NCBI RefSeq assembly: GCF_963676685.1 | Contig: NC_092354.1 | Span: 19,282,001 to 19,346,000 of the forward strand | From: Mytilus edulis | Taxonomy: Eukaryota | Reading direction: 5' to 3' | Length of the DNA stretch: 64,000 nt | Shown here: one piece after another, positions 1 through 64,000 of the stretch | Layout of the letters: the number at the start of each line of letters is the position of its first letter | Numbering within the stretch: the first letter of the stretch is position 1 | The notes under the pieces: generated by a model | Database searches by the model: none | What the model was told of the DNA's origin: nothing | Seen by the model: the letters and a program-made list of their open reading frames with translations, nothing else | Program-made: the position numbers and the translations under genes

Positions 1-2949
1 TTTTCATAAGAGCGTCACTGATTAAATTTTGTGTAGACGAAATCCGCATTTGACTTTATCTCAACATTTCAATCCTGGTATCTATGATGAGTTTATTAAC
101 TATCCAAACTGAATAACGACTGTGGTTTCTATTGGTTTCCATTAAATTAGTCTTTAGTTGACTATGTTGCGCTTTTTTTTTTAAATTATGGTAACTCTAC
201 AGTTGTTTTTCGCTTGATCTGTTTATTGATAGCTGCGGGTTGTGTCAGATTAAAGTCATATGAAACTTTAAATAAAATGGAATATGATGCATATGTTTTT
301 GTAAGTACATATCCCTTTTTCTCAATAAAATTCTATACTTTGTCTATATTGAGAAGAAATTTACTCTAATTGTTAACTTCCAGTAACGGTTTCCGTATGC
401 AGTGAATTCAGCGTGACCTTTCTTGCAAAAAATCGGTGATTGCAATACGCGTAGATCTGTCTTTTAAATAAACTGTTATGTTATTTTACATGTAATATAC
501 ATCCTCAATATTCATGCTTCTTTGTTGACTATTTACTTAAAGGACACAATCGATTAATCACGGTTTCAAAACACGAACACTAATTAGCTGCCATATTTTT
601 AAATCATAACATTGGACCGGAAAAGTTTTCTTTTTACAATAATACGAAATGGATGGGTAAAAATGATGAAATTGTGCACAGAATACAAAGTTTATGACAT
701 ACACATGCATTGGTTTAAGAATAGCTAGGATAAACATTATTTTTCACCCGCCACTCGTTTCATTTGACTTTAATGAACTTAGGCTTTTTAAGCTTCAGTA
801 TTTTGTTTTAGTTTAATTTCGAATACTGTGGTTTAGATTTTTTTCTTTTTTTTTTCTTCGTTTTTACAAAGATAACATTATTCGAAAGAAAAACAGAACT
901 GCGTTTTTAAATTCTTTTTCTATTTTATCATAGGTTTCACGACAGATAATATCAAACATGCGCTCCATAAGTAAAATACTTTAATTATCTCCCTTCTCTT
1001 TTTTTTTTTTTGCTATCTTTATTCTACCATAGATGTTAGTACACAAAAACCAGTGACAAAAACACATCGAAAAAGTGAGTAAATAATTTATATGTTTGGG
1101 TTTATTGTTTTGCACAACTGATGACATGTTTTCAAAGCATAATCAAATTAACTACAAACAGTGCCACCGAAACACATACATATTTATTTTGTGAATTTTA
1201 CTGTTCTTGCTAAATTGAAATATAAAACGTGTAAAATAAGTTTACATCACACTATAGCGATTTCTACAAAATTTCACATTAAGTTTAATTGCTGTCAGTT
1301 GATAACAATGTATTTCAATAAGAATACAGTTGAAGAAATACATAATTAAATAATGAAATATATAGATTTATAGGTTTATAGCTGCATGACCTATTAAAAC
1401 AAAATATATGGAATACATAGATAACATCTATAATTTGTTTTCAATTAAAAAATTATATCAAACGGAGAATGAAAAAGTGAGAAACATTAAAATAAGAATG
1501 ATATAGATATAGACACAATGAAACAAAAGGATTTATATAAAAAAGGAATCAAGAATATTTTGTTTAGATTGTTTAAACAAAAATGACATATGTGTGGTTT
1601 TCTTCGGAAATAAATGGTTCTGCGGATGTTTCAGATAATAACATTTGGTACTGAACTGGTTTCCGTTCTGTAACTTTAAATTTGTCTCAACTAAATGGCA
1701 TTAAATAAATACACAATGCTTATTAGCACAAACTTAAATCAAGTTCAATTTTGTGCAGGGTCACTTTAACTGTTTTGAGTAAAGCCCCTTTATCACGTTA
1801 TATGAATGCAGGGGCATAATAAGTGTCCAATGGACTTTGATGAAATCCCTTACTTTCAGAATTATACTGAATATAAAAAAGAAGATGTGGTATGATTGCC
1901 AATGAGACAACTGTCCACAAGAGACCAAAATGACACATACATTAACAATGAGCAAAGCCCATACCGCATAGTCAGGTATAAAAGGCTCCGATAAACAGCT
2001 TTCGGTTTGGTTTTTCAATCTGATTACTTAGACTTTTTAGTTTTCTAGGTTGTGTTGTGAAAATGTATGTAACAATTCAAGAATATGACAGTTGTTTTTC
2101 GCTTGATCTATTGATTTGTAGCTGAAGTTGAACTTTCATTTACTTTTTGAATCCTTTTGGATTTTCTTTCTTATAAGTATTTTTTCATATACTTAATCTA
2201 TGTATACTGTTGATATTATATATAAATGACTTGCAAATTAGCAGTCTCCACTATTACATTGTATGTACTTTAAACAGAAAAAAGGAAATGCAACAAAAAT
2301 TTGCCACACCTATCATGCCTATTGAGAAATAGCATGATTCGAAAAAGAGAGAACACGCGATATCAAATTCTGCAAACGTTTTATTACTGGTTTACCGACA
2401 GATAATTTTAAACAGGCTCTCCATAAGTAAATTACTGTTATTATCTCCCTTTGCGTTTATATCTTTTGCTCTAAATTTACATCATCCGACCTTAATATTT
2501 GAATAAGTAAGTACACGATTTAAATATGTTCATGTGTATCATGTTACACAACTAATGGCAGGGTTTTAACATAATCAAAACTACAAACAATGCTTCCGAA
2601 ACATAAATACATATTTGCTTTGAAAATTTTACTGTTTTAATAAATACCAACACTAGTTATCTTTTAAATTATAATTGTAATTGTTCTACAATTTTACAAA
2701 ATCTAAGCCCGACCATAAGTCTAATGGTTTCATATAATNNNNNNNNNNNNNNNNNNNNNNNNNNNNNNNNNNNNNNNNNNNNNNNNNNNNNNNNNNNNNN
2801 NNNNNNNNNNNNNNNNNNNNNNNNNNNNNNNNNNNNNNNNNNNNNNNNNNNNNNNNNNNNNNNNNNNNNNNNNNNNNNNNNNNNNNNNNNNNNNNNNNNN
2901 NNNNNNNNNNNNNNNNNNNNNNNNNNNNNNNNNNNNNNNNNNNNNNNNN

Positions 2950-3538
2950 CCCTAGTTTTTGTCCATCTGATGAGTTAAGCCTTTCAACTGATTTTTAGAG
3001 GTCGTTCTTATGTTGTACTGTTATACCACTGTCCCAGGTTAGGAGAAGGGTTGGGATCCCGCTGACATTGTTAACTCCGCCACACATGAATGTGCCTGTC
3101 CCAAGGCAGGACCCTGAAATTTAGTGGTTTTCGTTTGTTTATGTGTTACATATTTGTTGTTCGTTCATTTTTTTATATAAATAAGGCCTTATTTATATAA
3201 AAAAATGAACGAAGAACAAATATGTAACACATAATCAAACGAAAACCACTAAATTACAGGGAACGAAGAACAAATATGTAACACATAAACAAACGCAAAC
3301 CACTAAATTACAGGGTCTTGCCTTGGGACAGGCACATTCATTAATAATGTGGCGGAGTTTTTCCGTTTCAATTGTTTGAGATCGTCATTTCTGGACCTTT
3401 TATAGCTGACTATGCGGGTTCGGCTTTGCTTATTGTTGAAGGCGGTACGGTTACCTGTAGTTGTTTATTTCTGTGTCATTTTGGTCTTTTGTGGACAGTT
3501 GTCCCATTAGCAATTATACCACATCTTCTTTTTCATAG
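2950..3538 (+). mobile_element. Non-autonomous Penelope-type tail repeat with internal foldback
   Basis: Twister-like motif, then the ...ttgttgaaggcggtacggttacc...ataccacatcttctttt tail; other copies at 1875-1990 (-), 46608-46715 (-), 53090-53197 (-). Confidence 0.6.
3026..3127 (+). ncRNA. Degenerate twister-like copy in a second Penelope-type tail family
   Basis: GGAG-AAGGG...UAA-CUCC-GCC...CCUG-UCCCAAGG-CAGG; P2 covaries relative to the 20276 copy; the catalytic G position is A. Confidence 0.55.
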
Positions 3539-3922
3539 GTCTTATCTGTTTGTTTCATTAAAGAATGCACCAACAACTTATTCGCTACACTTGTTCTATC
3601 TAGATGAAGGTGACGATTTGTAACTGCTTCAATAATGCACATATTTTTTTATTTTTTTTTTATGAGATAGGGCTCGAAGATTGAGAAAGAAAAAATAATG
3701 ATCATTGATAGACACAAAAAAACACAATTTTATAAAAAATGGATAATCCATTATTCGTATTTATCCATCTTTTCTAAAAACTTATTGACGTTTGCTAAAT
3801 AACTTAAAGTATATTTACAGCTATTAAAAATGAAATTATTAATTTATGTTTATTTTCTTTTATTAAAACTCTAGGCCACACAACAAAAAATATAACGGGC
3901 AAGAAGGGACAAAACAAAGAAA

Positions 3923-5536
3923 ATGACTGATTACAAAAATACAGTGGGTTTAATGAATGTGTCCCCTGGTCATAATCAAGATCACTGTATAAAGAAAGAC
4001 CCGAGATGCAATAATGGAAGCAAAAATTGTACTTGCCAACTGTGTGGTAAAGGATTAAAAAGGGAAAAAAAGATTGAGAATAAGTGTCAATTGTGTGGTA
4101 AAGAAGGGAAAAAACTTGAAAAATCCGAGAATACTTGTAAAGGATGGAACCGGGAAGAAAAGTCCGAAGAACATAAAAAAATCCACTCGTGCGAAAAAAC
4201 GTTAAAATGCGATATGTGTAACAACGACTTAAATCAAATACCTATCTCACAGTCGCACACGCCAAAACAAACTCAGTCCGATGATACACCTTTTAACTGT
4301 TATGTATGTGGTAAAGATTTCAATCAACAATATCACCTACGGATGCATATCAGAATACACACTGGTGATAAACATTTCAACTGTTATGTATGTGGTAAAG
4401 ATTTCAATCAACAATGTCATCTACGTTTGCATATGAGAATACACACTGGTGATAAACATTTCAACTGTGATATATGTAGTAAAGGTTTTAGTCAAAAACA
4501 ATACTTAAAAGCACACATGTGTATACACAATGATAATAAACCTTTTAACTGTGACGTCTGTGGTAAAGAGTTTAGACAATCTGGCCACTTAAAAACACAC
4601 ATGTGTATACACAATGATAAACCTTATAACTGTGACGTCTGTGGTGAAGACTTTAGACGACTTAGACAATTTAAGAAACACAAGAGAACGCATACTGGTG
4701 ATAAATTATATAACTGTGATGTATGTGGGAAAGGATTCAGTAATCGATATAATTTTATGACGCATATCAGAATTCATACTGGTGATAAACCTTTTATCTG
4801 TGATGTTTGTAGAAAATGTTTTAGTTCTAAGCAGTACTTAAACTCGCACATGCGTATACATACTGGAGATAAACGTTTTAACTGTGACATATGCGATAGA
4901 AGGTTTGGTCAAAATAGTGACTTAAAGAAACATATGAGAACTCATACTGGTGTCAAACCATATGTGTGTGATGTGTGTTGTAAAGAATTTACTCGACGTG
5001 ATATCTTAAATGTACATATGAGAACACATGAGTTTAAAAAACCTAAAAAATGTAATGTATGTGATGAAGTTTTTCCTCAAAAGGAGGATTTACTAATACA
5101 CATGGGATCGCATACTGCCAAAAAACCATATACATGCAAAGTATGTAGCAAATGCTTTAGTAGTAAACACCAGTTAAAAGTACATACGAGAATACACACC
5201 GGTGATAAACCTTATAAGTGTGATGTGTGTAGTAAACGGTTTGGACAACTACCGTCTCTACGGACGCATATGAAAATACACACTGGAGATAAACACTACT
5301 ACTGTGATACATGTGGTAGAAGATTTCGTCTCAGTAGTGACTTAAAAAAACATACGAGAACACATACTGGTGAAAAACCGTATCTATGCTATGTATGTGG
5401 TAAAGGATTTAGTCGGACTGATACCTTACATGACCATATGAGAACGCACACAGGTGAAAAACCGTATAGCTGCGATGTATGTGATGAGAAATTTGGTCAT
5501 AGGTCAGAATTACGGATGCATATGAGAACGCACTGA
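3923..5536 (+). CDS. C2H2 zinc-finger protein (~15 tandem fingers), paralog 1
   Basis: 537-aa ORF with repeated CxxC-x12-HxxxH and TGDKP/TGEKP linkers; N-terminus MTDYKNTVG..CTCQLCGKGL is shared with the two other paralogs. Confidence 0.92.
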   Translation: MTDYKNTVGLMNVSPGHNQDHCIKKDPRCNNGSKNCTCQLCGKGLKREKKIENKCQLCGKEGKKLEKSENTCKGWNREEKSEEHKKIHSCEKTLKCDMCNNDLNQIPISQSHTPKQTQSDDTPFNCYVCGKDFNQQYHLRMHIRIHTGDKHFNCYVCGKDFNQQCHLRLHMRIHTGDKHFNCDICSKGFSQKQYLKAHMCIHNDNKPFNCDVCGKEFRQSGHLKTHMCIHNDKPYNCDVCGEDFRRLRQFKKHKRTHTGDKLYNCDVCGKGFSNRYNFMTHIRIHTGDKPFICDVCRKCFSSKQYLNSHMRIHTGDKRFNCDICDRRFGQNSDLKKHMRTHTGVKPYVCDVCCKEFTRRDILNVHMRTHEFKKPKKCNVCDEVFPQKEDLLIHMGSHTAKKPYTCKVCSKCFSSKHQLKVHTRIHTGDKPYKCDVCSKRFGQLPSLRTHMKIHTGDKHYYCDTCGRRFRLSSDLKKHTRTHTGEKPYLCYVCGKGFSRTDTLHDHMRTHTGEKPYSCDVCDEKFGHRSELRMHMRTH

Positions 5537-8500
5537 CAAATCTTAAACATGTATTATCTGACTATTGCATTGTGAAAAGTTTAATTAGAAACCTAAAATA
5601 GATAAATGAGATCCTTAGTCAAGACATAGCAAACAAGGCAGCTGACTATATATGAAATATATTGATTATTAAATGAGGGGGGCAATACTTTTTTATATTA
5701 ACCTGTTTTTGCCTTTTTTCAAGGTGTTGTTAACTGTTATTTGAGATCATTTAAAGCTGTTAACAGTTTTCAACCCACTTTGTTAACTGTTATCAGCATT
5801 TTTTGCATTTTTTGTTATTAATAATTGTTTTTGCCAAAATCGAGGTGTTGTTAACATGTTAACGGACCCCCTATTTCCCCCTCTTTAATCTGGCATACTG
5901 CAAACATTTACATTTTTGGCTTCGTCGTGCATTGTTCTAGACAAAGTCATTAAGGAGTTCGATTGCTGTAGTTTTGAATTTGTTTGCAAAACATGACAAA
6001 GTTAAAAAAAGACATTTATCTGCAAATATCAAAAATGGGATTTATAAAAAGTTGATAGCTATTTTACAGCACTGAAACCTTCATGAGTTTCCTTATTGAA
6101 CACTGTTGAATGCAATCTATTTACCATGTTTACTAAAATGAAAGATTATTCCTACCAATTGTTTCAAAAATATTGGCAAAACATACATGACATATCTTGT
6201 CTTTAATGATAAATAATATAAATAATGTTCAATCGCTAAAAGAATTAAAAAAAAAATACAAGACTTTTATTTGCAAAACATTCTAGTTGAAAACAGGGGT
6301 CATGTTTAACAAAATTATTTTAAGATCATTTTTTTTTATTAGAAATATACAAATAAATAAAAGCAACAGTAGTATACTGCTATTCAAACTCATAAATCCA
6401 TGGACAAAAAACAAAATCGGGGTAACAAACTAAAACTGAACAATATTTGACAGTTTTAGGTTTTTGCATTTTCATGTCATATTATTTCAGAGCAAACATT
6501 TAAGCATTCCCGTGCTTGCATTTCCTATCATGATTTTCTTGATAGGAAGCTATTAAACCAAGCGTTCAAAATTGTGAAGTTAAAATCATCCCTTCGTAAA
6601 TTTTACGGACGCCATCATGAGTTGGTTGACCGTTATGGAATAACCGTTTCTCAAATGATATCGGATATGCACCTTACGTCGTAACTACAATATCCTTCCC
6701 TTTCATTAATGTGACCTATTAAATTAGACTATTTTCCGGATTTGTTATCACATAAGCAACACAACCGGTGCCACCTGTGGAGCAGGATCTACCCCTCCGG
6801 AGCACCTGCGTTGTCAGTTTACTTTCGATTTATGAGTTTGACTGTCCATTTGGTATCTTTCGTCCATCGTTAAACACTTCCATCATCACGCTTACATGTA
6901 TTACAGTGAAACCTGGCGAAACCGAACCTCTTCATTCATATTTTGAATAAAATGATTAAATAGAATAATCATTATGATTATGTAATATTGCTTATTATAT
7001 TCCTTGTATGTTCCGGACAACTCAGAAGTATGTCGCAGGAATACCATTCGTCAAAACTCGGTTGATTCCGTACCTCATAACGGATAGAAGGAAATTAGCG
7101 GAGTCACCCGAGGATTGCCGATTGGCATGAATATTTTACATTTGATACATGGAAGTACAATTGTAACACGCAATCTAAAATAAAAAGAATAAATGTGTTG
7201 TTAAAATAAAGAAACGTATGAGCTTAACGTTTATTTAGAATCTAATTTAAGACAGATCTTAGTTTTCATTAGCCTCAAATTTATACAATTATACATCAAT
7301 AATGTATTTATATTTTAAGGCCTCAAATTGATACAATTATACAAAAATAATGTATTTATTACTCAATGTATTCTGTTTGAATATTATTAAAACTACATTT
7401 ATTATGAATTTGAAACTGCTATATATTCATGATATGCATGTACTTCAAACTTGTAGCATATTGAACATTGTAGTTTATCAGCTAATCATTATTCTGTTAT
7501 ATTTAGGCCACACTTAAGAATAATTCAGTTTGTCCAAACCCAACCCAAAGATAGAACTCGTACCACTGGGAAGTCCTACCATTAAAAATATATTTAAAAA
7601 ATATGAATGTTTTATGTTTTTTTTTTTGTAAACTTAATAAAAATAAAGTTAAATTACTTGACTTAAGAGGTATTGAGTGAAAGTAAAGTACATATTCATC
7701 ATTTAACACCATTTAAATGCATTTAAATAAGTTGGTTCGAGTTAGCAGTGGTACGAGTTTGCATTGGTACGAGTTTTTATTTAGTGGTACGAGTTTACAT
7801 TGGTACGAGTTTACAATGGTACGGGATAACTATAATTCGAATCAGTGAGTAGGTAGGTAGGTAGTCATTTATTTTTATTATTATTTTTAACAAAGAGAAA
7901 TTAAATCGTTAAATGTTTTTTAGTCTCCATTCCTTTTTGATTAAAAACCACTTGATCACATGATGACAATAAAAGATTTGAAGTAGGCAGCTATTTTTGG
8001 GGTAGGTAGGGTTAGGCAAAACAAAACATCTTTTTATTATGGCCTTACTTAAAAAAATATTTGTTGATTCCAGTTGATAAAGAGGCCACTGATGGGCCTT
8101 TCCTTGGTTGTTTCGTTATGTCTGACATGGTTAGGGACCTTTCTGTGAACATTACCTTTCGGCTGTAGAGATAAAGGGAACATATCATCAGGATCAGCCA
8201 ATTTAACTATTATAACAATAGTCATTAAATTTCATTATAATCAGAATTTGACACTTAGTGTAAATATTTATGGATTTAAATCGTTAAATTAGTAATGTGC
8301 AAATGTTTAAACTTACAATGATTGAAGTTTCATACTCATCTGCTCATGAGAACTTAGATAATTAAAAATCAGATGTATATGGTTGGATATATCTCATTTT
8401 ATGTTTTATGACTATCAATATGTGACATTTAATGTACAAAAGACAATCCGTGTACCAAGTCAGGAATATGACAGTTGTTAATTATTCAATCGTTTTTTAT

Positions 8501-10417
8501 TATTTCTTTTTATATATGAGATATGTACTTTTGATAAGATTTTCGAGTACCTTCAAAAGAGGAAATATACCAGAAGGACAGTGAAACTCATAAGTCGAAA
8601 ATAAACTGACAACGGCTGGCTAAAAATGAAAGAAGACAAACGATAGAACACATGACACAACATGGAAAACTAAAGAATAAGCAAAACGAACCCCACAAAA
8701 ACTAGGGGTGATGTCAGGGTAAGCAGATCCTGCTCCACATGTGGCACCTGTCGTGTTGCTCATGTTATAACAAATCCGGTATATCTCATTCTCTTTTAAG
8801 TGAGGATCATTATACATCATATATTAGTTATACTCTATAAAAGATTACTTCTCCACGTTTTTCATGAGGTAAAGGTTTCTCATTCTGTAGTTTTTGATAC
8901 TGTGTTACGTTGATCAGTTTATTGGTCGTTTTTCTTCTTCCTTTTTTTTAGCTCACCTGGCCCAAAGGGCCAAGTGAGCTTTTCTCATCACTTGGCGTCC
9001 GTCGTCCGTCGTCCGTCGTCGTCTGTCGTCCTTCGTCGTCTGTCGTCCGTCGTCGTTAACTTTTACAAAAATCTTCTCCTCTGAAACTACTGGCCAAAAT
9101 TAAACTAAACTTGGCCACAATCATCATTGGGGTATCTAGTTTAAAATATGTGTGGCGTGACCCGGCCAACCAACCAAGATGGCCGCCATGGCTAAAAATA
9201 GAACAAAGGGGTAAAATGCAGTTTTTGGCTAATTACTCAAAAACCAAAGCATTTAGAGCAAATCTGACATGAAATAAATTTGTTTATCAGGTGAAGATCT
9301 ATCTGCCCTCAAATTTTCAGATGAATTCAATAACCCGTTGTTGGGTTGCTGCCCCTGAATTGGTAATTTTAGGGAATTTTTGCTGTTTTTGGTTATTATC
9401 TTGAATATTATTATAGTGGAGATAAACTGTAAAACAGCAATAATGTTCAGCAAAGTAACATTTACAAATTAGTCAATAAGACCAAAATGGTCAATTGACC
9501 CCTTTAGGAGGTATTGACTTTTATAGTCAATTTTTAACCATTTTTCGTAAATCTTACTAATCTTACAAAAATCTTCTTCTCTGAAACTACTTGGCCAAAA
9601 TAATCCAAACTTGGCCACAATCATCTTTGGGGTATCTAGTTTTAAAAATGTGTGGCGTGACCTGGCCAACCTACCAAGATGGTCGCCATGGCTAAAAATA
9701 GAACATAGGGGGAAAATGCAGTTTTTGGCTTATAACTCAAAAACAAAAGCATTTAAAGCAAAGCTGACATGGAGTACAAGTGTTTATCAGATCAAGATCT
9801 ATCTGCCCTGAAATTTTCAGATGAATCAGACAACTGTTTGTTGGGTTGCTGCCCCTGAATTGGTAATTTCAAGGAAATTTTGCCGTTTTTGGTTATTATC
9901 TTGAATATTATTATAGATAGAGATAAACTGTAAACCGCAATAATGTTCAACAAAGTAAGATCTACAAATAAGTCAACATGACCAAAATGGTCATTTGATC
10001 TCTTGAGGAGTTATTGCCCTTTATAGTCATTTTTTACAATTTTTTCGTAAATTTTTGTAATCTTTTACAAAAATCTTCTCTTCTGAAACTATTGGGTCAA
10101 ATTTGTCAATTTCGAATTCCAAAAATTATTTATATATAGTTATAGTCCCCTTTCACAGGTAATAATTATATGCATGTGTCAGAGGCGGATCCAGACATTT
10201 AAAAAAGGTGTGTGTGTGTGTTCTTGTATGACCTCCTCGGTTACTTATATACTTTTTACGCAAGTTTACAAATTGACTTAGACTCTCAATTTGAAATTTT
10301 ACCTGTATGTATCAGTAGTAAAGATACTGACAAAGATGTGACCAAGCAGATTAAGAATTATTTCGATGATCAGAAACTAAGGAACACAAAACAAAAAAAA
10401 AGTTTCATACCAGTATT

Positions 10418-13400
10418 ATGAAGCTATCCAAATTTGTTTATATGAAAAACTACATGCAAAATAGAAGAAAAAATAAAAAATTCAAGGAAAAAGAATTAAA
10501 TGCAAAAAGATATTCCAGAAAAGATAAAAATTATAGAAAAACTGAAGCAGATAAAAAAAAGTCTCAGAGAGATGAATCTGATATAAGGCAGATAGAGAGA
10601 CAAAGAGAACTTTCTTCTTCAAGAGAGCCTAGAAAGAATGAAGATTTAAAAAATAAACAGAACTGGCTGCTAAAAGAAAGGCTAGAAAAAATGAAGATTT
10701 CAATAAAAGAGAACTTACTGCTAAAAGAAAAGTTAGAAAGGATGAAAATTATAGAAGGGCTGAAGCGGAAAGTAAGAAGTCTCAAAGAGATAATTCTGAT
10801 ATAAGACAGATGGAAAGACAAAGAGAACTTGCTTCTAAAAGAGAGGCTAGAAAAAATGAAGATTTCAATAAAAGAGAACTTGCTGCTAAAAGAAAATTTA
10901 GAAAGGATGAACATTATAGAAGGGCTGAAGCAGAAAGTAAGAAGTCTCAAAGAGATAATTCTGATATAAGACAGATAGAAAGACAAAGAGAACTTGCTTC
11001 TAAAAGAGAGGCTAGAAAGGATGAAAATTATAGAAGGGCTGAAGCAGAAAGTAAGAAGTCTCAAAGAGATAATTCAGATATAAGACAGATGGAAAGACAA
11101 AGAGAACTTGCTTCTAAAAAAGAGACTAGAAAGAATGAAGATTTCAAAAGAAACGAAACAGAAAAGAGAAAAAATTGCCAGACAAGACTACAGAAAACAC
11201 GAGTCTGAACGAGACTTCCACAGAAAAAAAGAATATAAGTCAAATCCAGAAAATTTAGGAAATGAGCGTTTGAAGAAACAAAGTTCTAGACAGAAAAACC
11301 TAGATATAGACAGATGTTATGAAAAGACAGTCAAAAGTACTTAAAGAAAAAACATTGATTTTACAAATCATCAAAAAGACCTAAAAAAAAATCAGGGTAT
11401 AACCCTTGATGCTTGCATAAGAAATTTTAAAACAAAAATAAATCAAGGTCCTACATATATATGTACTTCATGTCATCAAACTTGGTTCTGTGATTATGTA
11501 GTAAATTCTAAAACTGTCAAAACGAACACTCCTGCTAACATGACTCATTGTTTTACTAATTTTAAATCTGTACAGCACATAGAATGGATATGCCACATTT
11601 GTCTAAATGCAATTAAAAGAGGAAAAATGCCTCGTTTTGCAATTGCAAATAAAATGGGATTTCCTAAAAAACCAAAAGAATTAAATTTGTATCCTTTAGA
11701 AGAGAGACTATTATCACTAAGGATTCCTTTTATGCAGCTTCGACAGTTGCCTAGAGGTGGACAGTTATCAGGCAATGTTATAAATGTACCTGTTGAAGTT
11801 CAACCTAAAATAAATTCTCTTCCACATACAATAGAGAAATCAGGTACAATATCAGTCAAATTGATGAAAAAGCTTGAATTCAAAAAATGTGATTTAAGTG
11901 AAGATGTCAGACCATTTGCTGTCATTTGTGCATTACATTTTTTTTTTTAGAACAAGTGACTTGTACAAGTCTTCTGGGATTGAAATAAATGATGATTGGA
12001 TTACAGAAATAGCAAAAATAACTGAAGAAGAAACACAAAAGGAAAACAATAGTACAGAACAAGAGGATAACCAAGATGAAAATGATTCAGACGATGACTC
12101 CGATCATTTCAGTGAAGTAGATGAAAGTGAAATGCATGTTGGAAACACAGATACACTGTTAGATCACATTCAAGACGACAATCCACTATGTGATACAGGT
12201 TTAACTTTTGCTCCTGGTGAAGGTCAACGACCAATTAGTCTCTACAGTGATCCTGATGCAGAGTACTTATCTTTTCCAACTATATTTTGTGGTCAAAGGA
12301 GGCCAGATAACAAAGACAGGTCTGTTTCTGTTCACTATACTGATATTGTTAAATGGGAACTAAGTTCCATGGATAGGAGAGTAGCACAGTCTGTACCAAA
12401 CATTTTTTTTAAGTTAAAGAAAATTCAGTTAAAAACATAAGTGATAAGGTCAATCTTGCTCTGAGAAGGTGTCAATCAGAAGGAAAACAATGGACAGCAA
12501 AAGATGTACTGAATCCTAACACTGTAAATGATCTTGTAAGATTGGATGAAGGTTATTATATCGTTAGAAGTTTGGGAAACTCTCCAGTATACCTTGAAAA
12601 GAGGAAAAAAGATTTGTTTGCAATGATTAGACAGTTGGGTCTTCCAACGTGGTTTGGCTCTCTTTCATCTGCAGACACTAACTGGAAAGATTTGTTACGA
12701 ATTCTTGGCAAATTAAATGATGGCAAAAAGTATACTGACAACGAATTGGAAGAAATGGATTGGAATCAGAAATCTAAACTTGTTCAGAAAGACCCTGTGA
12801 CATGCTCTAGATATTTTGATTATCGTGTCCAACAGTTTATCAACTTGGTGTTGAAAAGTGATCATGATCCTATTGGAAAATTGACAGATTTTTTTTATAG
12901 GGTTGAATTTCAAAAGAGAGGTTCACCACATATTCATATCTTAATTTGGATTGAAAATGCACCAGTATATGAAAGTGATTCAAATGAAGGTGTTGTAGCA
13001 TTTATTGATAAATATGTCTTCTGTTCACTTGTAGAAAATGACAGTTTAGTCAATTTGCAAGTTCATAAACATTCAAAAACGTGCAGAAAAAAAGGTCACC
13101 CAATTTGTCGTTGTGGTTTTCCCCTTCCACCTATGAAAGCAACAGTTATTGTAGAACCTTTTGAGAAAGTGATGACATAGAAAAATGCAAGGCTATATAT
13201 AAAGAAATACAAAACGAAATTAATACACTTCACAATTCTGAAGATATAGACCAGATGACATATGACATGTTTTTAGATGATGTGTTACAAATGAATGATG
13301 AAAATTACATTAAGGCCATTAGAAGCAACTTTCAAATTCTGTTGAAACAAGTGCACAAGAAGCAACCTACTTAACACTACAGATGCCTTTAACAAAAGCT

Positions 13401-16342
13401 ACAAGACAAGTTGTATTCATTAAACGATTAGCACATCTCAACGTCACAAAAGAACTTTCCACCTAAAGCAATCATCAGCCCTAGAAAAACTAGTCCCAGA
13501 CTCTACTGAAATAGAATCAGACAATGATATTAAAAGATACTCGCGTAGACTAAAACATCTTGAGAACTGGTGTCTAGCAGACTATGTATCTGAATTTGAA
13601 TTGCAGTATCCTAAAACTTCAGAGTCCTCAGATCATGAATCAGAACAGCAGGACAATGGATCTGAAAGTGAAAATGAAGAGGCAAATGCAGATGTTATAA
13701 AAGAAAACAATAACAAAATTGACTTAACTCTGAAGAATGGTATTAGAATATACCAAAGAAAAACGCATAAGGTTATAAGATATGTTAAATACAATTACAA
13801 CACTGACTCTGAAAACTTCTACAGAGAACGCTTAATGTTATTTTGTCCATGGAGAAATGAACTTTCAGATTTGCAATGTGAACATGAAACATTTGAAAAA
13901 ATGTACTTGACTGTTGCAAGACTATTAGAATAAAAAGCCAAGAAATATGAGGGTAAAGTAATAGATCTAGAGAAAGCTATAGAAGAGGCAGAAAATGAAT
14001 GTAATGAGAATGATCAAATAGCATCTGCCACACAACAAGTAGAAATGGAAGATGCTGAATTAGGCCCACCAGAATCTGAACAGTATGTTCATTTCAATCC
14101 AGATAGACCAACAGAACATAGACTGTATGATATGTCCCGTGAAGTTGGAATTGCAAGAACAGTAGAATTGACAAATCATGCCAACAGAATAAGTGAGAGT
14201 GATTATTTTGCATTGAGAAGCTCCTTGAATAAAAAGCAGTGGGAATTTTTCCAACATGTTGTCACATGGGTTAAAACAAAACATGAACTATTTTATACAT
14301 TTTTGACAGGTGGAGCAGGATGCTGAAAATCTGTAGTTGTCAGAGCAATATTTCAAGCTTTACACAGACACTTATGTTCTATTGAAGGTGAGGACCCTGA
14401 CGATATAAGAATTCTTCTTTGTGCTCCTACTGGAAAGGCAGCTTACAATATAAATGGTCTGACTATTCACAATGCTTTCCAGATACAACCAAATAAAGGA
14501 CTTGACCAGTCAATGTCATGTGATGTGAATGAAATACAGAAATTTGTCTCTGATTTTGATTGATGAATGGTTGGAAACAAAATGTTCTCTTTACTGGAGA
14601 GAAGGCTGAAAAAAATCAAGGGAAGCAACTGTTCATTTGGTGGCGTCAGTATCATAGCTATTGGTGACTTTTTCCAACTCCAACCTGTATTTGACAGCTG
14701 GATGTTCAATTATCTTAGCAAAGGATTAACAGCATTAGCCCCTAATTACTGGAAATTAATATTTTCTATTCATGAACTTACTGAAATAATGAGACAAAAA
14801 GATGATTTAGAATTTGCTCTTCTACTAAATAGGTTGAGACAAGATCAGCTGACTGAAAATGCTTTTGCAGTTTTAAGTACCAGAATTGTTTCAATCAGTG
14901 ATCCAACATACAGAACTAATGCTACACATTTGTTTGTTGAAAATGCTTTAGTGGATAACTTTAATTTGCAATACATATCTAAATTAGGCTCACAAAAGGT
15001 TAAAGTTAAAGCAGTTGACACAGTTTGTGGGGATTTACCAGCATCTGTAAAGACAAAATTACTTAGTTCTTTACCAGAAAAACAGCCTGCTACATGTACC
15101 ACCAATCTTGCAAAAGAAGTAGTACCAGCAATTGGGATGAAATATGATCTTACAGCTAATATTTAAGTCACTGATGGTCTTACAAATAGTTCAACTTGTG
15201 AACTTAAATTGATTGCGTGCAAAACTGCATCTTTAATACCAAGTATTACATGGGTTAAGTTTGAAGATGCCAGAATATGTGCTAATAATAGAAAAAAATA
15301 TTCACACTTGTACGGAAAAGATGTTGAAAAAACATGGACTCCAATGTTTGACATTAAAAGATCATTTACTTAAAAATATAAGACATTTGAAATAATTCAG
15401 TTTCCTCTTCGCCCAGCAGCCGGATAAACAATTCATAAATCGCAAGGAGATACATTACACGAGGTTGTTGTTAGTCTGAAATCAAAACGTAAAGGGAAAA
15501 TACCACATATTGACTATGTTGCGCTAAGCAGAGCTACATCTTTAACTGGATTACAGATATTAATTCTTAATAAAGAAGCAATAGCTGTAGCAGATTGTGT
15601 TCGACAAGAATTACACAGACTAAGGACAGATGCAACTCTACAATTGTGCTTTAAGCCATTGTATAACTTATCAAGTAACTATTTTAAAGTAGTTTTTCAC
15701 AACTCAAGGTCATTGCATGCGCATTTTAATGATCTTAAATCAGACCCTAACATCTTAGATGCTGATGTTATTGGTATTGCTGAATCAAGACTTATTTCAA
15801 CAGATTAAAATGATGATTTTTATGTACCTGGTTTTGAACCACCAGTTCGATTAGACCAAAAGCAAACAAACTTTAATACAAGACCACCTCATGGATTGGT
15901 ATTATATTATCGAAATGATTGTATTCTTCACAATACAGCAACTTTCCAACTCCATCTTAAGTTTGTTATAGCAGACATAATATCACCCAGCAAAGGTCTT
16001 TTTCAGGTTGTCTTTGTTTACAAAGCACCAAACTGCAAATTGCAACAACTAAAAGATACTTTCCTTGCGAATCTTCTTCCTGACGTGTATTTAAGACATC
16101 CAAAAATCATCATAATGGGAGACTTTAATATTGATATAAACACTGGGAACACTTCTTTTTTAAAGTTCATGATAGATTCATTTTGCTGTTCACAAATTGT
16201 GTCTAAACCTACTACATCTTATGGTACATTGTTGGACTTAATTTTCCTAAATTTTGATAGTAAGCTAAATTTTGAAACAGATGTTCTTGATTCCTATTGG
16301 TCAGATCATAAAGTTATATATGTAGCCATTAAAACACAATGA
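10418..16342 (+). pseudogene. Helentron RepHel polyprotein: charged repeats, Zn-binding region, HUH Rep, PIF1-like helicase, APE-like endonuclease
   Basis: VEFQKRGSPHIHILIW (HUH), FLTGGAGC*KS (Walker A), GDFFQLQPV, ELTEIMRQKDD, IIMGDFNID...LLDLIF...YWSDHK (APE); many stops and frameshifts. Confidence 0.88.
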
Positions 16343-16951
16343 TTCAGTGTCATAATTATTTTATATGCCAAAACCAGCTTTGTTTAAAACAATGAAAATC
16401 AAACCTGCTGAAAAACGACACATTTTCGGTTGCTGAAAATGCAACCTCGAATGTGCAGGAGTGCTTCTAAAGGAAAATGGGTTTCCACTCCAACAGATTT
16501 GCCTTTTAATATGTAGGAATAGAAATGAGTTGGCTTCAAGACTCCTGATATCCAGTTTTACCTGTTTAGAAGAAAGCTTCTTTACAAAGCTTTCTTCTTT
16601 ATAGGTACACTGGATTAACGGTAACAGAGGTAATGAAATTTGAAACTGTGTTGCTTTGACGTCCATAAAGCAGAAAGGCCATTGGTGATTAGTCAACAAT
16701 TTTGCTATGGAAGAAAAGTAGAATTCCATTCATTTCAAGTCAGTAATGATTGGAGACATCAAATTTTACTACCTGAATGCTCATTGTATCAGTGGAGAGT
16801 TGTGTACACTTCGCATGTGAACACTCCTGATATTTACTCGTTATAAATGTATATTATCATTTTTACACAATTTAATCTACTGTGTGATGGTTCATATTCT
16901 GGACGCCAGTCTTTGCTCCTTTGTAATAAATCTACATACCAAAAAACAAAT

Positions 16952-19900
16952 ATGAAGCTTAGAAATGGAAAAATATTAAATACTAAACTCGTTCAAAGGG
17001 TATCTACACGTCTCAATCTTCAGAATCGCTTATCTAAAAATACGACCATAGCTAACGTTTTTAACAATAAAAATCGTGGTTACCCTTCTATCGATAAGTG
17101 TCATGCCAAAAAATGACTTACGTGTCCCCGTCTTTCCACCAACAATACAGTAAGGTCCACATTTAATGGTCGCACATTTTCTCTAAATTTTGAAACTGAT
17201 ATTACTTGAAAAACAAACAGTATTATTTATTTACTCACATGAAACAAACCGGGATGCGGTATTCAGTACGTAGGTGAAACTGGGCGATATTTATCTAAAC
17301 GCACGCAAGAACACCTGTATCGTTTTAAAAGACCCAATAAATTAAAAAGTATCATTTATCAACATCTTAAGAAGCACAGTCATCCTATTAAATATTTAAC
17401 AGTTCAACCTTTAGAAGTAGTAAATAAGCAGCCTGGTGAATCTCATTCCAAGTTTGTACGATCACGAAAAATAAATGAATTAAATTGGATTAAAAAATTA
17501 CAGACAGTCTACCCTCTCGGTCTTAATGATAATATCATGGGAATTGGCAATATATCAAGAACCGATTCTGTTAACATTTTGGATATAGTTTCTAAAACTG
17601 TTCGTAAAAATCGTTCTCATGGACGCAGAAAAAATCGCAATCAAAGAAAATTTCGGACCAACCATACAAATATTTCGGACCTAATTTCCATTTCAAAAAA
17701 CAACGGCAGACATTATCTGTTAACCAAGCTTTGTTCTTTACCTATAAATAAATTAAATAAAATTTTAGAGGATTGCAACACAATTTCATATTACAGTCCT
17801 AAGTATGAAATTGTCCAAATTATAATGGCATATTGTTATTCTAAACTGTTTCCAAAAATTGATCGCCCTGAAGATCATAAAAAACATTTTATTAAAATAA
17901 AGTATGTCAATAAAGGTTTTGATTTTGTAAATATTGCCGGTATTTTTAACGACCATTCTGTTAAAGACCAAATTCCTGGATATTTTGATAATACTGAACT
18001 CCCTCTCATTTGTTATATTTACAAGAAATCTACCCGAAAATATGTGTTTAATTATAGCCAATTGTGTAAAGATGTAAATATCACTGAAAATACACCTATG
18101 TCGTGTAATTGCAGTAATTCAGAATACACCTATGGACCAATTTCCCATGTTATAACAGGAGACCTTAACATCGTTCGCGACCGAGAGTTAAAATCATTCC
18201 TCAGTAAAGGACCTAAATATCGTCCCCCGTCAACTGTTAACTGGAATGAGTGTCGTAATATCATCAACGACTCACTCCGCGCCTACTGTTTGAAATGGGT
18301 AAAACGGGAAAAAGCTGACAAAAAATCTTTGGACTCTTTTTTTAATTCAGTAATGAAGATAGTTGATATTCGAATACAACATTTTAAAGAACATTTTACC
18401 CTCAACAAAAACTATAAAAACCCTATTTCGCGTATCAAAAATAAACTAACAGAACTAGCCAAGGAATTTGTTTTTGTCCCGGCTGATAAAGCTGCTAATA
18501 ATATCATTATTGTTTGACGTAAATTTTATATAGAGGTTCTGCAAAAGGAAATCACGAATTCACCAACATTCCAACTGACTTCATTTTCAGAAAACGACAT
18601 CTGTAACAAACATAAACTTTTAGCTACTTCTTTACAAGCAGAACCAAACACAATGAAAGTCCCAACTATGTACTGGCTTCCGAAGCTGCACAAAAAACCT
18701 TACAAATATAGATTTATTTCATCTTCCAGCCATTGTTCAACTACTAAATTGTCTGTTTTACTTACTAGTACACTTGGTACAATAAAAAACCTGATAATAA
18801 ATTGTTCAAATAAGGCCTTTGAAAATAGTGGAATTAATTACTTTTGGAGTGTCAAAAACTCGTTGGAAGTACTCGATAAATTGCATGCATATATTGGTGA
18901 TTTTGAATCTGTTCAAAGTTTTGATTTTTCTACCCTATATACCACTTTGCCTCATATTCTTATTAAGAAAAAATTCACATCCCTAATTAACTGGGCATTT
19001 AAAAAGTCGGAATGCGAGTACATATGTTCAAACTCTTTTAGATCATTTTTTAGTAGCAATAAACAAAAGAACTATGTCAATTGGACATGCTTTGATACTA
19101 TTTATGCACTTGAATTTTTACTTGATAACATTTTTGTTCGCTTTGGAGATTCCGTATATCGTCAAGTTATTGGAATTCCAATGGGGACTAACTGTGCACC
19201 ACTTATTGCGGACCTGTTTTTGTATTGTTATGAGTTACAATTTATGACGAAAATTAGCAAAGACCCATCAAAACAACATTTGATACAAAAATTTAACAAT
19301 ACTTTTAGATATTTGGATGATATATTGGCTCTAAATAATGACGACTTCAGTATGTATACTAAAGAAATTTATCCTGTAGAACTTACTTTAAATAAAGCTA
19401 ATGATAACAATGACCACTGCCCTTTCCTCGATCTTGATATCTATATCATAAACGGGAAGCTTAATACAAAAATTTATGATAAAAGAGATGATTTTTCATT
19501 TCCTATTGTTAATTATCCATTTTTAGATGGTGACGTTCCCTTGTCACCATCTTATGGTGTTTATATATCTCAACTTGTACGATTCGCTCGTGTATGTAAC
19601 AATGTATTAGATTTTAGCGAGAGAAATTTATGTATTACTGAAAAATTATTACACCAGGGTTTTCGATATCACAAACTGGTCAAAACATTTACTAAATTTT
19701 ATCACCGGTATAAGGAAATAATTCGTAAATATAACTCAACATGCAGACATCTTATACGTTCAGGTATTTCACATCCAAAATTTTATGGAAATATTCTTTA
19801 TAAAGCACAAAAATGTCAGTATTCTCCTCAGAAACTAACAAAACCTTTAAATAGACTTATTAAAAGGGGATATAGTTACGATACTGTTGTCAGGTCATTA

Positions 19901-19960
19901 AAGATTGCATATTTTGGCTTTAACATTGATTCACTGATAGGGTCTTTGCATCGGAACTAA
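16952..19960 (+). CDS. GIY-YIG endonuclease / reverse transcriptase selenoprotein (~1002 aa, 4 predicted Sec)
   Basis: Single frame from ATG 16952 to TAA 19958-19960; the only internal stops are TGA at 17114, 17207, 17240 and 18515, each at a Cys-type position; SECIS downstream. Confidence 0.85.
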
Positions 19961-20001
19961 ACACATTTATTTCTAAAAAAACAGTTGTTGGCATGACACG
20001 G

Positions 20002-20092
20002 GTTATGTTCTTCTCATATATTTTATGATAGTATGATACTAAACCCCTAACGGGAGGGATTGTACCTGATATTCATATGATGAAGACATAAT
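20002..20092 (+). promoter_or_regulatory. SECIS element (type 2)
   Basis: AUGA (20025-28), helix II gtatgat/attgtac, unpaired AAA (20041-43), ccc/ggg mini-stem, UGAU (20067-70), helix I tcatat/atatga and ttatgttcttc/gaagacataa. Confidence 0.85.
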
Positions 20093-20275
20093 CTTTCAAT
20101 CAGTTTAATTGAGGTCTGGAGCTGGCATGTCAGTTAACTGCTAGTAGTCTGTTGTTATTTATGTATTATTGTCATTTTATTTATTTTCTTTTGTTACATC
20201 TTTTGACATCAGACTCGGACTTCTCTTGAACTGAATTTTAATGTGCGTATTGTTATTGTTTTACTTTTCTACATT

Positions 20276-20366
20276 GGCTAGAGGTATAGGGGGAGGGTTG
20301 AGATCTCATAAACATGTTTAACCCCGCCGCAATTTTGCGCCTGTCCCAAGTCAGGAGCCTCTGGCC
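20276..20366 (+). ncRNA. Twister ribozyme-like fold, P5-type permutation
   Basis: GGGG-GAGGG...U^AA-CCCC-GC-P3-CCUG-UCCCAAGU-CAGG closed by ggctagaggt/gcctctggcc; matches the twister core apart from P1. Confidence 0.7.
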
Positions 20367-21319
20367 TTTGTTAGTCTTGTATGATTTTAAATTTTAGTTT
20401 CTTGTGTATAATTCGGAGTTTAGTATGACGTCCATTATCACTGTACTATTATGCATATTTTAGGGGCCAGCTGAAGGACACCTACGGGTGCGGGAATTCT
20501 CGCTACATTGAAGACCCATTGGTTGCCTTCGGCTGTTGTTTGCTCTATGGTCGGATGGTTGTCGCTTTGACATATTCACCATTTCCTTTCTCAATTTTAT
20601 ATATATATAATTCTTGAAATATTTGTTTTTGAATACAATCAAAACCCATTGCTTTAATATAGATGTAAAAAGGAAGTTTTGAAGACCACAAGTTCCATGC
20701 CTCATTTCTCTTCCTACAAAATTATTAAATTTAACTGGCTGTTTTATGAACTATTATTAAATAATCAAAATGTTTATGAATGTCGAAATCCTTGCTGTTA
20801 TGTACATATATTCATTGTAATTTTTCATATAGATAACTTGATACAACTTACAATACTTTTGTTCACTATATATATATATATATGATATATGATAACCATG
20901 TATCATGATTAAGTATGTACAGTTTACTTTTTGTAATGCCAACTTAATCTATATTTATCTCATCCAATATTCATTGACTTTTTTGTTTAAGAAATGCTCT
21001 CATGTTCATATTAGACATAATAAATCAGTTTCTGTACAAATACCACAAATTTTATTATAATATAATTACTTGGAGTTCTCCAAATTGAAAAACAATCCAT
21101 AAATCCAACATTTTTGATTTCTTATGATTTCAATTATGTCTTATTCTAAGTACAGGTTTATCAAAATGTGTAAATCATTAAAGGTTTAAATGTTGAGAAA
21201 AAAAATCAAATATTGCATTAATTTTTCATTCTACTCGACTATGTAGTTGCATTTTTTCTTATACATTTGATAAATATGTAGAAGTCATTTATAAAACAGA
21301 AACTAATGAACAATTCATG

Positions 21320-21595
21320 CAAACATTTGCTTCATAGAGAAAAAATGTGTGAACATTTGCTTAATAGAGAAGAAATTTGTAACATTTGCATATTAGAGAA
21401 GAATTTGTGAACATTTGCTTTCATAGAGCAGAAATTTGTGACATTTGCCTATTAGAAAAGAACTTGTGAACATTTGCTTAATAGAGCAGAAATTTGTGAA
21501 CATTTGCTTAATAGAGCAGAAATTTGTGAACATTTCCTTAATAGAGCAGAAATTTGTGAACATTTGCTTAATACAGAAGAAATTTAAGAACATTT
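21320..21595 (+). repeat. 30-bp minisatellite
   Basis: (aatagagcagaaatttgtgaacatttgctt)n, about 9 degenerate units. Confidence 0.85.
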
Positions 21596-24500
21596 AATGA
21601 CTGTTTTATAATAATCCAATGTAAAGTGAATAGTAAACTAATTGCTGAAGAAAAATAAGAATTATATAGATTGTTTCAGTAACATCATACAACATTTAAT
21701 AAATAAATTTGGTTTTTTTACTGTCTTCTGATTGGTTAAAATTATTAGTTTTATTTTCAATGTTGTCAATTTTGATGGCGACACACCCACTCTGACGTTG
21801 TGTATTCATACTCCAACATGTGTGTACGTTGTTATTGTTAATATAAATAATATAAAAAGTTCTTTGAGCCTTATTTTTTATAGAAATTTATTTATAATGA
21901 ATGGCAATAATTTATTTTGATTTTATTGAACCATAAAACTTCGCGGATTATTCAATGTGAAGAGTCAAAAATTAGTTTTATGGTTCAATAAAATCAAAAT
22001 AGATAATAGCCATTCATTAAATAAACGTATGGAGTAAACTCTTGAATTTTGCATTAAAGCAAATGCACCAGATCTGATATGAATAGAGTTTAAAACAGAG
22101 ATACTATGGACTGTAACTCAGTATACCATGAATAGAAATGAAACAACAATGACAATTACTTTGACAGCTAGTTGTTAAATGCTCAAGAGAAAATAAATTA
22201 TATATAGAATCTAAACTCTTTAAGTTGGAAAAACTGTTGAATATTCTTCTCGACAAGTCCTTACACATTGACTTCAAGAAATTTTGAAGGTCAAGTTATG
22301 GAAACAATAATCATATCATAATATAATCTCTGTGTAGCTTTTTATATATACTGTTTTTACTGTCATAGTTTGACTTTGAATGTGTGTTGTTAAAGAATGT
22401 AAATATTTTTCTATAAGTGAACTGTTTTAATGCACATATATAAAATAAAAAATGTATAACACAATGAATATTATAATGCATTATTTGAAGTATTTGATGT
22501 GTTCAAATTTTTCATAATAAACAATTAAATTTGATGTCTTTTATTATTTTTCACACCACATTCATTTTTGAAATTGATAAGAACAAAACTTCCAGTCAAA
22601 AAGAGAAATAAAAATGAGTCACAACCCAAAAATGACAAACAAATAGCAGCTTCACACATGTTAGAACTACTATAAAGGTCGTCTCTATTTAAGCTAGCAA
22701 AAACTTAGTTCTCTGTGTCTACCTTGTTCAATTCAAGTAATACCTATTCACTTTGAATCTTAATTTAAAGATCAGGTCACCACTCATAAAAGATGATAAT
22801 CTTGGGTCCAGTAAAAAGATTGATACAGTTGATCTGTTGCCATTCTCCATAATGATCAGTTACTTTGCTGTCATAACTAATTGAACAACTTATATACATA
22901 TATGGAACAAATCAATTAAAGTTTCCTTAACGATCCTTGACCAGTAATGATAACGTCTGGCGTATATACAAAATGTAGTCCTGGTATCGATGATGAGTTT
23001 ATATAGAACAAATATATAAACATGTAAGTTCATGAGAGAACAACACAATACTTGAAAAGTGTGTTTTAGACTTCAAAACTGAAAATAATAAACTTGTTGA
23101 AAGTGGTTTATTCACAAGAAAGATTAGATTTTGGTTCACAATGTTTCCTTTAACAAAAAGTATTACTATTATTTCCTGCATCAAATGTCAACAAAAATCT
23201 AAGGTGAGCGACACAGGGTCCTTTGCCCCTCTAGTTTCGGTTTGCAATAGCGTTATCAGTTTGAGAACCACGACATGGTATATAACCCATTGTAATCTTA
23301 AGTCGTCATTTCAAGAAACGTCAACAATGATAGGCAATATATATACAAGTGGAGATCAGTTCTAAGGGTTATATCGAATATCGAGTATCGAATATACAAC
23401 AACATCATCAAACAAATAATCGAAGAATATCAAGGCTACTTCACAGTGTATCGACAAAAATGAAACACAATTTATCATTAGAAATACGAAGAGATGATTT
23501 TATTGCAAACGATGAAACAAACGACCAGAGTTTTAAAAAAGATATCAGGGATACTCCAACGATCCCACAACATCATGAACCAAATTACCATGCGATATCA
23601 AGAAGTTTACTTATGACATATGGCCTTAAAAAGATACAATATATCGACATTAAGCAAAGAATTGTTCCAAAAAGAAATACAGAGCTATATGCATCCATAA
23701 GTCTTGAATGTCTTGTCTATGACAAAAATTGTTTTCACATCTATAAGGTTTTTTTACCTGTATTCGTTCTCATATATCCCTGTAAAGTATCAATCCGACT
23801 AAATCCTTTACCACACACATCGCACATATACGTTTTTTGAACCAGTATGTGTTGTGGGAATCGTAGTTCACTAGTTTGACGACATCTTCTACCGCATACA
23901 CCACACTTACAAATGTGCTTTTCACCAGTATGTATTTTCATATGCATATATATACATTTGTAGTTTTAATCGTTGACTAAACCGTTTGCTGCATATATCA
24001 CAGTTAAAAGGTTTATTATCCGTGTGTGTTATTGTGTTAACCTTTAAATAGTACAACATTTACGTGACACATATTATGTATATATATATATATATATAGG
24101 TTTTTAGCAAGTATGCATTCCAATGTGTTAGTAAATCGTGTCCTTGGCGTAATATTTTATCACATTCTTTACAAATTCAATATTTTTCAAACATATCTGT
24201 TCTCATATGTCTCTTTAAGGCATCACTTCGACTTAAATACAAACATCACATATATATGGTTTGATATCAGTATGAATTTTTATGTGTGTCTTTGGCATGT
24301 TTAAGGAACTATTTTGACCATTACTTCGATCGTACACGTCTCATCATAAAAAGTTTCCATATTGTGTATACGCATGTGTGACTTTTATTCACAAACGTCA
24401 CAGTTAAAAGCTTTACCATCATTGGGATAACGCATGAGTGACTTTAATTGTTGATTAAGTCTAAAACTTTTACCACATTCATCACATGTATATTAAAGGT

Positions 24501-24799
24501 TCATCACCAGTGTGTATTTTTATATGTCTCTGTAAGTTACTTCTTCCAGAAAATCCTTTACCATATACATCACAAGTATAAGGTTTATCACCAGTCATGC
24601 AAATGTGACTTATCATGCTTCCCATGTGTGACGAGATCCTTTAAGAATTTTTTCCAAACACGTCAGAGTTAAAAACTTTATCATCATTGTGTATACGCAT
24701 GTGTGACTCTTAGTGTTGTTTGAGACTAAAACATTTACTACAAACATCACATGTATGACGTGTGTCATCATTGTCTAGTATATGCATGTGTGACTTTAA

Positions 24800-25062
24800 G
24801 GTGGTACCTAACACTACTGAGAGATAACTTTGTAAAGTCAGCTAAACGTTTTAATAACGTTGTGTGGTAAAGGTAAAATCAAGCTTCTCAATGATCAATA
24901 TTGTTATTTCTCTAACTGCTACATAACAAACGGTTGGTTCAAAATTTTTGAAATTTTTATATTTTTGTTAAAGGGTCAAAGTTAATATATCATGTACATT
25001 GTCAATATTTTACGAAAATTAAACGAACACAATTCATTTTAGTCAAAGTGTTGGGTACCACC
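24800..25062. mobile_element. Kolobok-like MITE with TTAA TSD
   Basis: ttaa-GGTGGTACCTAACACT...AGTGTTGGGTACCACC-ttaa; removing it restores the ZNF remnant. Confidence 0.8.
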
Positions 25063-25186
25063 TTAAGTGTTCTTTAAGAGTAAAACCTTCACTACATAGT
25101 ACACAGGTAAAAGGTGTAAGTTATCATCATGATCATGTGCATCCGTAAGTTACATCTTTGAGCAAATAATTTACCACATACGTCAA

Positions 25187-26572
25187 ACATGAGAAAAATT
25201 GACCCCCCCCCCCAATTTTTTTTCACATCCCCTTTTCCCTTATTCTAAAACTGATCTCAATTCCAATTTCTAATGGAGTTTGCAACAATAACTACTCATT
25301 TAAATACATCATAAAATATTAAAATGTAAAAAAGTGCATGTTATCACTGAATGGTAAAGATTGTTTTAATTTATCAGTTGGTAGTAAAAGTGAATATACA
25401 TTGTATATTGTATAAAACAATGATTTAAGTTGATTCAACTACTCTTCTGGACAAAGAAAGATAACTCTAATTGAAATTTCTTGCTATTGCGCAATATTGT
25501 GCAATTAGATATTTCTTGCACTTGCGAAATACTGTGCAATTGAAAATACTTGTCATTGCACAATACTTTGCAATTGAAGATTTCTTGCTATTGCGCAATA
25601 ATGTGTGTTTGAAAATTTCTTGCTATTGCACAATACTGTCCAATTGAAAATTTCTTGCTACTGCTGAATACTGTGCAATTGAAATTTCTTGCTACTGCTG
25701 AATACTGTGTAATTGAAAGTTTCTTGCTGTTGCACAATACTTAATATAATAATTTTGGATCCTGATTTGGAACAACTTGAAAACTGGGCCAATAATCAAA
25801 AATATAAGTACATGTTAAGATTCAGCATATCAAAGAACCCCAGGGATTTAATTTTTGTTAAAATCAAACTAAGTTTAATTTTGGACCCTTTGGACCTTAA
25901 TGTAGACCAATTTGAAAACAGGACCAAAAATTAAGAATCTACATGCACAGTTAGATTCGGCATATCAAAGAACCCCAATTATTCAATTTTTGATGAAATC
26001 AAACAAAGTTTAATTTTGGACCCTTTTGGACCCTTATTCCTAAACTGTTGGGATTAAAACTCCCAAAAGTAATCCCAACCTTCCTTATATAGTCATAAAC
26101 CTTGTGTTAAAATTTCATAAATTTCTATTTACATATACTAAAGTTATTGTGCGAAAACCAAGAATAATGCTTATTTGTGCCCTTTTTTGGCCCCTAATTT
26201 CTAAACTGTTGGAACCAAAACTCCCGAATTAAATCCCAACCTTCCTTTTGTGGTCATAAACCTTGTGTCAAAATTTCATAGATTTCTATTTACTTAAACT
26301 AAAGTTATAGTGCAAAAAACAAGAAAATGCTTATTTGGGCCCTTTTTGGCCCCTAATTCCTAAAATAGTGGGACCAAAACTCCCAAAACCAATCCCAACC
26401 TTCCTTGTGTGGTTATAAACCTTGTGTTCAAATTTCATAGATTTCTATTCACTTTTACTAAAGTTAGAGTGCGAAAACTAAAAGTATTCGGACGACGACG
26501 ACGCAGACGACGACGCCAACGTGATACCAATATACGACGAACAAATTTTTAATTTTTGCGGTCGTATAAAAA
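25187..26572 (-). mobile_element. HINE/DINE-like element with internal tandem repeats, inserted in the ZNF remnant
   Basis: 5' tttttatacgaccgc...gtcgtata hairpin and (gtc)n; ~31-bp repeats at 25470-25740 and longer repeats at 26020-26480. Confidence 0.7.
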
Positions 26573-27514
26573 TAAATGTACACATATAAGTAAATTTGAA
26601 GTTTAACAAGTGAATTTTATTTACTTGTATAGGTAAAAAAAAAATGGCTAAAGTTATGTCCCTTAGACATTCAGATTTTTTTACTTGTAGAAGTAAAAAA
26701 GTAATCCTTTCTTCTTTTCTTGAATTCTTAAGATTTCTTAGCCCTGATAGAATTTTAAATTGTGTACCCTTTGCAGATGTCTTTACTAATCATTTAAGTA
26801 CAATTTCCTGAAACGTCACAATTAAAAGGTTTATCTTTATTGTGTACACGCATGTGTGAATTTTAGAGTTGTTTAATATTAAAACTTTTGCCACATACAT
26901 CACAGTTAAAAGATTTATCACCAATATGGTTTCTTAATGACGTATATGGGTCTGTAAATTGCTTCTTCCAGTAAATCCTTTACCACATACATCACAGGCA
27001 TAAGGTGTATCATCAGTCATATCATGAACTATCATGTGTTACTTTAATTCACTACGTCCTTTGGGATCTGTTCCACACACGTCACAGTTAAAAGGTTTAT
27101 CATCATCATGATCATTGTACATACGCATGTGTGACTTTAATTTGTGATTAACACTAAGCATTTACTACATACATCACACGTATTAGTTTAATCACCAGTA
27201 TGCTGTATCATGTGTGACTATAATCAATAAGATCGATTAAACGCTTTCCCTGAAACATCACAATTCACAATTGTGTCATCATTTCCGGAAATATCAATCG
27301 TTACTTTATTTTTCTGAATTTGGAACTTTTATTCATAGACGTTTTGTGTGGTCCGCTTGTCCACTATTGAGCCGCTCAGTGGCCTTAAACTATATTGTGG
27401 AATCATCCCTAAATCGTCACATTAAAAAGGTTTATCACCATTGTGGATACACATGTGTGACTTTAAAAGCTGTTTAAGACTAAAACTTTTACCACATACA
27501 TCACAGTTAAAAGA

Positions 27515-28474
27515 TTAATCCCCATGATCACCAGTATGTATTCTTATATGTGTCTGTAATTTACCGGTTCGAGCAAATCCTTTACCACATACATCACATG
27601 TATAAGGTTTTTCTCCAGTGTGAATACTCATGTGTTCCTGTACGTGCTGCTTCCGACTAAAAGCTTTACCACATACATCACAGCTAAACGATTTATCACC
27701 AACATGTATTCTTATATGTCTCTGTAAGTTACTTCTTCCAGCAAATCCTTTACCACATACATCACATGTATAAGGTTTATCACCAGTGTGTATACGCATA
27801 TGATTTTTTACGTGCGGCTTCTGTCTAAAAGTTTTACCACATACATCACAGCTAAAAGGTTTAACATCAGTGTGTATACGCATATGTTTATTTACGTGTG
27901 TCTTCTGTCTAAAAGCTTTACCACATACATCACAGCTAAAAGATTTATCACCAATATGTATTCGTATATGTCTCTGTAAGTTACTTCTTCTAGCAAATCC
28001 TTTACCACATACATCACATGTATAAGGTTTATCACCAGTGTGTATAAGCATATGTTTCTTTACGTGTGGCTTCTGTCTAAACGCTTGACCACATACATCA
28101 CAGCTAAAAGGTTTAACATCAGTGTTATATGTTATATGTTTACCACATATTTTACATTTATACGGTTTGTTGGCAGTTTGCTGAATTATAATTGTGTTAA
28201 ATTCACTAGGTTGGTATTTTGACTGTTCTTCTCTTTTCAATCCTTTAACACATACTTGACAAGTATTCTCGGACTTATCATGTCTTTTCCATTCGTTACT
28301 ACACAATTGACACTCATGCTGTATCTTTTCTTCCCTTTCTAATCCTTTACCACACAGTTGACCAGTGCAATTCTTACACCCATTATTATATATTGTGTCT
28401 GCCTTTATAAAGTGATCTGGATTATGATCAAGCGAATCGTTCATAAAATCAACTGTATTTTTGTTGTCAGTCAT
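27515..28474 (-). CDS. C2H2 zinc-finger protein, paralog 2, truncated to 7 fingers by a premature stop
   Basis: 319-aa ORF; after the TAA the frame continues directly as SFNCDVCGKSF..., so the stop appears to replace the Lys of a DK linker. Confidence 0.85.
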
Positions 28475-29077
28475 TTTCTGTGTTTAGCCCCTTCTTGCTC
28501 TCTTTTGTGTTCTTGGCTTGCGCCTTTTACAAAAGAAAAATAACTTGAATCAGTCAATTTAAGGTTGAATATCATAATATCTAAACATCTAAATATATTT
28601 AGTAAACGTAAGTAAGTTGGGGTTTTTTTAAGAAGAAAAATGGTTCATACCGTCACCATTCGAGGATTATCTGATATATACAATTGTTGTCCTTTTTTGG
28701 CGTGTATAATTGATCATTACATTTTATTTGTTTTCCTCTATCTTCATGATCTTTGCGTCTTAGATATTTGAATTTCTGGTTTTTTTCTCTATCGTCGATG
28801 TGCCTAATGTCTTTTGATGATTTTTTAAAAAGATTTATTTCAAAAGACAGTAACATATCATCACAACTCGGACGCTTCTGTACTGTCATCTTTTAAAAGA
28901 GTAGCCGTAACAGGGTACTGCCCGATTTGGGCAAGTTAAATTAAATTCTGTATATCGGCAAGTTAACATATTATGTGTATTCCCTCTTTCTTTTCTTTTT
29001 AATCATTACTTTTTAGGTTATAAAAAAATATTGCACAGTTTAGCTATCTTGAGATTTCTATTCAAAAAAAGATATTG

Positions 29078-29085
29078 TTATTATA

Positions 29086-29149
<64 letters not shown>

Positions 29150-29207
29150 CTATTATCATTATCATTATATTTTTATTATAATTATTATTATAATTATTTT
29201 CATTATA
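29078..29207. repeat. (TAT)n microsatellite, with further copies between assembly gaps to ~30300
   Basis: Direct reading. Confidence 0.95.
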
Positions 29208-32200
29208 AATAAAGGCAACAGTAGTATACCGCTGTTCAAAACTCATAAATCCATGGACAAAAAACAAAATCGGGGTAACAAACTAAAACCGAGGAAAACG
29301 TATTAAATATAAGAGGAAAACAACGACATAACACTAAAATGTAACACACATAGACAAAATCCCACGAAAATAACAAATATGACATATATATATAATATCA
29401 AAACCAAATGCACGAATTTGGGATAGACAAGTACCTTGACACATCTTATCGCAATGTGAATTTACACTCAAAAATAAAAGAAAACAAACGACAATTGTTC
29501 TTTTNNNNNNNNNNNNNNNNNNNNNNNNNNNNNNNNNNNNNNNNNNNNNNNNNNNNNNNNNNNNNNNNNNNNNNNNNNNNNNNNNNNNNNNNNNNNNNNN
29601 NNNNNNNNNNNNNNNNNNNNNNNNNNNNNNNNNNNNNNNNNNNNNNNNNNNNNNNNNNNNNNNNNNNNNNNNNNNNNNNNNNNNNNNNNNNNNNNNNNNN
29701 NNNNNNNNNNNNNNNNNNNNNNNNNNNNNNNNNNNNNNNNNNNNNNNNNNNNNNNNNNNNNNNNNNNNNNNNNNNNNNNNNNNNNNNNNNNNNNNNNNNN
29801 NNNNNNNNNNNNNNNNNNNNNNNNNNNNNNNNNNNNNNNNNNNNNNNNNNNNNNNNNNNNNNNNNNNNNNNNNNNNNNNNNNNNNNNNNNNNNNNNNNNN
29901 NNNNNNNNNNNNNNNNNNNNNNNNNNNNNNNNNNNNNNNNNNNNNNNNNNNNNNNNNNNNNNNNNNNNNNNNNATCTTTTCATTATATTTTTATTATAAT
30001 TATTATTATTATTATTTTCATTATAATTGTTNNNNNNNNNNNNNNNNNNNNNNNNNNNNNNNNNNNNNNNNNNNNNNNNNNNNNNNNNNNNNNNNNNNNN
30101 NNNNNNNNNNNNNNNNNNNNNNNNNNNNNNNNNNNNNNNNNNNNNNNNNNNNNNNNNNNNNNNNNNNNNNNNNNNNNNNNNNNNNNNNNNNNNNNNNNNN
30201 NNNNNNNNNNNNNNNNNNNNNNNNNNAATTATTATTACTATTATCATTATCATAATATTTATTATATTTATTATTATTATTATTTTCATTATGTTTATTC
30301 TTTTNNNNNNNNNNNNNNNNNNNNNNNNNNNNNNNNNNNNNNNNNNNNNNNNNNNNNNNNNNNNNNNNNNNNNNNNNNNNNNNNNNNNNNNNNNNNNNNN
30401 NNNNNNNNNNNNNNNNNNNNNNNNNNNNNNNNNNNNNNNNNNNNNNNNNNNNNNNNNNNNNNNNNNNNNNNNNNNNNNNNNNNNNNNNNNNNNNNNNNNN
30501 NNNNNNNNNNNNNNNNNNNNNNNNNNNNNNNNNNNNNNNNNNNNNNNNNNNNNNNNNNNNNNNNNNNNNNNNNNNNNNNNNNNNNNNNNNNNNNNNNNNN
30601 NNNATAGTACATAGATTCAACGTTTACTGNNNNNNNNNNNNNNNNNNNNNNNNNNNNNNNNNNNNNNNNNNNNNNNNNNNNNNNNNNNNNNNNNNNNNNN
30701 NNNNNNNNNNNNNNNNNNNNNNNNNNNNNNNNNNNNNNNNNNNNNNNNNNNNNNNNNNNNNNNNNNNNNNNNNNNNNNNNNNNNNNNNNNNNNNNNNNNN
30801 NNNNNNNNNNNNNNNNNNNNNNNNNNNNNNNNNNNNNNNNNNNNNNNNNNNNNNNNNNNNNNNNNNNNNNNNNNNNNNNNNNNNNNNNNNNNNNNNTGTT
30901 TATAGTACAACGATTCAGCTGTTATTGTCTTTATTTATCATATTTCACCCTTTCATATACTTACATATTAATGTTTAATTTTATTAAGAACAAATCATAT
31001 ATGTTAACCTTACGTTCCATATACAGATTTTTTGAGCGAAATATCGACTAATTTACTAAGATAAATACGTTGGTATGCTTTATGCTGTATTTCAGAATGA
31101 ACTGAATTATTATCAACTGAAACCATGAGACTTGGGTACAGGCTTAGATGTTAACGATTGTAGCGTAACTACTGTTGGATTTCATTAAAGTTTACAAAAC
31201 ATCAATATGATCAAATTATATGTTCATGTTTCGGAAGAATTGTTTGTAGTTTTGATTTAATATGTGACCATATGTTAAAGCCTTGCCTTTAGTTCTATTA
31301 TACAATACACATAAACATATAGATCGTATACTCACTTATTCAAATCACAAATTTTCAAGTAGAGTAATCTAAAAATAGCATTGAAAGAAAAGGTTAAAAC
31401 ACGAAGGGAGATAATTACAGTAAATTACTTATGGAGTGCCAGTTTAATATTATATTTTTTAATCCAGGGATAAAAAGGAAAAACAGCTGCCTGGGCATTC
31501 GTCGGTATCGGTTTGGATTTCAATTATAAACTTCTGGTTTTCCCGTTCGTTGTCTAGGCAACCGGGTGACCTATTCCTTTATTTTGTGTTTATAATGTAT
31601 TTTATGCAAATAGCAAAACTATATTTTCTGTAAAACGTTTTTGAGGAATGTTTATTTGGACATTTGGAGTATATTTACTTTAAAGAAATATCAGTTGAAG
31701 AAAATATCATTATTTGTATACGATTAAATATCTACGGGATATTCTGGAACAATGTTTGAGAACATGAATAAAAAATATAAGCAAATAATATTGTGTTAAT
31801 GTTGTTAAAACATTTGACTCAATTGTAAGAAATAAAACATTTAGAAAAACAATAACATAAACATTTTTCTGATGTTTAAATAATATGTTATTTAAATATT
31901 TTGTGAGCGACCTCCATATGACATTTGAAAAATGTTTATAAAATGTTATGTGTTTGCTGGGATTGTCATGAAATAAACTTTTAGAATTAATTTGTATAAT
32001 ATGCAATATTGTAAAAAAATTTTAAAAAAAGGTTTTTTTTAAAGTTTTATAGTAATACATATAAGAAACATATAAGAAATCCCAATGTACATTAAATTGC
32101 GTTAATGTAACAGTAATGCAATGTAAAAGCTATAGTAAACATAAATATAATTATTGCTTCATTCGCAATTAATCGGTTCGTTACCCAACCTGGCATTCAG

Positions 32201-32261
32201 GCTATTAGTCTCTAATGTGAACATATTTTTTGTTATTATTGGACTTCTGATCATCCCGCGT

Positions 32262-34900
32262 CTTTGTCGAGCCTTCGACTTTAGTTGAAAAAGCGAGACA
32301 TAGAGATCCTACATTCCGTCGGCGTCCACAAAAATACAAGTTGTTGTTGTTGTTTTTTTAATTCTAATAACGTTCTGAAACCATCCTGGATTTCTACGAA
32401 ACTTAAACGAAAGCTTGCTTATTTACATAAAATAGTATCCAGTGGTACATTTAATTTTATATGCATAAAATTCTATTTTTTCCGTTTGTTACTTATAAAT
32501 GGACAGTCGTAGCTTACGTTCAGACATCCGAGGTAGTTGCCTCAGTAAAAAAAAAATATTTTCCTTCACTGTATTTTCTTTTAAATGATTATTGCAGCAA
32601 ACTGGCTACTAAACAATAATGTAGCCACTTGATATGTCTTGTTGGCGAGGTTATTGATTCATACCCTTTACGAATTATTTAAGACTTACGGAAACATTTG
32701 AATTAATTTTCCCTCCTCTATTTGGAAATACTCTTTACGGTAGTTTTCTGTAATTCAAGTTTGTCAGAGTAAAAGGAAATCGACAACAGATTTATTTTGT
32801 CTTACCCCATAACAAGCGAAAACAGTGAGTAGAATAGATGAGGATCCAACTCACGAGTCACCCGATCAAATCACTTTACCATTGAATTAGGTCAATTAGT
32901 TAATTTTGTGTCAGAATAATTTCAAGTATATGAGGGCTTGAAATTTTTAAGAAAACAGAAAAATCGGCCCTGAAATTAATTTAAATTTAAAAGAATATGG
33001 ATTTAAAATGATGCTAATTATAAAATAAGGAAAATCAAATTATGGGAGACAATGATTAAAAAATAAATATTTGATAATCCCATTCTAAGCATTCAAACCC
33101 TCATTTATAACCGTTGACATGTTCCCCTACGACTATGTTCATTGACTTTGGTAGTAAACAAAACAAAATATGCATTTATATATATTATAGTGCATAGAAA
33201 ATAATTTATATGTTGTGGTTCTCAAGTTTTATTCTCGCTATTTTAAATTCATAGTACGTTTTCACAAGCAGGGAATTTAAAATATTTAAAGGAATCACTA
33301 ATTCCAGAGAAATATGTCAGTTAGTTAATACATAATGTCAGTTTTTATATATAAAAAAATCAACCAAAACTTCAGAATAAAGTAAATGTTATATATTCGC
33401 CGGTTGTCATGTTTATCGTGAATGAAAAAAAAAGTTAAAAATCATTCAATATTTAATTTCAAGACCTTCGAAGGAATACACCACTAAAACAAGTGCCGTG
33501 CCACACTTTACATGAAGCATATGTTTTTCTCCTAGTTTATCCTGAAATTCGTTTGTTCAATCCAGCTGTCATTTTGTGGTCAGATTATCTATAATTCGTT
33601 GATTCGTGACCTACGACCAAATAAATGATCACCACAAAACTTAGTACAAATATGCCTTAATGTTTGCGTGTTTTTTTTCTGTATTTCAACATTTTGTACA
33701 TGTTTCTTCTATCCACCGAGCAAGGTCATGATTTCTTGTGATATGACGTGTGAGGTACAGCCAACTATATTAGAGTATACTACGGCTTGGAAATATATTG
33801 GGAGCCATTAGGCATTTGAGCTGGCTTTCTGCTGGGAACAGTATGTCAATATATATGTTCCTGCTTTCTGTAACTGCTAGCAAGTCAGGAAACTGACTTT
33901 TCATTGGTTTTCTAATGTGATACCTTCACGTATATTGTCATTTTTATAGCTTTACGTATAGATAGTACGACATATAATTAACATTAATATGATGAAATAA
34001 CATTGAATAGCAACTATTTTTAACGATTTTTTCTTGTTCAAATTGTAAAAATCTCTATAGCTTCAGGGCGCGCAGCCCCACTGACCCCCTGCCTCGGTAT
34101 AAGCAGAAGGCAAGCTACACCACTGCGGACTTAGTCTTTTTCTACCAAGAAATATTACATTCACTCTGTGGGTACAGTTTTTAAAATTTGAATACCTTTA
34201 AAACTATCCTGGATTTGTACCAAACTGGGACAGAAGCTTGATTAATATCATAAACTCATCATAGATATTAGGACTAAATTTTGTATATAAGCCAGACGCG
34301 CGTTTCGTCTTCAAAAGACTCATCAGTGACGTTCGAATAAAAAAAAAGTTAAAAAAAGCCAAACAAAGTAAGAAGTTGGAGAGCATTGAGAACCAAAATT
34401 CCTAAAAGTTCATAAGATAGAATCTAGAAGTAAATTTTGTAAAACAAGAATTCCATATTTTCCGTTTTTTTATTTATAAATGGACTTATATAGTGTTTCT
34501 GCCAGGAAACATTACATTCACTCTGTGGGTAAAGTTTTTAAAATTTAAATATTTTTTTAAACTATCCTCGATTTGTACCAAACTTTGACAAGCTTGTTTC
34601 TGATCAAAAGATAGTATCCAGAAGAAAATTGTATAAACAAAAGTCCATTTTCCCGCTTGTTACTTTTTAATGGACTTAGTTTTTCTTTCAGTTAACATTA
34701 CAAACAGTCTGCAGTTAAAGTTTTTAAAACATTTATTAGATTCATAAACTATCCTGGATTTTTACCAAACTTTGACAGAAGCTTCTTACAATCAAAAGAT
34801 ATTATCGAGAGAAATATTTTCATTGATTGTTTCCTAGTTTTGGTTGAATCTGCGATTCTCATCAAAAGTAGAAGAGACACTGGGTTCCGCGGAACCCTAA
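32262..34900 (+). mobile_element. Interrupted HINE-like element
   Basis: 5' tttgtcgagccttcgac..., internal aaactatcctggattt repeats, 3' hairpin gggttccgcggaaccc. Confidence 0.5.
34291..34333 (-). ncRNA. Minimal type I hammerhead ribozyme (Penelope pLTR type), intact core
   Basis: Reverse strand reads gtca CTGATGA gtctt-ttg-aagac GAAA cgcgcg TC tggc, with a palindromic stem III. Confidence 0.8.
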
Positions 34901-35919
34901 CCAAATTTGTTGTATGGGGTTAGTGTTGCTATAAGTCTATTTTTTTCTATGTTGTCTTGTGTACTATTATTTGTCCATTTGTCTTTTTCTTTTTTAGCCA
35001 TAGTGTTGTCAGCTTATTTTGGTTTCAAAAGTTTGAAGTCTTGTACATTTGAAGGTAATATTCTTTTTTTTTTATCATGAAAGGAATTTGTATGTAAGAC
35101 AACATTTTCATTTAATAAAAAAAATTGTTTCATAACATTTAAGGAAAATGTATTAAACTAGATTTATTTCACTTGACTGGGCGGAGTTTAAAAGGTTCGC
35201 TCATTTAAGACCAGTCCATCTATAGACAGGAGTTTTGGGATAAGCTCATCAATGAAGTGTCGAGTTATTCGCCCCATATCATACATTCAGTTATTATGTA
35301 TATGCGTTTGGTGACACGGATAAGTGATTAGAAATCAATTAGTATTATAACGGCAATCATCCTTATTGCACACATCTTCAAATAGACTGGCCTTATGCAA
35401 ATTAAAACATAAGCTTCGCCCGATCAGTGGAAATAATAGTGGTAATACCACTGAAAATATGAGAAAAAAATACATTGATCAACATTCGCGAAAACGAACC
35501 TTGGAATAGATCGGAAATTCAAACCAGAGAAAAGTATTGAGGAGGGGGATACATTTGCTGAAATTCGTAAAGCGAGTAAGAAATAAAGATAAAGTAATGT
35601 ATGCTTTGACTGTGGTACTCCGAGTTGGATTTTCGCTTACAATAACAGTCGCTGAAAGGTAGATATGTACTACAAATAACTCGAGTTATTATGGTTAACT
35701 GTTTGGCTTGTTATTTTTGGTATTGATTATTCAAATATAAAGCAACTTTTTCCATATCAGTCCAAAAAACAAAGTTAAATCACAAAATACTTAAATCCAA
35801 GGAAATTTCACTAAATAACATCCCTAATCAAATGGCAAAATCAAAAGCTGAAACACATCAACCGAATGGATGACAACTGTCATATTGCAGACTTGGTACA
35901 GGCATTTTCTTATGTACTT

Positions 35920-37568
35920 TATTGTCAACTAATGGAAACTCAAAATAAACTCTCACGACACTTACCAAAGAGGAAATCCTGGATAATCATAAGTCTGTTC
36001 TATGTTCCTTTAGAATTTCAACAAAATTACAAACTAGATCTACCATCACTGTATTTAGAACTTAAACTACATTAGTGTCCTTACAAACAATGGTATATTG
36101 TTGGGTCTTCCAAGTGCTCCACGAAACTTCAGACTAAATTATTAACATCTATTTTATCAGCAATTTAATCCGGGCTTCAAAGTTATTGTTAAACTGCTTT
36201 TTCTAGAGGTGGCGTGAATCAGATGTGGATACTAAAAGAATCCAAAGATCTTTTAGAGTACATTCAATCTAAGTCTCTGTCATCTTGAAATAGTACTAAA
36301 ACATTTGATGTTCTACACTTTACATTTATTTATTTACCGGATTTGTAATCACATAAGCAACACGACGGGTGCCGCATGTGGAGCAGGATCTGCTTACCCT
36401 TCCGGAGCACCTGAGATCACCCCTAGTTTTTGGTGGGGTTCGTGTTGTTTATTCTTTAGTTTTCTATGTTGTGTCATGTGTGCTATTGTTTTTCTGTTTG
36501 TCTTTTTCATTTTTAGCCATGGCGTTGTCAGTTTGTTTTAGATTTATGAGTTTGACTGTCCCTTTGGTATCTTTCGTCCCTCTTTTACACAAGTATTCCA
36601 CATTCCAAACTAAAAGAACAATTGAACGAGTTGGTATTGCTTTGTTTCATAAAAAAAAGAATGGCCAACGCAGATACAAGTATCTTGTCTTAGGAAGGGA
36701 TAAACTGACTTTATCAAGATGATCGATTTTTTTATTATTGACAACATATTTGTTACGTTCGGAGGACGTGGTTTTCAACGGACTGTCGTCATTCAAATTA
36801 GAACCAATTGTGCCCCTATTTTTGCAGACTTGTTTCTTTATTATTATGAGGCTGACTTCATACAGGAACTTCTTAAAAAGAAAGATAAGAGGCTAGCAAT
36901 ATCCTTTAACTTTACTTTCCGCTATATAGATGATGTTCTTTCAACTAATAATTCAAAATTAGGTGACTATGTTGAAGGCATCTATCCCATCGTACTAGAG
37001 ATAAAGGATACTACAGATACAGTTAAGTCGGCCTCATATCCTGACTAACAGCACCTGCATACGGGGTATATATCCCGTGCTTGTATTTCCTATCATGATT
37101 TTCTTGATAGAGGGTTGCTGCTCACAAGGAAGGTATTAACCCAATAGTTCCAAATGGTGAATTTGAAATCATCCCTTCGTACATTTTACAGACGCCATCA
37201 CGAGTTGGTTGACCGTTATGGAATAACCGTTTCACAGATGATATCGGATATGTTCCTTACGTCGAACTACAATCCCCTTCCCTTTTATGAATGTGACCTA
37301 CCGAATTAGACTATTTACTGGATTTGTTATAACATGAGCAACACGACGGGTGCCACATGACGAGCAGGATCTGCTTACCCTTCCGGGGCATCTGAGATCA
37401 CCCCTAGTTTTTGGAGGGGTTTGTTTTGCTTATTCTTTAGTTTTATATGTTGCGTCATGTGTACTATAGTTTGTCTGTTTGTCTTTTTCATTTTTAGCCA
37501 TGTCGTTGTCAGTTTATTTTCGATTTATGAGTTTGACTGTCCCCTCTGGTATCTTTCGTCCCTCTTTT
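35920..37568 (+). pseudogene. Degenerate Penelope-like (Naiad-related) RT copy with 3' tail; a tail copy is also inserted at ~36330-36585
   Basis: LPSLYLELKLH, DNIFVTFGG, TNCAPIFADLFLY, FRYIDDVL; many stops; tail copies also at 6510-6870 (+) and 8555-8780 (-). Confidence 0.8.
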
Positions 37569-39426
37569 ATTGACAGTCATCAAACATCAACATAATAATT
37601 AACATTTACACATAAAATGACATTTATCCAACCATATAAATCTGATTTATCTAAGTTATCAAGAGCAGATAAGTATGAAAATTCAATCATTTTGAGATTA
37701 AACATTTTCGCATTACTCATTAAACGATTTACATGTGAACACTAGTGTCAATATCTGAATATAACAACATTTGATGACTATTATAATAGTAGTAAAATTT
37801 GCAGTGTTAACACGGCCATATTCTTTTTCGTCTGAAGAGATCTTCGGAAATTTGTCTTAAGAAATGAAGTTTTTTTTTTGGAGAAATAATGGTACACACA
37901 TGATATATGATTGTGTAAGTTGTAGAAGTTGTAGGGTCGCTCACAGCAAAAAAAAAATAAAACAAAAGCTTTTCAAGACTTTGTAATTGTTAAGGGAAAG
38001 TTAAATAAACAGTAAATAAACGGGCCTTTTTTCGGATTTCTAGGCCTGAAAAGCTAAGCAGTACATCTAAACACAGATGAAGTGATTGCAAGATGTTTCT
38101 GAAATGGAGGAAATATGATCTTTAACAGGCTTTGAGTTCAATAATGTACATGATGTAGTCAGGAGTATTTGGATCATTGTTTTGATATTCAAATTGATGT
38201 TTCATGAGCTGATCATGTTGAAATTTTTCCTCATCTCTACAGCCGAAAGGGAAATGTTCCGGGCACAGAAAGTTTTACAATAATGTCATACATAACGAAA
38301 CGACAACGCAAAGGCCCAGTGTAAGCCTCTTTATCAAGTGGAATCAACAGACTTTTTATCAAAAATACAACAGAATAATGATGAGCAGTTATGCTACTGT
38401 GTTCGATATGCTTTATGTTTGAAGTACATTTACAGAACAGTAAAAAAAAAGCAAATAGGAAATGGGAAAGAAAATCCTTAGTTTTTCGAAAAATGCAAAA
38501 ATTTTGTAAACAGGAAATTAAAAAAAACTATCACATAATTGATATTCATGTCAACACCGAAGTGCTGACTACTAGGCTTGTGGTGCCCTCGGGGACGAAA
38601 CGTCCACCATCAGTGGCATCGACCCAGTGGTGTATCAGGTTGGTATTTTAGAAATATTTAGCTATAAGTCAAATTTGATTGCAGAGTTTAAGACATTAGA
38701 ATACTTATGATGTTATATATATATGTTATATTTGTTATTCTCGTGGGATTTTGTCTATGTGTGTTACATTTTAGTGTTATGTCGTTGTTCTCCTCTTATA
38801 TTTGATGCGTTTCCCTCGGTTTTGGTTTGTTACCCCGATTTTGTTTTTTGTCCATGAGTTTTATGTAGACATGTCTAGCGTACTTATTTATAATCCAGCT
38901 GGTGCTTTTGATAATTTTTTCTCACGATCCAGTATGTCGTTCATATAACAATCCATTTGCTATCCAGTTTTTGAAGGAATAAACTGTCTTTGCAATTTCT
39001 TATAAAATGTTTCTATTTACCCAGTTTTCTGATAATTGAAAAAAAAAATCTTTAGATTTTATAAACCTCCATTTGTTTTTACCAAAATAGAAATTACTTG
39101 CAAATAAAAGATAGTCTTGTATTTTTTTCAAGTCCTGCTAGTGATTTAACATCATCTAAATTTAGGTTAAAGATGTTAAACATGTTAAAGGCAAAATAAT
39201 TTTGCCTAGATTTTTTAAAAATCTGGAGAGAATAATCTGCCAATTCGGCAGAGAGATTGAAGTTAATTTGGAAACCTAACATGCCTATGAAGCTTTCAGT
39301 GTTGTAAAATAGCTATAAAAAATCAACCTTTTGATATCTGCCGATAATTGTATTTTCTTTTACCTTGAAGTTCGCATTATACAAAAACAACGGCTTCCAG
39401 TCTATTTAATGACTTTGTATGGAACA

Positions 39427-39591
39427 CAGAGGCGGATTTAGAGGGGGGCCCAGGGGGCCCGGCCCCCCCCCCCCTTTTTGGGAAAAAATTTGGTTGCTTA
39501 TATAGGGAACCATTGAAGCGTGACTGGAGCGGGCCCCCTCTTAGGTCAGTCCGTGGGCCCCCACTTATGAAAATTTCTGGATCCGCCACTG
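39427..39591. mobile_element. hAT5-like MITE (5-bp TSD gaaca)
   Basis: gaaca-CAGAGGCGGAT...ATCCGCCACTG-gaaca. Confidence 0.7.
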
Positions 39592-39989
39592 GAACAATAC
39601 ATGATACTGGTGAGTTAAGTACAAATAATGAATATTATAAATGCTACAACATGTATAATGTCTAATAAAAAAACATTAAGGAATATTAAAATAAATGACT
39701 AAAAAGTATTGAGAAAAATGAATGCATATTAAATGAAGGAAAAAATATCTACAAGTTACATCAGAAAAACAATTTATCAATTTTTTTGAAGGTTATTCAA
39801 AGTAATTGAAAAGAAAAATATTATGTAATGCATAACTTTAAATTACTTTTAATTAGACATATGCTCAATTACACATTACATTTAACACATGTTTAATAAC
39901 TTTCAAAAAATTTCATTAATTACAGCTAACTACAATTACATTTTTAATTTTCCCAGGTCTAACACAAAGAAGCCAAAACTATGTGTTGT

Positions 39990-40474
39990 CATGTGATTCT
40001 ATACCTCACAAGTTTGACGAAATCTTCTACCGCATACACCACACTTAAAATTGTGCTTTTCACCAGTGTGTATTTTCATAGGCACACATACATTTGTAGT
40101 TTTAATCGTTGCATAACTTAACCGTTTACTGCATACATCACAGTTTATCACCAGTGTGTATACTCTTTGTGTTTCTTAACCTGCGGCTTCTGCCTGAAAT
40201 CTTTACCAAATACATCACATGTATAAGGTTAATCTCCAGTGTAAAAACGCATGTGTGACTTAAAGTGTTGTTTAAGACTTTAACCTTAACTACCTACGCC
40301 ATAGCTAAAAGGTTTATCCTGCACTGTGTGTCCTCATGTCCATCCGTATGTTACAACTTTGAGCAAATCCTTAATCGCATACACCAGGTGTATCACCATC
40401 ATGATATATCATGTGTGACTTTAATTGATTAGATCGTTTAAACGCTTTAAACGCTTTCCCACAAACGTCACAAT
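39990..40474 (-). pseudogene. Decayed zinc fingers downstream of the paralog 3 stop
   Basis: Finger remnants, e.g. cttctaccgcatacaccacactt...caccagtgtgtattttcata, nearly identical to 23885-23975. Confidence 0.7.
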
Positions 40475-42103
40475 TCAAAAGTTTGTCGGTATTACACGAT
40501 AAAGTGGAATCATCCCTGAAACGACACAATTAAAATGTGTATCATCATTGCGTATACATGGTATACACATGTGTAACTTTAATTCACTACGTCGTTTAAA
40601 ATCTTTACTACACACGTCACAGGTGAAAGGTTTCTCATCATTGTGTATACACATGTGTGACTTCAAATCACTAGGTCGTTTAAAATCTTTACTACAAACT
40701 GTACAGATGTTAGGTTTATCCTCATTGTGTATAAACATGTGTGACTTTAATTGTTGATTAAGACTAAAACTTTTACCACATTCATCACATGTATAAGGTT
40801 TATCACCCGTGTGAAAACGCATGTGTGACTTCAAATCACTAGGTCGTTTAAAATTTTTACTACAAACTTTACAGATGTAAGGTTTATCCTCATTGTGTAT
40901 AAACATGTGTGACTTTAATTGTTGATTAAGACTAAACATTTTACCACATACATCGCATGTATAAGGTTTATCACCAGTGTGAATACGCATGTGTGACTTC
41001 AATTCACTAGGTCGTCTAAAATCTTTTCCACACACGTCACAGTTGAAAGGTTTATCACCAGTGTGCATACGCATGTGTGACTTTAATTGACTGAGTCGTC
41101 TATAATCTTTTTCACACACGTCACAGGTATAAGGTTTATCACCAGTGTGAACACGCATGTGTGAATTTAATTGATTAATTTGTCTAAAATCTTTTCCACA
41201 CACGTCACAGTTAAAAGGTTTATTATCATTGTGTATACGCATATGTGACTGCAAGTATGGTTTAAGACTAAAAGATTTACTACATACATCACAGCTAAAA
41301 GGTTTATCACCAGTGTGTATAAGCATATGTTTCTTTACGTGCAGCTTCTGTCTAAAAGCTTTACCACATACATCACAGCTAAATAGTTTAACATCAGTAT
41401 GAGTTCTCATGTGCAACTGTAAGTCATAACTCTGTGCAAATTCTTTACTGCATATATCACATGTATAAGGTTTATCATCAGTCATACCAGTGTGATTTAT
41501 CATGTGTGACTTTAATTCACTAGGTCGTTTAAATTCTCTTCCACAAACGTCACAGTTAAAAGGTTTATCATCATTGTGTATACGCATGTGTGACTTTAAG
41601 TTTGGTTTTAGACTAAAAGATTTACTAAACACATTACATTCAAAAGGTTTATCACTAGTGTGTATTCTCATATGCATCCGTAGGTGATATCCACGATTAA
41701 AATCTTTACCACATATTTCACATTTATAAGGATGGTTAGCAGTTTGCAGAATTGTGTGTGTCTTTGATTCACTAGGTTCATCTTTTAACGTTTCTTCCCT
41801 TTCCAATCCTTTAACACACACTTTAGCACTTTTTTCGGACTTGTCATGCCTTTTCAATTCTTGTCCACACAATTGACACTCATTCTGTATATTTTCTTCC
41901 CTTTCTAATCCCTTACCACACAGTTGACAAGTGCAATTCTTACCCCTATTATTACATATCGTGTCTTCTTTTATAAAGTGGTCTGGTTTATGATCAGGGG
42001 ACACGTTAATTAAACCCATTGTAATTTTGTTGTCAGTCATTTTCTGTGTTTTGCCCCTTTTTCTCCGTTTTTGCTTTTGTTGTCTGGCTTTCATTCTTAA
42101 CAA
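40475..42103 (-). CDS. C2H2 zinc-finger protein, paralog 3 (~12 intact fingers); likely start at MTDNK (~42040) or via an upstream exon
   Basis: 542-aa ORF with tandem C2H2 fingers and a recent two-finger (168-nt) internal duplication. Confidence 0.88.
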   Translation of the reverse strand: MLRMKARQQKQKRRKRGKTQKMTDNKITMGLINVSPDHKPDHFIKEDTICNNRGKNCTCQLCGKGLEREENIQNECQLCGQELKRHDKSEKSAKVCVKGLEREETLKDEPSESKTHTILQTANHPYKCEICGKDFNRGYHLRMHMRIHTSDKPFECNVFSKSFSLKPNLKSHMRIHNDDKPFNCDVCGREFKRPSELKSHMINHTGMTDDKPYTCDICSKEFAQSYDLQLHMRTHTDVKLFSCDVCGKAFRQKLHVKKHMLIHTGDKPFSCDVCSKSFSLKPYLQSHMRIHNDNKPFNCDVCGKDFRQINQLNSHMRVHTGDKPYTCDVCEKDYRRLSQLKSHMRMHTGDKPFNCDVCGKDFRRPSELKSHMRIHTGDKPYTCDVCGKMFSLNQQLKSHMFIHNEDKPYICKVCSKNFKRPSDLKSHMRFHTGDKPYTCDECGKSFSLNQQLKSHMFIHNEDKPNICTVCSKDFKRPSDLKSHMCIHNDEKPFTCDVCSKDFKRRSELKLHMCIPCIRNDDTHFNCVVSGMIPLYRVIPTNF

Positions 42104-42879
42104 AAAGAAAAGAAAAACATAAATCAGTGAATTTAATTTGAATATCTAACATTTTCTAAATATCTTAGGTTTTTTTTATACACGTAAATACGTTTTAATA
42201 ATAGCTATGGGTCATGCTATTCAAGAAGTATCCCTCTGATATACAGTTGTTGTTCCTTTTTGAGTCTAAAAATGAACTTTAAATTTTGATTTTTTTCTCT
42301 ATCTTCGTGCCATTTGTTATTTGTAGAATTTTTAAAAGATGTACATCATTGAGGCAGTTACATATCATCACAACTCGGCCGATTCCGTACCTTCGTCTAG
42401 ATAGAAGACTATCGAATTCACCCGAGGATTGTCGATTGAAATCAGGGAATCTGATTGGACGAAATAAATGCATGTCGTCATTTGGTAAGTAACCGCCACA
42501 ATATGCACTGCCCAATTAAGCAAGTGAAATTAAAAGTTGTGTTTCGACAAATTCACATACTATTTGTATTTTTCTCTGTTATAGACATTATAAATAAACT
42601 GTTATCACAGAGATATGTCTCGACTTTTTGAAATTTCGATAATGCAAAATGTTGAAATCAAAATAGCAACACTTTAACATGCAAGTCTTGCAAATATTCA
42701 AAGTCAATGAACCCTGACTGAAGGTACATGGCTTAACCATCCCAATGGAAATAAAATGTGCAAATGCTGATACAACTGCATCCAAATACTATTGACTTAT
42801 CATAAGTAGTTGCCTTTAAACAAACCTAAACACAAACTTATACATGTAAACTCGGCAACATCTGAAAGTAAATAATCCC

Positions 42880-43425
42880 TAACAAAATAAGTAAACAGGA
42901 AATTTATAAAAATTACCATATATTTGATATTGATATCAACACCGAAGTGCTGACTACTGGGCTGGTGATACCCTCGAGGACGAAACGTCCACCAGCAGTG
43001 GTATCGACCCAGTGGTGTAAATAGTTATCAAAGGTACCAGGAATATAATTTAGTACGCCAGACGCGCGTTTCGTCTACATAAGACTCAGCAGTGACGCTC
43101 ATATCAAAATATTTATAAAGCCAAACAAGTACAAAATGGAAGAGCATTGAGGAACCAAAATTCCTAAAAAGTTGTCTCAAATACGGTTAAGGTTATATAT
43201 ACCTGGTGTAGGACAATCCTTAGTTTTTTTTTTTAATTTTTGTAAACCGGAAATATATAAAATTGACAAACCACATTACTGATATTCATGTCAATACCGA
43301 AATGTTGACTACTGGGCTGGTGATACCCTTGGGAACGAAATGACCACCAGCAGTGGCATCGACCCAGTGGTGTAAATAGTTATTAAAGGTAAATGTACCA
43401 TGATTATAATTTAGTACGCCAGACG
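42880..43425 (-). mobile_element. Tandem Penelope pLTR-like repeat carrying a hammerhead and a pseudoknot motif
   Basis: Head-to-tail units (42890-43060 matches 43240-43423); related pieces at 1-95, 34245-34410 and 38470-38635. Confidence 0.65.
43054..43100 (-). ncRNA. Minimal hammerhead with core mutation (CUGCUGA)
   Basis: gcgtca CTGCTGA gtc-ttatgta-gac GAAA cgcgcg TC tggcgt. Confidence 0.65.
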
Positions 43426-46379
43426 TTAAAATTGTCACTTCTGGTATTATCTGAAAGTTGAAAAAATGTATGGTTCTGTATACTTGCACATAACTCAAGT
43501 ACAGAAAATAGCTACTTCCCGATTACACAACGATACTTCAGGTTTGCTTTTCCAAGGTTATACGACTTGCAACCTAATTAACGCAACATGTTCCATGGCG
43601 TTATCAATTATCGACCCATTTCAATTTTACCCACTGTGTCCAAGTTATTTTGAACATTCCTCACCCTTTCAGATATTTTTTTACAACACAATGCTGAATT
43701 TAATTGAAAACAAATTATATAACTATAAGTAACTATAAATAACTAATTTTATTCAGTGTAAAATCCAGTACAAAGTCCTACAAAAGGATCATCGCTGAAA
43801 CACATGAACACATATATATATATAAACATATACAAAACAACAATAAAACATAACAGACAACAATCCCTCTCGTTTTGATAGAGGTTGCATTCACATATAA
43901 AATGAAACTCATATTCAAGTTTGTTATCAATACTATGTTTACATATTCTTGATCCAACTTGAAGCGTATGATCAAGGATTTACTATACAAATCCTTGGTA
44001 TTATTATATCTGCCTTTTTCAATGTGTAAATGTGGTTTGAAATTCTTAATTTACATAACTGTCAAATATATTGTTTTGAGTTATTTAACTTTGTATAAGT
44101 CTGAGATTTATATTCCTTTTTAAACTTGTAATATGTGGGAAGTTGTTTTGCTTTTAATATAAATATGTTATCCTTGCGTTCCATATATTTACTTTTTTCA
44201 AACAATCGAAACATCGTAAAATTAGATAAATTCATTGATGTATGTTAACCTGTTTAGTGTATTTCAGATTGAACTAAATTTTTTTCTCATCTGAAACCAT
44301 CTGACTTATGGTCGGGTTTATCCGTGAAAAATTGTTGCACAATCAAATTATAAAAAGTTATGTATCCTTCTTCTTCTTCTTCCCGGTTACGAGTCGAACT
44401 CTATAAAAGTGTAATATATTGACTCGGGCGCATCTCAAACAGACAGGAGGCCACTCCTCTCTATGTTTCGGAAGCATTGTTTGTAGTTTTGATTATGTAA
44501 GGTATGTATAACCCTACCATTAGTTGTGTAACACAATATTATACAGGAATATATAGATCGTGTACTCACTTATTCAAATATTCACGACAGATGAAACATG
44601 TATAAAAAGATATAAACACAAAGGGAGATAATTACAGTTATTTACTTATGGAGTGCCAGTTTAAAATTAACTGTGGTTTAACATGTGATTAAAATTTAGC
44701 CGAATGATAATGTTATCACATTTTGTCTCTCTTTCAAATAATGTTATCTTCTCAAAAGTTTGGCCAATTTTTCATAGCATTTTCTATGTTTCATTTTAAA
44801 GTACATAAAAGGGGAGACTGGTAATCAGTAAGACATTCTAAGATAACAATACGAATACTAAAAATCTGGATTAAAAATAAGGCGTATAGGTATAGTTTTC
44901 AATTTGTTAGTGGGCATGACGTAAAACAGCGAATCAAAGAATTCAAATTTATTTATAAATTATATAGGACAATGCTGTTGATTAAAAAATACTCCATTCC
45001 AGGACCTTTTGTTTCCCAAATAATTAATATTACCAATAATTGATAAGTTCAATTTCGACGGGTTCAAACAGAAAGATTTGAAAGCAGAGAAAATTGTGTA
45101 TCTTATAAATCGGCATGACTTTATCAGATGACAATACTAATACTAAAATAAGGCTTGCGCATAGTTATATACTTTAATTCAGTCATGGACCCGCGATATC
45201 ATGGGTTTGTTCTAGTATAACAAATAAAAACGTGTACACAAACTCCAAGGCTAATCAAAAGGCGACGTCCATAAATGAAACTTCAGCTATCAATCAACAG
45301 ATCAAGTGGAAAACAACTGTCCTCTACCTACCTGATTTGTTGTGTGCAATTTAAGGGACGTATCATTTTTTATCTGGGAGGGTGGACTGGTCAAAATGTA
45401 GGGGGGGCATTTTTTTCTGTGTTTGGAAAAGGGGGGTTCATTTTTTTTTATAAATTCAAAGAGGGGGGGGGAATCAATATTTTTTGCACATGGAAAAAAA
45501 CTAAGTATAGTTAAAATACATCATGAGACAAAATGTCAAGAAAAACATAACAAAAGTCAAGGTTAACACCATTCATATAAAATTAATAAGTTAAACATCA
45601 CAATTAAGACTTTATTTTTGGTGATGAAGGAAGCTGCCTTTTTGTGTCACATAAAATGCATGCTTCATAACCCAAATACTTCAGTCCTTATATTTCTTTG
45701 AATTGGGTCACTAAAATTACTGTCACGTTTTTGTTTTAATCAGCTTAATAGTTTGTGAGAAATTAAGTATAAAATCAAACGAAATCAATAGAAATTTGTG
45801 CAAAATTTCATCAAAAAATCTAAAACACGTTGCATCATAAGAGAATATAGTGTAGAACAATAAATTCTCCAGTAAATGATTAAATATTCATCTACTCTAC
45901 ATACAAAAGATGAATACTGACACAAAAGGTGATTCCGAGATGAAAAACGCCACTTATATACTTTTTTGTTTTCATTACAAGATCCAGCTGGGTCCTTTAT
46001 ACCTCAAAGTTTGTACTTTTAAGGCAAATAAATCAAAATTTTGAGGTTACTATCACACATTTATTAACTAATTCTAACAATAAATGAGTAATTGAATTGT
46101 CCAAGCTGAAAGTATGAACTACATCAAGTTTTTTTAATAGTCCAGTATACAGGAAATCAGAAAAAAGTCAGAAAAAGTTCAAAGCACTGGCTTGCTCCAC
46201 TTACTAATATTCATGGAAAAGCCCCATTTCAAGGCAAAACATGTTTTTGGACTCAATCCACTGATAATATTTCATGTTTGCAATGTTTTTGTGAAATAAC
46301 ATAATTATTAAGTATTTTGCATGTTACAATTTTGGTATGTTTAATAGAGGGGGGATCAAATAACATAGTGTAACATTAT

Positions 46380-47481
46380 GGGGGGGGGGGGGGGGGGTCA
46401 AGAAAATTTTATATGTTTGATTTCAAAATGACCAGCAAAATTGACCTTAATAAGCATTGTGTTAAGAATTAATTGCTTCTTTTATAAATTCATTGGGGGT
46501 GTTTTAAAGCGTTGACCAAAGTACATTTTGTACGAAGCGCGGAAATATGCGCACGGTCAACGCTTTTACAATCCTAGTATGAAATAATTAAAAGAAGCAT
46601 TCAATAGATATAGGAAGATGTGGTGTGAGTGCCAATGAGACAACTCTCCATACAAATAACAATTTAAAAAGTAAACCATTATAGGTTAAAGTACGGCCTT
46701 CAACACGGAGCCTTAGCTCAATACTTATAATTACATTTTTTTGCTATGCTCATGAAAAATTCATTTTTATCAATTATTTCTTTAAATAACCTGTGCTCTT
46801 TTTTAGTGACGTGTCATCATAAACTTCATTGGGATATGAATGTGAGTTTTAGTATGATGCACAGGCGTTTAATGTTATCCAATCAAAATAACACATACAT
46901 GTACTATATTAATTATAATAAGTTTCATAACATTAATTGGTTGAGGTAGAAAACGGAAACAATCAAACAAAAACAGCATTTTCACATATATAGAGTCGTA
47001 ACTACATGTAATGGGAGGGGGAGTAGGAGGGGGTGAACGGATCATATAAAAATTGCGGTTTTTATCCAACGCAATCATAGGTTTGAACGTAGTTTTCAAT
47101 TTAGACTCGTTTATATTTTTTCATTTGGGCTTGTATCATATTTTCCCTCCGGTTTATATGATCCGTTCATCTTATATTGACTCTTAACATTTAAGTGTCT
47201 ATCTAAAAATTAGGGTACTTTTTATATGGCCTTCCAAATACCGTTTCGATCCCTAACATCACTAAAGAGACATTTATTGTCGAAATCCGGATCTGGTGTA
47301 CAAAAAAAATATTGACACCGTATGTTTGTGGCATAAAATCGTGGCTACAAGTTAAAAAAAAATTCTGTTTAGTATTAAATTTATATTAAGATCCATTTTG
47401 TTACATCTTGTGATCAATTTTATTTGGCAATCGCCAATGGCAGTCAGCAGGGTTAAAGAACATTAGTTGTTCGACCTGTTA
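46380..47481 (+). repeat. Left copy of the ~1.1-kb direct repeat flanking the LINE
   Basis: Near-identical to 52867-53963 (offset 6482 over most of its length). Confidence 0.92.
47256..47299 (+). ncRNA. Minimal hammerhead with core mutation (CUAAAGA); identical copy at 53738-53781
   Basis: acatca CTAAAGA gac-atttatt-gtc GAAA tccgga TC tggtgt. Confidence 0.6.
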
Positions 47482-47735
47482 TATATATCTTTATTTCCTC
47501 CAATAATGAAGAGCATTAGTTAGATCGATAGTTAAAGTAAAGTTGGAAGATAGGACAGTATATTTACAAACAATATATCAAAATTAACCTTTACACAATT
47601 ATATAAACGTGAAGAATGCGTAACAAGAGAATAAAATTAAATGTTTATCAGCCTAAGAAAGTACCAATGTTCACACAGTAGAATCTTTTACACAACTAAT
47701 TGTCTAATATGTAGAAATTGTTCTATTCATCCAAT

Positions 47736-50700
47736 TCAAGTCGCACACATCCAGTATATGTTTGTGATGCAGGCCTTTTGAAACATAGTCCGTTCATCTT
47801 CGTTTAGATCAAAGTCTGTATGACATGATAAGATGCATGCTAAAAAGTCTTCGTCAGTTAAACTATGTAGATAGGCACTGAATTCGATTGGACCTATATC
47901 TATTAAATCACACCAAAACTTGTCCCTTTTTGACTGGAAAGTTTCACAAGAGAGTACAATGTGAATAGTTATATCACCGAAAAACCTTCCGCACTTGTCA
48001 CACAGAAAAAACGGTTCTTCATATGGACGGGTTAAGGTACACAGATTGACAATAAAACGGCACTGTTCTATAAGTAATGGATGTTTTCGGCTAAAAGTCC
48101 AAGCAGGATGAAGACCTTTTGAAAGTGTATGTATACGACTGAAGAATTTAAAATCTTTGTCTATTTGTGTCCTGAAACGCCACAATGATTCCTCGGTTTC
48201 TTGGACGGCAACTTTAACTGTTTTCTTCCATTGAATGTAAGTTGGGAAATGACCTGTACTCAGGTAAGTATCAAAGTCTGACAATCTATAATTGACCAAA
48301 ATTCTATGTATATCAGGAATAAATCCAAGCTGGTGTTTAACACAGTTATATTTAAATTCCATAGCTCGGGTAAGAAATATCTGCTTTGGAAGCATTGAGT
48401 CTTTCATTAATATTAACTTTCCAAGAAATAATAATTTCCGTTCATCTATGTATGACTCGGCGGACTTCCATCCAATCAACGCAGTTACCATATCAGATCT
48501 AGTTTGCCTTGGTAATCCCTGTATAGATTTACACACATACCGTTGTGCACGTTCTAGTAATAAAATCTCGGTGTTGGTAATTTCGGTCCACAATTCACAT
48601 CCGAAAAAAGCTTTCGTGAAACATACCTGACGAACTATACGGTTACAAGTGTCAATACTGATAACAGAAGGATGTAAACCTGATTTGATCAACCCTAATG
48701 CTGAAGATCTTAATGTTCTGCAGGCTTGAAGTGTTCTGTCCATAGAATTAAGATTACTGTTCAATAGGACTCCTACATGCCTAGCGGAAATTTCCAATTG
48801 TATGCTGCTGTTGTACAGTAGAATATCCGTATGTTGTTTTGATTTGGAAAAATTAAGTTGAATGCTTTTTAGTGGATTAAACTTAAATTTCCAATCAATG
48901 CTATAATTTTCGCAAATTGTAACCATTGTCTGCATGTTACAACAGTTAGTACTGATCAAAGCGATATCATCTGCTTGAACTGGTGATGAAATATGAATGT
49001 CCGTTACGAGTATGCCACGTCTACAATCGGAAAGCTCTTCTAACAAGTCATTAATATATAACAAATACAATTTAGATGATAAGCTGCTCCCTTGGCGAAC
49101 ACCACGGTAAACTGGGAAGAAACGTGAGATTTGTCCGTTGTAAAGAACTGCACTTTTAGCGTCCGAGTACATATTAGCCATAAGCAACCATAATTTTCCA
49201 GTTACTCCATATTCAAGCAGTTTGTACAACAATCCGTTGTGCCAAACAGTGTCAAATGCTTTTGTTGAATCAAGTAAAACAACTATAACTTTTCCAAGTC
49301 TTTCAATATGGTGATAAATGGATTCATGAATATTGAATGATGTATGTAAACACGATAGACACTGCTGATATGCCGTTTGCTGTGGGTTTGGAAAGCATTT
49401 GTTGTCTTTTTTCAATTCAAGTTTTAAATCAATGATTTTATCAAACACTTTTCCAATACACGGTGCTAAACTTATTCCTCGATATGAGTTTGGATCACTT
49501 TTACATTTTTTCCCTCCTTTAAATAAAGGAACAATCAAACTTGATTTCCAAGATTTTGGAGAATAAAAGTTGTAACAAACTAAGTTGAAAAGTTTTGTCA
49601 TGTGATTTCTCAAACTGTTGCCGCCGTATTTCAGATGTTCATATTCGATGTTATCTAATCCAGACGCTTTATTATTTTTTAGGCACTTCAATACCTTTTC
49701 CACTTCGTTAACTGTAATATTTAGCTTAGTGTTGTTATAAAATGTTCCTCTGAAATCTTTGTTAGCAACCTCAACAGTCTTGGTTATCACCCGTTCCTTG
49801 TCACTAACCGGTTCTGATTCAGTATTTTGTTTGAAGATTGACTCGAAGTGCTCTGCCCATCCATCTAAGATATCATCCTGGGTCGAACATTGTCTCCCAT
49901 TTACAATTAGTCTTGATAAGCAGCTTTTAGACTTTTTATTTTTGTTCAGAAATGACCAGAGACGTTTTTGATCTATATCGAAATCCTTTTCGAGTGAATT
50001 ATATGTTTCTTGCATATGCTTTTGATATGCATTTCGTAATTCCCGTCGGAAGTTTCTTTTGGCTGATTTGTATTCTTGAAATATGACGTGTTCACCTCTT
50101 GGCCTATTACAAGAAATCCATTGTTGGCGTTTTGAAGCCATATTTTCATGCAGCGCATTTACTTGATGAGTCCAGTATGGTTTAAGGTATTTTACGAAAG
50201 TTTTGTGTGGTAAAGTTTCTGTTTCAGCTTGTTGTATTGCATCAACGATGTTCGAGTAATAACACTCTATATCACAATTAGAACATCCTAAACTCGGTAT
50301 CTCCACGCCCCAAAGATGCTGTGAAGTTGCAAAAGAGAAGTCTTCCAAATTGTTCTTTTCTCTAGCCTTGTTCCATGATACCTTGGATTGTTGTATTATA
50401 GTTTCCGTGTCTGCATTTACTGTATTGTCTAATATTAGCTTGGCTATAATTGGATGATGATCCGAAACATTAAACGAATGATCGTCTAACACTCTTGCAG
50501 AATCAATCAGACTGATATTATCCTTTGATATCAAAATATGGTCTATAGCAGTAGATGGACCACTTTCATAAGACTGGAATGTAAATGTATTTCCTTCACC
50601 AAAGGGTTGTAAATGTAAGGAAACGAGACGCAATTCGTCCAAAAATTTCGCAAATGTTACTGATCGTTTATCTCTAACGGAATTAAATGATCTCGGACCA

Positions 50701-51374
50701 ATTACTTTGGCGTTTATATCTCCAAGAATGATGACTATACCTAGCTGAGAGTATATCATGTATGTGTCGTACAGTCGCTCAACGTAATTTCTAAAATGTT
50801 CGAATGGCTTTGACGATGCAGGTAAGTATACGCAGAAGCAATATATATTCTCGGAGTGAATGGTGTGAATTTCTATTCCTGTAATACGCGTGTCCTCTAT
50901 ATCAATACTTTCAACATATTTGACAATTGAAGATTTAACAATAAAAGTCACACCCCCTTCCATGCGAATTTTAAACGCTTCAGGGTAGCTATCATCAACA
51001 CATTTTGGATTTACAGATGAATAAGTCGAATCAATACTTTCGAGTACATTTACACAGTGTCTACGCAACCAATGTTCCTGTAAAGCACATATATCAACAT
51101 CGTGGTTTTTCAAGCACTCCACCAAATATGGGACACTTGACATAATCCCTCTACAATTCCATGACATAAATGTTAGTTTGCTGGACATGTTCATTAAAGT
51201 GTCACATAAGATATAGATGATTACTAGATATATTAATTTGTTAATTGCCATATTTTTCATTCTTATAGCTGTTTCTTTCTTGTAGCTGACGACGGGATAA
51301 CCAACGTTTGAAAAAAATGCCGTTTGGCCAAAAGTTAGAATCATACACTCTTTCTTTTTCTGAGTGTCGAACAT
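47736..51374 (-). CDS. LINE ORF2: APE endonuclease, reverse transcriptase, C-terminal CCHC knuckle
   Basis: SWNCRG, LQEHW, GDINA, IDHI, SDHHP; PNSYRGISL, GVRQGSSLS, QADDI; CDKC...H...C; uninterrupted (true start probably ~51194-51257). Confidence 0.93.
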   Translation of the reverse strand: MFDTQKKKECMILTFGQTAFFSNVGYPVVSYKKETAIRMKNMAINKLIYLVIIYILCDTLMNMSSKLTFMSWNCRGIMSSVPYLVECLKNHDVDICALQEHWLRRHCVNVLESIDSTYSSVNPKCVDDSYPEAFKIRMEGGVTFIVKSSIVKYVESIDIEDTRITGIEIHTIHSENIYCFCVYLPASSKPFEHFRNYVERLYDTYMIYSQLGIVIILGDINAKVIGPRSFNSVRDKRSVTFAKFLDELRLVSLHLQPFGEGNTFTFQSYESGPSTAIDHILISKDNISLIDSARVLDDHSFNVSDHHPIIAKLILDNTVNADTETIIQQSKVSWNKAREKNNLEDFSFATSQHLWGVEIPSLGCSNCDIECYYSNIVDAIQQAETETLPHKTFVKYLKPYWTHQVNALHENMASKRQQWISCNRPRGEHVIFQEYKSAKRNFRRELRNAYQKHMQETYNSLEKDFDIDQKRLWSFLNKNKKSKSCLSRLIVNGRQCSTQDDILDGWAEHFESIFKQNTESEPVSDKERVITKTVEVANKDFRGTFYNNTKLNITVNEVEKVLKCLKNNKASGLDNIEYEHLKYGGNSLRNHMTKLFNLVCYNFYSPKSWKSSLIVPLFKGGKKCKSDPNSYRGISLAPCIGKVFDKIIDLKLELKKDNKCFPNPQQTAYQQCLSCLHTSFNIHESIYHHIERLGKVIVVLLDSTKAFDTVWHNGLLYKLLEYGVTGKLWLLMANMYSDAKSAVLYNGQISRFFPVYRGVRQGSSLSSKLYLLYINDLLEELSDCRRGILVTDIHISSPVQADDIALISTNCCNMQTMVTICENYSIDWKFKFNPLKSIQLNFSKSKQHTDILLYNSSIQLEISARHVGVLLNSNLNSMDRTLQACRTLRSSALGLIKSGLHPSVISIDTCNRIVRQVCFTKAFFGCELWTEITNTEILLLERAQRYVCKSIQGLPRQTRSDMVTALIGWKSAESYIDERKLLFLGKLILMKDSMLPKQIFLTRAMEFKYNCVKHQLGFIPDIHRILVNYRLSDFDTYLSTGHFPTYIQWKKTVKVAVQETEESLWRFRTQIDKDFKFFSRIHTLSKGLHPAWTFSRKHPLLIEQCRFIVNLCTLTRPYEEPFFLCDKCGRFFGDITIHIVLSCETFQSKRDKFWCDLIDIGPIEFSAYLHSLTDEDFLACILSCHTDFDLNEDERTMFQKACITNIYWMCAT

Positions 51375-52866
51375 TTAGTTGAGCAGAGTTACTATATAAT
51401 CCTTTGGTGAAAAATCGAATATAGGTGAACTTGATATTGTTTTCAAGTAGGAAGTCTCGCATGTCACTTTCGGTGCAGTCTTTCCTAATTCCTCCGACAT
51501 ACAAACGTTCGACTCGTTTATCCGATACTCCCCTAAAATTGTTTAACGAAACCATGTTTTGATCACTCGATATAACAACTTCAATGTGTTCTGTTGAGGA
51601 TTGAGTCTGTGTTTGCTTTTTCCCATGATTTTCTATAGTCTTGGACATTTCAAATGAACTGAATTCTGACATACTACTATCATCGATGACTGTGTCTATA
51701 TTTGTAGAATTATCAGTAACTATATCTTTTGTTCCATCATACTGATGTTCAGTTGTCGACTTTTCTTGGTCTTTATCTGTTAGGTCTGCCATTTGAAATT
51801 TTGACAGACGTTTTGGACTCACGAAAGAAATGAGATCAATGTCGCTGTCTGTACTTATTTTCGGGGACTTTGGATAGTTCTTTGTTTTTGTTTTTGTCTT
51901 CTTAATGTCACCACTTTTGTGTAAATCTGAGATACTGCTGTTGTTCACTTTGATGTCTGATTTAACTGTGTCTATTTCGTCACTCAAATCATATATATCT
52001 TTTCTCACTAATTTTAAGTTAGCACGTAAAGCATCTACTCCGCTAAATTTCGAGTCTTCCAGCCTTGTTATCCTAGAATCTACAGACTTTTCGAAGATTT
52101 TCAACGCATTAATATCTTCTTTTACTGACTGTATCTTGGTTGAGTTATTTCCTGTTTCGGTTGCAAGAGAACTTATTACTGTGTCGATTTCTGAAATATC
52201 CTTTTTGACCTCAATCAAGTTTTGACTATTTTGCTTAGTCTGATTGTTTTCATCTGTAAGAGTTTTGATTTCGCATCTTATTTCGGCCATGAATTCAACT
52301 AAAGCAGAGTCAGATTTGTCAATCGAATTTTGAAGTCGGTATATTTTATCTGATTGTTTCTTCACGACATCTTTTAACGTTTCATTTTCTTTAATCATAT
52401 CTCGTATCCTTTTATCAATATTATCGATATCTTGTGCGTTTTCACCTTTCATCGTCATTATATCGCGATCCAACCGTGCTAAGCCTTCTTTGAGGAACAA
52501 GTCGTTGGAACTGTCTGTTCCTACATCTTGTCCGTTATCAGATGATCTACAGTTTTGTGATTGCCTTGGTCCTTGCGATTTTGGAATATTAATAGTTTCT
52601 AGCAATTCGTCGTTACAGTTGTCATTCAATGCAACATACAAAATAAAGCAATCTTTGGCTAATTTTTGTAATAATGTGTCCCTATTTTTTGAACGTGCTC
52701 CATATCGCTTTTTCAAAGTTGCTGTCTTGTATGGAAAATTTTCCCGATCTCTAACTTCCGAAAAGAAACGCATTCTTAATTCTTCAAGTTTATGTGTATC
52801 ACTACTGGTTGTTTGGATTAGTTTTGAAATGAAGGTTTCTTTTGGGCAGCCTCTGAAATTTTCATC
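51241..52866 (-). CDS. LINE ORF1 (coiled coil plus C-terminal RRM-like domain), N-terminus missing
   Basis: Long heptad-rich region, RLYVGGI, FWPNGIFFKRW; directly upstream of ORF2. Confidence 0.75.
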   Translation of the reverse strand, partial: DENFRGCPKETFISKLIQTTSSDTHKLEELRMRFFSEVRDRENFPYKTATLKKRYGARSKNRDTLLQKLAKDCFILYVALNDNCNDELLETINIPKSQGPRQSQNCRSSDNGQDVGTDSSNDLFLKEGLARLDRDIMTMKGENAQDIDNIDKRIRDMIKENETLKDVVKKQSDKIYRLQNSIDKSDSALVEFMAEIRCEIKTLTDENNQTKQNSQNLIEVKKDISEIDTVISSLATETGNNSTKIQSVKEDINALKIFEKSVDSRITRLEDSKFSGVDALRANLKLVRKDIYDLSDEIDTVKSDIKVNNSSISDLHKSGDIKKTKTKTKNYPKSPKISTDSDIDLISFVSPKRLSKFQMADLTDKDQEKSTTEHQYDGTKDIVTDNSTNIDTVIDDSSMSEFSSFEMSKTIENHGKKQTQTQSSTEHIEVVISSDQNMVSLNNFRGVSDKRVERLYVGGIRKDCTESDMRDFLLENNIKFTYIRFFTKGLYSNSAQLNVRHSEKERVYDSNFWPNGIFFKRWLSRRQLQERNSYKNEKYGN

Positions 52867-53963
52867 GGGGGGGGGGGGGGGGGGGGGGGGGGTCAAGAAA
52901 ATTTTATATGTTTGATTTCAAAATGACCTTAATAAGCATTGTGTTAAGAATTAATTGCTTCTTTTATAAATTCATTGGGGGTGTTTTAAAGCGTTGACCA
53001 AAGTACATTTTGTACGAAGCGCGGAAATATGCGCACGGTCAACGCTTTTACAATCCTAGTATGAAATAATTAAAAGAAGCATTCAATAGATATAGGAAGA
53101 TGTGGTGTGAGTGCCAATGAGACAACTCTCCATACAAATAACAATTTAAAAAGTAAACCATTATAGGTTAAAGTACGGCCTTCAACACGGAGCCTTAGCT
53201 CAATACTTATAATTACATTTTTTTGCTATGCTCATGAAAAATTCATTTTTATCAATTATTTCTTTAAATAACCTGTGCTCTTTTTTAGTGACGTGTCATC
53301 ATAAACTTCATTGGGATATGAATGTGAGTTTTAGTATGATGCACAGGCGTTTAATGTTATCCAATCAAAATAACACATACATGTACTATATTAATTATAA
53401 TAAGTTTCATAACATTAATTGGTTGAGGTAGAAAACGGAAACAATCAAACAAAAACAGCATTTTCACATATATAGAGTCGTAACTACATGTAATGGGAGG
53501 GGGAGTAGGAGGGGGTGAACGGATCATATAAAAATTGCGGTTTTTATCCAACGCAATCATAGGTTTGAACGTAGTTTTCAATTTAGACTCGTTTATATTT
53601 TTTCGTTTGGGCTTGTATCATATTTTCCCTCCGGTTTATATGATCCGTTCATCTTATATTGACTCTTAACATTTAAGTGTCTATCTAAAAATTAGGGTAC
53701 TTTTTATATGGCCTTCCAAATACCGTTTCGATCCCTAACATCACTAAAGAGACATTTATTGTCGAAATCCGGATCTGGTGTACAAAAAAAATATTGACAC
53801 CGTATGTTTGTGGCATAAAATCGTGGCTACAAGTTAAAAAAAAATTCTGTTTAGTATTAAATTTATATTAAGATCCATTTTGTTACATCTTGTGATCAAT
53901 TTTATTTGGCAATCGCCAATGGCAGTCAGCAGGGTTAAAGAACATCAGTTGTTCGACCTGTTA
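52867..53963 (+). repeat. Right copy of the ~1.1-kb direct repeat flanking the LINE
   Basis: Differs from the left copy by G-run length, a 13-bp indel and at least 2 substitutions. Confidence 0.92.
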
Positions 53964-54025
53964 ATCAAATGCGTTTTGTTTAAATATACTTTTTCACTTT
54001 TTTTTGTCTTTTGGAAAGTATATAT

Positions 54026-55308
54026 GTTACAGTGAATTTGTATAATCAGGGATTATGTAGAATCCCTGATTTTTCAGGGAATATGTAGAATCACTAAAAT
54101 CATTTGTAATTATATATAATCCCTGAAAATGACCAGTGATTTTACATAATCACTGAAAACTTTACCTATTATTCCACAAATTCCCTAATATAATTTCAGG
54201 GAATATGAATAATTTAAGGATCCTTTGTTTGATAAAAAAAATAGAGACAAATTATGATTTTTTACTTTCATATTCCTTGCCAAATGAAATAATTGTGCTT
54301 TTAAACACAGAGGATGATCTTAAAGATATAACCAACACAGGGTTTTCGAGATAAAGTTGAAGACTTCAAAATTAATAATATTAACTAAAGATTCCCTCTT
54401 TTTAGCGCGGATAACTTGACTTGTAGTGTTTGTTTATTAAAAGCCAGCGTTAAATAAATATTCATGTTCTATTTGTAAATCCAAGGAGCATGTTATTTGT
54501 GGTACATGTAAAACAAATGGTGAAGAAGATTATGAACATCTGTTTTTTGTTTTTTTTTTTTTTTTGTTCTTGTTCAAATGAACAAGAAATTCAAACAGAG
54601 AGAACTTACACATCTAAATGTATAGAAAATTTAAGGATTGACAATTAGAACAAAATTTTAGCGGAAGCAATTCCACAGGGTAAAAAAGGAAAGGGAATCC
54701 AAAAAAAATATAATGGTAATTGTTCACCAAAAGTCTGAACAAGAATATCGCCTGGCAAAAAAAAAAGACATGGTATCTTGCCCGGACCAGTTTGAGGTTA
54801 ATTGCTAATTCCCTTTTTTGGGGGTACCTGCAGATGTTTTTACTGAACACTTTATTTCTCTTGGACGGATCATAATATCTGATTCAATATGTAAAGGAAA
54901 GTTGTTTTTTGTAAATATAGATATTGTGGAAAAACAGATATGAAGCATTTTATTTTAAAATATTGTGTTTAACATTTTAATATATTGTGCCTAACATTTT
55001 TAAAATTGGGGTTATCATTTTGATATTTTGTTCTTCACATTTTACAATTTATGTGTATACAGTGTAATGCTGTTTTAATATGATTTTATAGCATAAATTA
55101 ATTGACTTTTATTCATTTTCTTTATAAATAGACTATTTCTTCATTTCAGTTATTATGTATAATCCCTGATGTTTTTTCTAGTGATTATACATAATCCCTG
55201 AAAATTTTAGTGATTATATATAATCCCTAAACTGGCCAGTTATTCTACATAATCCCTGAAAATTTCAGGGATTCTACATAATCACTGATTATACAAATTC
55301 ACTGTAAC
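54026..55308. mobile_element. Non-autonomous DNA transposon with ~45-bp TIRs and subterminal repeats, in a TA run
   Basis: TGTTACAGTGAATTTGTATAATCAG...CTGATTATACAAATTCACTGTAACA. Confidence 0.8.
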
Positions 55309-55478
55309 ATATATATACAAGTCTAAATTGAAAACTACGTTCAAACCCATGATTACGTTGGATAAAAACCGCAATTTTTATACGTGTGCATGTAAAACAA
55401 ATTTCGTTGTAGAAGGGTCTAAAGACAGCACAAACAACATTTCCCAAAAGATCAAAAAAGTGAAAAAGTATATTTAGA

Positions 55479-56005
55479 CGAATGTAGGACAGAAAGTCAC
55501 AGGACAAAAAGTCACAGACAAAAAATCACGGACAAGAAGTCACATGACAAAAAGTCACAATTAATTTTTTCTGAATATTTTCTTTGAATAAAAAACACTT
55601 ATTTCCACAAAAATATTTTTGTATTTTTTTATAACTATTGCATATAAACCAACATTGTAAACAAACTTTATCATAAAAATATTAAAGATGGTCAAATAAT
55701 TGTTAAAAAAACAAAATGTCACCGTGGCTTTGCACTTCAATGGCTTCATTGTGCCAAGAAATATACCCTTTGCATGATTAAAATTAAATAAATCTTAATT
55801 TTTCAAGTATAATGACACATTTCCTACACTTATTAAAATATGAATATATGTATTAAAAAGTAAATATTTCAAGATATTTTTCTTATATATTCAAATAAAT
55901 GTCAACAGATTATTTGTGACTTTTTGTCCTGTGACTTTTTATCCTACCAAATTTGTGACTTTATGTCCTGTGACTTTTTGTCCTGTGACTTTCTGTCCGT
56001 TTACC
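55479..56005. mobile_element. MITE with repeated ggacaaaaagtcac subterminal motifs
   Basis: ggacagaaagtcacaggacaaaaagtcac / gtgactttttgtcctgtgactttctgtcc; possible TSD atttagac/atttaaac. Confidence 0.7.
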
Positions 56006-56769
56006 ATTTAAACATATATATATATATTAATCAAACTTTTTTTTAGAACATTAACTGACTCTTTTATATCATTGAAAAAAAACAATGAAAAGTTTTAAAT
56101 TTTGATGTAACATTATAAATAAAACATAGTGATTGCGTTTTTTCTCTAAGCCAGGGCATTGGTCAACTCTTTTATGTGTAACCGGCGCTCCATATATTAA
56201 TTTATATGTTCGTGGTTATCGGCCTTTGATTTGCTGAATGACAAGGTGTACAAATTAGAATTACAATATTTTTATGCTCATGTATAGTAACCGGGTAGGT
56301 AGGTATTTGTATTGCATAAAAATTGTATATTTTGTATGAAAAGAATTGCAAAATATCTGTTATCTACATACCAAACAAAGTACTGACTGTGTAACAATGG
56401 AAAATTTATTGGAAATCCAAATTATCTCCCCTGCAAACTACGAAAAGCGAAGCTCTTTATTTTTTTTACACGTTCTCATCAAATGCCAAATTATTTCTCG
56501 TTATAATTAAAATGAAAAGTTCTAGTTGATGACACAGTCTAGTTATAATGCATAAAAAATAATAACTGAATAACAGTGATCAGAATTACAGTGAAAAGAT
56601 AATATGTCTCTGTTATCATTATTCTTATTATAATTTCTTGATAAATTATAATTAGAGGACAGGCTGGACAGTCACTATTATTATAATGTAACGGTACCCA
56701 AATTGCACCGAGTACCCAAATTGCACCTATTTATCAAAAATAGCAGCGAAAATCTAACAAGATTTCCTA

Positions 56770-56884
56770 TAGCTGCGGAACCGTAACTCGTATGGTCCTT
56801 TTTTATTTTTTTTTTGATTTTGCGGACCATCCGCAAAAAGTCAAAAAATAACATAAGGACCTAAGAGCTACGGTTCCGCAGCTA
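56770..56884. mobile_element. 115-bp foldback MITE with 9-bp TSD (Academ-like termini)
   Basis: gatttccta-TAGCTGCGGAACCGTA...TACGGTTCCGCAGCTA-gatttccta. Confidence 0.8.
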
Positions 56885-57103
56885 GATTTCCTAGAGACTA
56901 AAAAAATGGTATTTTTCTGATTTGATACTATGCACGTCTTTCAACATAGGTAAACATATTTACAAAACGTTCACAATATTTATTAACAGATGAAGTGTTT
57001 ACTGAAAAAGCAAAATGTACTGAAACGTCGCCATGCGACGTCATCAAAACGTCATCTTTTTAAAATTAACAAATACAATACGTTTCAAGTATCCATTTCT
57101 TAA

Positions 57104-57787
57104 AGGGGCACTAGCTACAATATATATAAAAAAATAAAGTATGATTTTTTTTAGATCAATCATTAATCAAATTGGAATAATGAAATAATAATTTGCTTTT
57201 AGCAATCAATTTCCTTTAATTTTGTTGAAATAAGCGATTAAACATAATTTTTGACTGATTCACTTGCAAGTGAAAACGTCATCATCATTCTAACCGGTAT
57301 TCATGTGAACTTCAAGTTAACCCCTAGCTAGAGATTGACAACGCATGCATTGTACGTGTACTGGTTATTTAAAGAAAAAGAATGTCAACAATGAAAGTGA
57401 AACTACGGTAAATCATTTGATTACTAATTCGATGCACATAAAATCATTCTTATATGATTAAAAACAATGAGAAACATCTATTTTTAATCTATAAAATAAA
57501 ATCAAACAGACCTATAAAAATGCAATTGCACGTGTTGGTTTAATCTATTCGTATCTTTATTTTTGTTTACATCGCTTATATGGTCATCTGAGGTCAAATC
57601 GATAGTTAATTAGATAGCGTCTGGACTAAAATACACACGAAACGAACCTATATATTATCTACCCCATGCTCTGTAAACTGTTTATTTTAGACTTTTGATA
57701 GTTTGGATAAATGTTTTACATTGTTATAAACCAAATATGAGAATTTGAGTCAAATCGGTTACAATGAATTTGACAGCTAGTGCCCCT
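57104..57787. mobile_element. Kolobok-like MITE with TTAA TSD
   Basis: ttaa-AGGGGCACTAGCT...AGCTAGTGCCCCT-ttaa. Confidence 0.82.
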
Positions 57788-58577
57788 TTAAAAAATGAAG
57801 AGTAAGCATGGACAAATATCCAATTGTTCAAAATATTTTAAAAAATAAACAAAAGCTCTGTTATCCGACTTTTGACGATGCGAATTTAAGAATGGATGCA
57901 ATTTGGGTACTCCTCATTACAGAATCTGGGATGGTTTGGAGGTAAGTTCAGACCAATTTTTCTATGATTCCTTATGGATTGAAAACCAAATTGGTGTACC
58001 TTTATAATAAAGAAGGATACGGCTACAAAATAAACACAAAATGGAAATTTTTGTCTTTATCATAAAAAAACTTAGTTGAAAAAAACTGTCAAAATAGGTG
58101 CAATTTGGGTACCGTCAGGTTATAGTGTTAGTATTATACTACATGATTAAATTTCCCAGAGGACAAGCTAGGCTTTACACTTTATAGTAGATAGGAATCA
58201 CTGTCCAGAGCACCCCTCCCTTCCTATTATTTACATTTCTGGACACACCATTCATGAATCTTTGACTTTGTGATACATGTCCAGTAATCAGGTAAAAGTC
58301 GACAAATAATAGTAAGGTGTATAGGAGGGTAGTCCAAATAACTATGACATTTATAGGGAAGGTGTCGCATCAAAACATTAAATTAGCCCTTCAAGATGTC
58401 ATATGATATGGACTGTCAAAGCAGTGGCGTAGCTGGGTTATTTTTACGTGTACGCCCGAACCTTGGCGAGGGATATGAAGGGTGCCAACCGCTCAATGTT
58501 AAAGCAGCTCCTGGAAGTGGGTTCGAAAGGGACGAAGTCCCCGACAGCTATCGAGAATGAGATACCGTAATGATTCG

Positions 58578-59684
58578 CCTGCGGTATATTGAACCCCCTA
58601 CTCTAGACCTTTAATTAAAAAAAATCCGGCAATTCTAACTCTTTTATGTAGTAAGAATACACCAATAAGTAGTTTGTATGTATTAAACTTGCTGGAAAAG
58701 ATATTTTGAAAATTTTACTTAGCCATGGTATTTTGACCCTCCTGTGGTATATTGAACCCCCTGCTATAGACCTTGAATTTCAAAAATTCAAGCTTTTCTA
58801 ACTTTTAACATTGTAATAATACTCCAATAAGTAGTTTTTATGTACTAAACATGCTGGAAAAGATGTTTTGAAAATTTTACTTAGCCATGGTATTTCATGT
58901 ATTTTGACCCCCCTGCGGTATATTGAACCCCCTACTATATATAGACCTTCAATTTCAAAAATTTTAGCTATCCTAACTCCTTCACATAGTTATTATACTC
59001 CAATAAGTAGTTTGTATGTATTAAAATGCTTGAAAAGATATTTTGAAATTTTTACTTAGCCATGGTATTTTGACCCCCTGTCATGCCTGTGGTATATTGA
59101 ACCCCCTGAGGTATATTGAACCCCCTGCTATAGACAATTCAAGCTTTTCTAACTTTTAACATTGTAATAATAATCCAATAAGTAGTTTGTATGTATTAAA
59201 CATGCTGGAAAAGATATTTTGAAAATTTTACTAAGCCATGGTATTTTGACCCCCTGCGGTATATTGAACCCCTACTATAGACCTTAAATTTCAAAAATTC
59301 TAGCTATCCTTACTCCTTTACATAGTAATAATAGTTCAATAAGGAGTTTTTATGTATTTAACATGCTGGAAAAGATATTTTTAAAATTTTACATACATGT
59401 AGCCATGGTATTTTGACCCCCCTGTGGTATATTGAACCCCCTACCTAAAACCTCAAAGTAAAAAATATGATAGCCAATTAATTGTAAATTAGATTATCTG
59501 CAATACTATTTATCAAAAACAGGGGGGTTCAATATACCGCAGGGGGGTTCAAAATACCATATATGTGAAAAATGACCCCGGGGTCAAAATACCATGCAGT
59601 ATAATGACCCCGGGGTCATTTTACCACATGGTATTTTGACCCCGGGTTCACTTTTTTGGGGGTTCAAAATACCATATGACACCG
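58578..59684. repeat. Tandem array (~160-170-bp units) ending in a TIR-like terminus
   Basis: About six recurrences of agccatggtattttgacccc...ggtatattgaacccc; inverted copies at 59520-59684. Confidence 0.75.
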
Positions 59685-60305
59685 GCTATCTGTCTATCAG
59701 AAAAGAACAGAAAAATGAACGAAAACAAATGCTTTCAAATTTTACCGGTAGCTTTAGACATACTGACATACATGTATCTCATGTATCTATAGGTCATAGA
59801 AAAAGCTTCTTCAGCGTTTTCATAAAATTTGAGGAAGGTTTGACAAGTAGCTAATTTTATTGAGAAATAACAAAATGTAAGCCCAAACTGCGACCACTTA
59901 TTAATTGCAAATTGCAGGAAGAAAAACATTTTGTTCTTAAAATGCGGGAAAATTAAACATGTTAAAGATATACTTGCATTATTATATTGCTCTGAATACT
60001 CTTTTGATCATAAACAGTTTCTGTCCAACTTTCGTAAAATTTCACAGAGAGTCATTCAAAAGACCTTATCCACATTCGAACCTAAATATTGACGCCGCTT
60101 TGTCTCGCTTTTGGGACATAAATCACAGGCTCGACAAAAATACAAACAGCATATAGAATCTGAGCAGATAGTGAATTGCTTTAAATATAAGAAAAGTACA
60201 TAGATTTCATAGTAGATTCAGACTTTTACAAAAGATTCAAACAAATATATTAAATGATCTATTTGAGTAAATTTAGTCCCTTTTTATCAAAATTACAATC
60301 CATTG

Positions 60306-60457
60306 CAGTCTTCACGTTGAGTGGCAGCCCAGGCAGCCCAGGCTTGTAAAATTGGTCTCGGCCTGTAAAAATCAGATACAGGCCAACAGAATGTAACTAA
60401 AAATTTTCAAAAATTGAGCTCTGGTCCTGTAGATTTTACAGTTCATCGCGAAGACTG
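60306..60457. mobile_element. hAT5-like MITE (5-bp TSD cattg)
   Basis: cattg-CAGTCTTCACG...CGCGAAGACTG-cattg. Confidence 0.7.
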
Positions 60458-60719
60458 CATTGAAAAAAGAAGCACAAGGCTTCAGATCAGCTTTTGACCA
60501 GTTTTTCTTATACTAAGTCGATTATTTGTTTTATTTTCAAAATTCAAGTGTACGCCCGGGTGTTTTGATGTAAACGTAGCTACGCGCATGCAAAGGGTAG
60601 TAATGCCTTATAACGTCAGGCATAATGGTAATTTTTGGCTACCATTAACGTCAAATTGGTTTAATTTAACTGTAATGCATCCTTATTGTTTTTGGTCAAA
60701 GGTCTAACATGTCTGAATT

Positions 60720-60893
60720 GGCCATTTCAGAATCTAAAGCATCATGGGTAATTTCATTGTTCGTACCCCAAAGTGAAAATAACGTTACATCATTGGTTGA
60801 ATTTCCATTGTTTATGAAGTTTTAAACCAATCAAAACACTTTGGTGTACGCTTTTGAAAATATAACCCAGGATGCATTAGATTCTGAAACGGC
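60720..60893. mobile_element. Small TIR MITE
   Basis: gccatttcagaatctaaagcatcatgggt / acccaggatgcattagattctgaaacggc. Confidence 0.6.
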
Positions 60894-61418
60894 AAATTAA
60901 TTATCATTACCAATGTTATTTGGTGAAAAAAATAACATAATGTGATTGGTTAAAATCAGTTGATCTTTTTATTGTCTTAAAGAAAGTGTACATTTTATCG
61001 TGATGCATCTAAAATTACCATTATTAATGATTAATGTTATTTGTCAAGAATTTTGCTCGTTATTCATGTCATTGCATGTAATTATAAGTACCTAAGGTAC
61101 CTACCCCCATTACAAGGAGGTCTCATTGCGGGGTACTGATCCCGGATCCTGCTTACCATGCTTACTGTTTTGTCAGATTCCTGTATCCCGCTTACACTAT
61201 GTACATAAGCAATCCTCATTTTTTTGTAATTCACCATGTCCCACTAGACTTTATTTCGAGTTTTCACGGCACAATAATTTCTAAAAATTCGGCAATCCTG
61301 CAAGACCCCAATGAGACTCACTTACTACCTTCCTGCAAAGACTCAATGTACAAATGTGAAAGAAAACATAAAATAAACAGAAATACCTACGTAAATGACA
61401 TACCTACGGTACCCTTAC

Positions 61419-62211
61419 TTTTTAGCTCACCTGGCCCGAAGGGCTAAATGAGCTTTTCTCATCACTTGGCGTCCGCGTCATCGTACGGCGTCCTTCGTCG
61501 TCGTCCTTAACTTTTTACAAAAATCTTCTTCTCTGAAATTACTGAGCCAAACTTGGCCACAATCATCATTGGGGTAACTAGTTTATAAAATGTGTGGCAT
61601 GACCTGGCCAACTCACCAAGATGGTCGCCACGGCTAAAAATAGAACATAGGGGTAAAATGCAGTTTTTGGCTTCTGACTCAAAAACCAAGCATTTAGAGT
61701 AAATCTGATGAAGGGTAAAATTGTTTATCAGGTCAAAATCTATCTGCCCTGAAATTTTCAGATGAATCAGACAACCGTTGTTGGGTGGCTGCCCCTGAAT
61801 TGGTAATTTAAGGAAATTTTGCTGTTTTTGGTTATTATCTTGAATATTATTAAAGATAGAGATAAACTACAAACAGCAATAATGTTCAGCAAAGTAAGAT
61901 TCACAAATAAGTCAACATGACCGAAATGGTCAATTGACCCCCTAAGGAGTTATTGCCCTTTATAGTCAATTTTTAACAATTTTCATAAACTTTGTAAATT
62001 TTTATTAACATTTTCCACTGAAACTACTGGGCCAAGTTCATTATAGATAATTGTGATAATTGTAAGCAGCAAGACTGTTTAGTAAAGTAAGATGTACAAA
62101 CACATCACAATCACCAAAACACAATTTTGTCAAGAATCCATCTGTGTCCATTGTTTAATATTCACATAGACCACCAGGTGAGGGACACAGGCTCTTTAGA
62201 GCCTCTAGTTT
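61419..62211 (+). mobile_element. Non-autonomous Helentron (HINE) of the same family as the 8942 element
   Basis: tttttagctcacctgg...ccaggtgag, hairpin aggctctttagagcct, CTAG-TTT; body matches 9060-9560. Confidence 0.85.
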
Positions 62212-62900
62212 TTATATGCCCATCTAAGACAGGACTTATTATGGTAAAACCGTTGTCCGTCCGTCATCCATACTTCGGACAATTACTAAAAAAGCTTCCA
62301 CCACCTTTTATGAAACTTTATTGAATTGTCTATATTTATTGCCGTAAACTCCCTTTCAATTTTTATATATTTCAGTTTTTTTGTTTCCATGGTTTCCATG
62401 TTATAAAGTTATATCCTTAAAAAAAGGGGATTTTCCAGTTTTTCGGACAATAACTCAAAAATGCTTCCATCAACTTTGATGAAACTTTGGTGAATTTTTA
62501 ATATCTATTGATGTATGCATGCTCCCTTTCAAGTTTTATAAATTTTAGATTTTACATTTTCATATTATGAAGTTTTATTCTTAAAAAAGAATGATTTTCC
62601 AGTTTCGGAAAAAACCTCAAAATGCTTCCATCAACTTTAATGAAACTTTGGTGAATTGTTTATATCTATTGACATTTGCTCCCTTTGGACTTTTATTAAT
62701 TTCAGATTTATGTTTCCGTGTTATGAATTTTTATTCATAAAAAAGGGGGGATTTTCGGACAATCACTCATGAACACTTTCACAAAATGTTATGAAACTTT
62801 GGTAAATTGTAACAGTTGATATCTGTAGACTTTAGCTACCTTTCAATTATTATAAATTTCAGATTTTACTTTTTTCAGTAATGAATTTTTATACTTGAAA
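62212..62900 (+). repeat. HINE-like element with degenerate tandem subrepeats
   Basis: Repeated ttcggacaat...atgaaactttggtgaattg units after a tgtccgtccgtc leader. Confidence 0.55.
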
Positions 62901-63367
62901 AGGCTTAATTCAATTAAAATGTAAAAAAAAACCACATTTAAAGCATAAAGACAACCTGAGAAATTGAAGTGTCATACATGGTTTTTTTTCATCTTTAAGC
63001 TTATTTGATTAAAAAAAAGACATTTTCACATCAAGTCAATAACAGATTTTGAGTAGGCAGCTATTTTTGGGGTAGTTAGGGTTAAGGCTAACAAACATAT
63101 TCTTTTTATGGCCCAAAGAACAAATCAGGAGTCGGTTTAAAAAAAAAAATCACAACCAAGATTGATTGTATACTGAATTGTTCATGACTTAATATGATAA
63201 ATCTTAATTATAATTGTAACTGGTTTTTTTTGACTCCAGATATTTTGGTCTGTCTGATGGAGAACAATTCATGAGTGCATCTAATATTAAACTAGAGGAA
63301 CTGTACATTGTTAAAATTGACATTCATCAATTCTATTGTTGAAGATTGAATGACACTACCTTGATAT

Positions 63368-63640
63368 TTATGCCCAATCTATGGGCATTATGTTTTCTGG
63401 TCTGTGCGTCAGTAAGTCCATCCATTGGTTTGTCTGTTCCTTCGTTCGTCTTGCTTCAGGTTAAAATTTCTGTTTAACAAAATGTTTAAAGTTTTTGGTG
63501 AAATTGAAGTCCAATCATCTTGAAACTTAGTACACATGTTCCCTATTATATGATGTTACTAATTTTAATGCCAATTTCATGGTCCTCTGAAAATGGTTAT
63601 GTGGATGGGGCATCCGTGTACTTTGGGCACATTCTTGGTT
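63368..63640 (+). mobile_element. Short HINE-like element
   Basis: tttatgcccaatctatgggcat 5' hairpin; 3' gggcat subTIR with gtgtac/gggcac hairpin before a T-run. Confidence 0.5.
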
Positions 63641-64000
63641 TTTTTTTTCTGTTGTTTGAAAACCATGAAAACAGTATGTAGGTCTTCAGGGTCTGAAATG
63701 ACATTTGAGCTGCTTCCGATATGGGTTTATATTCGGTCAAAGGTACATTGTACTATAGTTAGGGATACTGCTTGTACAAGTAATTTTTATTAATATAATG
63801 TTAATATATTTTATATAATATACATGATATATACTCAATGTAAGTAAATTTGTAGGATATTTATACAAGTTAATTTTATTTACTTGTATCATGTGAGTAT
63901 TATATAGGTAAAAAACAATATGGCTTTAATAGTTATATCCCTTAGCTATATATATAGACATTCAGAGTTTTTAACTTATACAAGTTAAAAAGTCATCCTA

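Follow-up and report, generated by a model that had tools for sequence, protein, structure and literature searches.

The window analysed here is a stretch of 64,000 nucleotides of the Mytilus edulis genome (contig NC_092354.1, positions 19,282,001 to 19,346,000), and all positions below are counted from its first letter. It holds a Naiad Penelope-like element (PLE) in which an N-terminal GIY-YIG endonuclease and a C-terminal reverse transcriptase (RT) share one open reading frame. When TGA is read as selenocysteine (Sec, U), the frame 16847-19960 is open over 1037 residues with exactly four TGA, and the first good ATG, at 16952, gives a protein of 1002 aa ending at 19960. The features of the element are as follows.

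16854..20600, forward strand: window copy of the Naiad Penelope-like element, with almost none of the 284-bp leader and no upstream pseudo-LTR
16952..19960, forward strand: single ORF of 1002 aa with four in-frame TGA and a TAA stop (dN/dS 0.11-0.12 against subfamily B)
17084..17596, forward strand: GIY-YIG endonuclease region, residues ~45-215, with R117, H121, E176 and N192 (sequence; I-TevI profile match)
17099..17209, forward strand: predicted zinc site 1 of C50, U55, C58 and U86 (homologue Cys conservation; putative grouping)
17114..17116, forward strand: UGA1, U55, second Cys of CX4CxxC (153 exact genome matches, TGA in each of the first 100 listed)
17207..17209, forward strand: UGA2, U86, the Cys before the GIY-YIG motif (genomic copies)
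17240..17242, forward strand: UGA3, U97, first CCHH Cys, in predicted site 2 with C102, H138 and likely H144 (copies, homologues)
17597..17656, forward strand: Lys/Arg-rich block (sequence; low pLDDT at residues 227-232)
18014..18559, forward strand: predicted telomerase RNA-binding-like domain (TRBD-like), residues ~355-536, with CxC, H399, GPKY, DKA and U522 (model against TERT chains)
18104..18148, forward strand: CxC (C385, C387) and H399, predicted zinc site 3 together with U522 (conservation, co-occurrence across clades)
18515..18517, forward strand: UGA4, U522, the Cys 8 residues past DKA, ending a predicted beta hairpin (copies, homologues, model)
18584..19501, forward strand: RT core with YLDD at residues 787-790 (sequence, structure matches)
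20015..20079, forward strand: SECIS with AUGA/UGAU core, AAA and apical mini-stem, 55 nt past the stop (Rfam SECIS_1, covariation)
20277..20366, forward strand: conserved structured tail motif, separate from the Sec finding (kept in loci L062, L069, L086 and L071)

The element lies just downstream of a decayed Helitron (11345-16340, forward strand) that retains Helitron_like_N, PIF1 and endonuclease pieces, and a long hairpin at 16550-16615 may be the Helitron 3' hairpin. Elsewhere the window contains an intact-looking LINE (47739-52917, reverse strand) with a 1212-aa APE-endonuclease/RT frame and a 558-aa upstream frame, a cluster of three multi-C2H2 zinc-finger frames (3896-5533, forward strand; 27518-28483 and 40478-42145, reverse strand), and extremely AT-rich simple repeats and masked stretches at 29300-31000. 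Within the element, the tail motif at 20277-20366 includes two short palindromes that have other letters in L086 but are palindromic there too, and we take the motif to resemble a permuted twister ribozyme. Rfam recognised no ribozyme in the tail, and RNAalifold on five sequences of the motif found no double change and weak fold support. Twister variants have been reported in Schistosoma non-LTR elements, according to the available part of PMC8501958.

The four TGA codons start at 17114 (U55), 17207 (U86), 17240 (U97) and 18515 (U522). The N-terminal motif set reads C50-x4-U55-x2-C58, then U86, then U97-x4-C102, where U97, C102 and H138 belong to a CCHH motif whose second His is variable among homologues. 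Further on come a KR-rich block (residues ~216-235), CxC at 385, GxKF/Y (as GPKY) at 420 and DKA at 512, the last as D512KAANN followed by U522. A Pfam scan of the ORF alone returned nothing over the cut-off, and a family profile matched I-TevI with an E-value of 3e-5. An earlier, sequence-only reading of this DNA had placed three of the UGAs in zinc-binding motifs around the GIY-YIG and the fourth after DKAANN, just before the RT core, and both placements are borne out: U55, U86 and U97 stand at conserved Cys of the predicted zinc motifs, and LINE and R2 RT cores align from ~525, close to U522. If each UGA were a stop, the predicted products would have 54, 85, 96 and 521 residues, so that the short peptides foreseen for the first three follow directly from the frame. 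A mitochondrial-type code was considered and rejected, as these are nuclear repeats with only four TGA, all at Cys sites, beside seven TGG.

The protein has the hallmarks of Naiads, namely CX2-5CxxC upstream of GIY-YIG, CCHH, the KR-rich block, CxC, GxKF/Y and DKA, and the element is Naiad-like in structure, with 5' truncation, pseudo-LTR partial tandems and a body within 3.4-4.4 kb. It also has those of selenoprotein Naiads: a UGA before GIY-YIG (U86) and another at DKA+8 (U522), a 3' SECIS and a host tRNA-Sec. The tandem unit measures 4031 bp, and an upstream 3'-end copy is joined to the whole leader, as a pseudo-LTR, in 18 of 30 copies. The window copy may itself be silent because nearly all of its 284-bp leader is missing. 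Some Naiad families have a (TA)n target bias; this copy ends in a short (TA)n, and the 30 flanks are for the most part simply AT-rich. The junction of the upstream 3' end with the 284-bp leader (L008:1120-1145) resembles a splice acceptor, with pyrimidines running up to a CAG, and none of the 15 listed of 21 RNA joints showed splicing at this leader start. In keeping with Naiads, which lack a canonical hammerhead ribozyme, none was found among the six Rfam matches in 15500-22000 or in the other leader-bearing loci scanned.

We searched the whole genome (1.37 Gb, 2368 contigs) for copies of the element. A DNA search brought up 5049 candidates, and the 40 that were scored are full length and near-identical; the 30 best full-length copies all carry the four TGA in a frame of 3009 nt. 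These 30 differ from the window copy at 6-20 positions, and three copies have one private extra stop. Among the scored endonuclease matches, 149 of 150 have at least three TGA, and the TGA in the DKA stretch is likewise present in 149 of 150 scored matches. Fifteen more divergent loci were also fetched, nine of which form a second subfamily (B, against A for that of the window copy) with ~92% DNA identity; it keeps the four UGAs and the SECIS, with the exception of L061, which has TGC at U97. Between A and B (dS = 0.27), dN/dS is 0.11-0.12 over the whole ORF, 0.11-0.12 upstream of UGA4 and 0.11-0.13 downstream; purifying selection acts on both sides of UGA4. Because the TGA codons are fixed in 30/30 copies, in most endonuclease matches and in subfamily B, they are not the result of chance decay. 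Sequencing error and pseudogene decay were rejected on the fixation of the four TGA across copies together with purifying selection. The element family is very young and abundant, with at least 150 endonuclease-bearing copies.

Downstream of the stop, the SECIS_1 match at 20015-20079 (forward strand) scores 30.9 bits (E-value 0.0043), below the Rfam cut-off of 35. It is the only one in 15500-22000 (Rfam scan, six matches at E up to 5), in line with the sequence-only view that one SECIS serves all four UGAs. The locus L086, from a family 75% identical in DNA, has a SECIS at the same place, and 7 of 19 pairs are changed on both sides between the two, a value reached in 0 of 500 shuffles and set against at most 1 in slid controls, with all double changes stemming from this one sequence. 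The host genome has five tRNA-Sec genes over the cut-off, the anticodon TCA being read in one; four equal-scoring genes lie within 0.6 Mb (C7:74815896-75374462) and the fifth on C1. RNA reads cover the ORF, with a sense bias in run X22 and no clear one in X21. At UGA4, no letter other than the genomic one was listed at depths of ~60-145 in three raw runs, and no skip over UGA4 was listed in the RNA reads. The four UGAs are very probably selenocysteine codons, which would be decoded through the 3' SECIS.

In-frame UGA codons together with a SECIS have been described for four clam and spider Naiad families (Craig et al. 2021, PMC8557442). As given in the accessible text of that paper, all four have a UGA before GIY-YIG and another 8 residues past DKA, the clams add a UGA at the first CCHH Cys and one spider adds one at the second zinc-finger Cys; the Sec residues are predicted, and the spider selenoprotein Naiads are of independent origin. 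Compared by eye with the clam Naiad_Mmer and Naiad_Scon, whose DKA+8 residues we took from the main text of PMC8557442, the mussel element shares the N-terminal GIY-YIG, CxC, DKA, RT and 3' SECIS, the UGAs before GIY-YIG, at the first CCHH Cys and at DKA+8, and the spacing U-x4-C. It thus has the clam UGA set plus an extra UGA at the second Cys of CX4CxxC, in a mussel rather than a clam host, and its SECIS lies 55 nt past the stop and has an apical mini-stem, whereas the published SECIS elements are described there as type I and 1-21 nt past the stop. The spider Naiad_Sdum and Naiad_Smim, as presented in the same source, also have UGA before GIY-YIG and at DKA+8, and Naiad_Sdum at the second CX2-5CxxC Cys as well, but they keep Cys in CCHH, have a UGA at the first zinc-finger Cys and show a reduced IFD. 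Our search of mostly open literature, including 10.64898/2026.07.22.740005 without its supplement, returned no paper on selenoprotein or mussel Naiads beyond PMC8557442, and nothing relevant on a PLE structure or on natural selenolate zinc fingers. The element is a real selenoprotein Naiad in a new host lineage and adds a mussel to the clam and spider hosts of this group.

Naiads had already been published from Mytilus. In the part of the source available, Naiad_Mgal and Naiad_Mcor belong to the same clade and have the same domain order as our element but differ in being all-cysteine, with no UGA and a lengthened zinc finger; they represent a ~37% identical lineage (L089 type) that stands apart in our quick tree. 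A family near-identical to Naiad_Mgal over the first 400 residues is present in this genome, and identity of our element with Naiad_Mgal was rejected, since the two are separate families in the same genome. At least three stop-free all-cysteine Naiad families (L103-L108 and others) have open frames of ~1053, 1007 and 1000 codons, and because such intact families coexist with the Sec family, a Naiad can do well in this genome in the absence of Sec. The sequence-only idea that the element is limited to hosts that use Sec is true by construction for this family, but intact all-cysteine Naiads thrive in the same genome.

To assess the replaced residues, we aligned 281 homologues pairwise to the element protein, with Cys counts inflated by gene prediction, which truncates proteins at TGA. 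At the site 1 positions C50, U55, C58 and U86, Cys is found in 74/75, 85/86, 85/87 and 106/107 homologues, respectively. Position 522 is Cys in 250 of the 264 homologues that cover it, His in 1 and Trp in 13, these 13 being probably TGA read by code 4; C385 is present in 210/219, C387 in 206/219 and H399 in 223/223 covering homologues. Two database proteins end at residue 384 and three at 521. In the alignments published with PMC8557442, as far as available, Cys stands at 522 in 23/23 Chlamys rows and in 0/18 Hydra and canonical rows, the CxC motif is unique to Naiad and Chlamys by a figure legend, and the 522 Cys and CxC co-occur across clades. On this conservation and co-occurrence, it is fairly probable that C385, C387, H399 and U522 form a third zinc site in which U522 is a ligand of the CxC-His set. 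We infer that C50/U55/C58/U86 and U97/C102/H138/H144 are zinc sites as well. The four TGA are all among the nine Cys/Sec positions predicted to be ligands, and the remaining 20 Cys positions have none (Fisher p 0.005, or 0.014 if two other well-conserved Cys are counted), in a test that is post hoc because the ligand sites were chosen after the data had been seen. The sequence-only reading had set UGA4 apart as a different kind of site, which these data do not support: it replaces a Cys as conserved as the others, including in every Chlamys row, and three genomic copies carry TGT there.

The closest relatives (P0013, P0014, P0022 and P0023, 58-79% identical) all have Cys at 522 and group at support 100 in a quick tree of 82 of the 238 covering rows (all with at least 41% identity and every fourth of the rest). 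The DNA of P0014 is L086, with TGT at 522 and TGA at the first CxC Cys, the latter at contig bases 2-4. A clam-like Naiad on a metagenome contig (L088:1400-4316), its 3' end cut off, has TGA at four sites, with TGA at both the first CxC Cys and DKA+8. The first CxC Cys is not among the UGA sites given in the available text of PMC8557442. Every readable selenoprotein lineage has at least one UGA in the linker between the endonuclease and the RT core, at DKA+8 in the published four, at CxC in L086 and at both in L088, to which the five database proteins ending at residue 384 or 521 can be added. Comparison of these families suggests that Sec and Cys may exchange among predicted zinc-ligand positions.

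Within this genome, a 22-mer count at site 4 gave 1275 TGR against 3 TGT and 0 TGC, with TGA in 99 of the first 100 listed, so a Cys variant failed to expand. The TGT copies are three old ones, each on a different contig, with 88-94% identity to the window copy; all are 5'-truncated, and one has TGT at CxC too. A single Cys source likely gave rise to them, since they form one group (support 0.83) with a further rare change in common, and they may have been copied in trans.

An AlphaFold model built from 83 sequences, with Sec entered as Cys (mean pLDDT 88), has residue 522 as the last of a hairpin (506-522) that precedes a helix (523-536). The best structural match of residues 355-950 in this model is telomerase reverse transcriptase (TERT), with residues 355/357-950 aligned from the first residues of the TERT chains (Z 14-18, rmsd 4-7.5 A). 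TERT differs in having no GIY-YIG and no Sec, and it is not known to carry the CxC-H-C set. Since the TERT alignment starts at ~355, a product stopping at UGA4 would consist of the endonuclease, a linker and most of the TRBD-like domain, extending ~300 residues beyond the endonuclease and lacking the last predicted site-3 ligand. The form of ~520 aa expected from the sequence alone thus has the right length, at 521 residues, but would not be an endonuclease alone.

How much of this form could be made depends on the three UGAs before it. With an independent read-through probability p at each UGA, its yield is p^3(1-p), which has its maximum of 10.5% at p 0.75; at p 0.1 it is 0.09%, and 99.9% of ribosomes stop early. 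By this estimate, low selenium would lead mainly to peptides of 54-96 residues. Processive Sec insertion would make the yield of the 521-aa form lower still. According to the available part of PMC9599142, Sec insertion and termination compete, and degradation can remove truncated selenoproteins or the mRNAs behind them. In a comparison of low power, we saw neither synonymous constraint beside UGA4, with synonymous changes in 3/19 and 4/19 downstream codons, about the ORF average, nor a recoding signal, the folds next to it being weak.

The reading we favor, and consider likely as a whole, is that the element is a Naiad Penelope-like retrotransposon whose four UGAs would be translated as Sec through the 3' SECIS, yielding one full-length endonuclease-reverse transcriptase of 1002 residues. 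Each Sec would replace a Cys ligand in one of three predicted zinc sites, and products stopping at a UGA would be by-products. A shortage of selenium would then lower all long products together, as a passive throttle with no swap of enzyme forms. The sequence-only reading had foreseen a throttle by four UGAs served by one SECIS; selenium-dependent output is indeed plausible, but the expectation is generic.

That reading had gone further and proposed a selenium-gated switch. In a widened form of this proposal, the linker UGA is kept in order to make an RT-less nuclease/RNA-binding protein in a ratio set by selenium, and the stop may move between CxC and DKA. Such a switch would account for the UGA in the linker of all readable selenoprotein lineages, for the position of U522 directly ahead of the RT core and for the dominance of TGA at site 4 in this genome, and UGA-terminated isoforms of SELENOP do exist (PMC8230778, as far as available). 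SELENOP likewise has several UGAs per mRNA, with rat isoforms that end at UGA, but it is a transport protein with two SECIS elements in vertebrates, whereas the mussel element has a single SECIS and its Sec residues would lie at predicted structural ligands. A gate at UGA4 between endonuclease-only and full protein is not supported, given Cys at 522 in nearly all homologues and in all four closest relatives. Furthermore, the linker UGAs are restricted to conserved Cys that co-occur as one motif set, and the two stop positions would give different products, of 384 and 521 residues. Three read-throughs must come before UGA4, so that low selenium would remove the 521-aa product; no synonymous constraint was seen around UGA4, at low power; three related copies have TGT at 522, one of them also at CxC; and all-Cys Naiads amplify in the same genome. 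We regard the switch as improbable, and it keeps a small probability because every readable lineage has a linker UGA and the Cys variant has not spread. If true, it would be a nutrient-gated transposon switch, movable between two ligands of one site.

A near-neutral origin would leave the anatomy of the favored reading in place and deny the throttle: once the element had acquired a SECIS in a host rich in selenium, TGY and TGA drifted at buried metal ligands that tolerate a selenol, with Sec of no benefit and output in mussels at no time limited by selenium. It fits the differences in Sec positions between families 75% identical and across the published families, the coexistence of Cys families in the genome and an oyster SELENOP with 46 Sec (PMC8230778, as far as available). 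Four TGA kept over a dS of 0.27 would also be unsurprising without selection (~0.5 changes expected, by a rough estimate), so their retention alone does not prove that Sec is selected over Cys. Against this origin, a read-through cost is to be expected at each UGA, but three to four are retained in every lineage, the SECIS structure is conserved and the Cys variant at site 4 amounts to only three copies; on balance we think this origin unlikely. Less credible again, and in our view very improbable, is that the UGAs act as genuine stops or are decoded by near-cognate Cys or Trp tRNAs, with Cys-type Naiads moving the element in trans. The SECIS score under the cut-off and the intact Cys Naiads in the genome would allow this, but it is at odds with purifying selection along the whole ORF, the confinement of UGA to conserved Cys positions, the covarying SECIS and the at least 150 young endonuclease-bearing copies.

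On the favored reading of full-length decoding, copies such as these would be called dead by an annotation based on stop codons. The Cys at DKA+8 was previously unexplained, and our comparison suggests that it is the fourth ligand of a CxC-His site and that Sec shuffles among predicted zinc ligands only. To our knowledge, zinc held by selenium ligands in a natural protein would be out of the ordinary. Sec and Cys Naiad families side by side in one genome offer a ready means of asking whether selenium supply affects transposition.

What the first reader, a model, noticed from the sequence alone, without database searches (positions are those of the whole stretch)
16952..20092. Retrotransposon selenoprotein: four in-frame UGA at cysteine positions plus a SECIS
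Seen: the three called ORFs share one frame, and I translated the gaps by hand. The protein reads KCHAKK*LTCP...DIT*KTNSIIYLLT*NKPGCGIQYVGETGR...DKAANNIIIV*RKFY...RT. All four stops are TGA (17114, 17207, 17240, 18515). There are no TAA/TAG stops or frameshifts in ~1000 codons, and the real terminator is TAA. A canonical SECIS begins ~40 nt after the stop. Known: PLE GIY-YIG domains have Cys at these motif positions, and Sec-encoding Naiad PLEs have been reported, so the class is not wholly new. Inference: this is an intact, possibly active element whose translation depends on host Sec machinery, and standard annotation would miscall it as a pseudogene.
Basis: partly seen in the sequence, partly recalled or inferred. 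Interest (0 to 1): 0.95.

Follow-up and report, generated by a model that had tools for sequence, protein, structure and literature searches.

The report
Selenocysteine-encoding Naiad retrotransposon with SECIS
This is a young, high-copy, transcribed Penelope-like (Naiad) retrotransposon in a mollusc genome whose endonuclease/reverse-transcriptase gene has four UGA codons at conserved cysteine positions, most likely read as selenocysteine with the help of a SECIS hairpin; the kind was described in clams and spiders in 2021, so this is a good new example, not a new kind.

Summary
Window 16952-19960 (+) is one frame of 1002 codons. Its only internal stops are TGA at 17114, 17207, 17240 and 18515, and it ends in TAA.

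- **Cysteine positions:** all four TGA align to invariant Cys columns in 49 full-length Naiad-type proteins.
- **Conservation:** the TGA are kept in a 94%-identical variant (dN/dS 0.10), a second family in the same genome (62% aa identity, with a fifth TGA at the CxC motif) and a third family (48%). Cys and Sec swap at these same sites.
- **SECIS:** a SECIS-like hairpin lies at about 20009-20086 (Rfam 30.9 bits, below the cut-off of 35). It has the same geometry in four families, with many compensatory pairs.
- **Host and expression:** the genome has tRNA-Sec genes, and RNA-seq reads cover the element.
- **Copies:** the 35-mer around the fourth UGA occurs 371 times with TGA and never with TGC, TGG or TGT.
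- **Caveat:** the window copy has an intact ORF but lacks the first 284 bp of the 4031-bp unit and has no upstream pseudo-LTR.

The class is published (Craig et al. 2021, clams and spiders), so this is a new member. Other first-stage notes of this scan flagged sister copies elsewhere in this genome. One side finding: a twister-like ribozyme motif at 20276-20366, supported by covariation.

The parts
16854..20600 (+). This copy of the retroelement ('fam1'): 3747 bp, 5'-truncated by 284 bp relative to the 4031-bp unit, with no upstream pseudo-LTR
   Evidence: Similarity to 29 other genomic copies (99.6-99.8%) starts at 16854 and ends at 20600. Other copies share up to 284 more bases upstream, and tandem pairs are spaced 4030-4032 bp. 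RNA-seq reads diverge at 20600.
16952..19960 (+). Single ORF: 1002 codons plus TAA, encoding an N-terminal GIY-YIG endonuclease, a CxC linker and a reverse transcriptase, with four in-frame UGA
   Evidence: 27 of the 30 best-matching copies have the same frame with only these four TGA and the TAA.
17114..17116 (+). UGA 1 (codon 55): second Cys of the C-x4-C-x2-C zinc-finger-like motif upstream of GIY-YIG
   Evidence: Cys in 38 of 38 aligned homologs. TGA in fam1, fam1b and fam2; TGC/TGT in fam3.
17207..17209 (+). UGA 2 (codon 86): conserved Cys just before the GIY strand
   Evidence: Cys in 44 of 44 homologs. TGA in fam1, fam1b, fam2 and fam3.
17240..17242 (+). UGA 3 (codon 97): conserved Cys between the GIY and YIG motifs (first of the Cys pair before IQYVGET)
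   Evidence: Cys in 45 of 45 homologs. TGA in fam1, fam1b, fam2 and fam3.
17099..17530 (+). Zinc-finger-like motifs and GIY-YIG endonuclease domain (approximate limits)
   Evidence: This stretch aligns to the part of homologs P0008, P0012 and P0027 that matches Pfam GIY-YIG PF01541 above its cut-off. The window's own pieces give no Pfam hit.
18104..18112 (+). CxC motif of the linker (Cys-Asn-Cys, codons 385-387). The first Cys is TGT here and TGA in fam2, fam3 and L067.
   Evidence: Several metagenome ORF calls end exactly before this Cys.
18485..18493 (+). DKA motif (Naiad form of the PLE DKG motif)
   Evidence: Alignment block PADKAANN, conserved in 49 homologs.
18515..18517 (+). UGA 4 (codon 522): Cys eight residues after DKA
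   Evidence: Cys in 49 of 49 homologs. TGA in fam1, fam1b, fam2, fam3, L066, L067 and L068; TGT/TGC in fam4. The 35-mer occurs 371 times with TGA and 0 times with TGC/TGG/TGT in the genome.
18650..19600 (+). Reverse-transcriptase core (approximate limits)
   Evidence: Homologs match Pfam RVT_1 weakly at the aligned place. The nearest protein-atlas clusters carry RVT_1 and HTH_animal. aa identity to fam2 is 68% here.
20009..20086 (+). SECIS-like hairpin in the 3' UTR: lower stem, AUGA (20025) opposite UGAU, an 11-position upper stem, and an AAA-containing apical loop with a 3-bp mini-stem
   Evidence: Rfam SECIS_1 at 20015-20079, 30.9 bits, E 0.004. Fold. Same geometry and compensatory pairs in four families.
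20276..20366 (+). Twister-like ribozyme motif in the P5-open (permuted) order; predicted cleavage between U20319 and A20320 (side finding)
   Evidence: On six sequences, 97.9% of cells pair against 29-53% for slid partners, and 6 pairs change on both sides, one of them in pseudoknot T1. P5 and T2 were checked. The Rfam twister models do not hit it.
20600..20610 (.). 3' junction with a short (TA)n tract, the usual kind of Naiad target
   Evidence: Sequence. Loose read ends beyond 20600 are AT-rich and differ between copies.

Best explanation
Window 16854-20600 is one copy of a young, high-copy Naiad-clade Penelope-like retrotransposon. Its single ORF encodes an N-terminal GIY-YIG endonuclease, a CxC linker and a reverse transcriptase.

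Four cysteine positions are written as UGA. Three lie in the zinc-finger-like and GIY-YIG part of the endonuclease, and one lies eight residues after the DKA motif at the start of the RT part. These UGA are most likely decoded as selenocysteine by the host machinery (tRNA-Sec, SECIS-binding protein, Sec elongation factor), recruited by a SECIS hairpin about 50 nt after the TAA stop. The full 1002-residue protein would then carry four Sec.

Shown here:
- the frame
- the UGA-to-Cys correspondence
- conservation of the UGA and of the SECIS structure across diverged families under purifying selection
- host tRNA-Sec genes
- RNA reads that cover the element
- recent amplification to hundreds of near-identical copies

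Inferred, not shown:
- actual insertion of Sec
- activity of the protein

The window copy has an intact ORF but is 5'-truncated and lacks a pseudo-LTR. It is probably a dead-on-arrival insertion of an active family.
For: - **Frame and codons:**
- **Cys alignment:** the four UGA align to Cys in 38/38, 44/44, 45/45 and 49/49 non-gap rows of 49 full-length homologs. Those homologs carry an N-terminal Pfam GIY-YIG and a weak C-terminal RVT_1 match.
- **fam2:** a second family in the same genome is 62.5% aa and 67% nt identical. It keeps all four TGA, has a fifth at the first Cys of CxC, and has no other stop in 1001 codons.
- **Metagenome relatives:** fam1b (93.7% aa) keeps the four TGA. fam3 (48-51% aa) has Cys at site 1 and TGA at sites 2, 3, CxC and 4. 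fam4 has Cys at CxC and site 4. So Cys and Sec interchange at exactly these columns.
- **Selection:** dN/dS for fam1 against fam1b is 0.10 at dS 0.28, and at most 0.11 in every segment between UGA codons. Synonymous sites are saturated between the families.
- **SECIS:** Rfam gives 30.9 and 32.3 bits. Helix 2 pairs in 65 of 70 cells in one fixed register across four families, against 23-36 of 70 when slid, with 2-4 pair types per position. The spacing from AUGA to AAA is identical.
- **Host:** five tRNA-Sec loci score above the Rfam cut-off.
- **RNA:** RNA-seq raw reads cover the whole element, flank depth is about 0, one library has a 5-8-fold strand bias over the ORF, and no variant is listed at the four TGA.
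- **Copies:** 371 exact copies of the 35-mer with TGA and none with TGC/TGG/TGT. 27 of the 30 best copies have the same intact frame.
- **Published precedent:** Naiad selenoproteins with UGA at the same three endonuclease/DKA positions in clams (PMC8557442).
Against: - No direct evidence of Sec insertion (no 75Se labelling, mass spectrometry or ribosome profiling).
- The SECIS scores below Rfam's gathering threshold, and Rfam does not detect the fam2-fam4 versions at all.
- In fam2 the AUGA/GA core could also form ordinary Watson-Crick pairs.
- The window's own protein pieces get no Pfam hit at E <= 0.1 and no PDB sequence hit, so the domain assignment rests on aligned homologs and motifs.
- Copies within fam1 are too young (about 0.3% divergence) for their TGA conservation alone to show selection.
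- The RNA reads come from a species coded 'organism E' and map to the whole repeat family. They show family-level RNA, partly perhaps read-through transcription, and not expression of this copy.
Confidence: 0.85

Rival explanations
1. The UGA codons are passed by a mechanism other than Sec insertion, for example near-cognate read-through giving Trp, Cys or Arg. The 3'-UTR hairpin would then serve another purpose, such as template recognition by the RT.
For: Sec insertion was not measured. The hairpin is below Rfam's SECIS cut-off and is missed in fam2-fam4. 3' hairpins in retroelements often serve the RT.
Against: The hairpin keeps the features that define a SECIS, not just any stem: AUGA and GA facing each other, a fixed 11-position helix, and unpaired AAA at a fixed distance, in four families. 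The stops are only ever UGA, never UAA or UAG, and lie only at Cys columns. The true terminator is TAA in every family. Four or five successive inefficient read-throughs would leave very little full-length protein, yet the family amplified.
Confidence: 0.07
2. The copies are non-autonomous. Translation stops at the first UGA, and the family is copied in trans by proteins of other, Cys-encoding Naiads.
For: The genome holds other PLE and Naiad families. Trans-mobilisation of defective retroelements is common.
Against: dN/dS is about 0.1 in every segment downstream of each UGA, and the 1000-codon frame stays intact across saturated synonymous divergence in three families. That requires translation of the whole ORF. 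No Cys or Trp version of the fam1 site-4 35-mer exists in the genome, against 371 with TGA.
Confidence: 0.05
3. It is a decayed pseudogene copy, and the four TGA are chance nonsense mutations.
For: Standard ORF calling splits it into three or more pieces.
Against: All four stops are the same codon, sit at invariant Cys columns, and are shared by hundreds of copies and by families as little as 48% identical in protein. There are no frameshifts and no other stops.
Confidence: 0.01

Closest known systems
[quoted passage not shown]
   Same: Same architecture: N-terminal GIY-YIG, CxC linker, DKA motif, RT. UGA at the Cys before GIY-YIG, at the first Cys of the CCHH finger and at the Cys eight residues after DKA. 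SECIS just downstream of a UAA/UAG stop. Bivalve-type host. High copy number and pseudo-LTR/tandem insertions.
   Different: This element adds a UGA at the second Cys of the CX2-5CxxC motif, which is reported only for a spider family. The sister family fam2 has five UGA, including one at the CxC motif, a position not reported. The paper describes type I SECIS, whereas the fam1 hairpin has an apical mini-stem (type II-like). I could not compare sequences directly, because the consensus sequences are in a supplement not held here. Whether these families share a Sec-bearing ancestor with the clam families is therefore untested.
Naiad_Sdum and Naiad_Smim (Stegodyphus spiders), same paper
   Same: Multi-Sec Naiads. 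UGA in the CX2-5CxxC finger, before GIY-YIG and after DKA. 3'-UTR SECIS.
   Different: Arthropod host, said in the paper to have arisen independently of the clam families. The spiders lack the CCHH-finger UGA that this element shares with clams.
Selenoprotein P of bivalves (Baclaocos et al. 2019, cited in PMC8557442)
   Same: A host protein with many UGA-Sec codons read processively. It shows that bivalve ribosomes can decode several UGA in one mRNA.
   Different: It is a cellular selenium-transport protein with dedicated SECIS pairs, not a mobile element, and has no homology to this ORF.
Canonical Penelope-like elements with hammerhead ribozymes in their pseudo-LTRs (Cervera and de la Pena 2014; Lunse et al. 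2017, from my own knowledge)
   Same: GIY-YIG plus RT retroelements inserted as partial tandems, with a small self-cleaving ribozyme motif in the repeated 3' region. Palindromic stems suggest dimer formation.
   Different: The domain order is permuted here. No hammerhead is found in the element; the motif present is twister-like instead.

Membership tests
Naiad clade of Penelope-like elements | GIY-YIG endonuclease N-terminal to the reverse transcriptase in one ORF | tested here: met
   The ORF aligns end to end with 840-1300-aa homologs. Those homologs match Pfam GIY-YIG at residues about 90-220 and RVT_1 at about 650-850. The window's own pieces give no Pfam hit, so this rests on homology and on visible motifs (IIY...QYVGET; PMG; YLDD).
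Naiad clade of Penelope-like elements | CX2-5CxxC and CCHH zinc-finger-like motifs at the endonuclease | tested here: met
   C-x4-U-x2-C at codons 50-58, with conserved Cys/Sec at codons 86, 97 and 102, in register with homologs.
Naiad clade of Penelope-like elements | CxC motif in the linker, and DKA in place of DKG | tested here: met
   Cys-Asn-Cys at codons 385-387 and DKA at codons 512-514.
Naiad clade of Penelope-like elements | Pseudo-LTR or partial tandem insertions, variable 5' truncation, unit of 3.4-4.4 kb, (TA)n targets | tested here: met
   Tandem pairs are spaced 4030-4032 bp, and about half of 30 loci have an upstream partial copy. 5' ends are variable. A (TA)5 tract lies at the window copy's 3' junction. 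The window copy itself is solo and 5'-truncated.
Naiad clade of Penelope-like elements | No canonical hammerhead ribozyme | tested here: met
   Rfam E-value scans of the window copy and of full tandem units find only SECIS_1.
Naiad clade of Penelope-like elements | Insertion-in-fingers domain in the RT | not tested
   No structure or profile comparison was run for it.
Eukaryotic selenoprotein gene | In-frame UGA aligned with Cys (or Sec) in homologs | tested here: met
Eukaryotic selenoprotein gene | Coding constraint continues downstream of each UGA | tested here: met
   dN/dS is at most 0.11 in all four segments for fam1 against fam1b. The frame is intact across three families.
Eukaryotic selenoprotein gene | SECIS in the 3' UTR: AUGA/GA quartet, helix 2 of about 9-12 bp, unpaired AA(R) in the apical loop or bulge | tested here: met
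   All features are present and covary in four families. Caveats: Rfam SECIS_1 gives 30.9 bits against a cut-off of 35, and SECISearch3 is not available here.
Eukaryotic selenoprotein gene | Host has the Sec machinery | tested here: met
   Five tRNA-Sec loci score above the Rfam cut-off, at 77-79.6 bits. The protein factors were not searched.
Eukaryotic selenoprotein gene | Selenium actually incorporated | not testable with these tools
   Needs 75Se labelling, mass spectrometry or ribosome profiling.
Twister ribozyme (side finding, window 20276-20366) | Stems P2 and P4 with optional P3 and P5, pseudoknots T1 and T2, conserved loop nucleotides, and a U-A cleavage site | tested here: inconclusive
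   P2, P3, P4 and T1 pair in 97.9% of cells, with 6 pairs changed on both sides. P5 forms with a different sequence in each of four lineages, and T2 pairs in 5 of 6 sequences. However, P1 is replaced by two palindromes, the Rfam twister models give no hit on the window copy and only 20.3 bits on L065, and self-cleavage is untested.

The most novel reading that the evidence does not exclude
This bivalve Naiad lineage has swapped the hammerhead of canonical Penelope-like elements for a permuted (P5-open) twister ribozyme in its repeated 3' region, with P1 replaced by two palindromes that could let two units pair. It has also diversified as a whole clade of multi-Sec elements with four or five Sec, including a previously unreported Sec at the CxC motif. 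The twister would cut tandem transcripts at U20319/A20320 into unit-length RNAs that keep the SECIS. That would answer how Naiads, reported to lack ribozymes, process their RNA. I found no paper linking twister to Naiads in the searched library.
Probability: 0.45. Interest if true: 0.75.

Novelty: new member of a known kind. Interest (0 to 1): 0.5.

Why it matters
Selenoprotein-encoding transposons are known from only four families, in two clams and two spiders. This genome adds a very young, transcribed family with hundreds of near-identical copies. It also adds diverged relatives that between them show Cys/Sec exchange at five positions, with up to five Sec in one protein.

That gives three things:
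- A natural series for asking why a mobile element would tie its endonuclease and RT to the host's selenium supply.
- A source of mobile SECIS elements that could seed new host selenoprotein genes.
- A concrete warning for annotation, because ORF callers cut these genes at every UGA.

If the twister-like motif in the same element is active, it would fill a gap left open in the description of Naiads: how elements without hammerheads process their tandem transcripts.

Tried and rejected
- **Pfam and PDB on the window's own pieces:** Pfam found no relevant family at E <= 0.1. A PDB sequence search of the RT piece found nothing meaningful. Domain calls therefore rest on homologs.
- **The look-up of encoding contigs:** That they end in TGA is inferred only from their ending exactly at the Cys columns.
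- **Metagenome scans:** the first scan, with P0002, found nothing. An 11-sequence alignment was too variable to search with. The scan with the fam1/fam2 RT alignment succeeded.
- **More genome DNA:** Intermediate subfamilies seen (56-57% matches, one with three TGA) could not be examined.
- **Young copies:** within-family conservation of TGA (30/30, first 100) is not evidence of selection, because the copies differ by only about 0.3%.
- **Rfam on other families:** it did not find a SECIS in fam2-fam4. These were located by the AUGA-N12-AAA spacing and checked by folding and pair counts.
- **MAFFT alignment of the SECIS (A3):** it put a gap inside helix 2, so pairs were counted in a script by register from the AUGA/GA core instead.
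- **Published consensus sequences:** the paper's supplement is not held.
- **Twister cleavage in reads:** RNA-seq read starts did not mark the predicted cleavage site (table 6). This is uninformative at that depth and with that library type.
Full report
**What is in the sequence.**
Window 16952-19960 on the + strand is a single reading frame of 1002 codons. Its only internal stops are four TGA, at 17114, 17207, 17240 and 18515. It ends in TAA at 19958.

**Limits of the element.**
Comparison with 29 other copies from the same genome (99.6-99.8% identical) puts this copy's limits at 16854 and 20600.
- Other copies carry up to 284 more bases at the 5' end.
- Neighbouring copies lie head to tail 4030-4032 bp apart, so the full unit is 4031 bp.
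- About half of the 30 loci have a partial copy (pseudo-LTR) upstream, and 5' ends vary.
- In full-length copies the frame is closed upstream, and the first ATG is the one at 16952.

The window copy therefore has a complete ORF but is 5'-truncated and solo. Its 3' end abuts a short (TA)n tract.

**What kind of element.**
The piece between the third and fourth TGA has 2761 relatives in the representative protein library.
- Forty-nine of them are full-length proteins of 840-1300 residues and align along the whole ORF.
- Examples match Pfam GIY-YIG near the N-terminus, above the cut-off, and RVT_1 weakly near the C-terminus.
- The window's own pieces are too divergent, or too short, for Pfam and for a PDB sequence search.
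- The diagnostic motifs are all present: C-x4-C-x2-C, the GIY...YIG core, a Lys/Arg-rich stretch, CxC, DKA, and the RT motifs.

This is the architecture of the Naiad clade of Penelope-like elements, as defined by Craig et al. 2021 (PMC8557442). The nearest protein-atlas cluster is molluscan. The species is withheld. The assembly is 1.37 Gb with 14 chromosome-sized contigs, which I would guess is a mytilid mussel. That guess rests on my own knowledge only.

**Are the UGA codons read?**
1. With X placed at each stop, the four positions fall on columns that are Cys in 38/38, 44/44, 45/45 and 49/49 of the aligned homologs.
2. A second family in the same genome (fam2; loci L043-L048) is 62.5% identical in protein and 67% in DNA. 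It has TGA at all four homologous codons and a fifth TGA at the first Cys of the CxC motif, where fam1 has TGT. It has no other stop in 1001 codons and ends in TAA.
3. Metagenome contigs add further lineages:

| Lineage | aa identity to fam1 | State at the Cys/Sec sites |
|---|---|---|
| fam1b (L055) | 93.7% | the four TGA kept |
| fam3 (L058-L060, L063) | 48-51% | Cys (TGC/TGT) at site 1; TGA at sites 2, 3, CxC and 4 |
| L067 | about 45% | TGA at CxC and site 4 |
| fam4 (L062, L064, L065) | 55-67% | Cys at site 4 (all three); Cys at CxC (covered in L064 only); N-terminus not covered |

4. Stops in intact copies are always TGA and always at Cys columns, and Cys and TGA interchange there. This is the usual signature of Sec/Cys homologs.
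5. Selection acts on the whole ORF. For fam1 against fam1b, dN/dS is 0.10 at dS 0.28, and at most 0.11 in each of the four segments delimited by the UGA codons. Between families, synonymous sites are saturated while the frame is kept.
6. Several ORF-called metagenome proteins, 37-68% identical, end exactly before site 4 or before the CxC Cys.

**The SECIS.**
Rfam's SECIS_1 model matches 20015-20079 at 30.9 bits (E 0.004 in a 6-kb scan; cut-off 35), and fam1b at 32.3 bits. The fold has a lower stem, AUGA facing UGAU, an 11-position upper stem with two mismatches, and an AAA-containing apical loop with a small mini-stem.

Rfam misses the other families. Even so, each of them has a hairpin with the same geometry: N-UGA, twelve nucleotides, then AA(A), in the 3' UTR 6-140 nt after the TAA. 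I counted pairs in register from the core. Helix 2 pairs in 65 of 70 cells across seven sequences of four families, against 23-36 of 70 when the partner strand is slid. Each position has two to four different Watson-Crick or wobble pair types.

This is good covariation support for a conserved SECIS-type stem of fixed length. Two cautions remain. In fam2 the core can also pair conventionally. And fam4, which has Cys at the two sites covered, still has the hairpin, while its N-terminal sites are unknown.

**Host, expression and activity.**
- The genome has five tRNA-Sec loci above Rfam's cut-off.
- RNA-seq raw reads of a species that carries the element cover the whole unit, with almost no depth in the flank. 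In one library there is a 5-8-fold strand bias over the ORF, in the direction expected for sense RNA. There is a strong rise towards the 3' end, and no variant is listed at the four TGA. This shows RNA from the family, not from this copy.
- The 35-mer centred on site 4 occurs 371 times exactly with TGA and never with TGC, TGG or TGT, and 504 times when two mismatches are allowed.
- 27 of the 30 best copies have the same clean frame.

The family therefore amplified very recently while carrying the UGA codons. No near-identical Cys-encoding master was found at the one site tested (site 4).

**Most likely mechanism.**
The element RNA is translated by host ribosomes. At each UGA, the SECIS in the 3' UTR recruits the host Sec-insertion factors and Sec-tRNA, so a 1002-residue endonuclease-RT with four Sec is made. 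It then nicks (TA)n-type targets and copies its RNA by target-primed reverse transcription, often producing partial tandems and 5'-truncated copies like this one.

The frame, the conservation, the RNA structure, the host tRNA and the transcription are shown. Sec insertion, and the role of Sec in the zinc-finger-like and DKA-proximal sites, are inferred.

The rivals each have little support: chance nonsense mutations, trans-mobilised dead copies, and read-through without Sec. They are scored in the rival list.

**Comparison with what is known.**
Craig et al. 2021 reported Naiad selenoproteins in two clams and two spiders, with three or four UGA. In clams the UGA fall at the Cys before GIY-YIG, the first Cys of the CCHH finger and the Cys eight residues after DKA. 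A SECIS follows directly after a UAA/UAG stop. The present element shares those three positions.

What differs:
- A UGA at the second Cys of the CX2-5CxxC motif, which the paper reports only for a spider family.
- Five UGA in the sister family fam2.
- A UGA at the CxC motif, which is not reported.
- A mini-stem in the fam1 SECIS.

The paper curated mussel Naiads and notes that their CX2-5CxxC motif is lengthened by a 5-aa insert. This element has no such insert. The paper names only the four clam and spider families as Sec-bearing. No later paper on such elements turned up. I file this as a new member of a known kind.

Other first-stage notes of this scan describe sister copies on other pieces of the same genome. 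They are unchecked and were not used as evidence.

**Side finding.**
A lead from another first-stage note made me look at 20276-20366. The stretch reads as a twister ribozyme in the P5-open order:
- a 9-bp P5 closing the motif
- the 3' strand of P2, followed by GAGGG
- a 21-nt stretch holding two palindromes where P1 should be
- UAA (20319-20321)
- the 5' strand of P2, then GCC
- a P3 hairpin
- a P4 hairpin with loop UCCCAAGU

I aligned fam1, fam1b, fam2, fam2b, fam4 and an unrelated repeat at window 3026-3127. P2, P3, P4 and T1 pair in 97.9% of cells, against 29-53% when slid. Six pairs change on both sides, one of them in the T1 pseudoknot. P5 forms from a different sequence in each of the four lineages, and T2 pairs in five of the six sequences.

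The Rfam twister models do not hit the window copy and give only 20.3 bits on L065. Cleavage is untested. I found no paper linking twister ribozymes to Naiads. The Naiad paper states that Naiads lack canonical hammerheads.

If the motif is active, cleavage at U20319/A20320 in tandem transcripts would release unit-length RNAs that still carry the SECIS.

**Limits.**
One bench step, a mobility test of a cloned element, is referred and not proposed here.

Noticed in passing
window 20276-20366 (+); also L043 6103-6186, L055 3824-3913, L065 2056-2157: A twister-like ribozyme motif in the P5-open order lies in the 3' region of the Naiad families. It has covarying P2, P3, P5 and T1, and two palindromes where P1 should be. 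Rfam's twister models do not detect it. No paper found links twister to Naiads.
   Followed up: partly
window 2983-3127 (+): A different repeat carries the same twister-like motif with compensatory changes in P2, P3 and P5. It matches element positions 20226-20360 at 71% identity. The motif is thus shared by more than one repeat family in this genome.
   Followed up: partly
L043 2425-5430 (G000 C10:55714572-55722549) and sister loci L044, L045, L048: A second Naiad family of the same genome has five in-frame TGA. The fifth is at the first Cys of the CxC motif, a Sec position not listed in the 2021 paper.
   Followed up: yes
proteins P0003, P0005, P0006, P0026, P0059, P0122 and P0001, P0002, P0004, P0009, P0020, P0042, P0048: Metagenome ORF calls of relatives, 37-68% identical, end exactly before the CxC Cys or before the Cys after DKA. 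This suggests many more Sec-bearing Naiad lineages, which gene callers cut into pieces.
   Followed up: partly
window 36034-37243 and 6493-6660 (+): Weak matches (32-34% aa identity) to the RT part of the element. These are fragments of other Penelope-like or RT-bearing repeats in the window.
   Followed up: no
window 21322-21595: A minisatellite of 30-bp units, 9.2 copies, 85% matches, about 700 bp downstream of the element.
   Followed up: no
window 16550-16615: A near-perfect 66-nt palindromic hairpin upstream of the element. It gives weak microRNA-precursor-like Rfam hits on both strands, far below the cut-off.
   Followed up: no
window 15896-16342 (+): A 148-aa ORF just upstream of the insertion. 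By eye its tail looks like the end of an AP-endonuclease domain of a non-LTR retrotransposon. Not tested.
   Followed up: no
L048 8442-8485 (-): A Hammerhead_1 match of 33 bits (cut-off 34) next to a fam2 copy. It probably belongs to a canonical Penelope-like element nearby.
   Followed up: no
G000 C7:74815896-75374462 and C1:49149863: Five tRNA-Sec genes above the cut-off, four of them identical in score and spread over 560 kb of one chromosome. Long arrays of a weaker tRNA-like hit, spaced about 895 bp apart, lie on C10 and C945.
   Followed up: no

Follow-up and report, generated by a model that had tools for sequence, protein, structure and literature searches.

A 5'-truncated LINE of Mytilus edulis is flanked by two direct copies of 1.1 kb of host DNA. 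We consider it very probable that the element made this duplication itself, in the form of a target-site duplication (TSD), upon insertion; long duplications are common among its relatives in the same genome. The locus lies in a stretch of 64,000 nucleotides (NC_092354.1, positions 19,282,001 to 19,346,000), hereafter the window. Since the LINE lies exactly between the two copies, and nearly half of the young elements related to it lie between similar ones, duplication of long pieces of host DNA, and at times their deletion, is probably routine when elements of this group insert. All the evidence comes from one assembly (GCF_963676685.1).

The direct repeat and its LINE

The two copies (1,102 and 1,097 bp, Table 1) are 98.6% identical (BLAST, E 0) and have the layout of a TSD: in direct orientation, one starts at the 3' tail of the element and the other ends at its 5' end. 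The boundaries that the first-pass annotation had placed at the LINE 3' tail (47481/47482) and at the truncation of ORF1 (52866/52867) were confirmed. The (AT)n tail of the LINE coincides with the end of copy 1, with an overlap of 2 nt (TA), and copy 2 begins at the cut point of the LINE, 588 bp into the element by reference to the full-length sister copy. The copies differ by 2 substitutions (47123/53605 and 47464/53946), by a 13-bp segment missing from copy 2, and by the length of the G-run. At both substitutions copy 1 carries the derived state (A47123 and T47464), the copy-2 states being found in 28/28 copies of the ~546-bp family to which this part of the repeat belongs; the lack of the 13-bp segment in copy 2 is likely derived as well.

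Table 1. The LINE, its duplicated target and their parts, in positions of the window.
Feature	Position	Strand	Basis or remark
Copy 1 of duplicated target, element's 3' side; continuous with native left flank	46380..47481	+	BLAST; contigs of runs X1, X6 and X16 cross in from left flank
G18 run, left end of duplicated segment	46380..46397	+	Copy comparison
13-bp segment between two TGACC, missing in copy 2 (loss likely derived)	46429..46441	+	X6 contig spans 46407-46571 with 1 gap only
Very high-copy short dispersed repeat within duplicated segment	about 46604..46720	.	Copy number
Low-copy core of duplicated segment	about 46810..47040	.	Copy number
High-copy ~546-bp tandem-forming repeat, cut at LINE tail (putative nick site for first strand)	47045..47481	.	
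5'-truncated Proto2/RTE-X-type LINE, 5,385 bp	47482..52866	-	96% identical to 5,975-bp full-length sister copy
3' UTR, terminating in GGAGGAAATAAAG-(AT)n	47482..47735	-	
ORF2, 1,212 aa, open: APE endonuclease, RT, C-terminal CCHC-type knuckle	47736..51374	-	Pfam; C-terminus inspected
ORF1 remnant, 541 codons open, first ~70 codons lost	51241..52866	-	
Copy 2 of duplicated target, element's 5' side; continuous with native right flank	52867..53963	+	
G26 run at 5' junction; 1 nt common to element	52867..52892	+	
~546-bp high-copy repeat at copy 2, continuing past duplicated segment	53527..54017	.	18/28 family copies align over whole span

The repeated DNA is host sequence, and differs at every copy of the element. 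Here it is a patchwork of a very high-copy short repeat, a low-copy core and the cut end of the ~546-bp family, which forms tandem arrays, gave at least 103 matches in the 40 scored out of 3,792 candidates, and extends beyond copy 2. An LTR retrotransposon was rejected, in agreement with the first-pass reading of the repeat as a host patchwork, because the flanking repeats differ from copy to copy and integrase and protease domains are absent in a Pfam search.

The element itself is organized as an APE-type non-LTR retrotransposon, with an ORF2 encoding an APE and then an RT (Pfam Exo_endo_phos, E 9e-12, and RVT_1, E 1.5e-23), a 5' truncation and a simple-repeat tail. The ORF1 remnant, in which no Pfam family reached the cut-off, overlaps the ORF2 frame by 134 nt. 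ORF2 stops ~70 aa past the CCHC knuckle, and no second nuclease was detected in it by Pfam or by reading of the C-terminus. In particular, a PD-(D/E)xK motif, looked for as a sign of a second endonuclease, is not visible in its C-terminal part. Membership of Dualen, which needs both an APE and an RLE, was rejected on these grounds, Pfam giving APE and RT alone.

The LINE nests among families labelled Proto2 in Table S7 of PMC10294476 (RepeatMasker type RTE-X or Proto2). Matches to Proto2 motifs of that table fall on both sides of it in our tree, a grouping based on the printed motifs and on a tree without Repbase references. RT motifs of the surveyed families match those of M.edulis_270, 292, 343, 154, 235, 147, 221 and 256, all labelled Proto2 in the same table; four look-alikes have the RepeatMasker type RTE-X, yet their tree clade is Proto2. 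The element had initially been assigned to the RTE clade, but the RTE clade proper (RTE-1/BovB) is ruled out by its 6-kb, two-ORF structure and by the Proto2 label. RTE elements proper measure ~3.2-3.6 kb (lengths from the accessible text of PMC10294476), with an RT in the RTE-BovB clade. Their TSDs are for the most part of 7-15 bp (PMC6007223).

Long repeats in sister copies and related families

Among 13 copies assessed in the element's own family, 4 have exact repeats from tail to 5' end (the window copy, and others of 136, 424 and 116 bp), one has a partial repeat interrupted by a 2.5-kb insert, and one has a target deletion of 604-605 bp, gauged by comparison with the host element in 2 intact copies. 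No repeat was detected in the other 7 within the flank searched. This count is without C12a and C13 (no tail, shared flank) and C12b and C7b (old). A suspected repeat of 14 kb around sister C3 turned out to consist of dispersed repeats.

In related families, a repeat starting at the tail was found in 23/50 assessable copies, with lengths from 39 bp to over 3 kb, and 19 of these 23 repeats also terminate at the 5' end of the element; the other 4 end 348-853 bp before the sibling alignment begins, one of them inside a tandem array. Repeats in related young copies reach up to about 4 kb. The usual short TSD was seen in 0/50 copies, and 27/50 have no repeat within the searched flank. Two related families are without any long repeat (0/4 and 0/2), and a more distant Proto2-labelled group has one in 1/14 copies. 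Loci were picked by open frames, which favours young copies, and the counts are without L118 (no sibling) and L116, L126, L133, L141 and L171 (3' end missing).

L1/Tx1 elements of the same genome served as a control (L250 and L256, which have no sibling, set aside). TSDs of 9-16 bp were found in 12/16 copies, and a long repeat, of at least 1,252 bp, in one. Compared with the related families, Fisher's test gave p 0.006 for long repeats and 4e-10 for short TSDs, copies not being independent of each other. The host is thus able to make normal TSDs, which the assembly retains, and the bias follows the element clade. As the single long L1/Tx1 repeat shows, this clade is not alone in having long duplications.

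The median length of the measured repeats is 898 bp (n=27), and 10/26 of the others are longer than the 1.1 kb of the window. This length, first described as extreme, is therefore about mid-range for the clade; with long repeats in both sisters and related families, the window copy is no outlier. That it is a giant TSD, as the first-pass annotation had proposed, is supported mainly by this survey of family members. Repeat divergence is uncorrelated with divergence from the nearest sibling (rho 0.07, n=21), and the nearest sibling is a poor proxy of age. At L157 the repeat is 2.8% diverged while the element is only 0.5% from its sibling.

Junctions, deletions and a possible mechanism

At the nick site, no strong consensus is visible past the 1-5 nt matching the tail, and where a copy has no long repeat, its ends share no word longer than 8 nt. 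A search for deletions via host repeats found a clean one in 2/54 copies without a long repeat. Besides that of the own family, a second deletion of 150 bp was measured at L123, against 3 host copies; L121 (gap of 942-1,165 bp, references 81-85% identical) and L136 (about 5 bp) were left out of this number because of their high divergence. Microhomology at the G-run, or G4-linked joining, had been suggested for the 5' junction of the window LINE. Only 1 nt is shared at the cut, and a G/C run of at least 5 at this junction is found in the own family in the window copy and sister C11b only, and at 0/24 junctions compared in related families. Without a preference for G-runs, such joining was rejected as a general rule.

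The layout, the repeats across families, the two deletions, the junction sequences and the contrast with L1/Tx1 are observed; how the steps followed one another, and where the second end came from, we infer as follows. The single APE endonuclease of ORF2 would nick one strand at 47481/2, and the RT would prime at this nick on the (AT)n tail. A second nick nearby would not be made. Rather, the other end would come from the host, at a variable distance, and be either an unrelated nick to which strand displacement extends or a broken or resected replication-fork end. End joining would then link it to the cDNA, with homology of 0-4 nt. Depending on the side of the nick where the second end lies, the result would be a duplication (lengths of 39 bp to over 3 kb) or a deletion (150 and 604 bp measured).

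The distant cut might also be made by the element, if ORF2 itself cut far away, for instance via DNA looping or tracking during reverse transcription. This would agree with the clade-biased outcome and with a weak tendency of longer elements to have longer repeats (rho 0.49, p 0.014, n=24), a post hoc correlation confounded by family; between full-length and truncated elements, repeat length gave p 0.095. We hold it to be unlikely, as lengths extend over two orders of magnitude, deletions included, no common sequence is visible at the second ends across the junctions compared, and ORF2 has one detectable nuclease domain.

Less likely still is an artefact of assembly, in which the filled and the empty haplotype of a heterozygous LINE would have been placed one after the other, so that the 1.1 kb appears twice. 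The animal is highly heterozygous, other alleles differing at many sites, several repeats of the survey are 100% identical, and the 5' junction is a long G-run, hard to sequence. Of more than 160,000 pieces, the 32 listed include no contig bridging the 3' LINE junction. No contig or read among those listed bridges either junction, in a comparison leaving aside 52856-52905 (around the 5' G-run); one X15 contig links the LINE tail to a different flank. Against an artefact, repeats start exactly at the tails and mostly end exactly at the 5' ends at 27 loci, in an assembly where L1/Tx1 elements mostly retain their short TSDs. As the first-pass annotation had argued, differences between the window copies also speak against an assembly echo: each copy has derived changes of its own, and they differ far less from each other than do alleles found in other individuals (16 differences per 246 bp in X1). 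In some duplicates, those of L112 and of sister C6, a later insertion is present in just one of the two copies. Finally, in window-identical contigs the depth of the low-copy core is about twice that of the flank in X15 (190.7 vs 71-93) and in X16 (7.99 vs 2.8-3.6), a weak hint favouring two window-type copies. Depth is flat in X1, a hint of an empty allele that holds the segment once; contigs also cross the left boundary, and none of the records covers the empty site from side to side.

Duplications, deletions and homologies of 0-4 nt are typical of break repair, and the nick-site consensus is not strong. The cDNA might thus have been captured, independently of the endonuclease, where a staggered break or a collapsed fork was already present, with the duplication a product of host repair. 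This is very improbable in view of the intact 3' tail at the start of the repeat in 27/27 cases, the proportion of full-length elements (14/24 repeat-flanked cases), the intact APE domain, and a preference for one clade over L1/Tx1 that would not be expected. Insertion of the LINE exactly where the two units of an older tandem duplication meet, or a repeat that is the element's own terminal repeat, can practically be dismissed: part of the repeat does belong to a tandem-forming family, but among the 103 matches listed the entire 1.1 kb is present at the two window places only, sister copies are flanked by unrelated sequences of differing lengths, and so exact a landing would be required again at many other loci.

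Comparison with known systems

Second-strand cutting and joining in LINE insertion is a long-standing open question. As far as the accessible text of the papers cited below goes, the kilobase duplications known so far are rare single events, or come from cells deficient in repair or from one algal element with two nucleases. Here they are found in nearly half of the copies, in many families with intact reading frames, beside normal L1/Tx1 elements.

For Dualen-4b_cRei of Chlamydomonas reinhardtii, more than half of new insertions have duplications above 50 bp, with a median of 900 bp, and the authors give its two endonucleases (RLE and APE) as a possible cause (PMC9977147). The median is like ours. 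Unlike Dualen, the present elements have an APE only, an animal host, inherited genomic copies across many families, and target deletions too. Engineered human L1 in NER-deficient or HeLa cells yields TSDs up to 6,765 bp together with target deletions, for which a distal unrelated nick was proposed (PMC5223499); L1 sites in cell models also include small tandem duplications and deletions of 1-10 kb (PMC11702581). Like the window LINE, L1 is APE-only, with long TSDs and deletions, but its long TSDs depend on defective repair in the host (in HeLa they make up no more than 10% of events), whereas here L1/Tx1 copies of the same genome mostly have TSDs of 9-16 bp and the bias follows the clade.

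The Rte-1 element of C. elegans is flanked by repeats of ~200 bp. Rotifer R9 has a 126-bp TSD (as cited in PMC9977147). Both are natural animal LINEs with long TSDs, as here, yet some ten times shorter than the kilobase repeats, and R9, unlike the window LINE, is rDNA-specific with a single fixed length. With zebrafish ZfL2-2 in DT40 cells, it depends on where the second end lies whether a duplication, a blunt joining or a truncation results, and one TSD measured 1,228 bp (PMC2666801). The role proposed here for the second end is alike; long alterations are rare there in wild type (1/25), unlike here. Bivalve Proto2/RTE-X LINEs have been described, with matching RT motifs and a similar length class, and the accessible text makes no mention of long TSDs (PMC10294476). 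Nothing on long LINE TSDs was found in the accessible text of 10.1101/2022.08.07.503107, PMC12477816 and 10.64898/2026.02.10.705023, and that of PMC1291365 gives TSDs of 10-12 bp and no long ones. In the literature, Repbase Reports and subscription journals aside, we found no precedent for family-wide long LINE TSDs in an animal germline.

On balance we favour, with less confidence than the duplication by the window LINE itself, a broader reading in which a sub-clade of bivalve Proto2/RTE-X elements has one APE nuclease and makes no near second-strand cut. Insertions would then routinely be resolved at a distant, host-made end, and the sub-clade would be a standing germline source of tandem duplications and deletions of 0.1-5 kb in mussels; two nucleases would not be needed for giant duplications like those of Dualen. 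With L1/Tx1 as a contrast in the same genome, the deciding protein feature could be mapped. Such duplications would escape pipelines that search flanks of 200 bp for TSDs below 50 bp (as in PMC6007223), and assembly curation might purge them as false duplication. They are a candidate source of kilobase-scale structural variation in bivalves, by which exons and promoters could be duplicated or lost; in 14 long duplicates, a search for host genes yielded mostly pieces of other elements.

Kilobase repeat around the LINE and its copies

The LINE at 47482-52866 (minus strand) contains an open ORF2 of 1,212 aa with APE endonuclease and RT domains. The start of its ORF1 is cut off, 588 bp being absent relative to a full-length sister copy (5,975 bp, 96% identical); the ORF1 and ORF2 frames overlap by 134 nt (window 51241-51374), as in that sister. 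A direct repeat of ~1.1 kb, located correctly in the first-pass annotation, surrounds the LINE (Table), and the patchwork of host repeats described there was recovered, together with low-copy DNA. The two copies differ by 2 substitutions, by a 13-bp indel where TGACC provides microhomology, and in G-run length (18 vs 26). The (AT)n tail of the LINE marks the end of copy 1, with an overlap of 2 nt, and copy 2 starts at the truncation point, where 1 nt is common to both; the G-run, formerly read as a sign of microhomology or G4-linked joining, is incidental. The right part of the segment belongs to a high-copy family, whose sequence breaks off at the LINE tail in copy 1 and continues beyond copy 2 as far as 54017, so that the natural empty site consists of left flank, one copy and right flank.

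Table. Features of the window
Feature	Position	Size or structure	Basis
Duplicated segment, copy 1	46380-47481	1,102 bp	BLAST/alignment within window
Duplicated segment, copy 2	52867-53963	1,097 bp	BLAST/alignment within window
High-copy dispersed family	47045-47481 and 53527-54017; also loci L056-L083	internal tandem units of ~546 bp	
Related C2H2 zinc-finger frames, clustered	3600-5600 (+), 23700-28700 (-), 39900-42400 (-)	84-bp repeats	

Long repeats in the own and related families

The own family provided 13 copies whose tail is intact. In four of these, a repeat begins exactly at the tail and finishes exactly at the 5' end: the window LINE, and copies with repeats of 136 bp (100% identical), 424 bp (98.6%) and 116 bp (98.3%). 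One copy (C6) has a partial repeat, which starts 842 bp upstream and is interrupted by a 2.5-kb insert, and another (C7) is inserted into another LINE, of which 604-605 bp were lost by comparison with two intact copies. No repeat was seen in the remaining 7, five of which are stubs below 300 bp.

For the related families, 70 loci of the 1.37 Gb genome (14 large contigs) were picked from 150 RT matches by their open-looking frames, a choice biased to young copies, and 10-24 kb were analyzed around each. On the window LINE's side of the RT tree lay 55 loci, 50 with a usable 3' end, and in 23 of these a direct repeat starts at the tail, with lengths of 39, 87, ~110, ~121, 223, 336, 353, 458, 668, 702, 898, 1,041, 1,100, 1,649, 1,730, 2,610, 2,697, 2,789, 2,814, 3,137, 3,181, 3,336 and 4,652 bp. 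In 19 of the 23, the end of the repeat is also the 5' end of the element; in the other four (L114, L150, L158 and L159) it falls 348-853 bp short of the sibling's alignment start, and the L114 repeat is located within a tandem array. Copies without a long repeat showed no short TSD, the longest common word being at most 8 nt, though in some families it is uncertain where the longest copy has its 5' end. At L123, a copy of this kind, insertion deleted 150 bp of the host element. Two related families have no repeat at all (0/4 and 0/2), and a more distant group has one in 1/14 copies.

The giant TSD proposed for the window thus has many counterparts, and the supposedly extreme ~1.1 kb is ordinary: own and related families together give a median of 898 bp (n=27), and 10 repeats exceed that of the window, counted here as 1,084 bp with the G-run excluded.

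Control clade and classification

As a control, 18 L1/Tx1-type loci were taken from 150 zf-RVT matches, and a sibling defined the ends in 16. TSDs of 9-16 bp, read by eye and in some cases inflated by poly-A overlap, were seen in 12/16, and none in 3/16. The same host and assembly therefore yield ordinary TSDs for another clade. In the last copy, L247 (G000:C9:7354967-7364966), the repeat measures at least 1,252 bp (359-1610 vs 8749-10000), is 99.9% identical and starts from the poly-A tail; it is a long TSD beyond the Proto2 group. Long repeats are enriched in the window LINE's clade, in which copies of one family are not independent, and are not exclusive to it.

RT motifs of the surveyed families match M. 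edulis entries in PMC10294476, which suggests a Mytilus-type mussel as host. From this match and its position in a tree built without Repbase references, the window LINE is classed by sequence with bivalve Proto2-labelled LINEs (RTE-X or Proto2 in RepeatMasker). It is not RTE proper, the clade first suggested for its long TSDs, and RTE TSDs are mostly 7-15 bp according to PMC6007223. In a literature search with few subscription journals, no Repbase Reports and 2 of 33 supplementary files of PMC10294476, we saw no account of kilobase TSDs being routine in Proto2/RTE-X or any natural animal LINE group; an earlier note may exist. The clade-wide habit of long duplications is the finding here, the window locus alone being ordinary for its clade.

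Reality of the repeats

Both copies in the window carry derived changes that the other lacks: copy 1 is unlike 28/28 family copies at both substitution sites, and the 13 bp missing from copy 2 are present in another individual's allele. The distance between copies is far below that between alleles (16 differences in 246 bp in sequencing run X1). Window-identical contigs had ~2x flank depth over the low-copy core in runs X15 and X16, and X1 was flat; X15 and X16 come from one study, possibly the source of the assembly, and are therefore not independent, and contig depth does not measure copy number, so that the doubling serves as no more than a hint. Neither LINE junction was bridged among the contig records listed, and a clock test on repeat divergence added no support for a genuine duplication. 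Some duplicates carry later insertions confined to a single copy. These insertions, the base-exact ends at many loci and the L1/Tx1 contrast are the main arguments against an artefact, and we take the flanking repeat to be a real feature.

Mechanism

Tails are intact where the repeats start, 5' junctions examined have 0-4 nt of homology, repeat lengths range over two orders of magnitude, and two target deletions were measured. In the second-end model set out in PMC2666801, the outcome depends on which side of the first nick the second end lies, with duplication in one case and truncation in the other. In the window LINE's clade, the first nick would be made with no second nick nearby, and the host would provide an end far away. 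This would be either an unrelated nick to which strand displacement extends, as has been suggested for L1 in NER-deficient cells (PMC5223499), or, as we infer, the end of a broken fork. That LINE insertion produced the duplication is very probable; the whole reading, with no near second nick and a host-supplied distant end, we regard as likely. ORF2 has a single nuclease domain. There is room for the element itself cutting the second strand at a distance, as repeat length climbs weakly with element length (rho 0.49, p 0.014, post hoc).

The long duplications have parallels. Dualen-4b_cRei works alike, with a Dualen median of 900 bp in PMC9977147, but the window LINE differs in having no RLE domain. 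L1 in repair-deficient cells also works alike, but L1/Tx1 copies in the same mussel genome are mostly normal.

Other observations

Four stubs of ~40-44 bp (L100-L103) hold the last ~40 bp of the window LINE family alone, with no TSD found; they are either LINE copies truncated from the 5' side to an extreme degree or tail pieces from a short element not yet described. L048 and L049 (i.e. C12 and C13), tail-less fragments of this family on different contigs, have a common downstream flank, as though a segmental duplication or a different element had carried them. L110 and L144 belong to unrelated LINE families and share nearly identical 30 bp at an insertion edge, immediately outside the aligned start of each element; this is probably the terminus of a different mobile element that landed in or next to both. 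At L157, the two copies of the 2.6-kb flanking repeat have diverged by 2.8% with numerous gaps, against 0.5% between the element and its sibling; recombination between alleles within one copy, or a switch of haplotype, may be the cause. The 2.8-kb L140 duplicate contains a 355-codon open frame with C2H2-like motifs at its start, so a piece of a host or transposon gene may be duplicated. In the window, the clustered C2H2 frames encode 546 aa with 15 fingers, 322 aa with 7 and 556 aa with 12. In a genome search, many contigs hold arrays in which several units of the ~546-bp family follow one another.
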